In this document: one piece after another, positions 1 to 64,000 of the stretch
How the letters are laid out: each line of letters opens with the position of its first letter
How positions within the stretch are numbered: the stretch's first letter is position 1
Origin: Paraspadella gotoi
Taxonomy: Eukaryota; Animalia; Chaetognatha
Direction: 5' to 3'
Assembly: GCA_051294375.1 (NCBI GenBank)
Contig: CM119267.1
Location: 25,621,293 to 25,685,292 of the forward strand
DNA length: 64,000 bases
Notes under the pieces: model-generated
Told to the model about the DNA's origin: nothing
Database searches by the model: none
The model's input: only the letters and a program-made list of their open reading frames with translations
Program-made: the position numbers and the translations under genes

Positions 1-1985
1 CATCCAAGGATGGAAGCGAGAGAGGAGCATTGGATTCATCAAAAAGAATGGCAGGTTGGAGCTAAGGTGAGGAGCTACAGTCCTTAGGGTGTAAGAAAAC
101 TTTGGTGTTCCGAAGCAGCTGCGAAGCAGGGCATAAGCAACTTGGCGGTCACCCAAGGATTCAAGGTTGGACAAAAAGCCCGAGAGTTTTAGAACCCGCT
201 CTTTGAGGGTAAGCTGACAGAAAGAGGCAACCAACGGGCGATGCATAAGAATGATGACCCCTTCATCCATGATCTCAGTGAGAGGCAGTTCCAAAGGAGG
301 AAGAGAAGTGCGGATGTCGGGGGGCCTCCAAAAGGTTGACTTAATGAGGTTTATGTGGAGACCAAGCTTGGGGACATCTTGCTGGAGCAACTTGAAGGCT
401 TGGGCTACATCAGTGGGCCCACCCAGAAAAAGGCCATCGTCCAAATACCAGTTGTTTAGAAGAGCTGGAACCTCAAGCCTGATCTTTTTGACCAAAGAAT
501 GAAGAGCAATGGCGAAGAGAAGGGGTCCTAGGGGATCACCTTGTTGAACTCCAGCCAGACTGAGGATAAAGTCGTCTCCAAAGCGAAGAAGTGGGGCACT
601 CCCATAACACCAATTGACAAAGGGGCTTAGGCTGGGAAGCCGTTTGCTGACTTCAAGGAGCATGGTGGAATGGTCGATGCAATTGAAAGCATTGGAGAAA
701 TCCACCTGAAGCAGCCATTTAGAATTGGAGGGTATGGAACTGTCTTCGAGTATGGCTTGGACTGCGTGAATCAGGGCTTCGGCCCCTCCTTTGGTCCTCA
801 CTCCAAGCTGATGAGGCTCCAGGAAAGTTGCAGCCTGAGGCCCAACTGAAAAGGCCAAACACTTGGCAACAAGACGTCTGAGAACCTCACCTACGGCGAT
901 AGGACGGACGGATCCAGGAGATTTCTTGTTGATGGCGTGCAAAGTGGCCCCGCAGAAGAAAGGTGAAACATCGGGGGGGAGTTTGCCGGAAGCGATGACA
1001 TTTAAGAGTCGGGTTAAGCTTGAGGTTGTCTTGGCTGCCTGAGAGGACTTTCCACAGAAGACTGCCTCCTTAATATGTGAAGCGCGAAGGCCTGATGGTC
1101 CGGGAGCAGTGCCTTCAGGGAAAGAACGGAGGGCTGCAATCATTTGATCTTCACTTATGACGAAAGGGGGGTCAACCTCTATGGGAATGATGATTCCTGG
1201 AAGGGGTTGAGGAGGAGGCGTTCTTCCGTCGGGGATTACCCTTAAGAATATTTGGGCGGTCATTGCTCTCCCATTTGAGAAAGCGGTCTTTGACGAGGTT
1301 TGATTTCCATGCTGTCTTCCACCTCTCGGGGGAGTTGATAAGGTTGCCTTAGGCAAGGCAAAGAGCCATTGAATGCCTTCTTTGTGGGAAGGGTCAATAG
1401 CTGAGCAAAAAATTTTGGACCATGCATTCCGACAAGGCTTTGGGATATGGCGAAAGGTGGGANNNNNNNNNNTTGGTTTACGAGGGGGAGAAGGAATACA
1501 GAGTAAGGAGGGAATAACCTGGGAGGAAGGAGGGGAAGGATGAGGAGGATCCGGGGGAGAGGCCAAGGGAGAGGAAGGAAGAAGAGGAAAGTTCTCTGAA
1601 GTGAGAGGGGGAGGATCCGAGGCTTGAGCGCGAAAGAGACGAAGACCTCCGAGATGTCTTGACTCAATGAAGAAGGAATTCCTTCTGGAGCAGAGGCGGG
1701 GACCGGACATTCTGACAGTACCAGCGAAGGACATTGGAAATGTGCCTGGGGTTGATTCCAACGCAGAAAGCGTGAAAGCGGCGAAGGCAGTTGTCGCATT
1801 GGATGCCTGAGCGACCCTTTCTTCCGTCAATGCGACCGCACTCTTGACAAGGCCACAGCGTCCCAGACGAGGTACGAGGGTGAACCAGAAGATGGTGATG
1901 TCCCGGAGTCGAGGTTTGGGAGGACCATTGGGAGGACCATTGCCCCCCGCGAGAAAAGGGCATGGCAGGGACTGGAAGCTATCTT
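1..1985 (-). mobile_element. CRE-clade-like non-LTR retrotransposon, disrupted; 3' part runs off the window; lies upstream of the first visible CHSY exon, presumably intronic
   Basis: Minus-strand translation of ~1220->1 is open and gives APGPSGLRASH, VRPIAVGEVLRRL, QVDFSNAFN, GVQQGDPLGPLLF and WYLDDG RT motifs typical of CRE-type RTs. Upstream HIPKPCR...LPK...PPRGG segment; assembly gap at 1463-1472. Confidence 0.85.
1664..1963 (-). pseudogene. PHD-finger N-terminal segment of the CRE-like element (frameshifted)
   Basis: CQEC-x12-CDNCLRRFHAFC-x13-WYCQN fits C4HC3 PHD spacing; the last Cys is apparently lost to a frameshift. Confidence 0.7.
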
Positions 1986-2354
1986 TGTCTATAAATAAAA
2001 TTGAATTAGGATTGAACTCGTAAAATTAGGCATCGCATTCAAGCATGTTATCATTTTGCTATCGCAACATCGGGTTTTTATTCCGTTTTTTTTTCTTTTT
2101 TTTTTTTTCAGAAACTGTAACTGTAACTTCGGTACTCTCTGTTTATAAATTTTTTTTTTCTCAAATCGCAAAATATAATTTTTCTTTCTGTTTATAAATT
2201 AATTTTCTTTTTTCAAATTTGATTTTTTTTAATATCAAAATTTGTCGTCAATCCATATTTTTCTTATGCGATTGCTTTTAAAATTTTTTGTTTAAGCCTC
2301 GAGTTTGATCGTTTCCACTTCCCCTTTGATTTTTCACTTTCAATTTCCCCCCAG

Positions 2355-5300
2355 GCCTCGGGCTCGAGATTGGCTCCACATCTTTTGGTCCTGAGGCGCT
2401 GCTCTTCTTCTGCGACGTCGACATGCTCTTCACCCGGGGATTCCTCGAGCGACTTCGACGGGCGGCGATTCGTCACGAGCGCGTCTACTTTCCAATCGTC
2501 TATTCTCAGTACGACCCGAGATGGGTGAGTTTTCGCTGATCTCAAGTTGTTCAATTTTGCAGTTTTTGACTTTTTAATGAAATGAAATTAGTGCAACTAC
2601 TATGAAATTATCCATTCACTCAATAAACAACCTCTGATGGGTTAAGGCTTCCCATTCCTCTTACAAGACAATACTATAGCATGACCTCGTCGGATTTGAA
2701 TTAAGACTCTCTCGCAGTCTAGTTTATTAACTCCCAAAGTACCTGGCTTCCCTCTCTATGAAGTGTTATACTATTTTTATGATTTTTATTTTTATGATTG
2801 TTTAAAAGAACCATCCCTCAAGTAAAGCTTCGGCTTTTCAGGTTTACAACAGTGAAGACGTTCAGGCTGAAACTGATCTCGGTCACTTAACATTCCCTAA
2901 CGAAGAAGAGGAGAACGAGGATTCAGACTTACCAAAGCATCTGCGAAACCCTTACCTTGTCTCCAAAAATTCTGGCTATTGGCGGCAGTTCGGTTTCGGC
3001 ATCGTCGCTCTTTTCAACTCTGACTTCAGACGCGTCGGTAGGTCGCGTCTCTGTTTTTGTCTTTCTTTCCTTTATACCATGATGGAAAAAAAATTGTCGC
3101 GGTTACTTTCCAGCTATTTTTCGGCATTTTAATGTAAGAATCGAAAAATAAAATTTAGATATCGAGAAACTTTGGCCTCTGGTGATTCATCTGAGCTGTG
3201 TCTCATCTATGTATGACAAAAAATACAAGAGTTCCATGCAAAAAAAATTGAGTTGTCCAAAAAAATGCTTCGTTCTTTTTTATCTTTTTCATATCTATAC
3301 TTTTTATTTATATTAATTTCCGGTTCTTTTTATCGTCGCAATCGCTTAGCGTTTGCGACGATATTGTAATGCTTTTGCGCATAAGTGTCGTCGTCGGCGT
3401 TCCAAATTATAGATCGCCTTTTTTATGATTAAATTTGGGTGTATGAAGCTGACAATTTATATACAGCTTCTCATCATCGATGTGCTTAAAATTGGGTCAG
3501 GACAGTTATTAAATGTTTTGTTTACGTTTTATCGAAACAAACAAATTTCCTCTTATTTTTATGTTTCCTTCTCTCTCTCTTTTCTCTTTTAATTACAGCT
3601 CTCTTATTCTTTACTCCCAAGTAGTCCAGGGAATGAATAACTCATAAAGTTATCGTTATAATGAGCTAAGATTTTGTAAAAAGATGAAGGAAAATTTGCT
3701 CTATTGCCCACCTGATGGAAAATAATCAATTCAAAAATTTTGCGCTGAGGTCTTGATTTATTTTTTATTTTGTTTTGCTTCTAAAACAGCTATTTCTTTT
3801 TTAATTTGTTTTATTTTTGGTCCATATAATCGACTAACATGCCCGTACATATTGATGTAATTTCAGGGAGCTATTTAAAAAAACATAGGAGTTATCACAT
3901 AAAAATAAGTTTAAAGATTCTCGTCTAATAATATGCAAATATTTTGTTAAACTCTTAACGCTGATAAAGGCTGGAATTGTATGCTGAAACATGTCCGTTT
4001 TTCTATGAAAAAGAAAAATTGTTATTGAAAATATATTTAAAACTTTTTTCTATAAAAATAGCAAAATTACTTGTTTTATTAATTTAAGTATTAGGTTTTT
4101 TAATATTCGTTAAAAATATATATTACAAATTCTATATTTTTTATTTTTATTATTACTTTAAATTTATTTTAGTTTTGATAATCTAAATCTAAAAATATTA
4201 TATTAATAATGGGAGAGTGTTGTCTTCATTTAATTATAAAATATATTAAAAAGAATAATTAAAAAAATAATTTTGTAATTTTTTTCATAGATTCTCGACC
4301 AAAGAGGAAGAGAGAAAGAAAGAAAACTAAAAAATAAAAGAAGAAAATAAGAAAAAGTGAATAAAAAAAATTAAGAGCAAACAATTTTAAATGTTGAAAA
4401 AAAAATTTAAAAAAAAAAAATCAAGAAAGACAGAGGGGAAATAAAAAAAAAGCAAAAAAAGAAAGAGAAGGGGGTTGCAAAGATTTTAATACATTAAATG
4501 CCTTTCCATTTCTAACCAATTAAAACAAATGAGCAAGAAGCGAACACGCAGGGTTATTATAGCTTCCGGGTTCAATCCTTTATTCTAATTTTTTCTATCG
4601 CTCCCGGTTTCTCGTTCATCAAAAATCCTTTTGATTTCTTTCTTTTTTTCTCTCTTTCTTTCACTCTCTCTCTCTGCGTTTTATTTAAAAAAAATTGAAT
4701 GAGGATTGAACTTATAAAATGTAGCATCGCATTCGTGCATGTTATCATTTTGCTATCGCAACATCAAGTTTTTTTTGTTTTTTTTTCTCAGGGACTGCGT
4801 TTGCTGATCAGTTTATTTTTTGACAATGAAAATTTTTTTTTTCAGAAACTAACTTTAATTTTCTTTGGTACTTTATTATTTTTTTTTATTTAATTGACAA
4901 TCGCAAATAGAATTTTTCTTTCTGTTTATAAATTAATTTTCTTTTCTCAAATTTTTTTTTCTCAAGGGCTGCGTCTGCTGATCAGTTTATTTGACAATTG
5001 ACAATGACAAAAAAAAATTTGCATTTTTTTTCAGAAACTGTAACTTTAATTTTATTATTTTTTTTAATTGACAATCTCAAAATATAATTTTTTTTTGTTT
5101 ATAAATTAATTTTCTTTTCTCAAATTTTTTTTTTTAGTATCAAAATTTGTTGTCAATCCCGATTTTTCTTATGCGATTGCGACGATCCTTATGCTTTCAG
5201 CAGATACCGACTCTATAATTCACTTTGTTGGTCCGCCCCCTCAATATTGTCGGGCATTCACTTATATCATGTCAGAACATCGAATTATGATAAATTATGC

Positions 5301-7926
5301 AAAAAAGATGTCCGTCCGTGTCTGTCTGTCCGTCCGTCCATCCGTCCGTCCGTCCGTCCCATCTTAGCAAAAAACGTTTCGATGGAATCGTAAGAGTGGA
5401 AAAAAAAATATATATATTTCACTATTTGAACACCAATTACTCATGAGTGGATGGGGCGATTGATTTGAAATTTGTATTTGGGTAGAAAGGTGTGTGATTA
5501 AAGTGGAAATCAAGTTTTGATGGAATCATTTGAGTGGAAATGAGTTTAAATGGAAAAAAACAAAAAAACCTGTTTCATTAATTAAATGTAAATGCAGGAT
5601 GTATTAATAAATCAAATAATTAATCAATTAATCAGTCAATCAATCAAGTCAATTGTTATCGACATTATGTTGGACATAAACTCTCGTCGTAATTATTCTC
5701 ATCGTCGTCATTGCTTTTATCGTGGTTAGTGACGAAAAGACCTAAAAACAAACATTTGGGATCAAATTAATTAATTAATTGCTTAATTAATTAATTAACT
5801 TGAATTATTTAATTATTAATTAATTAATTAACTTGAATTATTTAATTATTAATTAATTAATTACTGATAATGATTGTGGGCAGATCCGACATTGTTTGCT
5901 CAAACTTGTTTATTACTTTTTGAGTTAAACTGTTACTATTAAAAATTCCTTCCTTTTCTCAGTCTTATGTCAAATGGTTATTGCATCATCTCCATTAGGA
6001 TAGATTTAGGGATGAATTTTAATTCATATGTCGCAAACAGAGTGGTATTAAAAATTCATTGATGCTGTAGATGTTCCAGAATATTCTTTTTATATTATAA
6101 AAGTAATAAGGCTCCGGGTAACCTTTCTGTGAGCAAAGTTATCATTTTTATTTACCTCTGGATCTATTATCAGAACCAAATATCAAACAAGTCTTAAAAA
6201 AAAAGAAAAATCAAAGATTTTGTTGCATCATCACATTAGGCAGCAATAACTCAAGCCTGGTTTACTTTATAGGGGATCAATCTTTTTCACTGCTTGCCAA
6301 GGATTAACTTTTTCCCCAAATCTGATAAAAAATATAATGTTAGAGATATAATAATAACAATAATGTGAGTAGTCCTCTTGATCAAAAAGAGGTGAAAAAA
6401 GTTGGAGACAACCTCTTTTGGAAGTATTTGTATGTATTAAATAATTTTATGCTGTTGAGAAATAATCTTTTTGTTCATTCCTAGGGAGGTCATATTACAT
6501 ATTAAAACCTATTTACCGGCTAAAAAATATATTTAACAATGAAATTAACCGACTTTTCCAAACCGCGACAATTTGTTTTCCATCATGGTATTCTTTCTCC
6601 TTCATTATCGCGATTGAGTCTTCCTGCCAGGCGGCTTCGACACGTCCATCCAAGGTTGGGGCAAGGAAGACGTTGACCTCTACACGAAATTCGTCACATC
6701 GAATCTGACGATTTTTCGATCGACGGATCCGGGAATCGTCCACGTCTACCACGAGATACACTGCGATGCCGCCCTCCCTTCCAGTCAGTACACTATGTGC
6801 GTTGGCACTAAGGCCTCAAGCTATGCTTCTAGTAATCAGGTACGACTCGAAAATTGGTTTTGTTTTGACCCAAAGAGAATCTGGTTTCCCTATCAATATA
6901 CAATAAAGTGGTATTATGTTATTAAAATTGTTGTATAAAAGGACCACTGTGGCGGTATATTCACACCGCCTCATGTCCACCATCCTCAGCCAAATCCATT
7001 GGCTCAGAGGGGGAACACACCATCCCAGGCGTAGTGTTCCATCCACAGTCCTAATGACTTTCCTCTGCGTTGGCAAAGCGAGACCGTCCTAGGGTAACCG
7101 CGCCAGTGACTGGAGGTGTCACTGAGGGTCGGAAGCCCCCAAAGCCAACAGTGAGATGCCCCATCCCAATGGGCATCACAGGCAACCCGGCTGTTTGCCA
7201 TAAGTGGTGAGCCCTACTATCGAACACGCAACCTTCTCAGGGTACGCTACGACAAACGCCTATGCCCTGCCGACTTCGGGTATGCTACGACAAACGCCTA
7301 TGCCCCTGGGGTACGCTACGACAAACGCCTATGCCCACAACTCGCTCTCTCTCTCTCTCTCTCCCACTATGGTAACAGTCTTGTCAGACACCTCTCAGGC
7401 TTGAGGAACCTGAGTGATGTCTTGGCAGGGGATCCTGTGGCGGTATATTCACACGCCGCCTCATGTCCACCATCCTTCAGCCAAATCCATTGGCTCAGAG
7501 GGGGAACACACCATCCCAGGCGTAGTGTTCCATCCACAGTCCTAATGACTTCCCTCTGCGTTGGCAAAGCGAGACCGTCCTAGGGTAACCGCGCCAGTGA
7601 CTGGATGCATCACTGAGGGTCGGAAGCCCCCAAAGTCAACAGTGAGATGCCCCATCCCAATGGGCATCAGCAGGCAACCCGGCTGTTGCCATACCACTCT
7701 ATTTTTAAATTTCATATATGAATAGTTGAATATATTTCTCTCATCCATTCATCGTCAGATGGCGGCGAAGGTGCTTCAAACGAAGGACCTCCTATTGTCG
7801 GCCGAAGACCGCGAGGCCGGTTTCGAAGCGGCCGAACCCGGAGATATTGCGGTGCAAGTTGCGGCCGGCGGCGGCGCTGACGGCGCCGTTTTTGACGAGA
7901 TTAAGGAAGTCGCCGCCGCACAGTGA
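2355..7926 (+). CDS. CHSY1: Chondroitin sulfate synthase (CHSY1-like), last four exons: 2355-2524, 2842-3037, 6631-6839, 7759-7926
   Basis: Spliced peptide LLFFCDVDMLF...VYFPIVYSQYDP...GYWRQFGFGI...GGFDTSIQGWGKEDVDLY...GIVHVYHEIHCD...MCVGTKASSYAS matches the CHSY/CSGALNACT C-terminal domain; GT-AG phases are consistent. Confidence 0.88.
2580..2825. repeat. Dispersed unclassified repeat (second copy ~40895-41160, partly duplicated at ~41221-41350)
   Basis: Shared segments ATGAAATT.GT.CAAC, CTCTTACAAGA, AAGACTCTCTC.CAGTCT.GTTTATT.ACTCCCA.AGTACCTGGCTTCCCT. Confidence 0.7.
3330..5195 (+). mobile_element. HINE/DINE-1-like (Helentron-associated) family A; other copies ~1990-2285 (3' end only), from 13700, 28360-29430, 40633-43797, 48877-49670
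   Basis: Sub-terminal inverted repeats ATCGTCGCAATCGC / GCGATTGCGACGAT, 5' partial IR GTTTGCGACGAT, (GTC)n microsatellite, inserted in T-runs. Confidence 0.75.
3957..4000 (+). ncRNA. Degenerate Penelope-type minimal hammerhead ribozyme
   Basis: AACG-CTGATAA-AGGC...GCT-GAAAC-AT-GTC-CGTT; stem I AACG/CGTT; core has a G->A change. Confidence 0.55.
5190..5910 (+). mobile_element. HINE/DINE-1-like family B; other copies 10383-12461, 17422-17879, 19406-23268, 23633-24863 (minus)
   Basis: subTIRs GTCGGATCTGC / GCAGATCCGAC, (GTCC)n microsatellite, 3' hairpin GTTTG-CT-CAAAC followed by TTGTT. Confidence 0.78.
7065..7151 (+). ncRNA. Twister ribozyme, type-P5 permutation, in 5' LTR; predicted cleavage 7095/7096
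   Basis: P5 GTTGGC/GCCAAC; P2 GCGA/CCGC; GA; T1 CCG with loop CGG; mini-P1 TCCTAGGG; U^AA; GC; P3 CAGTGAC/GTCACTG; P4 loop GTCGGAAGC. Confidence 0.8.
7556..7642 (+). ncRNA. Twister ribozyme, type-P5, in 3' LTR; predicted cleavage 7586/7587
   Basis: Same motif as 7065-7151; P5 GTTGGC/GTCAAC keeps pairing through a G-U wobble. Confidence 0.8.
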
Positions 7927-8513
7927 AACATCCGATTCACGTTATCGCTTGGGGTTTTGCACAGTGCTTTCCTTGCAGAAATTGAAAGACGTAAAAATTT
8001 TTTTGGGCGGAAATTGAAATCTGTTTATACGCATTTCTACAAAAGTTTGAGATTCCACATGAGTTTGTTCCTGAGAGCTGTGCGAACAAATCGCGTATTT
8101 TTGTAACTTAATTAGCCTTTTATTGTTCACTTTGACATTTTTTACAAGTTGGTTTTATTGCAACTCGTTTGTTGTTTACGCACTCTGCTTTGCGTTATGA
8201 CAATTTTATTCACTAGTTGCCTTCTTACGATTGTTTTTACAGTTTTTTATGTTTAATTATTGTTACAGCCAATTTGTAAGCTGGCTGGGATTATTTTATT
8301 GTTATTTTATTACATTTGAAGATTTATTGTACTCGGCACTGTTACTTAATACTTAATACTCATGCACCTTCCTTTGCAGATGACGATGAAGGTTTTTTCG
8401 TTTTTTCGTTTTTTCGTTTTTTCGTTATAAGGATAACACACAAGATGTTAAAAATTGGTTCTATTCGCTCTTCACGTAGATTAGCCACTTAAGTTAAGAT
8501 TATTTGTCTTAAA

Positions 8514-10135
8514 ATGGTGAGAGTCAAACAAAAACTCTCTCCTATTTTTTCCGTAAAGGAAAATGGGTCTAAAGTTCCTGCGACGGAACACGAGCCCCTT
8601 TCTTTTCCCGTTTTCCTTTCCGCGTCGCGCCGGCCCGACGTTACTTTCCCAAATTCGCCCGGCGTCGAGACGATGGGACGTTACATTCTCCCGAAACCCA
8701 ACGCGCCCGTCTCAGTCACCTTTTTTACGCCTTTGGACGTCACCACGCTGCCGGCGCCTCCCGTTTCCGTTTCTGGCATGGCGCCGGTTGACGGCGTCGT
8801 TTCATCCGAGGCCGACTCCTCTCGCGTCGTTCACCCAAATGCAGTGACGTTTATCGACGCGGAGTCGCCCGTTAACGCGGCGGTGGAGTCGACGCCGGAT
8901 CGCGTCTCCGAGAGATTCGATGTTTTGACCGAAATTGAGCTTCGTTATCGTCGTGGACTCGAATCCGCAAGATGGCGGGCGAGAAGGAAAAGTTTTCGAA
9001 AAATCCCTTATGTTGCCTTGACGAGAGTCTCTCCAGAATCTCTACTTGCTTCAAATTCCAACGAATCTCTTGTGTCCGAGATGCCTTTCACGTTGACTGC
9101 GGATAGATCTCAGGAGTGGTTCATGAAACGGCCACAAGATTTTCTATTGGAGCAGTCGGGGCGGCGGTCGGTGGAGTGGCCTCAGAAACAACTTTTAGAA
9201 CGGACAACGGAAGGGCCGCTTAAGTGGCCAACGGGCAGAGGAACGAAACGAACTGCGTTTCTTCGTCAGGACGGAAGTTGGGCTGTGGTGGATGGAGCCA
9301 CGCCCATTTATGATGATATAATGACCGGAGATGATCGAGAGATTAAATACTCCAATGATGTTGGCGACCCGACCGAGGCTTTGGTCAAAGTCGAACCCAA
9401 CGAAGAAGTCGATTATCACGGCGATGATTACCCAGATGACGATGACGGAGAATGTACCATCGATGCCGATTCCGCAGCCCCAGCCGCAGCCCCAGCCGCA
9501 GCCCCAGCCGACGGTGAGGAAAACTACGGAGACTTTGACGTGAACGGACTCTCCAGTTGGGACGAAGACAGCGACGACGAACTCGAGTTCGACGTCGAAG
9601 CCAAGGTCCTCGTCAAAGCCTGCCCCTTTTGTCGCCAGAGCTTTTTTGGGCCGCGCGGTCGCTTGAAGAGGGCTGTGCACGACAGGCGCTTGGAGAACGA
9701 GGCTTTCGTCGACGATCATGTTGACAGGTTCGACTTCGAGATGTCCATTTCGCTAATTAATTAGTCCAACTCTGATGTTTCGTTTATCAGATGTTGCTTA
9801 CGCCAACACATGGGCAAATTGGTCGCCTGCGAATATTGCGACGTCTCTCACCAAAATCACATTCGCAAAAAGAAAAACCATTTGCGTCGATATCATCCGG
9901 ATCGTTGCCTCTCCTGTTCTTTCCAAGGGTGAGACTTCGAAGTAAATTTTGTATTAAATCCGAGTCATTCTATCTCCGATTTTGTCCATCTTCTCTTTCC
10001 AGATGCTTTAAAACCTTCGCTCTCCCCGAGGACTTCTCTCGTCATTTGGCCTCCGATCATCCGCCCGCCTCTCTAGAGAAGGTCTTTCGTGGCGGGCGGA
10101 AGAAAAGAGGAAGACCTCGGAAAAAACTTGGATGA
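8514..10135 (+). CDS. C2H2 zinc-finger protein with C-terminal AT-hook; exons 8514-9727, 9791-9928, 10003-10135
   Basis: Spliced C-terminus CEYCDVSHQNHIRKKKNHLRRYH, CSFQGCFKTFALPEDFSRHLASDH, KKRGRPRKK; acidic disordered middle; GT-AG introns in phase. Start codon uncertain. Confidence 0.8.
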
Positions 10136-10258
10136 ACTCGGGAGTTTTCATCGTTTGGATTTCTCGATCGCTGCTTCTTTATTTTTATGGATTCTCTTTG
10201 TTAGATCGTCACTATGATTTTCAATTGCGAAAAAATTAACGTTAGACTTCAACTAAAA

Positions 10259-13200
10259 ATGCTTTTCTCCAAAAGCGTTCATCCGATTACTTTCCGTGAA
10301 TTCATGTTGGAGGTAGTTTACGCTCCAACTTTTGATCTTATTTCACCTCGTTTGTTTGTGAGTAGTAGTTTTTTCTTCTTTTTAGTCGGATCTGCTTTCA
10401 GCAGATTCCGACTCTATAATTCAGTTTATAATTCACTTTGTCGGCCCGTCATTCCCACCCCAAAATATTGTCGGTAAATCATTATCATATCAGAACCTCG
10501 AATTATGATAAATTATGCAAAAAAAATGTCCGTCTGTCCGTCTGTCCGTCCCCCCTTAGCAAAAAACTCCAATTACTCGTGATTGGATGGATGGATTGGT
10601 ATGAAATTTTGTGTGTGGGTAGGAAACTGTGTGATTAAGATGGATATAAAGTTTCGATGTAATCGTGCGAGTTGAAATTGGTTTAAATGGAAAAAACAAA
10701 AAAATATATTTCACTATTTGAACGCCAATTGCTCATGAGTGGAGAGGGCAATTGACTTGAAATTTTGTATGATGGTAGGAAAGTGTGTGATTGAGCTGGA
10801 TATAAAGTTTCGATGGAATCGTGCGAGTGGCAATGAGTTAAAATGGAAAAAATAAAAGTCATATTTACTTGAAGCATTTTTACTTAAATTTACTCAAATC
10901 AATACATTTCTGTCAATTGTGTTCAAAATTTTAAAAAATGAAGGCTTGACTATGCAGTTTTCACTTAAAAAACCAGTTCATTTGATTGCTTTATCAATCA
11001 TTAAAGATTGCAAGAATTTAAACTTTTTTTTTATTGTGTAGAGAAGACAAAAGGCTATCCGAAACCGTACTGATATGTATGATTTCTTATATTTTACAAA
11101 AGATCTAGCAGGCTTTTTGGGAAAATGGAAAAAACGGCCTGACCAGTCAATTTAAATACCATTTTTTGGCATGATAAAATGGAAATTTCGATCGCGCTCT
11201 ACCTCCGTTGGCTTCCCAAGACGACAAGCTTTCAGAATCTGCCCATATTGATATAATTTTTTTGGGCCGTGACTATGCAGTTTTGAATAAAAGTGAAATA
11301 TAAAGGAATCTTGATCGGAGCTTCGATTCGAACGATGCGCATCTCTATTATTAGGACTAAGCTCTGACGAAAAAAGTCAGAGGTTTTTTAAATATATTCT
11401 TTGACTGGCCAATGAAGAATGATGGCAATATTGCTATTTTTAAGTTACAAAAAAATCCGACCATAAATATAGAAAATATTAACAAAATTCTTTGGAAAAT
11501 CCACCCCTTCTTTGGAAGATTTTTGCCATAGAAGATTTTTCCCGAATCTGACTCCCGGTTGAAAACTCTTAGAATTCCGATCGTTAGCTCCTCTTTTACT
11601 TTTACTTTAAATAAAAATTTCACCAAAATGGACTAATTCACTTTAACATGATCGTATCATATTAAAATAACTAAATAAAATGTAAAGAAAAATTTTGAGA
11701 GCCCTTCAGACATATTGCTATCGGATTCCTGAATTCGAAGTTTATTGTAAAATGACAACATACCTTAAATGCGTTGACATTGTATTGAAGTTGAGAAATC
11801 CCTTTATTTTATATATAAAAATTGCGTCAAAAATATTTTCCCGAGCGGACCAGTCCATTTGAATCGAATGGTTCGATGTCAAAATGATGGTTATTTGTCA
11901 AGAGAAAAAAAATGCGAGCCCTTGAGATGTAACAGGATCGGAATCCACTGTTTTTACATCTATTTTTTACCTGAATTTTTCCCAGGGGCGTTGACATTAT
12001 TTGGTAGTCAGATTTTAACGAAAATCTCCATTGAAAAAGTCTTCCTCGATTTCTAAGAACGACGTAGACTCCTACTATTATAATGTTAACATACCCTAGC
12101 CCCGTTTACAATTTTTGAAAAGCAAAATTTCCTGTTCATTTCTATAGTAAAAACAATGTTTAAAAATTCTCCGGAGATGACTAGTGCATTTCCCCTGGCT
12201 TGTTTGATATTAAATCCTTTATCAAATGCCATAAGACGAATTTGGCTAGCTCTTAAGATATAATGCTATCGGAATCGTGTGTTTTTACAACTGTTTTTTA
12301 CCCGAATTTCTGGCAATCTCGTTTGCAATTTGGGTAGTCAGATTTTAACGGAAATCTCTATTAGAAAACTGTTCAATTTTTTTTTAAGCGAGATTCTCGT
12401 CTACTTCTATATTACCACTTAATTATCATAGGAAGATCCGACATTGTTTGCTCAAACTTGTTAATTTTGTGATTAGAATAAATAACTTAATATGGTGGAC
12501 TAAAAAATCCACCATCGTTCATCAGCGGCCATTGGTGTGCAGGAGGCAAGTCATTCGCCTCCCAAAAGTCCAGGGTTCTAGCCCGGTGGTCGCCTAGCAG
12601 TTAAGAGGGACGGGGCGCTTAACCCGCCTGTAACACCGTGTTACAGCCTGATCTGAAGCTCAGGGACTGCATATATTGAACGGTTCTGTCGCTCATTCAC
12701 AACAATTATTACTGTCTCTTCATTAATAAATTTAGTGATACTGAAAAGTCTCTTGTTTTTCTCAGACGAAACGCCGTTTTTCGACCGAAGATTATACAGG
12801 TTTTCGTATTCCCATCGTCACTGGTCAAACCAAAAAAGATCTAAAACGGATTTTAAGAGACAAAGAGACAAAGGATTATTTCGCATTTTTGTCCAAGTCG
12901 CTTAATCTGCCTGGACAACGTAAGAGAAAATAATTGCTATTATTATTTCAAATCTACATAATATTATTTTTTGGAATTTCCAAGAATTGGCGATGGTTTT
13001 GTGCCAACAACATCCCCCGATTTTGACCTTGATCAAAGACCGAGCCAATTTTGAAGTAAAGGTGCGAGAAATAAAAAAAGGGTCTCCCATAAGAAACGGT
13101 CTCACTTTACTTTATACCTTTACAGATTTCCCACCTAATGGAATTAGGCATTACCAAAGATCGTTTGATCGAGGCGCCGTCCATCCTCTCCGTAGATGAG

Positions 13201-16200
13201 GCGTCTGTGAGAAAATGTCTTCGTCTCCTGACTCGCGAGGCGCCGTCAGAGTTGGAGATGGTCGGCGCGCATCCGCGATTTCTAATCCCGTCAACGAATG
13301 AGGCGTCGCGTCTCGCCGACTTTCGTCTCTTCGCCGAAACCGTCTTCCCGTACGCGACCAACGCCGAGTTTATGTCTGAGACGTTGAAGACGTCGAAGAA
13401 GACTATCTATCAGTTGGCGGAGAAGAGCTTTGCCATCCTCGAGCGGGGGTTCCGCTACGGAGCCGCCATCGAGGCACACAAGGCGCAGGGACTGAGCCCC
13501 GCCGTCATTATCAAACACTGGTCAACTTACAGCTCAATGCGATCAACCGTCTTGAACGAACGGCTCGAGTTGCTCTCGCGTCTGCAGCCTCACGTGGCAG
13601 AGGACGTCATGGATTCCGGACAAGTCTTCGCCTCGTCACATCAATTCTCTATTTATTACGTAGGGAAAATCTAATGGGTTGTGTAAATTCTTCATTTTTT
13701 ATCGTCGCAATCGCTTTTGGGCATAAGTGGCGTAGGCGTCGTCGTCGTCGGCGTTCCAAATTATAGATCGCCTTTTTGATGATTAAATTTGGGTGTATGA
13801 AGCTGAAAATTTATATACAGCTTCTCATTATCGCTGTCATTAAAATTGGGTCAGGACAGTTTTGTTTACTTTTTATCAAAACAAACAAATATCCTTTATT
13901 TTTATGTCTCCTTCTCTCTCTCTTTTTTCTTTTAATTATATGTAGCTATCTCTCTCTCTTTTCCCTAGTGCTACAGCTCGCTTTTTCTTTATTCGAAAAA
14001 GTTGAGGGAGTGGATATCTCTCAAACTAGGAGTTGATATCAGCTCAGCTTTGAGTAATAGATGCAGGAACCTTAGGTTTATTGCCCGTTTGAAAGATTTT
14101 TAAAAATTCAAAAAAATTGCGCTCAGCACCCCAAAATTTTTTTTTACAATATTTGCTTTAACGCGGTTATTAATGAAGCTTGTCCTATCATTTTTTGCTC
14201 ATAAATACTCCGAGACGAGGCCTATATAATGATGTCATAAAATTTTTGAATTAATTTTATTTTTTTTGTTTTAAAAATTAAATCACTCAAAAAATAATTC
14301 AAGAGTATTCTTAAAAGGTGCAAGGTAATTAATTCCATTTTTATATAAAATGATACTTTAAAGAAGACCAGTTTTAATGAAAAACAAATTAAATTTTAAA
14401 AAATTATTTTAAATACCAAAAATATTTTTTGAAAATTATAAAAATATATCATGGTCTTAAAACTAATTAAAATATTTTAAAAAATTAATGGGTTTGAAAG
14501 AGGACATTATGCTGATTCCAAATCTGTTTTTGTTTTTTAAATTTGATTATTCGAATATTCGTTCCTGTTTTACAGGCTCATACATTTGCAAAAATTAAGA
14601 AAATCACCCCTTTTTCAAACCCTAAACTGAACGGGTCCATGTATTTGAAAAAAAAAAGAAATTAACTTTAAAAAAGTAATATCTTCTTGCTATTAAAATT
14701 TTAAATGAGAAGAAAAGATTAGCAAAGATATCAAAGGAAGAAATGGTATTATTTAATTTTTAATGAAAAAAAGAATAAGATTTATCTTACCATGAAGGAA
14801 AAAAAAGTGTCGCGGTTACTTTCCAGTTATTTTTCGGCATTTTAATGTAAGAATAAAAATAAATTTACAAGAAAAATTAAAAATTTTAAATTCAAGAAAC
14901 TTTGGCTTTTTGTGATTCATATAAGCTGTGTCTCATTTAGGTATGACAAAATTCCATGTAAAAGAAAATGCGTAGTCCAAAAAAATGCTTCCTTCATTTT
15001 TATCTTTTTTATATCTGTACTTTTTATTTATACTCATTTCCGGTTCTTTTTTATTACTTTTTGGGTTTAACCAATACTATTAAAAATCCCTGCCATTATC
15101 TCCATTAGGATAGATTCAGGGATGAATCTTAATTCCATCAACGGAATGGACCTATAAACGGACTTGGTTGGCCTAGTGATGTGATTGCTCGTCTCCTTCA
15201 CGAATCATCAGAATGCCGACCAATCACAGACCTTACTTCAACCTTAGAATGACCAATGACCGACAGAGGAACCGACGGAGGGATTGATGGTCATTCAATC
15301 AATCCCTCCGTTGGTTCCTCTGTCGGTCATTGGTCATTCTAAGGTTGAAGTAAGGTCTGTGATTGGTCAGCATTCTGATGATTCGTGAAGGAGACGAGCA
15401 ATCACATCACTAGGCCAACCAAGTTCGTTTATAGGTCCATTCCGTTGATGATTCATATGTCAAAAAAAAGCAATATTAAAAATACATTGATGCTGTAAAT
15501 GTTATAGAATATTATTTTTAAATTGTAAAGTATCAATAAAAGTTATAAGGTTCCGGGTAACCTTTCTGTAAGCAAAGTTATAATTTTTATTTACCTTTGG
15601 ATGTATTATCAGAATCAAGTATCAAACAAGTCCAAAAATAAAAAATAAAGATTTTGTTGAAGTGAAAGACAATGAATTATCACATTATGCAGCAACAACT
15701 CAAGCCTGGTTTACTTTATAGAGGATCAATCTTTTTCACTGTTTGCTAAGGATCATTTTTTGTCACAAATCTGATTAAAAATATTATGTCAGAGATATAA
15801 TTTCAACAATAATATGAGTAGTTCTTTTAATCAAAAAGAAGTGAAAACAGTTAGAGACAACCTCTTTTGGAAGTATTTGAATACATTGAAAAATTTAATG
15901 CTGTTGAGAAATAATCATTTTATTCAGTCTTAGGGAGGTCATATTACCTATTAAAACTTATTTGTTAGCCAAAAATTATATTTGACAATAAAATTAACTG
16001 GCTTTTCCAAACAGCGGAACTTTTTTTTCCATCATGGTAATAAGCAATTGTAGCGTTCTACCGCCGCCTGCACATTGAAGCCATGGNNNNNNNNNNGTTT
16101 AATTGATTTATTGATTGATTGATAGAGTAGTTAATTAAACGATTAATTTTTTTGCTTGCCTTCATTTTCAAATTTGAATAAATTTCAAATTCTAATTTTC

Positions 16201-19200
16201 ATTTTCGGTGGCTCATTATTTTTTCTCTGTCCTTAAAAAATCTTTGTTGGTCTCCTCCAAAAATCTAGATAGAGTAGGTTGCGCTCATTCTTTCATGGGT
16301 TCCAATGTCTTCATAATCATATTGTTGAGGTATAGTCAAATATCGAGGGTAAATAATAAGTGGCCAAGTATTTGGTTGACAAGTTTTATTAACGACGGAC
16401 AATGATTAAGGTGATGACAACGGTTACAACAAAGGTGATGATAATATAAATAATTTAATGATTATTTGAAGAAGAGTTGAGTTGAGTTTGGATGTTGGGG
16501 AGAATGGCGAGAGTTCTCTAACCAATTTTGACCGTCGATCCCTCCGTCGGTTCCTCTGTTCTTGATTGGTCAATCTAAGGTTTCAGAATCATTAAAATGA
16601 ATTTAATTTTTATTTATTCTTATGGGGTGTCATTAGTTTTAAAATTAATTATAATTTTGACTTAGTTTGAAACTCACCCTGTAAAGAGATTTCAGTAAAA
16701 ATAATTCTAAAATTTTATCTTGTATGTGCCCTATGATTATGGCTTCATTTTGGTACTATTGCCATCCCTTTATCTTTGTTCCTTCAAAAGATATTAGGAA
16801 AAATAAGTTTTTTCTCTCAACCTTACTTTTAATTTCTTTTTAAATAAAAATTTCGCGATGAAAACTGGACCAATTCACTTTACCATGTTGGTTTAATATG
16901 AAAAAATTGGTCAATAATAAAAAGAAAAATAGAACGAGCTCTAGGGACACAAGGCTTTTGGAATCTCATAATTCGAAGTACCATTTATAATGCTAACATG
17001 CCCTAATCCCGTTTGTAATTTTAAAAAAGTGAAATTTCCCTTTCATTTCTATAGTAAAAATGAGGTATGAAAATCCTCCGGAGACGAGTAGTCCATTTCC
17101 CCTGGCTTGTTTGATAGTAAAATCTTTATCAAATGCCACAAGAAGAAAGGAACGAGCTCTTGAGATGCAAAGCTGTCGGAATCGGGTGTTTTTACAACTG
17201 TTTTCTACCGGAATTTCTTGCAGGCTCGTTTGTAAAGTTGGGCAGTCAGATTCGAACGGAAATCTCTATTATAAAAAATTAAAAATGTTGAATTTTTTTT
17301 AAGCAAAATTTTCGCCTATCCTATTGCTTTTAAGATTTTTTAGGACAAGCGATGGTGTTCAAATTTCTACATTAGATGTTTAAGCAAAAGTTTGAAATTA
17401 GTTTCGACAACTATTTGTTTTTAGTCGGGTCTGCTTTCAGAAGATCCCAACTCTATTTTTCACTATTTGAACACCAATTACTCATGAGTGGATGGGGCGA
17501 TTGACTTGAAATTTTGTATTTGGGTAGAAAAGTGTGATTAAACTGGAAATCAAGTTTCGATGGAATCGTTTGAGTGGAAATGAGTTTAAATGGAAAAAAC
17601 AAAGAACCTATTTCACTAATTGATTATGCTTCTTTTTATTTTAAATGTAAATGCAAGATGTATTAATTAATCAAATAATTAATCAGTTAATTAATCAATT
17701 AGTCAATTAATCAATATAATTAATCAGTCAATTAATCAATCAAAACACACATTTCTGATCAAATTATTTAATTGCCTAATTAATTAAATAATTAACTTGA
17801 CATAATTATTAAATTGAATTAATTATTAATTACCGATAATGATCGTGGGCAGATCCGACATTGTTTGCTCAAACTTGTTATTAGAAAACGTAGATGTTTC
17901 GGTTTTAACTGCAAGCTTTCATCAGCGTCAATTAGTTTCAAACTTCTGCTTAATTAAACACACAACGAAAAGAAAGAATTATATATAATTATATATATAC
18001 ATTAGATGTTAAATGATAGAAATTTGAAGAACATATTTGATTTGATTTAATTGCTCACCATTTCTTTGCTCTTTGGATCCAGACGAAGGCTCTGAGGAAA
18101 ATCCTCGTCCAAGATTTTCCTCCATCGATCCATCAAAAGGTCGCCTTCGTCGCCGAGCAACTCGAGGTCCCTCAAGACCTCGTGCTGGACTTTGTCGAGG
18201 TCTACGACTCAGCGGCGAAGTTGCTCTGCATCTCGGAGAAGAAGATCCAAGAGGTCATTCGCTTCCTTAAGGACTCAGGCTTCAGGTGGGATGGGGCGGG
18301 GTAGTAAATTTGCTTATAAATTTATAAGAATAATGATCGATTGAATCAATGATCATTGCTGAAGAGAAAACGTCTATTATGTTGTTTGAATTATTGATGT
18401 GAAATAAATATTTTGGGCTTTTTATTGTCGAAATAACTTGCGCTTGCGCTTGCTGACGATTATGGGACGATGGTCTCCATAAATGGCATCTGTAATATGC
18501 AAATTAGTTTATACCATCTAGGAAAAAAGTATATCACATTTTTAGTAGAGGATATCTACTCGAAAACTTATTTGATTTAAAAAAAAATAAGTTTCCGAAT
18601 CTACATTAAATTTTTTTTCAGTAGCTTCCTTCCATTTTTCGTAGGTCAAATCGTTAAGAAGTTACAAGCAAAAAAAGATTGTTACTTCAAATGGAAAATA
18701 TAAAAAAAATATATTTAATTTTTTATTATTTTTGGTATTTCGTTATTTGTCTTGTTTTTTTTTTTAATAGTTATTTTTAATATGATGGCCATGATAAAGG
18801 CATTGTACCTTTTTTTTTTTTGGTCAAAAAAGTGTTATTATAGCTCGCAGAAAAGATTATAACATCAACATTGTGGCTGAAAAGAATTAAAAGTGTGGAA
18901 AAACATTTCACCGTCATACCTCAATTCGCTCTACGAGAGCATGCCCAGACGAATGCAGGCAGAGGAAGGGTACACTTAATATAATAATGTTTTCCCCATA
19001 TTTTGTATATTTTATATTGAATAAATAAACTACACGGATTTCAAATAGGAATAAAATAAAATGATCAAATACTGTGGCTAAATTATTTGTTAATGCAATT
19101 TCAGATTTTGCACCCTGGTAAAAAACATCGCTGACGTTTTTTATTTTCCAACTCCTAGTAGTCCAGCTTGCTTACTTTCTTAGTTATGTGCTCATCAATG

Positions 19201-20757
19201 TCATGGTCGCATTTTAAAAAAGCCAATTTTATTGCATTTGAGTAGGACCTTACTGTTATAAAATATATTTTTATGAACAAAAATGAAAATTTTGAAAATT
19301 TTAGTTCATTTTACAGATAGACATTAGAGTATGTGTCTGAGCAATCTGAATGTCAAAATCTTATTTACAACCACAATGATAGCCATTTTCATTTTGTAGT
19401 TTTTTAGTCGACTCTATATTATAGACTATAATTCACTTTGTCGGTCCGTCGGTCCGCCCCCTCACTCTTGTGGGGCATTCACATATATCATGTCAGAATA
19501 TCAAATTATGATAAATTATGCAAAAAAAAACGATGTCCGTTCGTCCGTCACACCTTAGAAAAAAAATCCAATTACTCGTGATTCAGGGTTGGCATTAAAA
19601 AACCTACCCAAAAAAACCCAGCTATCGTTTTTACAAAGCTTAATATATAATTTAATTATAAAAAATAACCCTAAACCTATGTTTTACATGTTTACTATCA
19701 GTAGCACTTTCGTTGCTGGCTTCTGTACCATTTTCCTTATATTAAGTAATTCTAATTGTGAATCGCAAATTATGTTAAGAGCAACACATTAAAAATGATT
19801 GCTATTCTTTCGAATGCAGGAAAATAATATATTGACGTCAGGAAAAAATCTTAGCTTAAACACCTTAATATTTTATTGAATTAACTCAAATATTGCATCC
19901 GAACATCAAAATTTATTTTTAGCCCAAAAGACTAGTTAGTTCGGCAAAAACATGTACTAAAATGTACTTCAATTTTTAATGTATTAGTAATTTATATAAA
20001 TGTTTATGATGTATATTTATATCAAATTATTTTGAGTATTTAATTAATATTTTCTAATAAAACAGGTTTTATTCAGAAAATATAATATTCATATTTATTA
20101 CATTTCTGTATAGCATAAAAAAATTAATTAATACTATTATTAAATATTATCAGTATATTTTTATATATTTTTATCAGTAATCACTTAAGAAGTATAAATA
20201 TTTTAAATTTGTATATTAAAAAGAATTAATATGACAGTCTGCAATCTATAATTTAAAAAGACCCTAAAAACCCAATAAAACTAAAAAAAACCCAGTGGGC
20301 TGGGTTCTTTTAAAAAAAACCCAGTCGTGATTGGATGGATGGATTGGAATGAAATTTTGTGTGTGGGTAGGGAAATGTGTGATTGAGTTGGATATAAAGT
20401 TTCGATGGAATCGTCTTAGTGGAAATGAGTTTAAATTGAAAAAATAAAAAAAACTGTTTCACTAATTGATTATGCTTTTTTTCTTTTTATATTAAATGTA
20501 AATGCAAGATAAGATGTATTAATTAATCAAATAACTAATCAGTTAATTAATCAATTAATAAATAATCGGTCAATTAATCAATCTATTAATTATTCAATCA
20601 ATCAATAAATTTATTTAGTTATCTATTATTAGGAGAAAAACAGTTTTGGTTTGACAACGATTTTTTGACATAATTAGCCAGACATGTTTCGGCTCAGTCA
20701 GTTAGAGCCTTCATCAGTGCTTTGACAATCAATATTGAAGTCTCTGTTTAAGTAAGT

Positions 20758-20794
<37 letters not shown>

Positions 20795-23700
20795 TTGAGG
20801 GAGAGTTTCCAACAAAGAATAAGGTAAGGGACAGTGGTCAGATGTGAGGACAGCTGAAGGTGAGGAGAGGGAAGAAGTAAGTCTTTGAAAAATGAAAAGA
20901 GAGTGGGAGAGAGAGAGAGAGCAAAGCAAAAATAAAACAATACATTTAGCAATGTTCAACAGAGATAAAGTGCAAAAATAAACCTAAAGATAAACTGAAA
21001 TTAAATGTGAACAATAAAAAATGAATTAGTAATAAAGTGAAATTTTAAATAGAAAAGTAAGTGGTGAGGGATAGATAAGTGAAGAAAAGTGAAAGTAAGT
21101 AAAAGAAAGAGCTCAAAAATGAGCTGGCCCCCCCCCGGCCGGGCAAATGGAGGACGTTGACGATAAGGTCGGGTCATTGGCCTGTCATAGGTTGCGAGGG
21201 TATACTTGTAGAGTTTGACATGCTGGGATCCGGAAGAGATCCACCTGGGAAAATGCCGAGTGCTACTCGTATATCCCTTTGGCCTGATAAGCCTGCCGAT
21301 AGCCCTCCTCTCACCTGACGGTGAGGCAGGCAGTTGCCTGTTCTGGCCTGTTTTGCTACAGGAGATACAGACTCCTCTCCCTCCTCCTGAAGCCGTCGTT
21401 TTGGGCGACGCTCGGCGCGAGGAGAGTCGCGCCAAGTTGCTACAGGCTCGGAAAGGTATCGGACATCCATTGCCTGCTGAGAGGCCTCCGCCTGACCCGT
21501 TGAGTAAGGACGGGGGAATCATTGTGCGGTTGGGGTGGCTCTGGGCGTTTCCTACCACCATTTGGATAAGCGAATCATAGCTTGGAGGGAGGTCTAATTG
21601 TCCTCCATCACGGTTCAGAGAGGGTTCGAGAGCTTTGATGTAGATTGCCTCTCTAATACCTCTGGAAAACCAGTTTTGGTCATGGGACAGCACGAGACAG
21701 TCAGTTTCTCTGAACAGATGGCCAGAATTTGCCGTGTGCTCGGCAATGGCCGATAAGTAATGACCACGTGGGTCCCAATATGGCTTTGAGTGCTGCTTGA
21801 ACCGATCTGTCAGAGACTTTCCTGTCTCGCCCACGTATGCTGCTGTGCAGGGTTGGTTGCCCTTCCCTGCACAGGCCGCCCAGTAGATGGCTCCTGATGT
21901 TTTCGGTCTGGGGATTTTGTCTTTCGGTTTCACCAGTTGCTCACGTAAGGAGCCGCGGGTCGTCACTGCACTGGAGATCCCCTGCTTTGCCAGCACCCGC
22001 ACCAGTGCTTCAGTGATCCCCTGGTGGTAGGGGAGGGAGACATGACCCACGTTCCTGAGACGCTTCTGCTTATCTCCCACTTGCGCTGTGGTGGGCGCGG
22101 TCGGTCCTTCAGCAGCAAGGTCTCGTTCGTCCTCCTGGGGGGCGGAGGTTGAACTTGCGTCAGCAGTTACTTGGGCAGCCCCTAGGTGGCCACTGCCCTC
22201 AGCCAGGTTCAGCAGGAACCTTACCTTCTCGTAAGCCCACAGAGGGTAACCATTGAGCGCCAAGGCTCTTTTGACATGCTCAAGCTCGGCGGCCTGGAGC
22301 TCGGGGGTCGACGGAATCAGCTGAGCTCTTCTGGTAAGGGATCTGACCGTGGCGAGCTTGTGCGACAAGGGAGCATGCGAATCAAAGGGAATGTATTGAT
22401 CAGTATGCGTTGGTTTGCGATAGACAGAACTCCAATGAGCCGCCCTCTTTGCGCTTTATAAGCACATCAAGCATTGGAATTTGACCATTCTCCTCCTTTT
22501 CGCAAGTCCACTTGATACTCGCTTCGATGCTGTTCAAATGGGTCAGAAGGGTATCAACCAGATCCCTTTTCACGGCCAGAATAGTATCGTCTGCTTTCCG
22601 ATACCAGAAGAGGACTGACTCTGCCCCATGCAGAGATCGAAAAGAAGCCAAAGCTTCCACCTCATAGTCCTCCATATAAAAATCTGCCAGAGGACTTGAA
22701 GCGGACTTGCCCATCCCTAAGCCACCAGGCTGGGCATAGTACCGTCCATCGAACCTGAAGTACGCCAGTTCCAGGTCGAGCCGCAGCAATGCCATGATAT
22801 CATCCAATTGCACTGGCGTACGCTCGTGCAACAACCGGTCTCCCTTCAGGCGGCGCTCTGCTGAGGCTAACGCCAGTCCCTGAGGGATATTAGTAAACAT
22901 GCTTGTTAAGACGCACGAGACCAAGAGATGAGTATCTGGCACTATGATATGCTGCAACTTTTCCGTCAGATCAAGAGAAGATCAACAATGAAAAGAGAGT
23001 ATATACATTATGTTATCTATTATTTAATTATTCAATCAATTTATTTATAAATTAATTATTTAATCAAGTCAATCATTATCGGCATTATTGTCGTCAACGC
23101 CATCATCGTCGTCTTTCCTTTTGTCATGGTCAGTGATGAAAAGACCTAAAAACAAACATTTCGGATCAAATTAATTAATTTTTTAAATTATTTTAGTTTA
23201 TATAGTTTGTATTAATTAATTACCGCTAATGATCGTGGGCAGATCCGACATTGTTTGCTCAAACTTGTTTAGTTAAAACTTATAGAAAATAAAAATTTTA
23301 GCTTTGAAAAAAAATTGTCTAATTAAACCTCGAAATATATTAATAAAAAATTTTTTGCATGCTCCTAAATTATTATACTAACTAATGAATATAAAAGAAA
23401 TTAAAATGTTCTTCTCAATTTTTTTTACAATAAATTTAAAATTGAATTATCAAGTAAGAGGGGAAAAATTTGGCAAAAAAAGCTGCTGAAAAGCAAGCGT
23501 ACCAGTTGTTATGATATAAAGTATTTTCAACTTGTAATATCAATATCAATCATATTGAGTTAGTTAAGAGTAATAACAAATCTTTTCATTTCACTCCGAT
23601 TTGAAATCTGTGTATTGAGCAATTAGAAAACAAGTTTGAGCAAACAATGTCGGATCTGCCCACGATCATTATCAGTAATTCATTAATTAATAATTGAATT

Positions 23701-26608
23701 ATTCAAGTTAATTAATTAGGCAATTTATAATCAATTTGATCCCAAATGTTTGTTTTTAGGTCTTTTCGTCACTAACCATGGGCAGTGATTTCTATCGAGG
23801 AATTTAGCAAAAAAACCACTTTTTTCAATATTGTTAGAATATTACCAACAAAAATGACTAAATTTTAACTCTAAGACAAAGTTGGCTAGACTACAGATTA
23901 ATTGAAATCATCTGCTGTATTTTCTAATCAAGAATCAATATCATTTTTGCTATTTTTAATTAAAAAAATTATGTCCATTTTTGTCCATTTTTTATTCCGG
24001 CTTTTGGGTCCTTATCTTCTTTACCACTGAGTTGGTTCATTTGCCGTTAGTCATCTATTGTTTGCCTATGAATTAATTTTTAAATAGACTAGTCAAAAAC
24101 TTATATTTTTACATTTTATTACAATTTGTTAAACGAAAATACTTCAAAATGTCTACAATTCTAATCAAATATTCCCTATTGTTGGTGCTTCTGGTACCTG
24201 AAAAATTAGGGCAAAAAATGTAATAGTTTTGCTGCATTTGTATTTGATATAAAAGGAAAAATAAGCCTAATCAATTAGTGAAACAGGTTTTTTGTTTTTT
24301 CCATTTAAACTCATTTCCACTAAGACGATTCCATCGAAACTTGATTTCCAGCTTAATCACACACTTTCCTACCCACATACCAAATTCAAGGTCAATCGCC
24401 CTATCCACTCATGATCAATTGGTGTTCAAATAGTGAAATATATTTTTTTGTTTTTTCCATTTAAACTCATTTCCACACGGACGATTCCAACAAAACTTCA
24501 TATTCAGCTCAATCATACACTTCCCTACCCACACACAAAATTTCATTCAAATCCATCCTTCCAATCACAAGTAATTGGTATTTTTTGCTAAGGTGGGACG
24601 GATGGACGGACAGACGGACGGACGGACATCGTTTTTTTTGCATAATTTATAATATAAGAAGACTCGTATGTGAGTCGAAACATGTCCGTTTCACTATGAA
24701 ATAAAAATCGTTGTTAAATCTCTCTTCAAACTTTGTTCATAATTTATCATAATTCGATGTTCTGACATGATATAAGTGTGTTCCCGACAATATTGAGGGG
24801 GCGGACCGACGGACCGACAAAGTGAATTAGAGAGTCGGGATCTGCTGATAAGCAGATCCGACTAAATTTTTTTTTTTCAGTTGCTGCATCTTCTACATGG
24901 TGACAATTTTACAAGCGCTGGTAGAAATATGCTGTCATTTGCAAACCAGTGGTTATTTCATTGATTTTAAAAATTAGTTGAGTAGAAAATACTAAAACTA
25001 TTTATGTATTAAAATTTTATATTGATCAGTTAAGATATGCCTTGACAATGAGTGGAGAAAGTTGGCTTGTCAAATTGGGTTTCATTTTTCAACTCGCTGT
25101 TTTTAATTTTTTTTTTTCAACTTTTAGCACTTTTTTAAACAAAGTATTTATTAAAATATTAACAATATTAATATCCTCAGAAAGCCCTTAAAAATATGAA
25201 GAGATTGATATACTTACAAAAGCTCTAACATAAAAAGTAAGCTGCCCAGCCTTGGTTCAATTAAGAGTGTCAAAAATGAATTATTTTCAATTTTAAATCT
25301 TTTTTCAAAATATATGACCTGTTTAAATTATTATAACAAAAAATATTATTATTTATATAAGTATCATGAAAGAGCCTGAGAAAAAAAGATTTAAGATAGC
25401 CAATCACAATTTGATAAAAATTATAAATTTACTCTCCAGCTATTGATTTTTAAAAAGATGTCTCGTTTTTGAATATCCTAATTAAATTAAAGCTGGGCCA
25501 GTTAAATTTTATACTACAGTATTCATAAGTATATAATTCTCTTCATATTTTTAAGGGCTTTCTGAAGATATTAATATTGTTAATATTTTAATAAATACTT
25601 TGTTTAAAAAAGTGCTATAAGTTCCCCAAAAAAATTAAATTTAAAAACAGTGAGTTGGAAAATGAAACCCGATTTGACAAGCCAACTTTCTCCACTCATT
25701 GTCAAGGCATATCGTAACTGATCAATATAAAATTTTAACACATAAATAGTTTTAGTATTTTCTACTCAACTAAATTTTAAAATCAATGAAATAACCACAG
25801 GTTTGAAAATGACAGCGTATTTCTACCGGCGCTTGTAAAATTGTCACCATGTAAAAAACGCGGTTGAGCTGAAAGTTACGTGTCTCTCTCTCTTTCTAAG
25901 CTTTTAAGATTTTTTACTTAGCCTTTTTCCCCTTTATCCAGCGGACCTGAAATCTTCCGCCATCATTCTCTCTTCGGCGCGTCTCTCTACAACATCGGGC
26001 GGGCGATTCACTTCGTGCGAGTCGAGTTCGACTTAAACGAGGATCGCATCGACGACTGCTACTTGGAAGCGGTCGCCGCTCGCGTCGCCCGCGGTCGCGT
26101 CTCCCGCGAGTACAACCTCGTCTCTAGATTTTCGCTCGGCCGTCTCGCGGAGATTTTGGACACGACTAGTGATTCGTTGCAGGACGAAGCCAACGTTTGG
26201 ACGAGAGGAAAGTTTAATAAATTCCTTAACTCCGCCGTAGTTTGCTTGGAGGAGAAGAAAAAGGAGGAGAATGACAATAACGAGGATGACGGATTGGAAG
26301 TGAGAGAGTCCCCTGTCGTAGGAAAACGTTGTATGTCGAGACGAGACGACTACGACCTCCACCCCTGGGCGACGATCGAGGACAACGTGAATCTTTTGAC
26401 TCAATCGGGATTTTCCAAAATTTCAATTCGAAAATGTTTGTTTTGTCTTCTTTTTCCAACGGAATCCGTTCGGGCGGCGATATTTGAGGTCGGCGATAAC
26501 TCGGACCGAACGATGTCGATTCGTGAGCAAATTCGGAGACTCAACTTGATCGGTTATCGGTTGGAGAGGAAGCAAGGGTCGTGGAAATCCCTCTCGCAAA
26601 GCCAATAA
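10259..26608 (+). CDS. mTERF-family (mTERF5/mTTF-like) mitochondrial protein; exons 10259-10312, 12766-12919, 12985-13061, 13126-13659, 18083-18285, 25942-26608
   Basis: Phase-consistent GT-AG splicing gives a continuous ORF with a presequence-like N-terminus (MLFSKSV...RRFS) and mTERF-like repeats (ISHLMELGITKDRLIEAPSIL; IQEVIRFLKDSGFS; NVNLLTQSGFSKISIRKCLFCLLFP...LNLIGYRLER). First exon and family assignment are less certain. Confidence 0.62.
12525..12712 (+). mobile_element. tRNA-derived SINE with a twister-ribozyme body
   Basis: Head GCGGCCA...TGGTCGC (acceptor-stem pairing) with A-box-like TGGTG, B-box-like GGTTCTAGCCC and a Gly-like TCGCCTCCCA arm; short simple-repeat tail. Confidence 0.65.
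12597..12670 (+). ncRNA. Twister ribozyme, type-P5, in SINE body; predicted cleavage 12620/12621
   Basis: P5 GCAGTT/GACTGC; P2 GAGG/CC-C; GA; T1 CGG/CTG; mini-P1 GGCGCT; U^AA; GC; P3 CTGTAAC/GTTACAG; P4 CCTGA-TCTGAAGC-TCAGG. Confidence 0.75.
14790..16037. mobile_element. Second copy of the CCATGATGG-TIR MITE
   Basis: TA|CCATGAAGGAAAA...TTTTCCATCATGG|TA; body matches 3077-3330 plus ~5910-6588. Confidence 0.75.
15136..15450. mobile_element. 315-bp foldback MITE (near-perfect palindrome), 4-bp TSD ATTC
   Basis: ~150-bp arms CATCAACGG.../...CCGTTGATG; empty site visible in the paralogous host copy at ~6011-6032. Confidence 0.85.
17887..17929 (-). ncRNA. Degenerate Penelope-type hammerhead
   Basis: Minus strand ACG-CTGATGA-AAGC...CC-GAAAC-ATCTA-CGT; stem II and the cleavage triplet have decayed. 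Confidence 0.5.
19584..20324. mobile_element. hAT-like MITE fragment nested in HINE-B
   Basis: Begins CAGGGTTGGCA with AAAAAACCCA subterminal motifs; interrupts the HINE-B sequence TCGTGATT...; the other end is truncated. Confidence 0.5.
20631..23011 (-). mobile_element. Penelope-like element, 5'-truncated: RT (22957-22400) frameshifted into GIY-YIG endonuclease (to ~21600), 3' UTR with hammerhead
   Basis: RT motifs TSMFTNIP, GLGMGKSAS, YRKADDT, IPMLDV; GIY-YIG AIYWAAC...YVGETGKSLTDRFKQH...SAIAEH...REAIYI...LNRDGG; flanking 13-bp duplication GTTATCTATTATT (20618-20630, 23012-23024). Confidence 0.92.
20676..20721 (-). ncRNA. Intact minimal type I hammerhead ribozyme of the Penelope element
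   Basis: AGCA-CTGATGA-A-GGCTC-taactgact-GAGCC-GAAAC-AT-GTC-TGGCT: canonical core, 5-bp stem II, palindromic ACATGT stem III. Confidence 0.85.
24656..24692 (+). ncRNA. 5'-truncated Penelope-type hammerhead plus tail
   Basis: AAGAA-GACTC-gtatgt-GAGTC-GAAAC-ATGTC followed by the family tail motif AAAAATCGTTG. Confidence 0.5.
24896..25851. mobile_element. TA-flanked MITE with ~310-bp TIRs (Tc1/mariner-like)
   Basis: TA|CATGGTGACAATTTTACAAGCGC... / ...GCGCTTGTAAAATTGTCACCATG|TA; arms ~24896-25203 and ~25538-25851. Confidence 0.85.
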
Positions 26609-27075
26609 ACACGAATTGTTGACGGGGATAATACGAAAGCGATAAACAAATCAATGGTTTGACCGAAATGATAGAGGATGGACAATTGGACATTCTAAGA
26701 ATTCGACCTTTCAAGGCGTTCATCTTTTGAGTTAAGATTGTTTTTCGGTAGCGACTCTTAAGCTATCGCGTGGCTTGTAATGATTGCAACGTTGCTCAAA
26801 AAATGATAGCAATCGGGAAGTGGCGGCTCACTCGAAATCGATTTATCAACGTTTCAACGAAAACGCCTCTTGCTTTTTTCCAACAGTCAAAAAGTTGATA
26901 AGCTTTGACTTTTTTTGCCTCCTGCATTGCGGAGGGCTAGAGAAAGTTGTTTATCGGAATTGGCCTAAGACGGTCTATTGCTATGTTATTTCCTTTATAT
27001 TTTAAATGTCGAATTAAATACTTATATGTTTATTGAGTTTTAACTTTTATAGTTTTGTTAGTTTTTCTTTAAACA

Positions 27076-28340
27076 ATGCCATGGTTTCGGCTTCCGAGCT
27101 CTTCTGTCCGGAGGTTAATCTCGAATCAATCCCCGATAAGCCTTGCTTCAATGTGCGGAGGTTCCGGCCTCCGTTTTGGATCACAGTTAACTTGCAGAGT
27201 TGTCCAGCGACCTGACGTTAAATTGACGAGACCATTCTCTCTTTCGCCCCTCGCATTTAAGGCGACACCGAAAAAAGACGTGTGAGTTAAGCGTTTATAC
27301 GCATTTTTTTATCAATAGTTTTCTTTCTATTCTATTCTAAATTCCTTTCCTTCAGCTTTTCAAAAGCTTTTACGTGGAGAAGCTTCGCCGTCCTCGTGAT
27401 ATTCGGCTCCGGCTACATTTACCTCTACCAGTCGGTGAAACGAGACAAAGAAGAGAAGGCAGCGGGCGAGCGAGAGAAAGTCATCGGCCAAGCCGCATTG
27501 GGCGGGGACTGGACCCTTTCCCGCCTCGACGGATCCACCGGCGGAAGTCGGGATCTTCGGGGCGAGTTCGCGCTCATTTATTTCGGCTTCACCAATTGTC
27601 CGGGTGAAAAGTTTCTCTCCATTTTGCAGTTATAATAACCAAAAAAGTATCCGTACCAACTCAGTTCTGCTTATTTTATCGTGACTTGATAAAAATTACA
27701 ATGTAATGAAGTTTAATAACCAAGGTTTTATTTTGATTCATTTTTTTTTATAATGAAACAACGCAGACATTTGTCCGGAGGAGATAGAAAAGGCCGTCAA
27801 AGTCGTCGACGTCATCGAAGACCGTCGAAAGAATCACCAAATCTTCAAAGTTTGTCGAAAAGAACGATGGGCGGGGACGGGGACCTTCGTTTATGGTTGT
27901 CGCATCTTTATCCCCAGCGTCTCGTGCCCGTCTTCATCACCATCGATCCCGCGCGCGACTCTGCCGACGTCGTCAAAAATTACGTAGCAGAATTTTCGGC
28001 CAAGATCGTTGGCTTCGTTGGTACCGACGACGAGATAAAAACAGCGTCGAGAAATTTTAGGGTTTATTACAGGTTCGTCGCGACTCGATTTTGTCTGCAA
28101 ATTAAACTCTCCATTTTATTTCTCAATTTTGACGATTTCAGCAAAGGCCCCGTTGACGAAGACGGCGACTACATTGTGGATCACTCGATCATCATGTACC
28201 TCATCGGCCCCGACGGGATGTTCCTCGATTACTACGGCCAAAACCAAAAGGCCGACGACATGATCGCCTCTATCGGCCTCAAGATGGCGCAGTGGGACGC
28301 CAAGGTCAAGAGGGGAGAGTTCGTGCCCCTCGCGACTTAG
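27076..28340 (+). CDS. SCO1: SCO1/SCO2 cytochrome c oxidase copper chaperone; exons 27076-27281, 27356-27603, 27767-27849, 27918-28072, 28142-28340
   Basis: [14 protein letters not shown] (CxxxC), [23 protein letters not shown]; presequence plus TM helix; splice phases consistent. Confidence 0.93.
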
Positions 28341-29589
28341 GAGAAAATGTTTTTTCCTTTTTATCGTCGCAATCTCTTTGCGTTTGCGACGATATTGTAA
28401 CGCTTTTGCGCATAAGTGGCGTCGTCGTCGTTGTCATCATCGGCGTTCCAAATTATAGATCGCCTTTTTTATGATTAAATTTGGGTGTATGAAGCTGAAA
28501 ATTTATATACAGCTTCTCATCGTCGATGTGCTTAAAATTGGGTCAGGACAAGTTATTAAATGTTTTGTTTACGTTTTATCGAAACCAACAAATTTCCTCT
28601 TTTATTTTATGTTTTCTTCTCTCTCTCTTTTCACTTTTAATTATATGAAAATTTGCAAATTACTTGTTTCACTATTTTAATATTTTAATATTTTTATGAA
28701 GGATTTAGTATTTAATTTATATTATTTATTCAAACATATATTGCTTTCTTTTTTATTTTTTTTTTTTTTTTTATCTAATAATTCAATTTGGGAAGGGGAA
28801 GTCAGTCTTGTCTTCTGGAAATAGGTTAGATTACACAAGGTTAGATTACTATCTGTCCTAGTTTTCTAATAGATATCACACATCATTTCTGTTAGAAAGT
28901 CATTAATGAAAAATCATAATATCTAAGAGGCTGAACAGAAAGGGGTGGGAATGGATAATTTTTTGAGGGACCAACGTTATATATGATTTTTTTTACCAAT
29001 AGGGATAAGACTACCATGTAGAATTGTATGTTCTGATAGGGATACATACTGGGGAAAGGTCTATAGGGGCACCTTTATGTCATGAATATAATTTTAAAAT
29101 ACTTTAATAAAAATTTTATTTTTTCTTTATCATATTTTTTAATTATTTCTTTTTTGAATATTTTTTATCTTTTATGTTTATACAATGGGAAGGTCATCAT
29201 ATATATGTAACTCTTTCTCTCTCTTTTCCCCAGTGCTGGAAAAAAAACGAATCTGCAGCTGGCTTTGCAGGGGCTCTTTCTTTTTCTCTCTTTTCTCCTG
29301 CTGCTTCTGCTGCTGACTTTTGAGTCTGCAACTGGCTCTGCAGGGGCTCTCTCTTTTTCTCTCTTTTCTCCTTCTGCTTCTGATTTTTCTTAAGCGATTG
29401 CGACGATCCTTATGCTTTTAAGATTTTTTTTGTGTTGTTCGAACAAAGTTATGAAAACTAGTCGGAATGTGATCGTTCATTTCTGAATTCTTTTTTGTAG
29501 GTTTAACTAAAGTTAAACAAAATTAAAATTCTGCGTTTTAGAGGGAATGACGCGATTCACTACGAAGTTGTTTCGAGTTTTTCGCTAAA

Positions 29590-32500
29590 ATGATTCCCAC
29601 CGTAGTGTCGGGAGTTTCTCACAGCCAGCAAGGCGGCGGCGGCGGCGCGATGTCGGGATCCGCGCAGTTCCAGCAGCATCAGCAACAACAACAAATGCAG
29701 CATTCGCAACCGGGATCGTCCCCTGCTAGTGGCTCCCAGCAGCCGGTGCAAGCGGCAACTCCTTTCAGTCTGCAGGATCACATGAGTCAGGTTGCAATCT
29801 CAGTTTTGTTGTGAATAATTAATATAATGCTATCATAGTGAATAAGATTATTTAATATGATATTTTTGTCGTAGGTGAACACTTTTCGGTCTCTCATCAC
29901 AATTATCGGGGATTCATCGACCACCACCGACGAACAGAAGCTGAAGGCGGCGCAGGAGTTGAGCGAAAACTGGGAGAACATCGTGACCAATCCTCAGTAC
30001 TCGGCTTTGCTCGAGGCTTCGCTTAGAGTTTTCATGAAGATTCTGTTGGTAGGTCGATCCATTTATTGGCGGAAAATATCTTTTTGTTTCTTACTATTTT
30101 TTACGATTTTATTTTTTTTAGGAGGGAGAACCCCAGTTTATTTCCGAGTTCAATTTACAACAATTACGTAAGTTGCTGTTGGAGATTATTTACCGGATGC
30201 CGACCAACGACGCGCTCAAGCCTTACGTCAAACAAATTCTCAGTCTCATGTTTCGGTGTGGTTTCATTTTTTTATTTAGTTTCTCGGTTAGGACTAAAAT
30301 TCATACTTATGTCTTTTATTCTTTACAAAATACAGGCTTCTCGAACTAGAAAATGAAGACAACGTTTTGGTTTGCTTACGCATTATCATCGAGCTGCATA
30401 AACAGTATCGACCTCAAATGAATTCAGAGATTCAAAAGTTTCTTCAATTTGTCAAAAACATTTACAACGATCTCCCGAAACACCTGACCAAGATATTCGA
30501 ACCGCGCCTTCCGATCAAAGTAACAACGGCGACGAGACTCTCTCGGCTTTCAAATTTCACAATTTACTTACTCGTTTGTATTTTTTTCTTTTTTAGGTGA
30601 AAGACATCAGCGAAATTCACTTGAATCTTCTCCTGCAAGAAACTTACACGACGACCTCGATTCATATCGAGAAGAAACCCGGCAACGACGCCAACTTTAA
30701 TCTCATTCCACGCGCAATGCTCTCGCTGAAGGTGCGGACGAACTTTAAAAACAACTTGGTTTCGATTTGTCGTTTTAACTTTTATAATCTCACCTTCGTG
30801 TGTACAGGTTCTCGCGGAACTACCAATCATCGTCGTCTTAATGTATCAATTGTACAAACAAAACGTTCACGCGGAAGTTTCCGAGTTCATTCCCTTAATA
30901 ATGAGCACGATAGGGCTTCAACCAACTCACGCTCAACGATCGTCGCAGGTTGATTTAATTAATAATCTGCTAATTATTATTATTCATCTTCTAATTTGAT
31001 CTTTGATACTTCAGGCGTTTAATAAGGAAGTGTTCGTGGATTTTATCGCGGCTCAAATCAAGACACTTTCTTTTCTCGCGTACATCATCAAGATTTATCA
31101 CGACATCGTCACCAAACATTCTGCCCAAATGGTAGGTAGCGACCAAGAACCAATTCCTTAAAATGATGAAAGGAACGAAGTTACGAAATTGGATCAACCA
31201 ATATAAATATTATTCGTTAATTTAATAAATGATCTATCTTGCTATTATTTCGAAACTTCCGCCGTCCCTCAGGTCCGAGGAATGTTGGGCCTCCTCACTC
31301 TCTGCCCTCACGAAGTAGCTCACTTGCGAAAGGAACTTCTCATCGCCGCCAAGCACATCCTGGCGACGGATCAACGCAACCGCTTCGTGCCCCACATGGA
31401 ACGCCTATTCGACGAGAACGTCCTCGTCGGATCCGGATGGACCACGCAGGAGTCCCTGCGTCCCCTGGCCTACTCCATGCTGGCCGATCTAGTCCACCAC
31501 GTCCGCCAGCATTTACCCCTCAACGATCTGGCGCTGGCGGTGAATCTGTTTTCCAAAAACGTTCATGACGAGTCGCTCCCTTCCTCCATCCAGACCATGT
31601 CCTGCAAACTTCTTCTCAATCTCGTCGAGTGCATCAGACAAAAGGCGGAGGTTGGCGACGCAGGAGGCAGCGGACGCGAACTCCTCATGAGAATGCTCGA
31701 GGTAAATATCTTAACCCTGTCACGAAAGATCATTATCTAATATTGCTTTAATATTCTTTGAATCGGTTTTGAATAATAAAAAGTTGAAAACCTGAAGAGA
31801 CGATTTACAAATTGGTCACAACTACTTAAAAAACGACAGCTTTCCTGTATTTGAAGGATTTGTTTTTTTTTTGTTTTTTTTGAGAGAGAGAGACAGAGAG
31901 AGAGAGATTTAATTTATTTCCAATTAAGTTAATTTTTTTTTTAGGTTTTCGTGCTCAAATTTAAGACGATTGCCAAGTCCCATCTTCCCAGCATTTTAGC
32001 CAAATGCAAATCCAACGCTAAAGAAAATGGAGAGAAGTCGGGAAGGTCATCTTCGCCCTCGCCCGATGGTTATTTTTTTTATTAATTTTTTTAAAAGTAA
32101 CTGAAACCGAAGTGAACTAATGCGTCTCTTTAATTTGCCAGTCAAAGAGGCAGAGGGCGACACTTCAATTTCCTCTTCAGTCGCGGACGCTGTCAAATCG
32201 GAGGGGTCGTCTAATTCCAATTCATCTCAAGACACTTCCAAGTCCGTATCTATTCATCAGCCTCTGGATAAGGACGTCAGCACCGAGGAGAAGCAGAAGC
32301 AGGTGCAGGCGACGCAGATAACGGCCTACTCAGTGACGGACTGCCGCAGCCTCGTGAAGACTCTAGTCTGTGGAGTCAAAACGATCACGTGGGGCATCGC
32401 CTCCTGCAAATCTTCGGCCGGCGGTAGCGGCGACGCCGGCTCAGGACAAAGCAAGCAATTTCACCCTAAAGAGACTGGAGTGTTTGTCCGCTTGGTCAAG

Positions 32501-35500
32501 TACGCCCTCCAAGCGTTGGACATTTATACGGTCAACCTGAGCTCAACGACTGGCCAGCCGACCATCCGTCCGGCGGCCGTGCAATGTGTTCGAACCAAAG
32601 AGGAGAAGGAAGTGCTGGATCACTTTGCCGGCGTCTTCACCATGATGAACCCTCAGACTTTCAAGGAGGTCTTCACCGTTACAATCGAATTCATGGTGGA
32701 ACGAATCTACCACAACTACGCCCTGCAGATTGTGGCCAACTCTTTTTTGGCCAACCTCACAGCCTCGGCCTCCTTCGCCACCATCCTCGTCGAGTATCTA
32801 TTGGCGAGAATGCCCGAAATGGGTACTAACATGGAGCGCTCTAATCTTTATCTTAAACTCTTTAAACTTGTCTTTGGCTCTGTCTCTCTTTTCGCGGCCG
32901 AGAACGAGCAAATGCTCAAGCCTCACCTCCACGCCATCGTCAATAAGTCCATGGAATTGGCGATGACGGCGAAAGAGCCTTTCAACTATTTCCTTCTTCT
33001 GCGCGCACTTTTCCGTTCCATTGGTGGCGGAAGTCACGATCTGCTTTACCAAGAGTTTCTTCCACTTTTGCCCAACTTGTTGCAGGGCCTCAATTGTCTG
33101 CAGAGCAGTCTTCACAAGCAGCACATGAAGGATCTTTTCGTCGAGTTGTGTCTGACGGTTCCAGTGAGGCTGTCTTCCTTATTGCCCTATTTGCCAATGC
33201 TGATGGATCCCCTTGTTTCCGCGCTGAATGGATCTCAGACGTTGGTGTCTCAAGGCCTTCGAACTTTGGAGCTCTGCGTTGACAACCTGCAGCCGGATTT
33301 CCTTTATGAACACATTCAGCCCGTGCGCGCGGAGTTGATGCAGGCGCTTTGGCGGACGCTGCGCAACCCTAACGATAATATCGCTTTCGTCGCCTTCCGC
33401 GTTCTGGGAAAATTCGGCGGCGGAAACCGAAAAATGATGCGCGAGCCGCAGCAGATCGCATTTAATAAATGGACGACGCCGGAACCGAGCGTTCTTATCC
33501 ATTTCCAGGATCGCAACGTGCCCGGAAATTCTCCTGATCCGATCCAATTGCCCGTCGAGAAGGCAGTGGAAGTCGCTCTCGCGGCACTAAAATCATCTTC
33601 CTCTGATCCTTTTGATCGCAATGAGGCCTGGAACGTTATTCGCTGCTTCATCGTCTCCCAGATAAACCTAGACGACTCTCGTTCAAATTTAGAGCAATTG
33701 TTTAAACATCCCTCGTTCCACGAAGGTCCTATCTATTCATTCAGTCCACCCTACGAGTGTCCCGACCCGCACACCCGCCAGGTTCATTTGGATGCGTTGT
33801 CGGGTCTTTTCGTCGCGGCGGCAATTAAGGAATTACGATCTCAGGTCCTGCCGACAATGGCCTCTCTCGTTCGGCACTACACTATGGTGGCCGTGTCTCA
33901 ACAAGCCGGTCTATTCGCTCTCGGCGCCGAGAAAGCCGCCTCAATGTTTTTCATGGATCCCCACGTGATCGTCGACGCTTTGGCGGCTGTCATGGGGCAC
34001 GAGGAAAAGGAACTCTGTAAACCAGGGAACCTCGCGCTCTTCTGGATGTTGGAAACCGCCGTCACTTTGGTGGGATCGAAGCGACGCGCTGCCCAGTTGC
34101 CCCTCTTCGAGTATTTGTCGCAAAGTATGTGCGCGCTATGTTACGACCGGGCCTGGTATGCCAAGCTTGGAGGTTGCCACGCCATTAAGTTCCTCTACGA
34201 AAACATGGCGCCTAAATGGGTATTAGAACGCGCCTTTTCATTCTTGAAGGCGCTTCTCTTCGTCATGATGGATCTGACCGGAGGGGTCTCATCTGGCGCC
34301 CTCGATATGGCTAAGTCCAATCTGAATCAACTCCTCATCCTTATCGCCAAAGAGCCGTTGGTTGAAACCGGGTCTCATAGCGTGGAGGACAAGAATCACC
34401 TTTTAGAGGTCCAACGCAAAGCTCTTTATGAAGTGACTCATGAACTCGTTCGCCAAATCACCTCGCCCAACACTACTGTCAGGGATGAAGCGATGCGCTC
34501 TCTCAAAGTATTGGCCGATAATCAGTCCCCGCCAAAGACGGTGACGGAGGTCATGTCTCCCCACAAAGAGCAGCTGGTCGAAATGGTGCCGCCGAAGAAG
34601 CACCTGCTTCGCCTGCAACCCGTCAGTGCTCAAATCGGCATCATGGAGGGCAACACTTTCTGCAATACTCTGCAGCCCCGCCTCTTTGCCATTGATCCCA
34701 ATGTCAACGAGAGCAAACCTCACGTGATCTTCGTGACGGAGCTGATTACTCTGTGCGACACGGACGACGCCTCCCTGATGAAAGTCCCTTGCTACAAGAC
34801 GGTCACCAACCTGATTCCCTTGCGCAAGTCAGCGCTCAGGGCCCTCGCAGCCTGCCATTACATCCCGCAGCACAGAGAGAAAATCTTTGGAGTTCTTTAC
34901 AAGGCGATCAACTTGAACACGGAACTGCAAGAATTTGCGTTTGAATGCATGAAGAATTTCATCAATGGATGCAACGTGAATTTTGAGCAGGTCGTTGTAT
35001 TTTTGAATGTTTAAAAAAAAGTTATGCTGTGGCGAATCCTAAATTCGCCTCCCGTATAGCTTGGTGAAACACAGCTCGTCCCATTGGCTTGGACAGCTGA
35101 GTACTCATTCACCAACCGTGAGTTCCGGGTTGAATCTCCTCACGGTCACGCTGGTTAAGTGTGCTGGTGTCGGCGTAAACACGCCAGTGACGTGGGGTGG
35201 TCACTGCAGGTCCAAAGCTCTGAGCGCCGGCTGTCGGGAGATGTCTCACACCCGGGGCATCACGCATGTCTCCCTGATGCCATAATGAACCTTTTTAATT
35301 TAAATTATTTTTGTTTAATTTAAATTTTATTTTAATTTTATAAGCTTCGGGTCTGGTTTTGGGAGTATTTTATTCGACCTTAATTTCCCCTCAGGTTCAC
35401 ACGGCCATACGTCCCTTGCTTCAGCTTCTGGGCGATTATCAAAATCTGACCCTCAACGTGATCCAGCGTCTCTCCTACTTGACTCAGCTATTTCCCAACA

Positions 35501-38500
35501 TCTTCAACGAGAAACTCTGCATCCAGATGATGGAGCATCTCAAGAAGTGGATGGAGTACTGCGTGACGACGCAGAAGACTCGCTCCAAGAGCGTCGGCGT
35601 TGAGCTCAAACTCTGCGCCGCCATCATTGACATCTTCCCTCTCATCCCCGCCGCCTCGAAAAAGCTCATCAAACCCTTGGCTGAAGAAGTCCTTAACGGC
35701 GAGAAGGCTATGCTCATGGAGGTCAGTCCCAATTCTTTTTATTTTCTTTTTTAGTGGCTCATTTTCGATTTCCGAGTTTTTTTTATAATAGCACTGTTCT
35801 TTATGATACCCGAATTATCTTCAAATTTTTGTTATAAGTTGTCATTTTATTTCAATGGGACTTTACAAAAATATTACTAACTCATGAATTTGCTGAAAAA
35901 TATTGATTATTGAAGCTTCGACCATCAGAGTTCAATCATCCGTCGACCAAAATAGTTTTTAACGCGAAAACTGGAAAAATATTATATCGCTTTTGTTGCT
36001 AGTTTGATCGCCGTCGCCAATGCGTAGCTACGTGCTGTTCTTATGAGCACGTAAAAACTTGAGCTTCTGAAATGGTTAATAAAATCCCCATTATGGTGAC
36101 ATGTAAATTATTTTTTTAATATTTGGTGATTAGTTTAAATCCAAATACACAGGAAACTCATGCTTCACGAAATCTAATGATTAACTTTCTTCATAATGTT
36201 TTAAAAAATTGTCTTCGTCAAAATAAATCGCATGTACAAATAAAAAAAATTTCATTTCGCGCGGCCAGAGCCTCTAAAATGGATTTGTCCAACATTCGCG
36301 CCAAATACGGCGACGAAGAAACTAGTTTCGCTGAGAAGCAACTCGTTTCTCTCGATCCCTTCGTTCAATTCGCGAGTTGGATAAACGAAGCCTCGAAGCA
36401 AGAGTCTATTCAAGAAGCCAACGCCGCTTGCCTGTCGACGGTGTCTCCGAGCGGCCGCCCGTCCTCGCGCTTCGTCCTTTGCAAAGGCTTTTCCGGGGAT
36501 TCGGGATTTCGTTTTTTCACTAATTACGAGAGTCGCAAAGCGCGGGACATCCGCGGCAACCCCAACGTCTCCCTTGTCTTTTACTGGGAGCCGCTTCATC
36601 GCTCTATACGCATCGAGGGCGTCGCGAAGAAGATCTCCCCCGCGGAGAGCGACGGCTACTTCCAGGCGCGGCCAAAGGAATCGAGGATTGGCGCGCTTGT
36701 CTCGGCACAGTCGACTCCCATTGCCTCGCGTGACGTGCTGCGATCGCGTAACGCAGAGCTCGAGGCCGAGTTCGAAAAGGGCGAGGTGCCACGCCCAGAG
36801 TGGTGGGGTGGATTCGACGTCGTCCCCGAAATGATCGAGTTTTGGCAAGGACAAAGCAACAGGCTCCACGATAGGATTGTCTTTTACGCCTCACACGCAG
36901 AAGATTTGAAAGGCGTTCCCGAGGAGTTGTTAAAACAAGGAGAGGGCGACTGGAAATACTGTCGGCTTTCTCCTTAAATCTGTCTTGATAAAAAAATAAA
37001 AAAAAAAAAATAATTTTGGTTGCATAAGTTTTTTACAAATTTTTGGTTGATTTTTTAATGTTAGCTTTTTTAACCGTCTCGAAAAGCGATAACTGCAAAA
37101 CTTATTTTTTTACATAAAATTGTTTCTGATACACTGAAAATATCGATGAAGGTTTTTTAAAGATTAATCTTTTCCGTGGTGAATTCTTTTCTCCCTTTAC
37201 CTCTTTAACAGGTCGGTTCTTGCCTCCACGAGCCTCTCATGAATTTCTTGCTGAAGTATCCTCAACAAACATTGGATCTCTTTCTAAGCGAAGTCAAGTT
37301 TAAGGATCAACAATGGAATCGTTATTTGCATTACATGTTGAAACAGGAAGCAGGTCTGCTTTTTAATTCAGAACCCACATATTTATAATTATTATTACAT
37401 TTATTAAATATTCATTCTCATCTAAAATTCAGGTCACCCGCTTCGTTTAATATTGCAAAGCAATCCTACCCAACTGATGAACATGGCCGTCGGGCATTTG
37501 CCCGGGATGCCGTCGTCTCAGCTCACTCCTCAAGTCTTCAACGAGATCAAGTTTCAAACGATCAACATTATTTATCAACTCGTTAAGCAAGATCCCAATT
37601 GGCTCCCGCAAAATCCAAACATCGCCCTCAACTTGCTCAAGATCTTTATTTCGGAGGCTTTTCAGGGTCGACACAAAAACATCGACTCTGTAGACTTTGC
37701 TCATTGGAAAGAACCGAAACTTTTAGTGAAGTGCATCCTTAATTTCGTAGAGCATCACCCCGACCAACTCGAACTTCTCTTTCACCTTCTCCGCGCCTTC
37801 GTCTCTCGGTTCATCACTCAGTTTCAGTTTCTTAAAGATTTCCTCGAAACTAAAGTCGCCAAAACTTATTCCGTCGAGTGGAAGCGAAAGGCTTTTTTCA
37901 AATTCGTTGACATCTTTCATGACAATTCATGGCCGCAAGAAGTGAAGGGCAAAATACTGCAACACATCCTCATTCCATCTTTCGCTCACTCTTTCGAACA
38001 GGGCGAGGGGGAACAACTCATCGGCGGCCCGCCCTCACCCGACCAAGACAACCCCGACAACGTGATCAGCGTCTTTATCGGCAAAGTTATCGATCCCGAC
38101 AATCCTTTTGGCACCTGCGACGCTGTTCGTATTCTTCTGCTGCAGTTCTCCTGCCTTTTGGTGGAAAAGGCCGCCCCTCACATCCACGACGCGGCCAACA
38201 AGCGGCAAGGGACGCGACTCCGACGTCTCATGACCTTCACATGGCCCTGTCTTTTGGCAAAAAACTACGAGGACCCCGCCTCCAAGTACTACGGCCATCT
38301 GCTCCTCGCCCACATCATCGTCAAGTTTGCCATTCACAAGCGGATCGTCCTCCAGGTCTTTCACAGTCTTTTAAAAGCCCATGCGGTGGAGGCACGCCAA
38401 GTCGTCCGCCAAGCTCTGGAGATACTGACTCCAGCAATGCCTGGCAGAATGGAGGACGGTAACACCATGCTGACCCACTGGACCAAAAAAATCATCGTCG

Positions 38501-40501
38501 AGGATTCCCACACAATGGCTCAGTTGACACATATGCTCCAGCTCATAGTTGGACACTACAAAGTCTACTATCCCGTGCGCCACCACCTTATTCCTCATAT
38601 GATATCATCCATGCAGCGCCTTGGTTTCACTCAGAACACCACTTTCGAGCATCGCAAGTTGCCTGTCGAGCTTTGCGAAGTCATCATCAAATGGGAAATA
38701 CAACGCATAAAGGAAGAGAGCGAATCTTCTGGCGCCGGAACTTTTTTGAACGCCGCTGGCGACGTCGCCGCCAATGTCGATCCGATCGATTCACCGGCGA
38801 CTCCCGGAAGTTCCCTCGGCAGCGGACCGGACACAAAGAAGGCTAGGAGTCTTGGGGGGATGGCCGCCACGGCGCAAGCTTCAAAACCCGTGGAAAAAAT
38901 TCACTCCGACGCCGTTGTCAACTTTTTGCTTCGCATCGCCTGTCAGGTGAACGAGCCACTGGCAGCCTCCATGACGAGTCAAGCTGGAGAGATGCTCTCT
39001 CGTCGATGCATCGCCCTACTGAAGACGGCGTTGAGCGCGGATGTCTGGCCACGAGCCGAGCTCAAGCTATCTTGGTTTGACAAACTCCTCTGCACAGCGG
39101 AACAGCCAGGCGCCAACTTGAACAACATCTGCACAGCGCTGGATGTGCTCACCTTTCTACTCTCTATCTTGCGCAAGGAACAGATCCTAGTTTCCTTCAA
39201 GCCGCTTCAACGCGGCATTGCCGCCTGCATGACGTCGCAAACGACGCTCTTTAAGTCTAACAAGCCGGCGGCGGCACCAAATGCCGGATCTTCCGGCTCC
39301 GGAGGGGCCTCTGGTTCCTCGTCTCAAAACTCGAGTTCTTCTCCAAAAGTCATTCGCGCCCTCCACGCTCTCCTCTCCCGACTAATGTCCGTGTTTCCCA
39401 CGGAACCCGCCACCTCCAACGTGGCGTCGAAGCACGAGGAGTTAGAACAGCTTTACGCTTGCGTCTCCAAAGTCGTCTACGAAGGTCTGGCCGCCTACGA
39501 GAAAGCGGGGGCCAATGCTGCTGCTCCGTCTCAACTCTTCGGCACGCTTATGATTCTGAAGGCGGCCTGCGTCCAGAATCCGCAATATATCGACAGGTTG
39601 GTCGTTTATGGTCTGCTCCGTTTTTTTACGCATGGTCATTTGGTAATTTTAAGTAAAGTTAATAATTTATAATTAATATACTAGGTTGATCACGTCTTTC
39701 ATGAAGGCCCTTCAAAAAATGTTCAAGGAGCACATAAACCCTACGGCGACTGAAACGAACCCCACAATCGCCACAGAGTTGCTCATACTTAGTCTGGAGC
39801 TCGTCAAGAACCGGGTGGGCGTCATGTCGCCCGAGATGCGGAAGCTCTTCATCGGCGTCATTCTCGTTCAACTTATGGAGAAATCGACGGAACCCAAGGT
39901 GATGAAGGCCATCGTCAAGATTGTGGAGGAGTGGGTCAAGACAAAGAATCCGCTGCAGATGAACCAGCAGCCTTCGCAGCGGGAAAAGTCAATCCTTCTG
40001 GTCAAACTCATGCATTTCGTAGAGCAGCGCTTTCCCGACGAGACTGAACTCAACCGGGACTTTCTCGAGCTCGTCAGTCACGTCTACCGAGACCCGCAAC
40101 TTCGTGAAACCGAGTTGACGGCCAAATTGGAGTCAGCCTTTCTCGCCGGCCTCCGCTGCAAGATCCCCGAAGTGCGCCGCCAGTTCTTCGAGGTCTACGA
40201 GGCCAACGTCAAGCGCCGCGTATACGATCGATTGCTTTATATCACCTGCTCTCAGAACTGGGAACCCATGGGAAAGAATTATTGGATCAAGCAATGCTTG
40301 GAACTTCTTTTTGCCGTCGCCGTTCCGGACACGCCAATAGTTGCAGCTAATCAGGCCAATCTGTTACCTGCTTGCAAGAAGGTCATCGCAATCGCCGATT
40401 CTCACGCCAGAGAAGACTTTAATCTCATGGCGCATATGGTGAAGATAGAACCCATGGACACCAGCGTTATGGAATCTGATAAAGGTTTAATTTTCTTCTT
40501 C

Positions 40502-40554
<53 letters not shown>

Positions 40555-43500
40555 AGGAGGATTTAGCCTGCCGTCCAATTCTCCTTTTCCTCTTCTTTTT
40601 CTTTCGTCCTCCTCCTGCCCCTCAGTAAATTTTTATCGTCGCAATCGCTAAGGCTCTACGTACGATCGATGTCTTTTAGACAACGAAATCTAAACTTCAA
40701 TAATTACCATCTTTTTTGATCTCATTAGTTAGTATGAAGCTTACTTCATTTAAAAAAACGGTAGTCTCAAGTTATCTCATTCTTATCACTTAGAACTTCC
40801 CAGGTAAATTTCTATGAGTTAAAAATACGGTAAGACATGATTTCTTCAATGATTGTTTAGCTAATCTCATTAACTGTGTAATTTTAGATATAAGTATGAA
40901 ATTGGTACAACCAATATAAAAATTATTCCATTCATTTAATAAATAAGCTATCTTGCCCCTAACTTTGGACAGGCTTAGGTGGTTTAAGGCCTCCATCACT
41001 CTTACAAGATAATGACATAGCAGGTCCCTACAAGCTTTCAATCAAGACTCTCTCACAGTCTCGTTTATTCACTCCCAGAGTACCTGGCTTCCCTATCAAT
41101 GAAGTGGTATAATATTTCAAAGAATGTTTCAATTGTATGAAAAGACCACTCCCTTAAGTATTAGATCAGGGAATACTTATTGTACTCCGCACTAGCATCA
41201 AAATACAAGGAGCTGAATTTTATGAAATTGGTACAACCAATAAAAAAATTATCCATTCATTTAATAAATAAGCTATCTTGCCCCTGACTTTGGACAGGCT
41301 CAGGTGGTTTAAGGCCTCCATCACTCTTAACAGATAATGACATTGCAGATATAAGTATGTTCGAATTTTTATGGTATAGATAAATTTTAAAGATCGAATT
41401 CCTCATGAGAATCTTCACGTCTTTTACTTACATAAAAGTTTTTAGGTAAGACGCCACATTATCTGATACAATTTTTTTTTTCATACGCTTTCCCTGATTC
41501 TTTTTCTTCACTTCTTTTCTTCTCTTTCTTTATATTTTCCTCTTCCTCTTTTCTCCCTTACTTCTCACTCTGTCACTTACAATTTTTCGGCCCCTACCTT
41601 TTTCTGCCACTCATGCACTTTCCTTACCTTTTTTCTCTCCTTCTCTCTTTCCCTTTCTTTTCCCCTCTTTTTCTTTCCAATTTTCCCCTCATTTCCTACC
41701 TTTTATATGTCTCACTATTTTTTCCCCCATTTGCTTATTTTTTTTTCCTTTGGCCCCCTCTTTCATTTTCTTCCATTCTCCTTTTCTTGTTTCTCTTTCC
41801 TCTTCCCTCTCACTACATTTACATTGAGCCAAATCAAAGAAATTCTTTAATAAGCATATTAAGAGAGAAAATGAACGGTAACGCATGATTTTTATTTCAA
41901 TTTTGGTTGCCTAGCAAATTTAGTAAATCGACAGATTTTGCGGAAAATTTTTCCGCAAAATCTGTCGATTCTCAGAAAAAACAAGTCCTGACGCTTTCCA
42001 TTGGCTAAAAGGATGCGGTTTTTTTTTGTTTTATCAACGTCAGTAAGTACCCCATCTTTTAAAACCAATAAATGAGTTGAAAATATTTTCTTTATCATAA
42101 ATAAATGCAAGTCACAAAAAGTCACAAATTAAAAGTTGTCTTTAAAAATTATTTGTGGCTAAACGAAAAGAGTTTTTTTGATAATTTTGTAGGTGTTGAA
42201 AGCTTATTCTGTGGACTATATTTTCTGTTAGTTTAAACCAATTTAAACTATTTTTGTTTAATAAATTATAATAAAAACTAAAACTACGACTTTTTGACTT
42301 GTCAATTTTAAAATTAATTTATAAGTGAACTATGAATGATATAAGGAAAATATTTTACTCAAGGTGAAGAAGATAAGGAAGAAAGGAATTCCAAAAGAAA
42401 AAAAATTTTCTCAACTTTCCTTGGCATTCAAATTTGAAGACAAAGTGAAAATGGACAAAAATGGACATGATTTTTTTTCTTAAAAGTTGCAAAAATGTTA
42501 CTCTTATATGATTAGAAATAGCTGGAGATGGTTTTAACCAATCCGTACTTTGGCCTAATTTATATTATGGTGCAAATTAAATTAATTTTGTTAATAGTAA
42601 CTGAACAATACTGGAAAAAGTAGTTTTTTCTCTGAATGCAAGGATCGTAAGCAGAGGCCTAAGCGTTTGCGACTATATAGTAACACTTTTGCGCATAAGT
42701 GCGTCGGGCGTCGGCGTCGTCGGCGTTCCAAATTATAGATCGCCTTTTTATGATTAAATTTGGGTTTATGAAGCTGAAAATTTATATACAGCTTCTCATC
42801 ATCGATGTGCTTAAAATTGAGTCTGGACAGTTATTAAATATGTTTTGTTTACATTTTATCAAAACAAACAAATTTTCTCTCTTTTATTTTCATATTTCTT
42901 CTCTCTCTCTTTTTCTTTTAATTACATGTCTCTCTCCCTCTCTCTTTCCCTATTCACTGATTCATAATCATAGGGAAAAAAAACGAGTCTGCAGCTGGCT
43001 CTGCAGGGCATATCTTTTTCTTTATTTTCTCCTGCTGCTTTTGCTGCTGCCTTTTGAGTCTGCAGCTGCTCTGCAGGGGCTCTCTTTTTCTCTCTTTTCT
43101 CTTGCTGCTGCCATTTGATTTCTTTCTTTTCTCTCTCTCTGTGTTTTTATGAAAAAAAAAATTGAATTGGGATTGAACTCGTAAAATTAGGCATCGCATT
43201 TGTGCATGTTATCATTTTGCTATAGTAACATCGGGTTTTTATTTCACTTTATTCTTTACTTCACTTCGTCAGTCTGATTCAAGTTTCACTTTGTCTTTTG
43301 TCTGGGAATGATGACAGTGTTTAGAGAGGTCGCATTCGATCAAACTGCTCCCTTATGCGTGCTTAAAGTAAAACAAAAGTACCTTCAATAATGTTACTCC
43401 AGTCTTAGCACTTGCTAAAAATTAAACTCGAAAATAAGTTATTTTACTGTTTTATATTTATTCTTTTGCCAATGAAAAAGGTTTTTTTTTTGTTTTTTGT

Positions 43501-45654
43501 TTTTTTCAGAAACTGTAACTGTAAACTGACAATAGCAAAATAGAATTTGTCTTTCTGTTTATAAATTAATTTTCTTTTTTTCCCCTTTCTATTCTTTCTT
43601 TTCTTTCTATTCTTTCTTTCCTTTCTGTTCTTTCTTTCCTTTCTTTCCTTTCTATTCTTTATTTATTCTTTTCTTTTTTCTTTCTGTTTATAAATTTTTG
43701 TTTTTTTTTTCAAAATTGATTTTTTTAGTATCAAAATTTGTCGTCAATCCAGATTTTTCTTATGCAATTGCGACGATCCTTATGCTTTAAGATTTTTTGT
43801 CTAGCGATACATTCTCTCGTTTCTACTCTTCACGAAATATACCATTATTTTCCCTCTATTTCTTCACGCCTTCAATACCCCACAAGTGGCGCCTTTTTCG
43901 CGGCTCGATACCCTACTCCCCATGGATTAAGTTTCCCATGCTAACCCTCAGCAAAAAAACCCGTGGAAATTATATAAAAAACTTATCTTTCTGCACAACA
44001 AAAAAAAGAAACTTAAAAATAAACCAAATTTACAAACTCCCCTCTCAAAAAAAAAAAAAAACATTTTATAAAATACTAAAAAAAATCTACATAATTTTAG
44101 AAACAAATTCCTACTTAATATTTATCACAAAATAACTTTCTCCTTTCTTTTTACTCTTTGTCAACCGAAACTTGGAATTTTCAAAATCTAAACATCGAAC
44201 TTTGAACCTGGCGACTAAAAACAAGATCGCTTCAACTCTATTTTTCTTTCTCTCTCTCTCTCTTCTCAGCAACTGAAAATGGTGAAAGTTAAGATTGGAC
44301 TTTAACCTCTTAAAAGAAACAGAAATAGCAAGTCCCTTACTGTGAAATACGGAATAAAAAACTCCCTGAAAATGGCCGTAATAAACTTTAAAGATCAAAT
44401 CAATTCTAATGACCTCTAAGGAGAATATATTGGCATCTTGGAAAATCTGATGAATTTTTCTAAAAGATTGCATACTAATAATGCAAACCCATGAATTCTG
44501 GACAAGAATATAATGGATCTACTTGCTTTGGTGCAGAATACACATAAGTCCCCTCTGCCTTTAAAAACCCAAACTGTCTCCACCTCAACTCAAACCTATT
44601 TCACCCAAGCCAATGCTTCAACCCAGACCACAAAAATCAAGGCTAGTTGCAATAAATCAACTCAAACTAAAATTCCCAACTCAACCTCCTCTTCCCAAAC
44701 TACCCAAACTGCCATCATTTCTTATTCAGTTTCAACACATATCAATGTTGCCAAGACTGATTCTCAAGTGCAGACCAACCTACCAACTGTCAACGACTAT
44801 GCTAAAGATGTGAAAACTCAAGCTAGAAAAATCTAAGGAGAAACTTCATTTGCAAAAATCAACTCTGTGTAAAAACTTTCGATTTTCATTGATGAAGACT
44901 ACAGAGTCGAAACATGCCTTAAATAAAATTTGTTGCCAAAACAAATCAAATTGTTTTTCTCCTAAGAATCAACTCAAACAAGAATCAACACAAAAATCAG
45001 TCTCCGGTCAAGAAATGGGAAACAAAATCAAGAAATGAAAGAACTGGACCCTGGAAAGAATACATGATCCCTCAAACCTGCGCTGAAAAGATCTATATCC
45101 CCCCTCATCGACATGTTCCTCAAGACCAAAGAAGGCAACCAGCTTTTGGATTATGCAAAAATACTTACCCAAAACTGATAGAAATAGACTTACGACCATG
45201 GTTGCGCCAGAAGTTTGCTGCATTTTTGCCCCAGACTTTACCATTGCCCTTTTTTGAGAATCAATATCAGTCAAGGTGCAGTGGCATACCTTGTCAATGA
45301 CTCTAACATAAATTAAAAATAAACCTTTAATCATTTAAATAGCTTTGATAGAAATCCAATAGTTTTAATTTAGTTTTTGACACTTTTTTAGTTCTGTGTC
45401 TTTGTTTTTTTAGTTCAGAGGGAAGCATGACGATGTCATGCCATGCCATTGGGGGCCTGGACATGACATCTTGGTCAAGAAGGGGGACGCAGAGGAGGAT
45501 TTAGCCTGCCGTCCACTTCTCCTCTTCTTCTTCTTTCCTCCTCCTCCTTCCCCTCAGTATATTTTTTGTCTAGCGATACATTCTCTCGTTACTAGTCTTC
45601 ACGAAATATACCATTATTTTCCCTCTATTTCTTCACGTTTTCAATACCCCACAA

Positions 45655-45704
<50 letters not shown>

Positions 45705-48700
45705 AAGAAAAACATTGATTTTTGTTTTTCTTTTAGTGCATGCGATGAAATTTATCAATCTATTATTATTATTATTATTATTATTATGTAGACATTGTAT
45801 TATTTTCTCTCTTTTCGTTGCTAAGTAAATATTAAGAAAGGTTTATTATTGTGCCCATACAACGATTTTTATTTATAAGTGATAAGTCCGTCCTTTTCTC
45901 TCTAAAGCCTCGTTCAGGTCAATTTAAAATGACTAATAAAATTTTGGTGGGGTCGCAAAAAACACTAGTGGTGGCTTTTCCGTTGGCGAAGAACTGGTGT
46001 GTGATTAATCCGTGGGCGGCGATTACAGTTTATCCACAAGCCCGGTTTGTGGTTAGATTTTCACAGGAGTCCTTTTCCCGGGGCGCGTTTTAATTTCTAG
46101 ATTGAACCTGAAAGAAAGGAATTAAACAATCATTAATACAAATGCACTAATAGTATCCACAACTAGTTTCAAATAGCAATTTTTTTAAGCACAGTAAAAT
46201 CAATATACATTAAAAAATTAAATACACATATTCAAATTAAAATGTAAGCCAAAATATTAATGAAATCCACTTGAGAATTGAGGAGAGTCCACTAGGAATT
46301 ATGAAGCTGTGGTCTCTCGTCACTTGAGACCCTTGAATTAATCCACCATTAACCTTAACCAAGTCTTACCAGACTTAACCTTAACCAAGTCTTACCAGAC
46401 TTAACCTTAACCTAGTCTTACCAGACTTAACCTTAACCAAGTCTTACCAGACTTAACCTTAACCAAGTCTTACCAGACTTAACCTTAACCAAGTCTTACC
46501 AGACTTAACCTTAACCAAGTCTTATCAGACTTAAACTTAGAGTTATTATTTCCAACCAGTCCTTCCTGGACTTAGGCGTTTTCAGTCTCTCCTGGACGTT
46601 TTTCCAGTATCTTTTCCAGCCGGACAGAATTTCCCCTTACACTTCAGAGGGTCTCTATTGACTCCTGACCACAGTCTGTGGCGCTCCTCCTTATATAAGC
46701 AGATTTTGGTCACGTGATTTCTCCTCTGGAATTGGCTTGGGACTTAGCAGGCCCGTAAAAGCCCCCCTTTTGGCTTTAACCTTCTCCTAACTGCCCTTTT
46801 GTTTTTAGCCATTTCCATTTTTTGCTCAAAGGTAACCTCTGCTTCACTTATAACCAATTTTTTGCTTCTTAAGCTTTACTTAAGACCAACCCTTGCTTTT
46901 GCTCAAAGCCAATCCTTGCTTTGCCTAAAGCCTATCCCTGCAATATCAATTACTAAGTAAACTAATAAAAAAGTTAGTTGCCTACTTTTTTATTACAATG
47001 ACCACTATTTAAAGTGACCATTGTGATTATTTTTACTTTCGTGAGAGCTCGCGATACCTTTTTAGTTTCTCTTCAGAGCTCAATTAAACGTAGCGGGTAC
47101 ACCGCTTCGAAAATTCGTTTTTACGGGTCTCCGGTAGAATAAAGGATAATAAAGTTTCACAAAATAAGAAACGTCTTTTCTATTCGGGCCCATGTTAAAG
47201 CAGTCGAAACGGGCAACGTTCGAATGTTTGCCTTCGCGAGCGTGAGACCAAATATCTCACATTAAGAGTACATGTTTCGACTCTATTGGTTCGAGTCTTC
47301 ATATAAATAAATAAAAATCGTTGTATTGGCACAATAATAAACCTTTCTTAATATTATTATGTAATATTATAAAATACAAATATATACTTAGTCTTAGTGA
47401 ATATACATTTAACTGGTTTTTTACCGGTTACAAACCTAATAATAATTAAATTTTTGTTGTTGTCATATCCTTGTATTTTTGACTTGTCCCTATTTCCTGA
47501 GTATAAATTTTCTTTAATTTCAGGCGGCCCTTTGACAACGCCTTCAGGATTAAGCGGAGGCAACTCTATTTTGGATGCTGCTAAAGAGGAGGAAGATATG
47601 GACATTGACAGGTGCAAGATTTAGGAGCGATTTTCCAAGTTGTCTTGATTTTTATTTTACAATTTACATTCATACCTAATACTTATTTTCACGTTCAGAT
47701 TGGCGCAGGGCGACGACAGTAACCTTCTTTCGGGGTCCAGCTCCTTCAAGAAACACGAGTCGATGGACACGTCATCAACGACGACTTTGACGTGCATCTC
47801 CCAGTCAGTCGTCTCGGATCCTAAGCATCAAATCAACGTTCTCATTCAGCGCCTCTCCAAATTCTTAGAGGCCTGCAGCGCCGTCAAGACCGTTGACTTT
47901 CTCGAATCCTTGGCGCAGTTGTGCCATTCTTCCGTAGATCTTGCTCAGTCCCTTTGGATCTCTTTCTTCCCTCGTCTCTGGAGTCACATCACCGAGAAGC
48001 AGCGTCACTCATTGGCCGGCGAGTTAGTGCCTTTCCTCTGCAGCGGTTCTCACATTCGCCAGAAGGAGTGCCAACCCTCAGCCATCAACACTTTCGTCGA
48101 AGCTATCGCTCTTTGCGACCCTCCCATACCCATCAGGCCCTGCGTACTTAAATACGTGGGGAAGAATCACAATCTTTGGCATCAAGCTTGCCTTATGATG
48201 GAACAGGTTTGTCTAAGAATGTAGCTTGCATTTAATAAGTATATACAATATACATGATGTCATTAAGAGAAACTACTTTCACTTTTCTTTCAGATTTCGA
48301 TGGAGGGTTTCATTGAGAAAGAGAGTCTCGGATCAGGTTTGTCGGTTTCAATTGACCCATAAAACAAAGGTCGTCGTCGTTACCCGGTTAATTTTATTTG
48401 AAATGATTTTTCGATTCCACCTCAGGTGTTTCTCCCTACGACTTTGGCGGAGAGGGCGAGTTGACCGTCTCGCCAAATCAAGAGATTCTCGATTCTCTCT
48501 GTGAGCTTTATTCCGTCCTCAAAGAAGAGGATTATTGGGTCGGCCTCTGGCAAAAACGAGCCCGATACTCTGAAACTGTCACCGCTCTCGCCTGCCAGCA
48601 ACAGGGTCTCTTCGAACAGGCCCAGATAGCTTACGAAGGGGGTAAGATGACGGAACTATTAAATTGCCGCCTGTAAAACGTTTTTTCCCTGGAAATTTCA

Positions 48701-51700
48701 AAATTGAGTTAATTGGACAAAATTATTCAGACGATCAGCGATCTTTTTCGATGAAAACATTAGATATGTAATGACTTTTATTAATTAATAAGATTAAAAA
48801 CGTTAGAAGATTAATCGTGTCTTTGTGTTCATCAATGAATAACTCAAAAGCTAAATTCGTATTGATTCATTGTTTTTTATCGTCGCAATCGCTTTGCGTT
48901 TGCGTCGATCTTGTAACGCTTTTGCGCATAAGTGGTGAAGTCGTCATCGTCGTTGGCGTTCCAAATTATAGATCGATTTTTTTATGATTAAATTTGAGTG
49001 TATGAAGCTGAAAATTTATATACAGCTTCTCATCAACAATGTGCTTAAAATTGGGTCAGGACAGTTATTAAATATGTTTTGTTTAGGTTTTATCAAAACA
49101 AACAAATTTCCTCTTTTTTTTATGTTTCCTTCTCTCTCTCTTTTCTCTTTTAATTATATGTAGCTCTCTCTCTCTTTTTTCCCTAGTGCTGATTCATCGT
49201 GAAAAAAACGAATCTGCAGCTGGCTCTGCAGGGGCTCTCTCTTTTTCTCTCTTTTCTCCTGCTGCTTCTGCTGCTGCCTTTTTTTATTTTTTTTTTCAGA
49301 AACTTTAATTTTCTTTGGTACTTTATTTTTTTTAATTGACAATCGCAAAATAAAATTTTTTTTTCTGTTTATAAATTAATTTTCTTTTCTCCAATTTTTT
49401 TTCTCAAGGGCTGCGTCTGCTGATCAGTTTATTTGACAATGACAATTGATAATGACAACAAAAGAAATTTTTTTTTTTCAGAAACTGTCACTTTAATTTT
49501 CCTTGGTACTTTATATTTTTTTTAATTGACAATCGCAAAATAGAATTTTTCTTTCTGTTTATAAATTAATTTTCTTTTCTCAAATTTTCTTTTTATTTTA
49601 TTTAAATTTGTCGTCAATCCAGATTTTTCTTATGCGATTGCGACGATCCTTATGCTTTTAAGATTTTTTTCATCAATATTAGGAATGGAAACAGCTCGCC
49701 ACGAAATAAACTTCGGACCTGGGTCTCCCTCCGCCCTGGCCGAGTGGCGCATGTGGGAGGAGCAGTGGATCAACGTCTCTCAACAACTTAATCAGTGGGA
49801 TTATTTGTTAGACTACGGATCCACGCTGAAAGGGCCCTACGGTACCGAGTCAATTTTTGTTTTACTTTTTATTTAGTTTTTTGTATTTTTTTTATTCCTA
49901 CGAAATTAGGCGCCAATCCCCAGCTGGTTTTGGAATCTGCGTGGCGTGTCCCCAAATGGACCATGATGAAGGACGCGCTGGCGCAGGTGGAGATCTCCTG
50001 CCCAAAGGAGCTTGTGTGGAAAGTGAACTTGTACCGCGGATTCATCGCCATCTGTCACGCGGAAGACCCGCACCTCATGACAATGATCGACAAGCTCGTC
50101 GAAGTCGCCTCCAATCAGGTTGAAGAGAGAAAAAAAAGAAAAACCTGTCCACGTATAACAGAGAGATATATCTGTATGAAAATGGTTACCCTGATTATAC
50201 ATGACATTGGTTAATATTCAGTGGATATTTAATTAGTAGGGTAGTCTGGTAGTCGGTAGAGCACGGGACTCTTAATCCTGGGGTCGTGGGTTCGAGCCCC
50301 ACATTGGGCGCCACTCTATCTGGATGGGTGGTATCTCGGGCTAACTAACAAAGTCGTAAAAAAAGAAGGCAAAAAATGAGGGAGAATATATGTACTACTG
50401 AAAAAGGCAAAAAAAGGTACAAAAACGGTGTAAGAAAAAAAGGAGGAGTATAGAGAGAGAGAGAGGAGAGAAGTCGAGGAAGACGGAGAAGTGAAACTGG
50501 GTGAGCCTCGACCCCTGGGTGCCTGGAGGAGGAAGAGGAGGAAGAGTCGCGTGGCTGGCGAGACACGAGACTCGCGCTCGGGCTGGTTTGGTCGTTGATT
50601 TTTATTAAGAATTTTTTTTTTCACGTGCTGTCATGTAGCAGACATCGTTAGCTTTCATATGATACCTCACATGATGCATTAAAATTATTTTATGACCGCA
50701 TTATGACATAAAAAAAAAATTTGATAATTTTTTTCTGCCAGGCTTCGTATACACAGCTAAATCTTATATTTACATTTGTAATAATTGGGACTAATAAATT
50801 TTGATATATTCTGTCTATAATTACTCAATGTTGATCTTCTGTATCATAATATTGACGAAAATAATTTTTTTAAATTAATTTATTTTGAAATTTTTATTTG
50901 TGATTAAACTTTCTTTCGTTGTGTTTTAGATAATTGAAATTAAAGACAAAGTCTTGATACAGCAACGATTTTATTTTATTGTACAATAATATTGTACAAT
51001 AAAATAAAATAGTTGCTGTATCAAGACTTTGTCTTTAACTTCAAGAAATTTTTATTCAATTTTTTGTCAGAATTGATCTTTTTTATGATAAAAATAAAAA
51101 AAATAATTTTAATATAATTGAAAGAGTTTATATTAGTCTGCTTTAACATGAGATGCGATAAGGAAAAAACTTTGATGTGAAAAAGCTTTGAAATTAACCT
51201 TGGGTAATTTATCACTCAACTGCTTTTTCTTTATTTTTAAAAGATGGTTTTTCTATATAGTTTCCATACTTATTTTAATTTGATTTAGGTTGAAAATGGT
51301 TGACACCTATCCCTACAGATATTTGATGCTGAATTTGTTCAGCTAATTTCATATTATAAATATATTATAATAAAGAAAAGTAAGAGACTCTCCTTGATTA
51401 AAATTAATTTATTCTCATTAGATGTTTTGGACCAATCAACTTTGACGTCCTATAACATTCTGACGCTTTGATCGATTTTAATGGGACCTGGACCAATTGC
51501 TTTATCTTTCAATAAGCTTTGTTTATATTTATATATCTTAGTGAAATTCATCCATCCAATATAGTTTTTTTCAGTGTGAAAGAAGTGTCTTCTTTTTTTT
51601 GCGCCGAAGAGTAATAACAATTCCATTCTTAGAAATCAAAGAGAAAATATAACGGAAGTAACGGAACTACTTGCTTTCAAGGCATATCGCGTCTATGTGC

Positions 51701-54700
51701 GTCTACGTAGGTCAATTTTAAAAACATATTTGGAATCCTCAAACGCATATTTACTAGTAACCTGACGACATCAAGCGACGGAAGTTCGGTTCTCTTATTA
51801 TATCAAAAAGAAAAATTAATTCTAATATTTTTAGTTAATATCTATCAATTTGAATGAAAAAGAAAGCACTAGATATATTGCATGTGATCGAACAATGTTA
51901 TCGCAATAATAATTTTATGTATTTTGTAAGTATTTTAAGTATTTTTATTCCGTGAGTAAAATAACTTTTTTATTCGCTAATTTTTATCTCGGACGCTTAA
52001 CGCCAGACTTCCCTATAATTAGTGACTTACTTAATGGTTTGAAGGCTACTTGACTGGCTTCTTGGTAAGACTAATGAACTAGAGAGTTAGGCTTGCAATG
52101 TATTCAAGTATAGACCTATGAAAAGATAGCAATTACATGTTATTATCTTAATGAGTGCTAAACCTAAGTGTTGTCATAGTGGTATAGAATATAATATATT
52201 TTTCTTACTAAACATAGAAAAGTCAGCTGGAATCACAAGAATAATTAAAGTAATAAACTAGCAATTATGATATTTAATTCATTAATTGTTTAGCTATTAA
52301 TTGAACCACAAATAAACATGATCATTTACTCAAGTAAAATATTAATATTAAACCCTTAAGGCAATAGAACAAAAATTTATCAAAGCTTAATCAGAATACG
52401 ACAATATGCAAATGAGATTGAGGAACTCAATCTTATTTCAGATAATTCACTAATTTATCTGCTACACACACCCCTTTTCTTTAATATTCATTCTTTTTCT
52501 TTTTTTGCTGTCTTTTCTCTTAGTCCATCAAAGAGTGGCGTAAATTGCCGCACATCGTCTCTCAAATCCACATCCCCTGGCTTCAAGCTGCTCAACAGAT
52601 CATGGAGCTCCAAGAAGCGGCTCAGATTTCCCAAGGCCTTCAGGTGCGATTTTTTTCTTTAAGTTAATCAAGTCTGGATCGATTTTCACGACTTAAAACG
52701 CAGACTGCAAACATCGGGAGATCTTCCGCCCTTCACGACATGAAAGCGATCGTGAAGACGTGGCGAAATCGCCTCCCTCTCGTTTCCGATTCGCTCTCCC
52801 ACTGGAGCGACATCTTCACTTGGAGGCAACATCACTATGAGCTCATCGTTAATCACTACGAAGCCCAGGCTCACGACGCGCAGCAGGCGAGGACAGAATT
52901 AAGAGATTGTGGCAGATGATGTTATTATTAAGATGTTATTATTTGAATTTTTCTCAACAATAATTTTCTGATTTATTTGGTCTAACGGTTGTATGAAACT
53001 TTTTTCTCAGCAACAGAATTCGATGCTCGGCGTTCACGCCTCCGCCCAGGCGATCATTCATTTCGGGAAGATCGCTCGAAAACACGGGCTGCACGGGGCC
53101 TGCCTCGATTCTCTCAGTCGCATCCACACCATCAAATCTGTTCCCATCGTCGACTGCTTTCAGAAAATTAGGCAACAGGTTCGAATCGCCATAGTACATC
53201 ATTGCAAAATCGCTTCTATTAATTAATATTAAATTGTTTTCGAAACTAACAAAAGGTTAAGTGTTACCTACAAATGGCCGGCGTGATGGGCAAGAGCGAG
53301 CTTCAAGAAGGCCTCGACATCATCGAAGTCACGAATCTCAAGTATTTTACCAAAGAGATGACGGCGGAATTCTACGCTCTTAAGGGAACGTTTTTGGCGC
53401 AAATCGGACGATCCGAAGAGGCGAACCAAGCCTTCTCCGCCGCCGTGCAAATGCACGACACACTTGTTAAGGCCTGGGCGCTTTGGGGCGAATATCTCGA
53501 GTCGATCTTTGTTCGCGAGCGCTCGATCGAATTGGGCGTCTCCGCCATTACGTGCTACCTTCACGCTTGCCGACACCAGAATGAACCTCGATCGCGAAAA
53601 TATTTGGCCAAAGTTCTTTGGCTGTTGAGCTACGACACCGAGGATTGTCACTTGGCCGAAGTCGTCGACAAATACGTCGCTGGAGTCCCGCCTGTTTTAT
53701 GGCTTCCCTGGATTCCCCAACTGCTTACTTGCTTGATTCGAAACGAGGGAAAACTCATCTTGAACCTCTTGTACCAAGTCGGTCGCATGTTTCCACAAGC
53801 CGTTTGGTTTCCAATCCGCACCCTGTATTTGACGCTCAAGCTGGAACAGCGCGAACGATACAAATCTTCCGAATTCGCCAAAGCCATGGCGGGCTCCGTC
53901 GGTTGCGCGCCTTCTCCGGCCGACGTCGTCCAATCCCCGAGTATGCCGGAAGGGGCCGAGCCTACGGGCGGACAAGGCCCTACTGTGGGTCCCGGCCCGA
54001 TCAAGGCCACCCCTTCCATGTGGCGGTGCTCACGCATCATGCAACTTCAGCGAGAGTTGCATCCGACGATGTTGGCATCTTTGGAAGGCATCCTGGATCA
54101 GATGCTTTGGTTCCGCGAGAATTGGTGCGAAGAGGTGATCCGTCAGCTTCGCCAGGCTCTCGCCAAATGCTACAGCATCGCTTTCGAGAACCGCGCCTCC
54201 GTCGCTGAAGCGACCATCACTCCGCATGTGGCCAACTTCATCAGAAAGCTCGTTCTCTCCTTCGGAATCGGGCTCGAGGCCGGATCTCATTCTATCTCGT
54301 CTTCGTTCAGCGCCACCGCTACAGAATCGTTGACCCGTCGCGCCCCAGCCACCACTCAGGACCCTCTCTTCCACAAGATGAAGACGCAGTTCACGGCCGA
54401 CTTTGACTTTGCCGTCGCCGGCTCTCAGCGCCTCCACCGCGTCATTGGGAAACTAAAAAAGTGGATCAAGATTCTTGAGGCGCGAATCAAGACGCTGCCC
54501 AAGAGTTTTCTCATCGAGGAGCGTTGCCGCTTCCTCTCTAACTTCACCTCCTCTACGGCTGAGGTGGAGTTGCCGGGCGAGAGTCTCCTGCCCAAACACA
54601 ACTACTACGTTCGCATCGCGCGCTTCTTACCCAGAGTAGAAATCGTGCACAAGTACAAGTCGGCCGCCCGGCGCATCTACTTACGCGGACACAACGGAAA

Positions 54701-55762
54701 GATCTACCCGTATCTGGTCATTAATGACGCGTGTATGACCGAGTCGCGGCGCGAGGAACGCGTCCTTCAGATTCTTCGCATGCTCAACCACTACTTGGGT
54801 AAACAGAAGGAGACGGCGCGGCGGTTGCTGCAGTTCCACGTCCCCCGCGTAGTTGCCACTTCACCGCAGATGCGTCTAGTTGAAGACAACCCCGATTCCG
54901 TCTCTCTCGGCGACATCTTTCGGCGCCGTTGTGCCAAACGCGCCGTAGACGCCGACGCTCCTGTACAACGCTACTACGAGCGCCTCGCGGCTCTGCAGTC
55001 CCGAGGGGTCGTCGTCTCTCACCAGCACCTCCGCGAGATTTTTGAGGAAGTTCAGTCCAATCTCGTGCCGAAGACGACGCTCGTTGATTGGGCCAAGCAC
55101 ACTTTCCCCAACGCGACGGACTATTGGAGTTTCCGTAAGACTTTGACCTCTCAGTTGGCGCTCGTCGGTTTGGTGGAGTTTGTTTTTCACTTGACACGTC
55201 TCAATCCGGAGATGCTCCACGTGGCCTGCAATTCGGGAGTCCTCAACGTAGCTTACTTTAAGTTTGACATCGACGATGCCTCCGGAGACTTGGGTTCCGT
55301 CGATCGACCAACGCCTTTCCGCCTCACGCCCAACCTGGCAGAGTTCGTCACTCCCAACGGCGTCGACGGCCTGCTGCGCGGCTGCATGATCGCCGCCGCC
55401 CGCTGCCTCATCCAACCCAACTACAAAGTCTCGGCTCTGCTGCGGGCCGTGCTGAGAGATGAGGCCATCGCTTGGTGGGGAACTAAGAATCAAGAGGATT
55501 TAGGAGCCACTGCGCCGGACATGGATTGTAAGGACGTTTTATGTTTAACGGGAAAAATGTTGAGTTCACTTTAATTATTATCTTTTTTTCAGCCGAACTT
55601 CTTATCTCTATGGTCAACAAAGCCGTGAACTCCATCATGGGCAGACTTCAGGGTCTCGCCGCTTTCGAAGGTGGCGAATCTAAGGTGACGACCATGATCG
55701 CCGCCGCCATCTCCGAGGACAACCTTTGCCGCGCCGACCCGACCTGGCACCCCTGGTTGTGA
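29590..55762 (+). CDS. TRRAP: TRRAP/Tra1/Nipped-A (PIKK pseudokinase), ~25 exons, e.g. 29590-29790, 29875-30048, 31273-31701, 32142-34990, 35395-35721, 37212-37353, 37433-39596, 39685-40484, 47524-47611, 47699-48206, 53256-55527, 55593-55762
   Basis: Conserved TRRAP peptides (ESLRPLAYSMLADLVHHVR, NYFLLLRALFRSIGGG, GLRTLELCVDNLQPDFLY, FAT domain, RREERVLQ, PFRLTPN, FATC DPTWHPWL); exon phases checked by eye. Confidence 0.97.
35028..35284 (+). mobile_element. Solo LTR distantly related to the TRIM LTRs
   Basis: 257 bp, TGTGGCG...GCCATA termini, imperfect TSD ATGC/ATGA, shared CCATTGGCT motif and the same hairpin order. Confidence 0.78.
35148..35233 (+). ncRNA. Twister ribozyme, type-P5, in solo LTR; predicted cleavage 35176/35177
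   Basis: P5 GCTGGT/GCCGGC; P2 GTGT/ACAC; GC in place of GA; T1 TGG/CCA; mini-P1 TGTCGGCG; U^AA; P3 CAGTGAC/GTCACTG; P4 CAG-GTCCAAAGCT-CTG. Confidence 0.75.
36279..36977 (+). CDS. PNPO: Pyridoxine/pyridoxamine 5'-phosphate oxidase; intronless, nested in the TRRAP intron 35722-37211
   Basis: GRPSSRFVLCKG, FFTNYESRKA, YFQARP...IGALVSAQS, WGGF, IEFWQGQSNRLHDR, RLSP; ATG in TAAAATG context like neighbouring genes. Confidence 0.93.
   Translation: MDLSNIRAKYGDEETSFAEKQLVSLDPFVQFASWINEASKQESIQEANAACLSTVSPSGRPSSRFVLCKGFSGDSGFRFFTNYESRKARDIRGNPNVSLVFYWEPLHRSIRIEGVAKKISPAESDGYFQARPKESRIGALVSAQSTPIASRDVLRSRNAELEAEFEKGEVPRPEWWGGFDVVPEMIEFWQGQSNRLHDRIVFYASHAEDLKGVPEELLKQGEGDWKYCRLSP
40504..40551. repeat. 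(TTA)n microsatellite; partner tract 45656-45703
   Basis: Direct reading; the two tracts flank the LTR element 40552-45655. Confidence 0.9.
40652..42659. mobile_element. PIF/Harbinger-like MITE nested in HINE-A
   Basis: TAA|GGCTCTACGTACGATC ... GATCGTAAGCAGAGGCC|TAA; removing it restores GCAATCGCTAAGCGTTTGCGAC. Confidence 0.7.
44889..44920 (+). ncRNA. Degenerate Penelope-type hammerhead
   Basis: TTGATGA-A-GACT-acag-AGTC-GAAAC-ATGCC then tail AATAAAATTTGTTG. Confidence 0.5.
45880..47261 (-). mobile_element. ~1.38-kb solo LTR inserted into a Penelope terminal fragment
   Basis: TG...CA termini, 5-bp TSD ATAAG/TTAAG; TATA at ~46691, CACGTG at 46711, CCAAT (minus) at 46731. Removing it restores hammerhead plus AAAAATCGTTG tail. 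Confidence 0.65.
46349..46539. repeat. 26-bp tandem repeat, ~7.3 copies (TTAACCTTAACCAAGTCTTACCAGAC)
   Basis: Direct reading; no spacers between units. Confidence 0.95.
47268..47303 (-). ncRNA. 5'-truncated Penelope-type hammerhead
   Basis: Minus strand ATGA-A-GACTC-gaaccaata-GAGTC-GAAAC-ATGTA; associated ~50-bp inverted repeats at 45828-45878 and 47302-47356. Confidence 0.5.
50251..50313 (+). pseudogene. 5'-truncated tRNA-Lys(CTT) copy with encoded CCA
   Basis: AGTCGGTAGAGCACGGGACTCTTAATCCTGGGGTCGTGGGTTCGAGCCCCACATTGGGCG-CCA; the first ~13 nt (5' acceptor strand) are absent. Confidence 0.85.
50940..51038. repeat. ~99-bp near-perfect palindrome
   Basis: TTAAAGACAAAGTCTTGATACAGCAAC...GTTGCTGTATCAAGACTTTGTCTTTAA; contains the Penelope tail motif AAAATCGTTG. 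Confidence 0.9.
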
Positions 55763-56298
55763 AAACACCTTCTTCATAGCGCGATTGAAAAAACAAAAAT
55801 TTAATTTACTATTAAATACGTTGTGCGTTATGTATTATATAATCATTATGCTCAGACGTTAAAGAATTTATTCAACATGGTTTTTCTAGTTTCTAGAGAC
55901 TTTCTTCGTTTGTTCTCGCTTTATATTTTATAATTCATGTTTTTTGTCATGAAATCTATTTTCCTTGCTGATTATTTTATTTTTACTCGTTTTGTTTCTT
56001 GACTCGAATTGTATTGGACGAGCCATTCCAACATCAGTTAAAAAAAAAAAAAAACAAATTAAAAATAAAAAATCCGTTTTTGTTGGAATCTTTTTTACTC
56101 TGTAACAATACTAGATTTTTTTACGATATTGGCTCTTGGCTCTTGGCAGAATTACATCTGGAGGAGCATTTGATTATACATATAAATTCTATTTTATTTT
56201 TTAAGATTTTGTAGTTTATTCAAATTTATAAACCAACTCAAGGGAGTGTTGGACTTTTCTCTTCTTTTTTCCCTTTTAACCGACCAAAGAGAAAAAGG

Positions 56299-58357
56299 AT
56301 GGACTATGTTCGAAGCGGATTCGGGATGTTCTCGTCGTCCTCGCCAGCGTCGTCGTCTTCGTCGGCGGCGACGGCCGGTGGAGCCGAGATCGTGGAACGC
56401 CTCGTCAACCGCGTGACGTCGTCGACGCTGTTGGACGATCGTCGCGATGCCGTCAGAGGAATCAAGTCGTTGTCACGGAAATATAGACTCGAAGTCGGGA
56501 CGCAGGTGAGTTACCAAATCCTTCTATTTTTTGCGGGATAATAAAAACTGGAAAAGATAAGCTTGAATAATTAAATATTTGTTTTTGTAACGAATGAGCG
56601 AATAGGTCGATCTAATCAATGAAATCTTTATTTAAATAACAACCTTATTTAATATTTTTCGGCATTTGGTAGTTTATGCGTATTTCCACAATTGTTTACT
56701 CCAGTATTTTTCTACCTCCATTTATCAATTTTATTCTGACAGTAATTTCTCACTTGTATTTAGGGCATGCCCGCGCTGGTGGAGGTGTTGCGGCGCGACC
56801 AGAGCGACGCCGAGATCACTGGCTACGCGCTCGACGCCCTCTTCAACGTCATGAACACGACCCCGTTGGGTGAGGACGACGAAGACGAAGAAGACGACGA
56901 CGAGACGGAGGAGAAGAAAAAGGCGGAGCGAGACGAGACCCTCGGACTTCAGGTTTAGATTATATTAAATATTAATAAATATTACGCAACATTAAAGAAC
57001 GATTTTATTAAATTCTATTTATTTCTCGGTCCAGTTTACGGAGATTTTCATCAAAGATCCTTCGAATATTTCGCTCTTGAGCGAATTGCTCGACGAATAC
57101 GATTTCCACATTCGATGGCCGACGGTTAAACTCTTACTGCTTCTACTTACCAACGCCTCCAAAGTCGTCCAGGTCGAGATCGAGAAAATAAGCTGTGCCA
57201 ATGATTTATTATGCAAATGATCTATTATGTGAATGGCCTAGTATGCTAAAACAAGTATGCCGGGAGATCGATTTTCTTAAAAGATGGTCATGATGAGGAG
57301 CATGGTGATAATGATAGAGATTTTGAATGAAAAAGAACGATCGATTGCATTATTCATTGGTCTCTCACCGATTATTAACAAACAGTTCGTCTTATGATCG
57401 CTTAAACTCGTATTCTCCGAATCCAGGAGGCGCTGATGTCGATCCCGATGGCAATCTCCAAAATGATGGATCTGCTTTCCGATTCGCGCGAAGTCGTCCG
57501 CAACGATGGACTCTTGCTGCTCATCCATTTGACCAAAGGTATTCGGGGAAGGAATTGTTTCCCCCCCCCCCCAAGTATTAATAATATTGTTATGATTTCT
57601 CCTCGAAGGAAACTCGAACATCCAGAAAATCGTGGCCTTCGAGAACGCGTTCGAACGCCTCCTCGACATCGTGGACGAAGAGGAGATGAGCGACGGCGGC
57701 GTCGTGGTCGAGGATTGCCTCACGCTCCTGCTCAACCTTCTCAAGAACAATTCCTCCAACCAGACTTTCTTCAAGGAAGGGAGTTTCGTCAAACGATTGA
57801 CTCCTTACTTTGACTTCAGCCAACACGAAGGTCCGGTTATCCTTTATTTCTTTTAAAAGGGGATGAATATCGGGTTTTCCCATAAGAATTCTTGGTTTCT
57901 CTCCAGGCGGTTGGTCGGCGCAAAAGGTACAAAACTTGCACCTAATGATTCAACTGGTGAGATGCTTGGTTTCGCCGTCCAACCCGGCGCAGAACACGAC
58001 CTCCTGCCAAAAGGCAATGCATGCCAGCGGACTCTTGGACCAACTCTGCAAAATCCTCATGGCGTCGGGTGAGTCTCTTCTCCAGCTAATAGTGAAAAGT
58101 CATAAACAGATTCTTCTCGTGATTTTTTTTTCAAATATCTCTGTACACTTACTCCAGGAATCCCGGCCGATATCCTGACGGAAACCATCAACGCCATCTC
58201 CGAGGTCATCCGCGGTTCGCCCGACAACCAGAGTTACTTCGCATCGGTGACGGCGCCGACGTCTCCGCCCCGTCCCGCATTCATCGTCCTCCTTCTATCG
58301 ATGGTCAATGAGAAGCAGCCGTTCATCCTTCGTCTCGCCGTCCTTTACTGTTTCCAG
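56299..58357 (+). CDS. USO1: General vesicular transport factor p115 (USO1), first seven exons: 56299-56505, 56764-56952, 57035-57172, 57427-57538, 57609-57830, 57907-58068, 58158-58357; continues beyond the window
   Basis: VTSSTLLDDRRDAVRGIKSLSRKYRLEVG, EYDFHIRWPTVKLL, MDLLSDSREVVRNDGLLLL, NIQKIVAFENAFERL, DGGVVVEDCL, SMVNEKQPFILRLAVLYCFQ. Confidence 0.95.
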
Positions 58358-58523
58358 GTTTTGGCCAAAGAATTGAGATTGAGAAATAAAAGGAAGGGGG
58401 GGGAACAGAGCCGAGTCTTAAAAGAACAGGATTAGGGGGAAATGGATGAAAGCCACAAAATGTAAAAAATAATTGGAAAACTTTATCATGGTTATTCAAT
58501 ATTCATGGTAGTTATAAATTTGT

Positions 58524-60167
58524 TTGATCTCGCCAGACGGGCCTAAGCCCGTCTTGGGCGAAGATAACCATTTAGTATTGCTTCTTTGTGCCGTCGTCGT
58601 TATTATTGTCGTCGTTGTCATGCTGTTTTAACATTGGGAATAGTTCATGTGTGTAACCATAGGAAGCTAAAATTTAGATATGGCTTCTCATCATTGAGGT
58701 CTTTTAAATTTTATGGGGCAATGAGCATCATTTCTAAACACACTCATTGTTTTATATCAAAATTTGGTAGCGTTCGATAGACAATTGCAAACATTATCTA
58801 CATGCATAATTTCATCATAATCGACAATCCGTTCAAAAGTAATCGCCAAAAAGCAATCGCAAAAATCGCTCTTCAAATCGATCAACTTTCGCTTAATATC
58901 GAGCTCGTTTTGATCCAACAAAGATTAGTACTATGCGTAGTACTAAGCTTTAGAACCGGCGCACAGTGAGATCCTGAGCCTGAATTTTTCAGAAAAAATC
59001 CCGTTCAGTTAAAATATTTTTTTATATATATTAATTATAAGAATAATTTTTTTTAAAAAATTATTTGAATATTAAAATAATTAAAAAAATAATTTGTTAT
59101 AATTTTATGAATAAAATAATTATTTTATAATAAAATATATATTATTATAAGATTATATAATAATAATAAATAATAATAATAATAATAATGATTATAATTA
59201 AAAAAATAAAATTAAAAAATAAAATATTTATATTTTATTTATTATTTTTATTTTTATTATTATATTATTGTTATTATTATTAAAATAAAAAAATTAAAAT
59301 TTTTTTTATTTTTTATATTATATGATTTTATATTTTATTAAAATTAAAATTTTATTTTAATTTATATATTTTTTAATTATACCATAATAAAAAAAAATTG
59401 TCGCCAGTTTAAAAAATTAGTTAATTTTATTGTAAATATAATTTTTATTATATTTTTTTTTTATTATATAATATTACTTTTCTCGGATTGAATAAAAATT
59501 TATTCTTACATTATAATTATATTTATATAATATTTTTATATATTATATAATAATATAAAAAATTTTAAAAATATTTTTCTAGCATTTAGGACTCACAAGC
59601 AACACTGTGCGACGATTTTTGTTTTTAATAAGTTTTTATTGAACTTTTTTTAAATTTTGCATTATATTGAGGAAAACGTTTTTGAATTAAGCCCGCGCTC
59701 TACTGATTTGAATAGTAAAACAATACAGTTTCTGTCAATTGTGTTCAAAATTGAAAAAAAAATGAAGGCTTGACTATGCAGTTTTCACTTAAAAACCAGT
59801 TCATTTGATTGCTTTATCAAGCAATTAAGATTTGCAAGAATTTTAATTTGGCTTTTTTTCATCATGTAGAGAAGACAATAAGGTTTCGGAAACTGTACTG
59901 ATATGTATGATTTAGTCTTTTTTACTCAAGAGCCAGGAGGTTTCTTGGAATGGGACAAAACGGTCTGACCAATCCATTTAAATACCATTTTGGGCATGAT
60001 AAAATGGGAATTTCGATCGCGCTCTACCTACATTGGCTTCCCAAGACGCCAAGCTTTCGAAATCTGCCCATATTGACATAATGTTTTAGCCTTGACTATG
60101 CAGTTTTGAATAGAAGTAAAATATAAAAGAATCTTGATGGGAGCTTCGATTCGAACGATGCGCATCT
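58524..60167 (+). mobile_element. Third HINE-like element
   Basis: 5' hairpin TCGCCAGACGGG...CCCGTCTTGGGCGA, (GTC)n tract; 59728-60167 is homologous to 10905-11345 inside HINE-B. Confidence 0.5.
58962..59609. mobile_element. Transib-like MITE with CACAGTG termini and an extremely AT-rich interior
   Basis: CGGCG|CACAGTG ... CACTGTG|CGACG (5-bp GC-rich TSD, 4/5 match). Confidence 0.55.
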
Positions 60168-60206
60168 CTAATTATTATGTTTTATATTCCTACACTCATT
60201 TGTTTG

Positions 60207-63200
60207 CTTGAGGGGTATTGAAGGCGTGAGGAAATAGAGGGAAAATAATAGTATATTTCGCGAAGAGTAGAAACGAGAGAATGTATTGCTAGACAAAATA
60301 TACTGAGGGGCAGGAGGAGGAGGAAAGAAGAGGAAGAGGAGAATTGGACGGCAGGCTAAATCCTCCTCTGCATCCCCCTTCTTGACCAAGATGTAATGTC
60401 CAGGCCCCCAATGGCGTGGCATTACATCGTCATGCTTCCCTCTGGACTAAAAAACAAAGACACAGAACTAAAAAAGTGAGAGAAGTCACAAACTAAAACT
60501 ATCAAAGCTACTATTTAAATGATTAAAAGTTTATTTTTAATTTACGTAACAGTCATTGACAAATTATGCCACTGTACCATGACTGATATTGATTCTTAAA
60601 AAAAGGGCAATGGTAAAGTCTGGGCCAAAAATGCAGCAAACTTTTGGCGCAACCATGGTCGTAAGTCTATTTCTATCAGTTTTTTGCATTTTCCAAAAGC
60701 TGGTTGCCTTTTTTGGTCTTGAAGAACACGTCGATGAGGGGGGATATAGATCTTTTCAGCGGAGGTTTGAGGGATCATGTATTCTTTCCAGGGTCCAGTT
60801 CTTTCATTTCTTGATTTTGTTTCTCATTTCTTGACCGGAGACTGATAAGAGCAGGCTTGATTTTTGTGTTGATTCTTGTTTAAGTTTTTTCTTGCAAATG
60901 AAGTTTCTCCTTGTATATTTATTTCCAGCTGAAGTATCTCCTGATTTAGTTTTTACATCTTTTGCTTTGTCTTTGACAGTTGGTAAGTCGGTATGCACTT
61001 GAGAATCAGTCGTAGCAACATTGGTTTGAGTTGAAACTGAATCAGAAATGACGGTTTGGGTAGTTTGGGAAGAAGAAGTTGAGTGAGGAAATTCTATCAT
61101 GTTGTTCTTCCCCACCAACAAGTGAGCATCTGCTCTGCAAACGCGACATCTCCCGAGAGAAAAACGAAAGAGGAAACCTCCTCTTCCCCGCCTTCTCTTC
61201 CCCCTCCCGTACGCTACCTCAGTACGCCGACACGAGACAGAATCACTTCTTCTGTTCGCGCTTTTGCGCTCACAGTCTCCCGGCTTTTTACAAAAATATT
61301 TTTTGATTATTTTTTGTTGAATAATTTTGCATATTTTTCGTTCCTTTTTTTGGAGTTCAGAATACAGATATTCTTCGACACGTGGCTTTGAAGTTTTCTC
61401 TTCACGGCCGCCATTTTTTTTTCGTCTTCGTTGTGCGTGGCTTCGGAGGAAGGGAGCCTTGACTCGGCCCTTTCGCTTGCCTCGACGCACCCTGCGCGGC
61501 TGCGGAGGGAAGAGCCGCGACTCGGCCCTTTCGTTTTGCCCTCGGCGCTTAGTACGGCTGCAGGGGGAAGGAACCTGTTTTTCGGCCCCTTGTTTTGTCC
61601 AGTGCTCTCCGTTTTTTTTGGACTGAGGCGCGCGATTTCAACTCGACTACCCTCATGTCTCTTCCGCCGCGCGCCTTCGCCGCCGCCTCCACCGCCTCCA
61701 CCATCAGCCATTCCGGGCTTTCTGGTCAGGCCGAAGTCATGCCCCTTCAGATGGAGGCAGTTCTTCTCCAAATTAGCAACGCTCTATCTAGCGTTTCGTT
61801 CGCGAATTTAATGAGTTTCGCCGCTCGTCTCGTTCCGAATTGGAGAGTCTTCGGCTGGTGAGCTTCTTCTTTCGTTTTCGTTTTTGCTGTTTCGCCTTTT
61901 TTTTGGCGTACATTCGGCGTACAGAGGGGTTTTCCTCCCTGTGCCCCACCTAACTCAACTTTGTTTGTTTGTTTTTTGTTGGGCCTTCGCCTGGTTCTGT
62001 TACAGGCTCACTTGGTTGGTGGGAAAAACAAACATGATAGAATTATATGGTTCCAAATGGAACCGGATTCTCATGGTTCTTCCCCACCAACAACCACCCC
62101 TGGCACCACGTGGTGGAGGGCGCGCTCAGGCTCGCTTGTCTTGTTTGGTGGGGTGTTTTTTTGGGGTTTTTTTTTTGAGACTGTCATTTTTCAATGATTT
62201 CTCTTTTTTCCATGTACGTTTTCTTCATGGTTCTTGGACGCCTGTTTGCCATTTCGTCGTTCTTCGTCGGTCTTCGTTGTACGCCAGCGTTCTTTGGCGG
62301 CCTCTTCGGCGGCGCGATCGCGCCTTCACGCTACCCGAGCGGGTGACTTGCGTCACGCCTTCCTCGTCGAGCCCCATCTGCGCCCAGTCGACGCACGACG
62401 CCTCCGTTTCCGGATCAGAGGAGGGTTCCTCTGAAGAGTCTGCTGCGGGTTGGACAACTTCTTGTCTCGTCGTGCTTCTGTACAGCCTTCGGAGTGGTCC
62501 TACAGCAGTGGAGGGTTTGCGCAGAGTTGGCCAGGACGACGTTCTTTTACCGTCGCTGGGACGTATTTCCGCCAATACGCGGGTTCCGGCGCTGGGTCGA
62601 TGTCTCTTCGCCGGCGATTTTTCGTCCTCCTGCTCAGAGAGTTGCCTTGCCGCTCAGTTCGACGCCGTTCTGGAAGCGACTCCAAGACGACGCGCGCTTT
62701 CAAGGCTTTATGAGGCGCATCTTGAGGGACGCCGCGGAGCGTCCGCTCATGCTGTCCTTTCTGTCGCTGACGCTCTCCGCCTCATGCGTTAGGCCCTTCG
62801 CTCGGAGGGGCCCGGTTGCAGTGGACGCAGGCCACCTTGACGATCTTTGCCAAGCCCCTTTGGAGCGCCTCGTCGGGTTTGGCGGCGATTTTTGGTTTAG
62901 GCCCTCTCGAGTGTCTCGGCGCTTATTGTCGACGCTGCCCCTTCGGATCTCAGACAGTTCTGGTCCAGTTCTCGCCCTCCACGTCGTTTCTTTTGCGGAG
63001 ACGTCCAGACGTCACTTCAAGCGTTCCATTCTTCGCTTCTCCGCTCCGGGCGCCTCTCTATGCGCCTGTTCTTTTGAGCCGCAAGCGTGGCGTGCAGTCC
63101 GCGTAGTCCCGCTCGCTGGTCCTACTGGCCTCGGCAAAGTCTTCGCCGCCCTCCCAAGCGTTAGGGGCGGGACTCCAGGGACGTCAAGGACGCCAACTAT

Positions 63201-63890
63201 CGCCCGACAGCCTCTTTCGGCCATGTGCTTCGTCCGGCCGTCAGTTTCTCCAGACCCGGTTTTTCGTCCATGGACTGCGTTTTTGCAGTTTCTCATTCCC
63301 CCCCTTCTACTCACGTCCGGCAAGTGGGCGTGCGCCTTCACCTGAAGTCCTTTCGCGGATTCCCCCCTCTTGGTTTGCTTGGTTACGAGTGATTTCTGTC
63401 TCGTGTCGGCCGTACTGAGTAGCGTTACGGTGACGGGAGAAGAGAAGGCGGGGAGAGGAGTGTTTCTCTTTCGTTTCTCTCGGAGATGTCGCGTTTTGCA
63501 GAGAGATGCTCACTTGTTGGTGGGAAGAACCATGAAGAATCCCCGGTCATTTGGACCATAATTTTGTCCAAGTAGTTGATTGCAACTGGCCTGATTTTAT
63601 GGTCTGTGTTGAAGCAATGCACTTAGGATGGAAATAGTTTGAGTGAGGAGGAGGACAGTTTTGGTTTTTAAGGCAGAGGGGACATATGTGTATTCTGCAC
63701 CAAAGCAAGTACATCCAATATATTCTTGTCGAGAATTCGTGGGTTTGCATTATTAGTATGCAATCTTTTAGAAAAATTCTTCAGATTTTCCCAGATGCTA
63801 ATATATTCTCCTTTGAGGTCATCAGAATTTATTTGATCTTTAAAGTTTATTGCGGCCATTTTCGGATTTATGTTCAAGATTTAGGGTAAA
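60207..63890 (-). mobile_element. Second copy of the TQT-ORF LTR element (3' LTR 60207-60432), interrupted by the DIRS-like element; far end not defined
   Basis: Reverse-complement homology to 44370-45655; ORF fragments MAAINFKDQINSDDL... and SSSQTTQTVISDSVSTQT. Confidence 0.75.
61090..63563. mobile_element. Non-autonomous DIRS-like (tyrosine-recombinase class) retroelement
   Basis: ~150-bp inverted terminal repeats (61105-61246 / 63388-63530) with different outer extensions; internal complementary region 62006-62093 equals both outer ends joined at AATT; AATT at both insertion junctions. Confidence 0.8.
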
Positions 63891-64000
63891 AAAGGTATCG
63901 GTTTTTCTGGACAGTAGTTTTAATTTTTTTTTTCTTCTTTTTTTTTTTTTTTTTTGGTCTTTCAAGGGAGCTAACATTTTCTTTTTCTTTTAAGAGGTTA

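Follow-up and report, generated by a model that had tools for sequence, protein, structure and literature searches.

Can a short LTR element of an animal carry a self-cleaving ribozyme in both of its LTRs, and how would such an element be copied? The question is raised by a non-coding LTR element of 746 bp (6948-7693, + strand), which is located in an intron of an animal gene. The window, i.e., the whole 64-kb stretch of DNA analyzed here, also encodes TRRAP-like, PNPO and SCO proteins. Among the 120 PNPO matches listed, those with a named source all come from animals, with identities of 56-57% or lower; the 10 best matches share 57-65%. The host is accordingly placed in a sparsely sampled animal lineage. 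The features of the element and its surroundings are the following.

6840..7758, +: GT-AG intron of a chondroitin synthase-family (Pfam CHGN) gene, from a contig join in run X9, the open frame and Pfam
6944..6947, +: left TSD, CCAC, from the sequence
6948..7202, +: 5' LTR, 255 bp, TG...TA; the family ends agree with the loose ends of contigs
7096..7586, +: predicted excised unit, 491 nt, 56% GC (inferred)
7205..7225, +: PBS-like motif, the complement of which reads as a CCA end and then the complement of a T-loop word; shared with sister families
7240..7336, +: three internal repeats of 28 nt
about 7345-7364, +: CT microsatellite behind the internal repeats
7427..7432, +: short purine run, weak PPT candidate
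7436..7693, +: 3' LTR, 258 bp, with the second twister (7560-7640) and its predicted cut at 7586/7587
7694..7697, +: right TSD, CCAC, from the sequence

Architecture, insertion site and dispersal of the element

The element almost certainly belongs to an LTR family. An earlier note on this DNA had described two LTRs of about 256 bp around a non-coding centre, a 4-bp TSD CCAC, a PBS-like sequence and a purine tract. The LTRs (255 and 258 bp) were confirmed; they agree at 248 of 253 aligned bases, apart from small indels, and enclose a centre of 233 bp. Their termini are TG...TA rather than TG...CA. The TSD was found at 6944-6947 and 7694-7697. The PBS-like sequence TGGTGAGCCC begins at 7205, past a spacer of 2 nt behind the 5' LTR, and its CCA end stands 3 nt closer to the T-loop word than in the canonical tRNA spacing between the 3' CCA end and the T-loop word. 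The purine tract did not hold up as such, being a run of only about 6 purines which stops 3 nt ahead of the 3' LTR. A stop-free frame of 142 codons (7155-7583) crosses the repeats. No hammerhead core is present inside the element (6948-7693). With a size below 1 kb, two LTRs, a PBS-like motif, no coding capacity, a short TSD and multiple copies, the element has the features of a TRIM.

One contig of run X9 joins 6835 to 7755. This join equals the loss of the GT-AG intron 6840-7758 and leaves the CHGN frame open, so the element lies in sense orientation in a host intron. Run X9 is RNA by a program's guess; none of the listed runs is on record as RNA. The position of this copy, in sense within an intron that is spliced out in X9, was counted against the retrozyme model set out below.

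Dispersal was analyzed in Logan contigs from 7 of the 12 listed public runs. The earlier check for other dispersed copies was answered by many distinct flanks at exact ends. Among the loose ends listed for runs X1, X2 and X5, 62, 74 and 54 contigs, respectively, leave the element at exactly 6948 into varied flanks and 105, 129 and 95 leave it past the LTR 3' end; further exits at 7693 were counted in X1 (41) and X2 (37). The element family is real, selected and dispersed. The flanks of the departing contigs are AT-rich and heterogeneous (agreement 0.42-0.54), and the majority letters ATAT adjoining both ends suggest a target preference. In X1, contig depth is 180-280 on the flanks and 0.35-1.37 million on bins of the 5' LTR, values which are sums over overlapping contigs and give no copy number.

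A 41-nt box (7195-7235), comprising the LTR end and the PBS, is common to other families, which diverge on both sides of it in the contigs. No coding partner sharing this box or the PBS was recovered from the metagenome and viral collections scanned. In the metagenome collection the twister pattern gave no match and the PBS word 4 matches, all by chance. Scans of the viral collection for relatives gave 8 chance matches in some cases and none in others, and the twister descriptor described below gave none in at least 120 viral loci.

The twister fold and its sister families

The 5' LTR contains a twister fold with the following parts, all on the + strand.

7069..7149: twister fold, type-P5 order
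7069-74/7144-49: P5
7078-81: P2'
G7082-A7083: GA
7084-86: T1'
7087..7094: palindromic P1 segment, 8/8 self-pairs, predicted partner 7578-7585 in the 3' LTR
7095..7096: predicted cleavage site U^A, positioned by homology to the RF02684 consensus and the layouts in PMC8501958
7098-7101: P2
7102-03 with 7135-36: T2
7104-10/7118-24: P3
7125-28/7137-40: P4
7129-36: L4

The earlier note had read every type-P5 twister element in both LTRs. All of them are indeed present and in order, with the permutation that places the termini at P5; what it had called a mini-P1, however, forms no hairpin, and in family A, to which the element belongs, P2 and P4 contain one A/C mismatch each. The U^A steps at 7095/7096 and 7586/7587 lie 491 nt apart. 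The motif shares with the type-P5 twister (RF02684) the order of elements, U^AA, GA, both pseudoknots, L4, P2 and P4. The core nucleotides, i.e., the cleavage-site AA, the general-base G, GA, the GC/GC of T2 and L4, match the RF02684 consensus and the table in PMC8501958, whereas T1 differs from the consensus and from the Schistosoma table on both sides at 2 of 3 pairs.

A descriptor for the type-P5 order, written after the motif was seen, matches only the two LTR twisters in the window; it gave no match in 20,000 LTR shuffles and 1 in 30 shuffles of the whole window. Rfam gave no match for the element (6948-7693) at the gathering score. The check with the twister-P5 model, which the earlier note had proposed, came out negative for both LTRs: no Twister-P5 row appears at E<=10, where a weaker P5 match could be masked by clan overlap. 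Partial twister-P1 matches of 15.8 and 15.6 bits, one per LTR, are below threshold. The P5 model misses the motif because its consensus contains a P1 hairpin of 8 bp and lacks P3, whereas the LTR motif has a palindrome as P1 and a P3 insert. Unlike RF02684, it thus carries a palindrome of 6-8 nt in place of a P1 hairpin of 6-11 bp, and a real P5 stem closes the fold. Among authentic type-P5 control loci, 19 of 31 pass the Rfam P5 threshold. The descriptor parses 15 of these 19, which is no measure of sensitivity since the control loci were picked by shared words.

Energy calculations are less favourable. In each lone LTR the twister fold lies 9.8-9.9 kcal/mol above the nested MFE, with pseudoknots uncounted. 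Pair probabilities are about 0.02 in P2 and P4; values this low in both helices at once were seen in none of the 15 parsed Rfam-positive controls.

The fold can be compared with that of sister families in the window. Family B was found via a weak BLAST match, and covariance models built from copies of families A and B revealed families C and D.

35028..35284, +: family B, solo LTR of 257 bp with the termini of family A, flanked by ATGC/ATGA
35150-35231, +: family B twister, palindromic P1 at 35168-35175
12493..12673, +: family C, probably a short solo LTR with uncertain ends
12597-12670, +: family C twister, palindromic P1 at 12614-12619 (E 3e-4)
40899..41346, -: family D, non-LTR-type element with two twisters 325 nt apart (E 0.0014 and 0.0037)
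41273-41336 and 40948-41011, -: family D twisters, palindromic P1
41347-41359 and 40886-40898: family D TSD, 13 bp

The flanks of the family B solo LTR agree at 3 of 4 TSD positions. Its LTR is identical to the family A 5' LTR in 141 of 269 columns (52%). Within the twister, 17 of 52 paired positions have changed while all 26 pairs are kept, both pseudoknots included. Random placement of the pairing was never as good (0 of 500,000), and redrawing the changed columns alone was as good in 1,220 of 500,000 cases. A plain MAFFT alignment of the two families shows 7 two-sided pair changes, 2 of them in pseudoknot T1, and none of 500 shuffles reached as many. The predicted cut is located 148 and 149 nt from the LTR start and 107 and 108 nt from the LTR end in families A and B, respectively. 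GA reads GC in family B, a change which is reported as tolerated in twister (PMC11662667). The nested MFE rod was also considered as the conserved fold and rejected, as it shows no two-sided change outside P5 and loses 7 of 19 non-P5 pairs.

In family C every helix pairs, with other letters. Family D also keeps all helices with other letters, its T2 being compensated, and has neither LTR termini nor a PBS. Altogether, six twister motifs of four families occur within the 64 kb. A third covariance-model round found nothing new in the window at E<0.01, and 100 control loci, taken from 120 viral loci preselected for core words, gave no match at this threshold. On authentic P5 twisters the covariance model shows weak recognition (best E 0.002-0.007). 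A termini-like pair at 52908-53193 was rejected as a further element; it spans an exon and is without a twister.

Variation between copies was seen in the contigs as well. Among the variant rows listed for the DNA runs X1, X2 and X5, the common variants inside the twister map to the P3 loop. A contig of a diverged subfamily in X10 carries 6 substitutions, all upstream of the twister and none inside; its P3 loop has lost 4 nt.

The covariation among the four families directly supports the twister fold, which is very probably a conserved feature of the LTRs. Cleavage by the twister in this family is predicted with good, if somewhat lower, confidence.

The palindromic P1 and the proposed cycle

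In all four families, T1' and U^AA are separated by a segment of 6 or 8 nt that is fully self-complementary and free of a hairpin. In the 5' LTR (7087-7094) a hairpin would cost +2.7 kcal/mol and cannot form, and the duplex energies across the four families are -8.3 to -11.0 kcal/mol. By contrast, the 16 Rfam-positive P5 loci that were compared (3 unparsed loci excluded) yield 15 distinct P1 segments, all of them hairpins of 6-11 bp and none of this kind. Given the outer pairs, a palindromic P1 is expected by chance at about 0.14 per family, and the families may share ancestry. Two adjacent central bases of the palindrome are changed and compensated in family B; for the inner palindrome pairs of A against B alone, the chance of survival is p 0.19.

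The palindrome, which the earlier note had missed, suggests a double twister formed across the two LTRs. In fold energies of the two-LTR RNA, this form gains 8.0 kcal/mol over two monomers and lies 12.3 kcal/mol above the MFE, pseudoknot terms omitted. The unconstrained MFE of the same RNA already swaps the P5 partners. P1 is described as dispensable in twister (PMC5408937), so the pairing may be optional. Imperfections in P1, P2 and P4 are also reported as tolerated (PMC11662667). On balance we predict, with moderate confidence, that the two LTR ribozymes pair with each other. A lone LTR or a finished circle, each with a single palindrome, would then cut poorly.

The reading we favour, again with moderate confidence, is a twister-based retrozyme, in which the paired folds excise a 491-nt RNA that is circularised and likely copied by a Ty3/gypsy element. 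Transcription would run through both LTRs. In the RNA a nested double twister would form, the 5' half of one LTR's ribozyme completing the 3' half of the other's round the 8-bp P1 duplex. Cuts at 7095/7096 and 7586/7587 would leave 5'-OH and cyclic-phosphate ends, and an RtcB-type host ligase would join the unit 7096-7586 into a circle. The cut RNA would have no terminal repeat, and tRNA-primed reverse transcription round the circle would restore two LTRs. Integration with a 4-bp TSD would be carried out by a Ty3/gypsy partner, which is suggested because of the length of the TSD (PMC10886601). Precedents have been described. For animal retrozymes, dimeric hammerheads with a palindromic loop and circularisation by RtcB are reported; in amphibians, hammerheads with a weak helix III and such a loop cut efficiently as dimers (PMC7229834). 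Twister ends serve as RtcB substrates in the Tornado system (PMC11263348). In the model described for plant retrozymes, the circle is reverse-transcribed and a Ty3/gypsy partner carries out the integration (PMC4918200).

A circle-based cycle as such is fairly likely. The 491-nt unit shows no unusual degree of structure (z -1.06), contrary to described retrozyme circles. In X9 the ratio of LTR to internal depth is no nearer to 1 than in the DNA runs and so gives no hint that circles prevail, although contig depth is no gauge of circles. A 506-nt contig of X10 running from PBS through interior and LTR to PBS was rejected as a circle, as graph collapse of the two LTRs explains it equally well. 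If cutting is dimer-gated, full-length elements would be excised and circularised, while solo LTRs in introns and finished circles would be spared.

Four other explanations were weighed. A retrozyme-like cycle in which each twister cuts alone, the palindrome being a mere linker or an optional helper, is unlikely, although it survives best. P1 is reported to be deletable without loss of activity (PMC5408937, PMC5113685), and a linker of 6-8 nt may suffice for the monomer fold. Against this, self-complementarity is kept in all four families, the compensated central bases of family B among them, and the energies favour the double form over the monomer fold.

Slightly less likely still is an active twister that merely trims linear RNA within ordinary TRIM replication, with no circle involved. 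For example, transcription could start within the 5' ribozyme, and the twister of the 3' LTR could make a 3' end that replaces polyadenylation. The sequence of the 5' LTR, when scanned, contains neither AATAAA nor ATTAAA, which would fit, and a twister is described as trimming the 5' end of the linear Perere-3 RNA in Schistosoma (PMC8501958); the contigs also showed no circle. However, any terminal repeat would need a start no more than about 12 nt upstream of the cut, and the TATA-like word in the 5' LTR, weak as it is, stands far upstream at 6956. The palindrome and the two-twister family D would also be left unexplained.

A passenger role, in which a twister taken over from a non-LTR element (Penelope-like or other, of the family D type) has ceased to matter for the LTR element, is improbable. 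The same palindromic twister does occur in the long-TSD family D within the window, and family A has its two A/C mismatches. The 26 of 26 pairs kept between LTR families of 52% identity speak against it, as does the X10 subfamily, in which the 4-nt loop deletion is the only change inside the twister.

We regard as practically excluded a local tandem duplication that happens to contain a twister-like motif, to which the Rfam scores far below threshold would point. It is refuted by the dispersed flanks at exact ends and the covariation between A and B. The empty shuffles (0 of 20,000) also speak against it, as do the six motifs from four families in the window, compared with none at E<0.01 in the 100 control loci.

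Relation to known elements

The twister-based retrozyme favoured here is closest in architecture to the plant LTR retrozymes (Cervera, Urbina and de la Pena 2016, PMC4918200), which are described with a ribozyme in both LTRs, a non-coding interior, a PBS, a 4-bp TSD, solo LTRs and a circle corresponding to the unit between the cut sites. It differs from that description by a twister instead of a type III hammerhead, by its animal host, by a PBS-like motif that appears not to be of the tRNA-Met type and by a weak PPT candidate. It is also smaller (746 bp, LTR of 255 bp, unit of 491 nt compared to about 700). The element resembles an LTR retrozyme by architecture and is not a member of the class as defined, as it contains no hammerhead, is not from a plant and its circle is predicted.

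With the metazoan non-LTR retrozymes (PMC7229834; bioRxiv 10.64898/2026.07.22.740005) it shares the animal host and a short unit between ribozymes. As in the elements of PMC7229834, a weak helix with a palindromic sequence would be rescued by the dimer, with RtcB circularisation as the model. Those elements are described differently in other respects, as tandem repeats with long TSDs and type I hammerheads and without LTR, PBS or PPT (PMC7229834). Family D has their architecture, but with twisters in place of hammerheads.

TRIMs, including the animal Helenus, are likewise reported as below 1 kb in size, with two LTRs, a PBS and no protein, and the 4-bp TSD is that of gypsy-dependent animal TRIMs (PMC10886601). 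The cargo of the LTR is a ribozyme fold here, unlike the tRNA- or 5S-derived promoter described there. The twister T-variants of Perere-3 in Schistosoma mansoni offer a link to an animal retroelement and a reduced P1; they are described as type-P1, single and at the 5' end of an autonomous non-LTR element, with neither LTRs nor a circle (PMC8501958).

In the open-access literature searched, neither a twister-bearing LTR element nor a twister dimer was found. The reviews and the 2026 preprint, as far as they treat the subject, present LTR retrozymes as plant and hammerhead based and the animal ones as lacking LTR, PBS and PPT. The permutations described as tested in the CHiTA study (PMC11662667) are type-P1 only. 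Possible, though somewhat short of probable, is the broader reading that an animal lineage independently evolved dimer-gated twister LTR retrozymes and that the same module drives non-LTR elements in the same genome. If true, the retrozyme cycle of cutting at both LTRs, circularising and using the enzymes of an LTR retrotransposon would not be tied to hammerheads or to plants. An animal would have arrived at it anew with a different ribozyme, and the engineered Tornado system would have a natural counterpart. Eukaryotic type-P5 twisters would gain a candidate function.

The palindromic-P1 twister, with six copies in 64 kb, defines a form which is missed by current Rfam models, and a natural double twister of this kind would be open to direct testing. 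If animal genomes give rise to plentiful small circles carrying twisters, this would also be relevant to how viroid-like RNAs arose. An enrichment of type-P1 twister matches is reported for Copia and Gypsy elements of plants (PMC11933835), and twister-P1 circles have been reported from metatranscriptomes.

Family D, a twister-bearing element

Among the type-P5 twister families of the window, family D is represented by one element.

40886-41359 including TSD, (-): family D element, 448 bp, 13-bp TSD

Two type-P5 twisters with a palindromic P1, in which a self-complementary segment replaces the usual P1 hairpin, are predicted in this element at a spacing of 325 nt. Family D looks like an animal non-LTR retrozyme in which the ribozyme is a twister. 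The element is located antisense within an intron of a TRRAP-like gene.

LTRs of families A, B and, probably, C

35028-35284, (+): solo LTR of family B, the sister family to A
12493-12673, (+): family C copy, probably a solo LTR of short length

The family B solo LTR lies in sense orientation in an intron of a TRRAP-like gene, and its 3' portion is similar to loose contig ends in the public sequencing run X10. In family C, P2 of the twister consists of three pairs and a bulged A, as is also the case in family D.

In the focal LTR element (family A), positions 7195-7235, comprising the 3' end of the LTR and the PBS box, are the only part common to at least two other families in runs X9-X12, one of which could be its autonomous partner. 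A small hairpin 5' of the twister (7047-7059) preserves its pairing despite changes in the X10/X12 subfamily. Several further LTR hairpins of family A have counterparts at corresponding positions in family B.

Outside the window, a below-threshold type-P5 twister with P3 present (L141:145-213) carries a C/A mismatch at the P2 base identical to that of family A. Two P5 twisters (L129 and L135) lie 6.9 kb apart on one contig.

Other elements in the window

20700-22981, (-): broken Penelope-like element
15136-15450: near-perfect palindrome, 315 bp, 96%, MITE-like or fold-back

The RT and GIY-YIG-like frames of the Penelope-like element were identified by eye and gave no match in a Pfam search. 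It contains a minimal hammerhead core near 20717, and similar cores are found near 17925 (-) and 808 (+).

Follow-up and report, generated by a model that had tools for sequence, protein, structure and literature searches.

Here we describe a family of LTR elements whose repeats carry a covarying ribozyme fold of the P5-type twister, found in a window of 64,000 nucleotides of Paraspadella gotoi DNA (the whole stretch that was analysed). We propose with moderate confidence that this family propagates as an animal LTR retrozyme and that the solo LTR lying in an intron of TRRAP is a dead copy of it. Positions are those of the window, and all features are on its plus strand unless indicated otherwise. 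For comparison we used public contigs of the same organism, coming from four of 11 listed runs (X2, X5, X8 and X9).

The twister fold and its covariation in three LTR types

The solo LTR (35028..35284, subfamily B) was delimited by its TG...TA end sequence and by a pile-up of contig ends, with loose ends at the junction 35027/35028 in 115, 100 and 53 contigs of X2, X5 and X8, respectively. It has the 257 bp and the termini TGTGGCG...GCCATA given in the preliminary description, and elsewhere in the window such termini span this length only in the two LTRs of a TRIM element at 6948-7693 (subfamily A). The length, said to be the same, agrees within 2 bp (255 and 258 bp in the TRIM LTRs), and the low identity was confirmed at 57.7% globally, with a single blastn match of only 44 nt. 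The solo LTR is not, as had been assumed, a diverged offshoot of the TRIM LTR, but belongs to its own high-copy subfamily B, so the covariation presented below records selection in two lineages and not in the solo copy.

The fold of the solo LTR, recognized with a pairing descriptor and by alignment to the rice twister, extends over 35150..35231. Its paired elements are P5 (35150-55/35226-31), P2 (35159-62/35179-82), the T1 pseudoknot (35165-67/35212-14), P1 of 2 bp plus a tetraloop (35168-69/35174-75), the T2 pseudoknot (35183-84/35217-18), P3 (35186-91/35200-05) and P4 (35207-10/35219-22), and the cleavage site U/A is predicted at 35176..35177 by analogy to rice U6/A7 (PMC6154101). The cores were mapped on the rice twister using Osa-1-4 numbering, as given in the cited portions of PMC5113685 and PMC6154101, and follow the order P5, P2, G-A, T1, 2-bp P1, U/AA, P2, GCC, P3, P4 with L4, P5. 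Judged by this arrangement, the LTR cores are circularly permuted twisters of the P5 type which have P3 as well. The U/AA site, GCC, the L4 motif U...AAGC and GA are complete in both TRIM LTRs and in a third LTR type, copy C. All cells of the T1 and T2 pseudoknots are paired, with compensatory changes in two of the three T1 pairs and, when the D motifs (see below) are taken together with the LTR cores, in one of the two T2 pairs. The descriptor with enforced pairing gave two strict and three relaxed matches in the window, compared to no strict and one relaxed match over 20 block-shuffled windows.

At the gathering threshold Rfam had no match in the window; its twister-P1 model scored the LTR cores at 15.6-16.2 bits (gathering 67.2), and the solo core at 16.2 bits with an E-value of 1.2. 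These scores and a P1 of only 2 bp weigh against the retrozyme reading presented below, although in the rice twister P1 is dispensable (PMC5113685). Such sub-threshold scores would suit a twister-derived fold kept for a non-catalytic job, e.g. packaging or recognition by a helper, and the same can be said of the nearest-neighbour MFE, which with pseudoknots not modelled favours other folds by 13-18 kcal/mol in six of six cores. However, none of the six cores has lost the catalytic G, the U/AA site or either pseudoknot, five of them retain GA, and we find a purely non-catalytic role very hard to believe. A misfolding hairpin over the solo cut site was considered as well and dropped, the energy gap to the twister fold being similar in all six cores.

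Between subfamilies A and B (plain MAFFT alignment of three cores) six of the 27 pairs have both partners exchanged (two in T1, and a single one in each of P5, P2, P1 and P4), and 94% of cells are paired. Slid-alignment controls gave 0-1 compensatory pairs for A/B and 0-2 overall. Because two of the three rows are near-identical, A versus B was simulated directly: for 19 random substitutions in 54 paired columns, at least six compensatory pairs arose in 0.017-0.025% of 200,000 trials (P<3e-4), while as many pairs were retained in at most 0.006% of them. The pairings quoted in the preliminary description for P2, T1 and P5 are all present, and P1 and P4 covary between A and B too; an exception is the top of P2, where the TRIM has a C.A mismatch that does not count as covarying. 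This mismatch is the majority state of subfamily A (no variant reaching 4%), and its rice equivalent, G44A, is fully active (RA 0.97, deep-scan supplement). The T1 swaps of A/B are active as rice double mutants (0.86 for C27G/G47C and 0.83 for C27A/G47U) versus 0.17 and 0.42 for the single mutants. Rice mutant values were read from the matrix of the supplement by column counting; for A46G the diagonal entry and the value given in the table agree.

P3 and T2 do not differ between A and B; covariation of P3 is seen in copy C, and that of T2 in the D motifs. Copy C is an LTR-like stretch of subfamily C at 12491..12673, with uncertain ends, without 3' hairpins and with no matching target-site duplication (TSD), found as a covariance-model match: model R1, made of the three A/B cores with copy C left out, matches 12594-12673 at 24.1 bits (E 5.9e-5). 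Its twister (12597-12670) has an intact GA, a 6-nt P1 linker and a 3-nt 5' strand of P2, and the stretch has the 5' hairpin, the CCACCATC block and CCATTGG like A and B. With copy C added, 13 of the 27 pairs are changed on both sides, now including P3, in an alignment (A5) fitted to the nested structure and with both P1 counts resting on a 2-nt loop in copy C; the whole set comprises only three independent LTR lineages, with four LTR copies in the window. The earlier proposal of selection on the twister fold across a diversified LTR family is supported, and strengthened by the third subfamily.

The D motifs are two P5-type motifs without P3, detected by a second covariance model on the minus strand near 41 kb, which add a compensatory T2 pair and have the short P1 linker and P2 bulge of copy C. 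Occurring in both C and D, these features may be a real variant rather than decay. Against Rfam Twister-P5 a D motif reached 24.6 bits (gathering 37.6). A third covariance model gave no further credible match in the window, a metagenome pattern scan gave three matches, none with twister pairing or LTR context, and scans of viral contigs gave one unrelated match and then none.

The flanking hairpins are kept in part of the sense meant earlier. The 5' terminal hairpin of the solo LTR (GGCGAAT/ATTCGCC, 35031..35049) has counterparts in subfamilies A and C, with the inner pairs differing in all three LTR types. The 3' hairpin GATG...CATC (35240..35261) is conserved in sequence with subfamily A, not covarying, and it is absent from C.

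A complete non-coding element and its copies

The element at 6948-7693 fits the definition of a TRIM, being non-coding, 746 bp long and composed of two LTRs with PBS-like and PPT-like sites. Its 5' LTR (6948..7202, 255 bp) and 3' LTR (7436..7693, 258 bp) are 96% identical, and each has a twister motif, with the non-coding centre between them. The first twister (7069-7149) has intact G7082-A7083 and a predicted cut at 7095/7096, the second (7560-7640) intact G7573-A7574 and a predicted cut at 7586/7587. A PBS-like sequence, TGGTGAGCCCTAC (7205..7217), starts two bases past the 5' LTR and matches the complement of tRNA-Trp at 11 of 13 positions, the comparison tRNA being that of honeybee (PMC10886601 Fig. 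S2). A short PPT-like purine tract (7427..7432) lies 3 nt before the 3' LTR, and the element is flanked by a 4-bp TSD, CCAC (6944..6947, repeated at 7694-7697).

The longest stop-to-stop frame of this element (142 aa) had no Pfam match, no gypsy domain was present among the 73 ORF references of the window (Pfam), and no helper element was found within the window. AATAAA, TATA(A/T)A and TTTT occur in none of the LTRs, the absence of TTTT being expected in 34% of shuffles, and a scan for hammerhead cores gave no match within the LTRs. The TRIM, with its intact cores, lies in sense 10 bp past the stop codon of a chondroitin-synthase ORF. A location inside an intron at 6841-7758 was considered and dropped, since the CHSY3 alignment continues through that GT.

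In the public contigs both main subfamilies are very high-copy: per DNA run, 1890-7285 contigs match subfamily A and 981-2170 match subfamily B, with the ratio of summed to single-copy depth varying several-fold between runs (for A, from about 6,000 to 27,000). Subfamily A contigs end at 6948 in 75, 77 and 51 cases and at the 3' end in 161, 130 and 90 cases (X2, X5 and X8, respectively), and the flanks at the LTR termini of both subfamilies are ATAT-rich. The internal region has a fraction of the LTR depth, and therefore full and solo forms coexist. Subfamily B probably has full-length members, since in 11 contigs of X5 the PBS region found in A is preceded by an LTR end resembling B (24 of 30 letters agree, by eye). 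Variants of at least 4% in the subfamily A core are limited to three P3-loop sites and position 7140, where the variant restores a P4 pair; the window letters are the majority. Run X9, guessed to be RNA and containing both LTR families, was dropped as evidence of expression, because the depth of contigs does not reveal expression, strand, ends or circles, and trace DNA could produce such a signal as well.

The same features bear on a different view, in which the element would be a non-autonomous, Penelope-like retrozyme of the non-LTR kind, its repeats pseudo-LTRs, and its insertion the work of target-primed reverse transcription and not of an integrase. The animal retrozymes known to date are PLE-derived (10.64898/2026.07.22.740005), and the unit containing the D motifs (40.9-41.4 kb) lacks a PBS and is flanked by a long repeat. 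Subfamilies A and B, however, have fixed TG..TA ends, 4-bp TSD, ATAT preference, PBS and PPT. The metazoan non-LTR retrozymes, as described in the cited portions of PMC7229834 and 10.64898/2026.07.22.740005, are likewise animal and non-coding with a ribozyme at both unit ends, but use type I hammerheads, form tandem repeats, lack LTR, PBS and PPT and have longer TSDs. The Penelope-like element of the window itself ends in a hammerhead-like core and not in a twister. A Penelope-type origin is in our opinion improbable.

Proposed propagation and relation to known systems

If the family propagates as an LTR retrozyme, its transcript would start in the 5' LTR, above the ribozyme, or come from host read-through, and cuts at U/A in both LTRs would release a 491-nt monomer (7096-7586) with no R repeat, ending in a 5'-OH and a 2',3'-cyclic phosphate. 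Host RtcB would close these ends into a circle with one whole LTR; RtcB ligates animal retrozyme monomers, and tandem twisters form circles in mammalian cells (both in the cited part of PMC7229834). With a Trp-like tRNA as primer, a Ty3/gypsy helper would then copy the circle into DNA, and the helper integrase would insert LTR-internal-LTR or solo copies with 4-bp duplications. Mobilisation by a Ty3/gypsy helper is probable, and the tRNA-Trp-like PBS together with the 4-bp TSD makes a CsRn1-like gypsy element a candidate. Members of the CsRn1 clade have a tRNA-Trp PBS and a 4-bp TSD (PMC2582038, as far as cited) but are autonomous, and none was found in the window. Folding of the predicted circle is unremarkable (z -1.4), with 5 of 60 shuffles equally stable.

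In another scheme the twister would serve only as a 3'-end cutter. An inverted CCAAT box some 95 nt further up would drive transcription from a start within the 5' ribozyme, at a distance of less than 13 nt above the cut. The 3' LTR alone would then supply a complete ribozyme, and reverse transcription would proceed as in an ordinary TRIM, from a linear RNA whose R repeat is very short. The CCATTGGCT block of the solo LTR (35081..35089) contains the CCATTGG common to all three LTR types, which may be an inverted CCAAT box or the start of a box-A-like motif, and stands at a plausible promoter distance. In addition, the LTRs have no poly(A) signal, the P5-type ribozyme requires the sequence above the cut, and an R of 18 bp occurs in Cassandra (PMC10886601). 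What argues against this scheme is the lack of a TATA box in the LTRs and the indication of transcription in their upstream halves, which fold strongly as RNA (z -3.1, -3.6 and -4.1 in the three LTR types) and contain a T-loop/box-B-like motif. We hold the end-cutter scheme to be unlikely, while taking it seriously.

The box-B-like motif, GTTC.A..C, is present in A, in C and in the majority of B copies, with a box-A-like site (TGG) lying 36-44 nt above it, an arrangement whose frequency in shuffles is 1.2-1.8% per 60 nt. The two motifs hint that the LTR may contain a Pol III promoter; ARAGORN found 0 tRNA genes in the LTR and no cloverleaf. Taken to its full extent, the retrozyme reading would picture old, diversified, very high-copy animal LTR retrozymes that resemble a naturally occurring 'Tornado' cassette, with a tRNA-type Pol III promoter inside the LTR, twin twisters, an RtcB circle of about 490 nt and gypsy integrase acting at ATAT sites. 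They would then be without precedent both as LTR retrozymes outside plants and as retrozymes with a twister. This extended picture is offered tentatively, as a possibility that we would not yet bet on.

An animal LTR retrozyme with twister instead of hammerhead is, as part of the whole explanation, the best reading and one that we consider reasonably probable. The closest likeness is to plant LTR retrozymes which, in the cited portion of PMC4918200, are also non-coding elements below 1 kb with a ribozyme motif per LTR, 4-bp TSD, PBS, PPT and many solo LTRs, and propagate by the mechanism that we propose here. Here the host is an animal, the ribozyme is a P5-type twister and not a type III hammerhead, the PBS is tRNA-Trp-like (tRNA-Met in plants), the LTRs have about 255 bp (300-400 in plants), and the predicted monomer has 491 nt. 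With the type-P5 twister (RF02684, clan CL00120) our cores share U/AA, G-A, GCC, the L4 motif U-NNN-AAGC, two pseudoknots and open ends in P5; they differ in having both P3 and P5, a P1 of 2 bp, a score below Rfam gathering and non-canonical T1 sequences (CGG/CCG, CCA/UGG and CUG/CGG). Helenus/TRIMp3 (PMC10886601) is similarly an animal TRIM whose TSD has 4 bp, whose PBS is of gypsy type and whose LTR has box-A/box-B-like motifs, while in our elements no tRNA is recognizable and the motifs lie in the 5' half, above the ribozyme. The word 'twister' is absent from the main text of that paper, and four twister motifs looked for in its consensus file were not there. The T-variant twisters of Perere-3 in Schistosoma (PMC8501958, in the part cited) also tie a twister to an animal retroelement, but there the element is autonomous and non-LTR, with one P1-type ribozyme at its 5' end.

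In the cited portions of six sources (PMC7761336, PMC7229834, PMC11722881, PMC9695139, PMC6765202 and 10.64898/2026.07.22.740005) LTR retrozymes are said to belong to plants and to use hammerheads, retrozymes of animals to be non-LTR, and twisters to be associated with RTE/Perere-3 elements. One review, in the part cited, mentions unpublished type III hammerhead elements in insects, and twister-bearing circles have been described from metatranscriptomes without LTR context (10.1101/2022.07.19.500677, as far as cited). In the open literature we found no twister in TRIM LTRs and no animal LTR retrozyme; subscription papers, Repbase and bioRxiv supplements could hold one. Should the retrozyme reading be true, the strategy of a ribozyme in the LTR and a circular template arose or spread more than once with the ribozyme class being interchangeable, and full-length eukaryotic twisters, whose role is mostly unknown, would gain a testable job. 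The family also provides a P3+P5 twister variant missed by Rfam, and thousands of natural variants for covariation.

The solo copy and its TRRAP intron

As the preliminary description had stated, the solo LTR lies in sense within an intron of TRRAP (34991..35394, GT..AG, in frame). The intron has 404 nt and is absent, i.e. spliced, in contig 25 of run X9. To the left of the LTR stands the target-site copy ATGC (35024..35027), matched in three of four letters by ATGA on the right (35285-35288). Among the joint rows listed, contigs from the left flank of the solo LTR extend only 28 letters into it.

The core of this copy departs from its class, the conserved twister core being broken by C35164 in place of A, next to G35163, the predicted general base (equivalents of A46 and G45 in rice, respectively). 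At 35164, A makes up 99.5, 99.7, 99.4 and 98.7% of depth in X2, X5, X8 and X9, respectively. The non-A depth in X5 is 40, close to the single-copy depth of 38, which is consistent with C35164 being real at the solo locus. A46 belongs to a set of four rice positions at which every substitution brings the activity below 0.2 (PMC5113685), and according to the deep-scan supplement A46C has RA of about 0.09, near the assay floor, with no second mutation raising it above 0.19. Given how rare C35164 is and how low the activity of A46C, the solo copy is probably catalytically dead. The GA to GC change noted earlier is present in the window, but its effect is probably to abolish cleavage rather than to weaken it.

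Other private changes accompany it. Among the 40 difference rows listed there are 12 positions where another base has 88-99.5% of X2 depth, and loose ends suggest one missing base near 35156-35158; altogether its private divergence is about 5%, or about 13 changes in 257 nt. The box-B/T-loop-like motif (35128..35137) is degenerate here by contig comparison, with other B copies differing from the solo at 35132 and 35137 in a way that fits GTTC.A..C. According to the proposed mechanism, the solo copy would have drifted by this 5% after insertion, losing its core adenine on the way. The chance of drift reaching the 4, 10 or 15 most sensitive sites is 19, 40 and 54%, respectively, so with such divergence C35164 can be explained by chance, without selection for silencing in TRRAP.

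The importance for TRRAP suggested in the preliminary description would mean that C35164 was selected because a fast intronic ribozyme aborts splicing, or that slow cutting tunes the transcript. Splicing can indeed be aborted by fast intronic ribozymes and is not by slow ones (PMC2995048, as far as cited), the intron is short, and of the private changes four fall in the ribozyme stems and the 3' hairpin, each leaving a G.U pair. The chance values given above, the damage to the box-B-like motif, the intact sense TRIM just beyond the stop codon of a neighbouring gene and the near-floor activity of rice A46C speak against a function in TRRAP, and we rate it as quite improbable. As a probably inactive relic the solo copy has its value as evidence for the family, whose size allows us to ask whether active ribozymes are purged from sense introns.

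As to the host gene itself, the best named matches of the window TRRAP are spiralian, to molluscs, nemerteans and an annelid (68-70%), while in a quick tree of 29 rows chosen from 120 matches it lies on a long protostome branch, at an open fork together with priapulids and arthropods.

A minus-strand unit with twister motifs in a TRRAP intron

Within a large intron of TRRAP, antisense to the gene, a minus-strand unit (40890-41345; the D unit) consists of an AT-rich sequence of about 125 nt that is directly repeated, the two copies lying 325 nt apart. Each of the two repeats contains a P5-type twister motif in which helix P3 is absent and the conserved GA core dinucleotide is intact. In these motifs the pseudoknot T1 is formed by UGG/CCA and the pseudoknot T2 by AC/GU, the latter being compensatory, and the Rfam Twister-P5 score for the D motif was 24.6 bits (E 0.007; gathering score 37.6). 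Because a repeat of 8-13 bp is found on both sides of the unit and there is no primer-binding site, the D unit may be a non-LTR retrozyme carrying a predicted twister.

On the same strand, a TGTGGCG motif followed by a hairpin is located at 41458, 148 nt upstream of the first predicted D cut site. The distance from LTR start to predicted cut is likewise 148 nt in subfamily A, the LTRs of the complete non-coding TRIM, and 149 nt in subfamily B, that of the solo LTR at 35028-35284. This equal spacing may reflect either chance or shared ancestry.

The TRIM and its surroundings

The intact TRIM (6948-7693) begins 10 bp past the stop codon of a chondroitin-synthase (CHGN) ORF (6618-6938), in the sense orientation, and thus its two predicted active ribozymes may reside in the CHGN 3' UTR. 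Within its internal region, 7240-7336 comprises a CT microsatellite and a unit of about 28 nt that is present three times. At 7233, some 30 nt past the LTR, a few contigs (three runs) switch from the internal region of the TRIM to other sequence, a second internal type possibly belonging to subfamily B or to a helper, a hypothetical autonomous Ty3/gypsy element.

Other elements in the window

Reading of the translation identified a Penelope-like element of RT/endonuclease type in two frames of the minus strand (21001-22981), for which Pfam gave no match. Its tail contains a hammerhead-like core at about 20717, and a similar core occurs at about 17925, minus strand. Also on the minus strand, 1-2025 carries a reverse transcriptase of the non-LTR type (RVT_1, E 7.6e-17); a different frame there holds a PHD finger. 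Two long, MITE-like inverted repeats were recorded, at 15136-15450 (153-nt arms, 9 nt between) and 24886-25861 (232-nt arms, 512 nt between). An intronless PNPO-family gene (36120-36977) is nested, sense, in a TRRAP intron.
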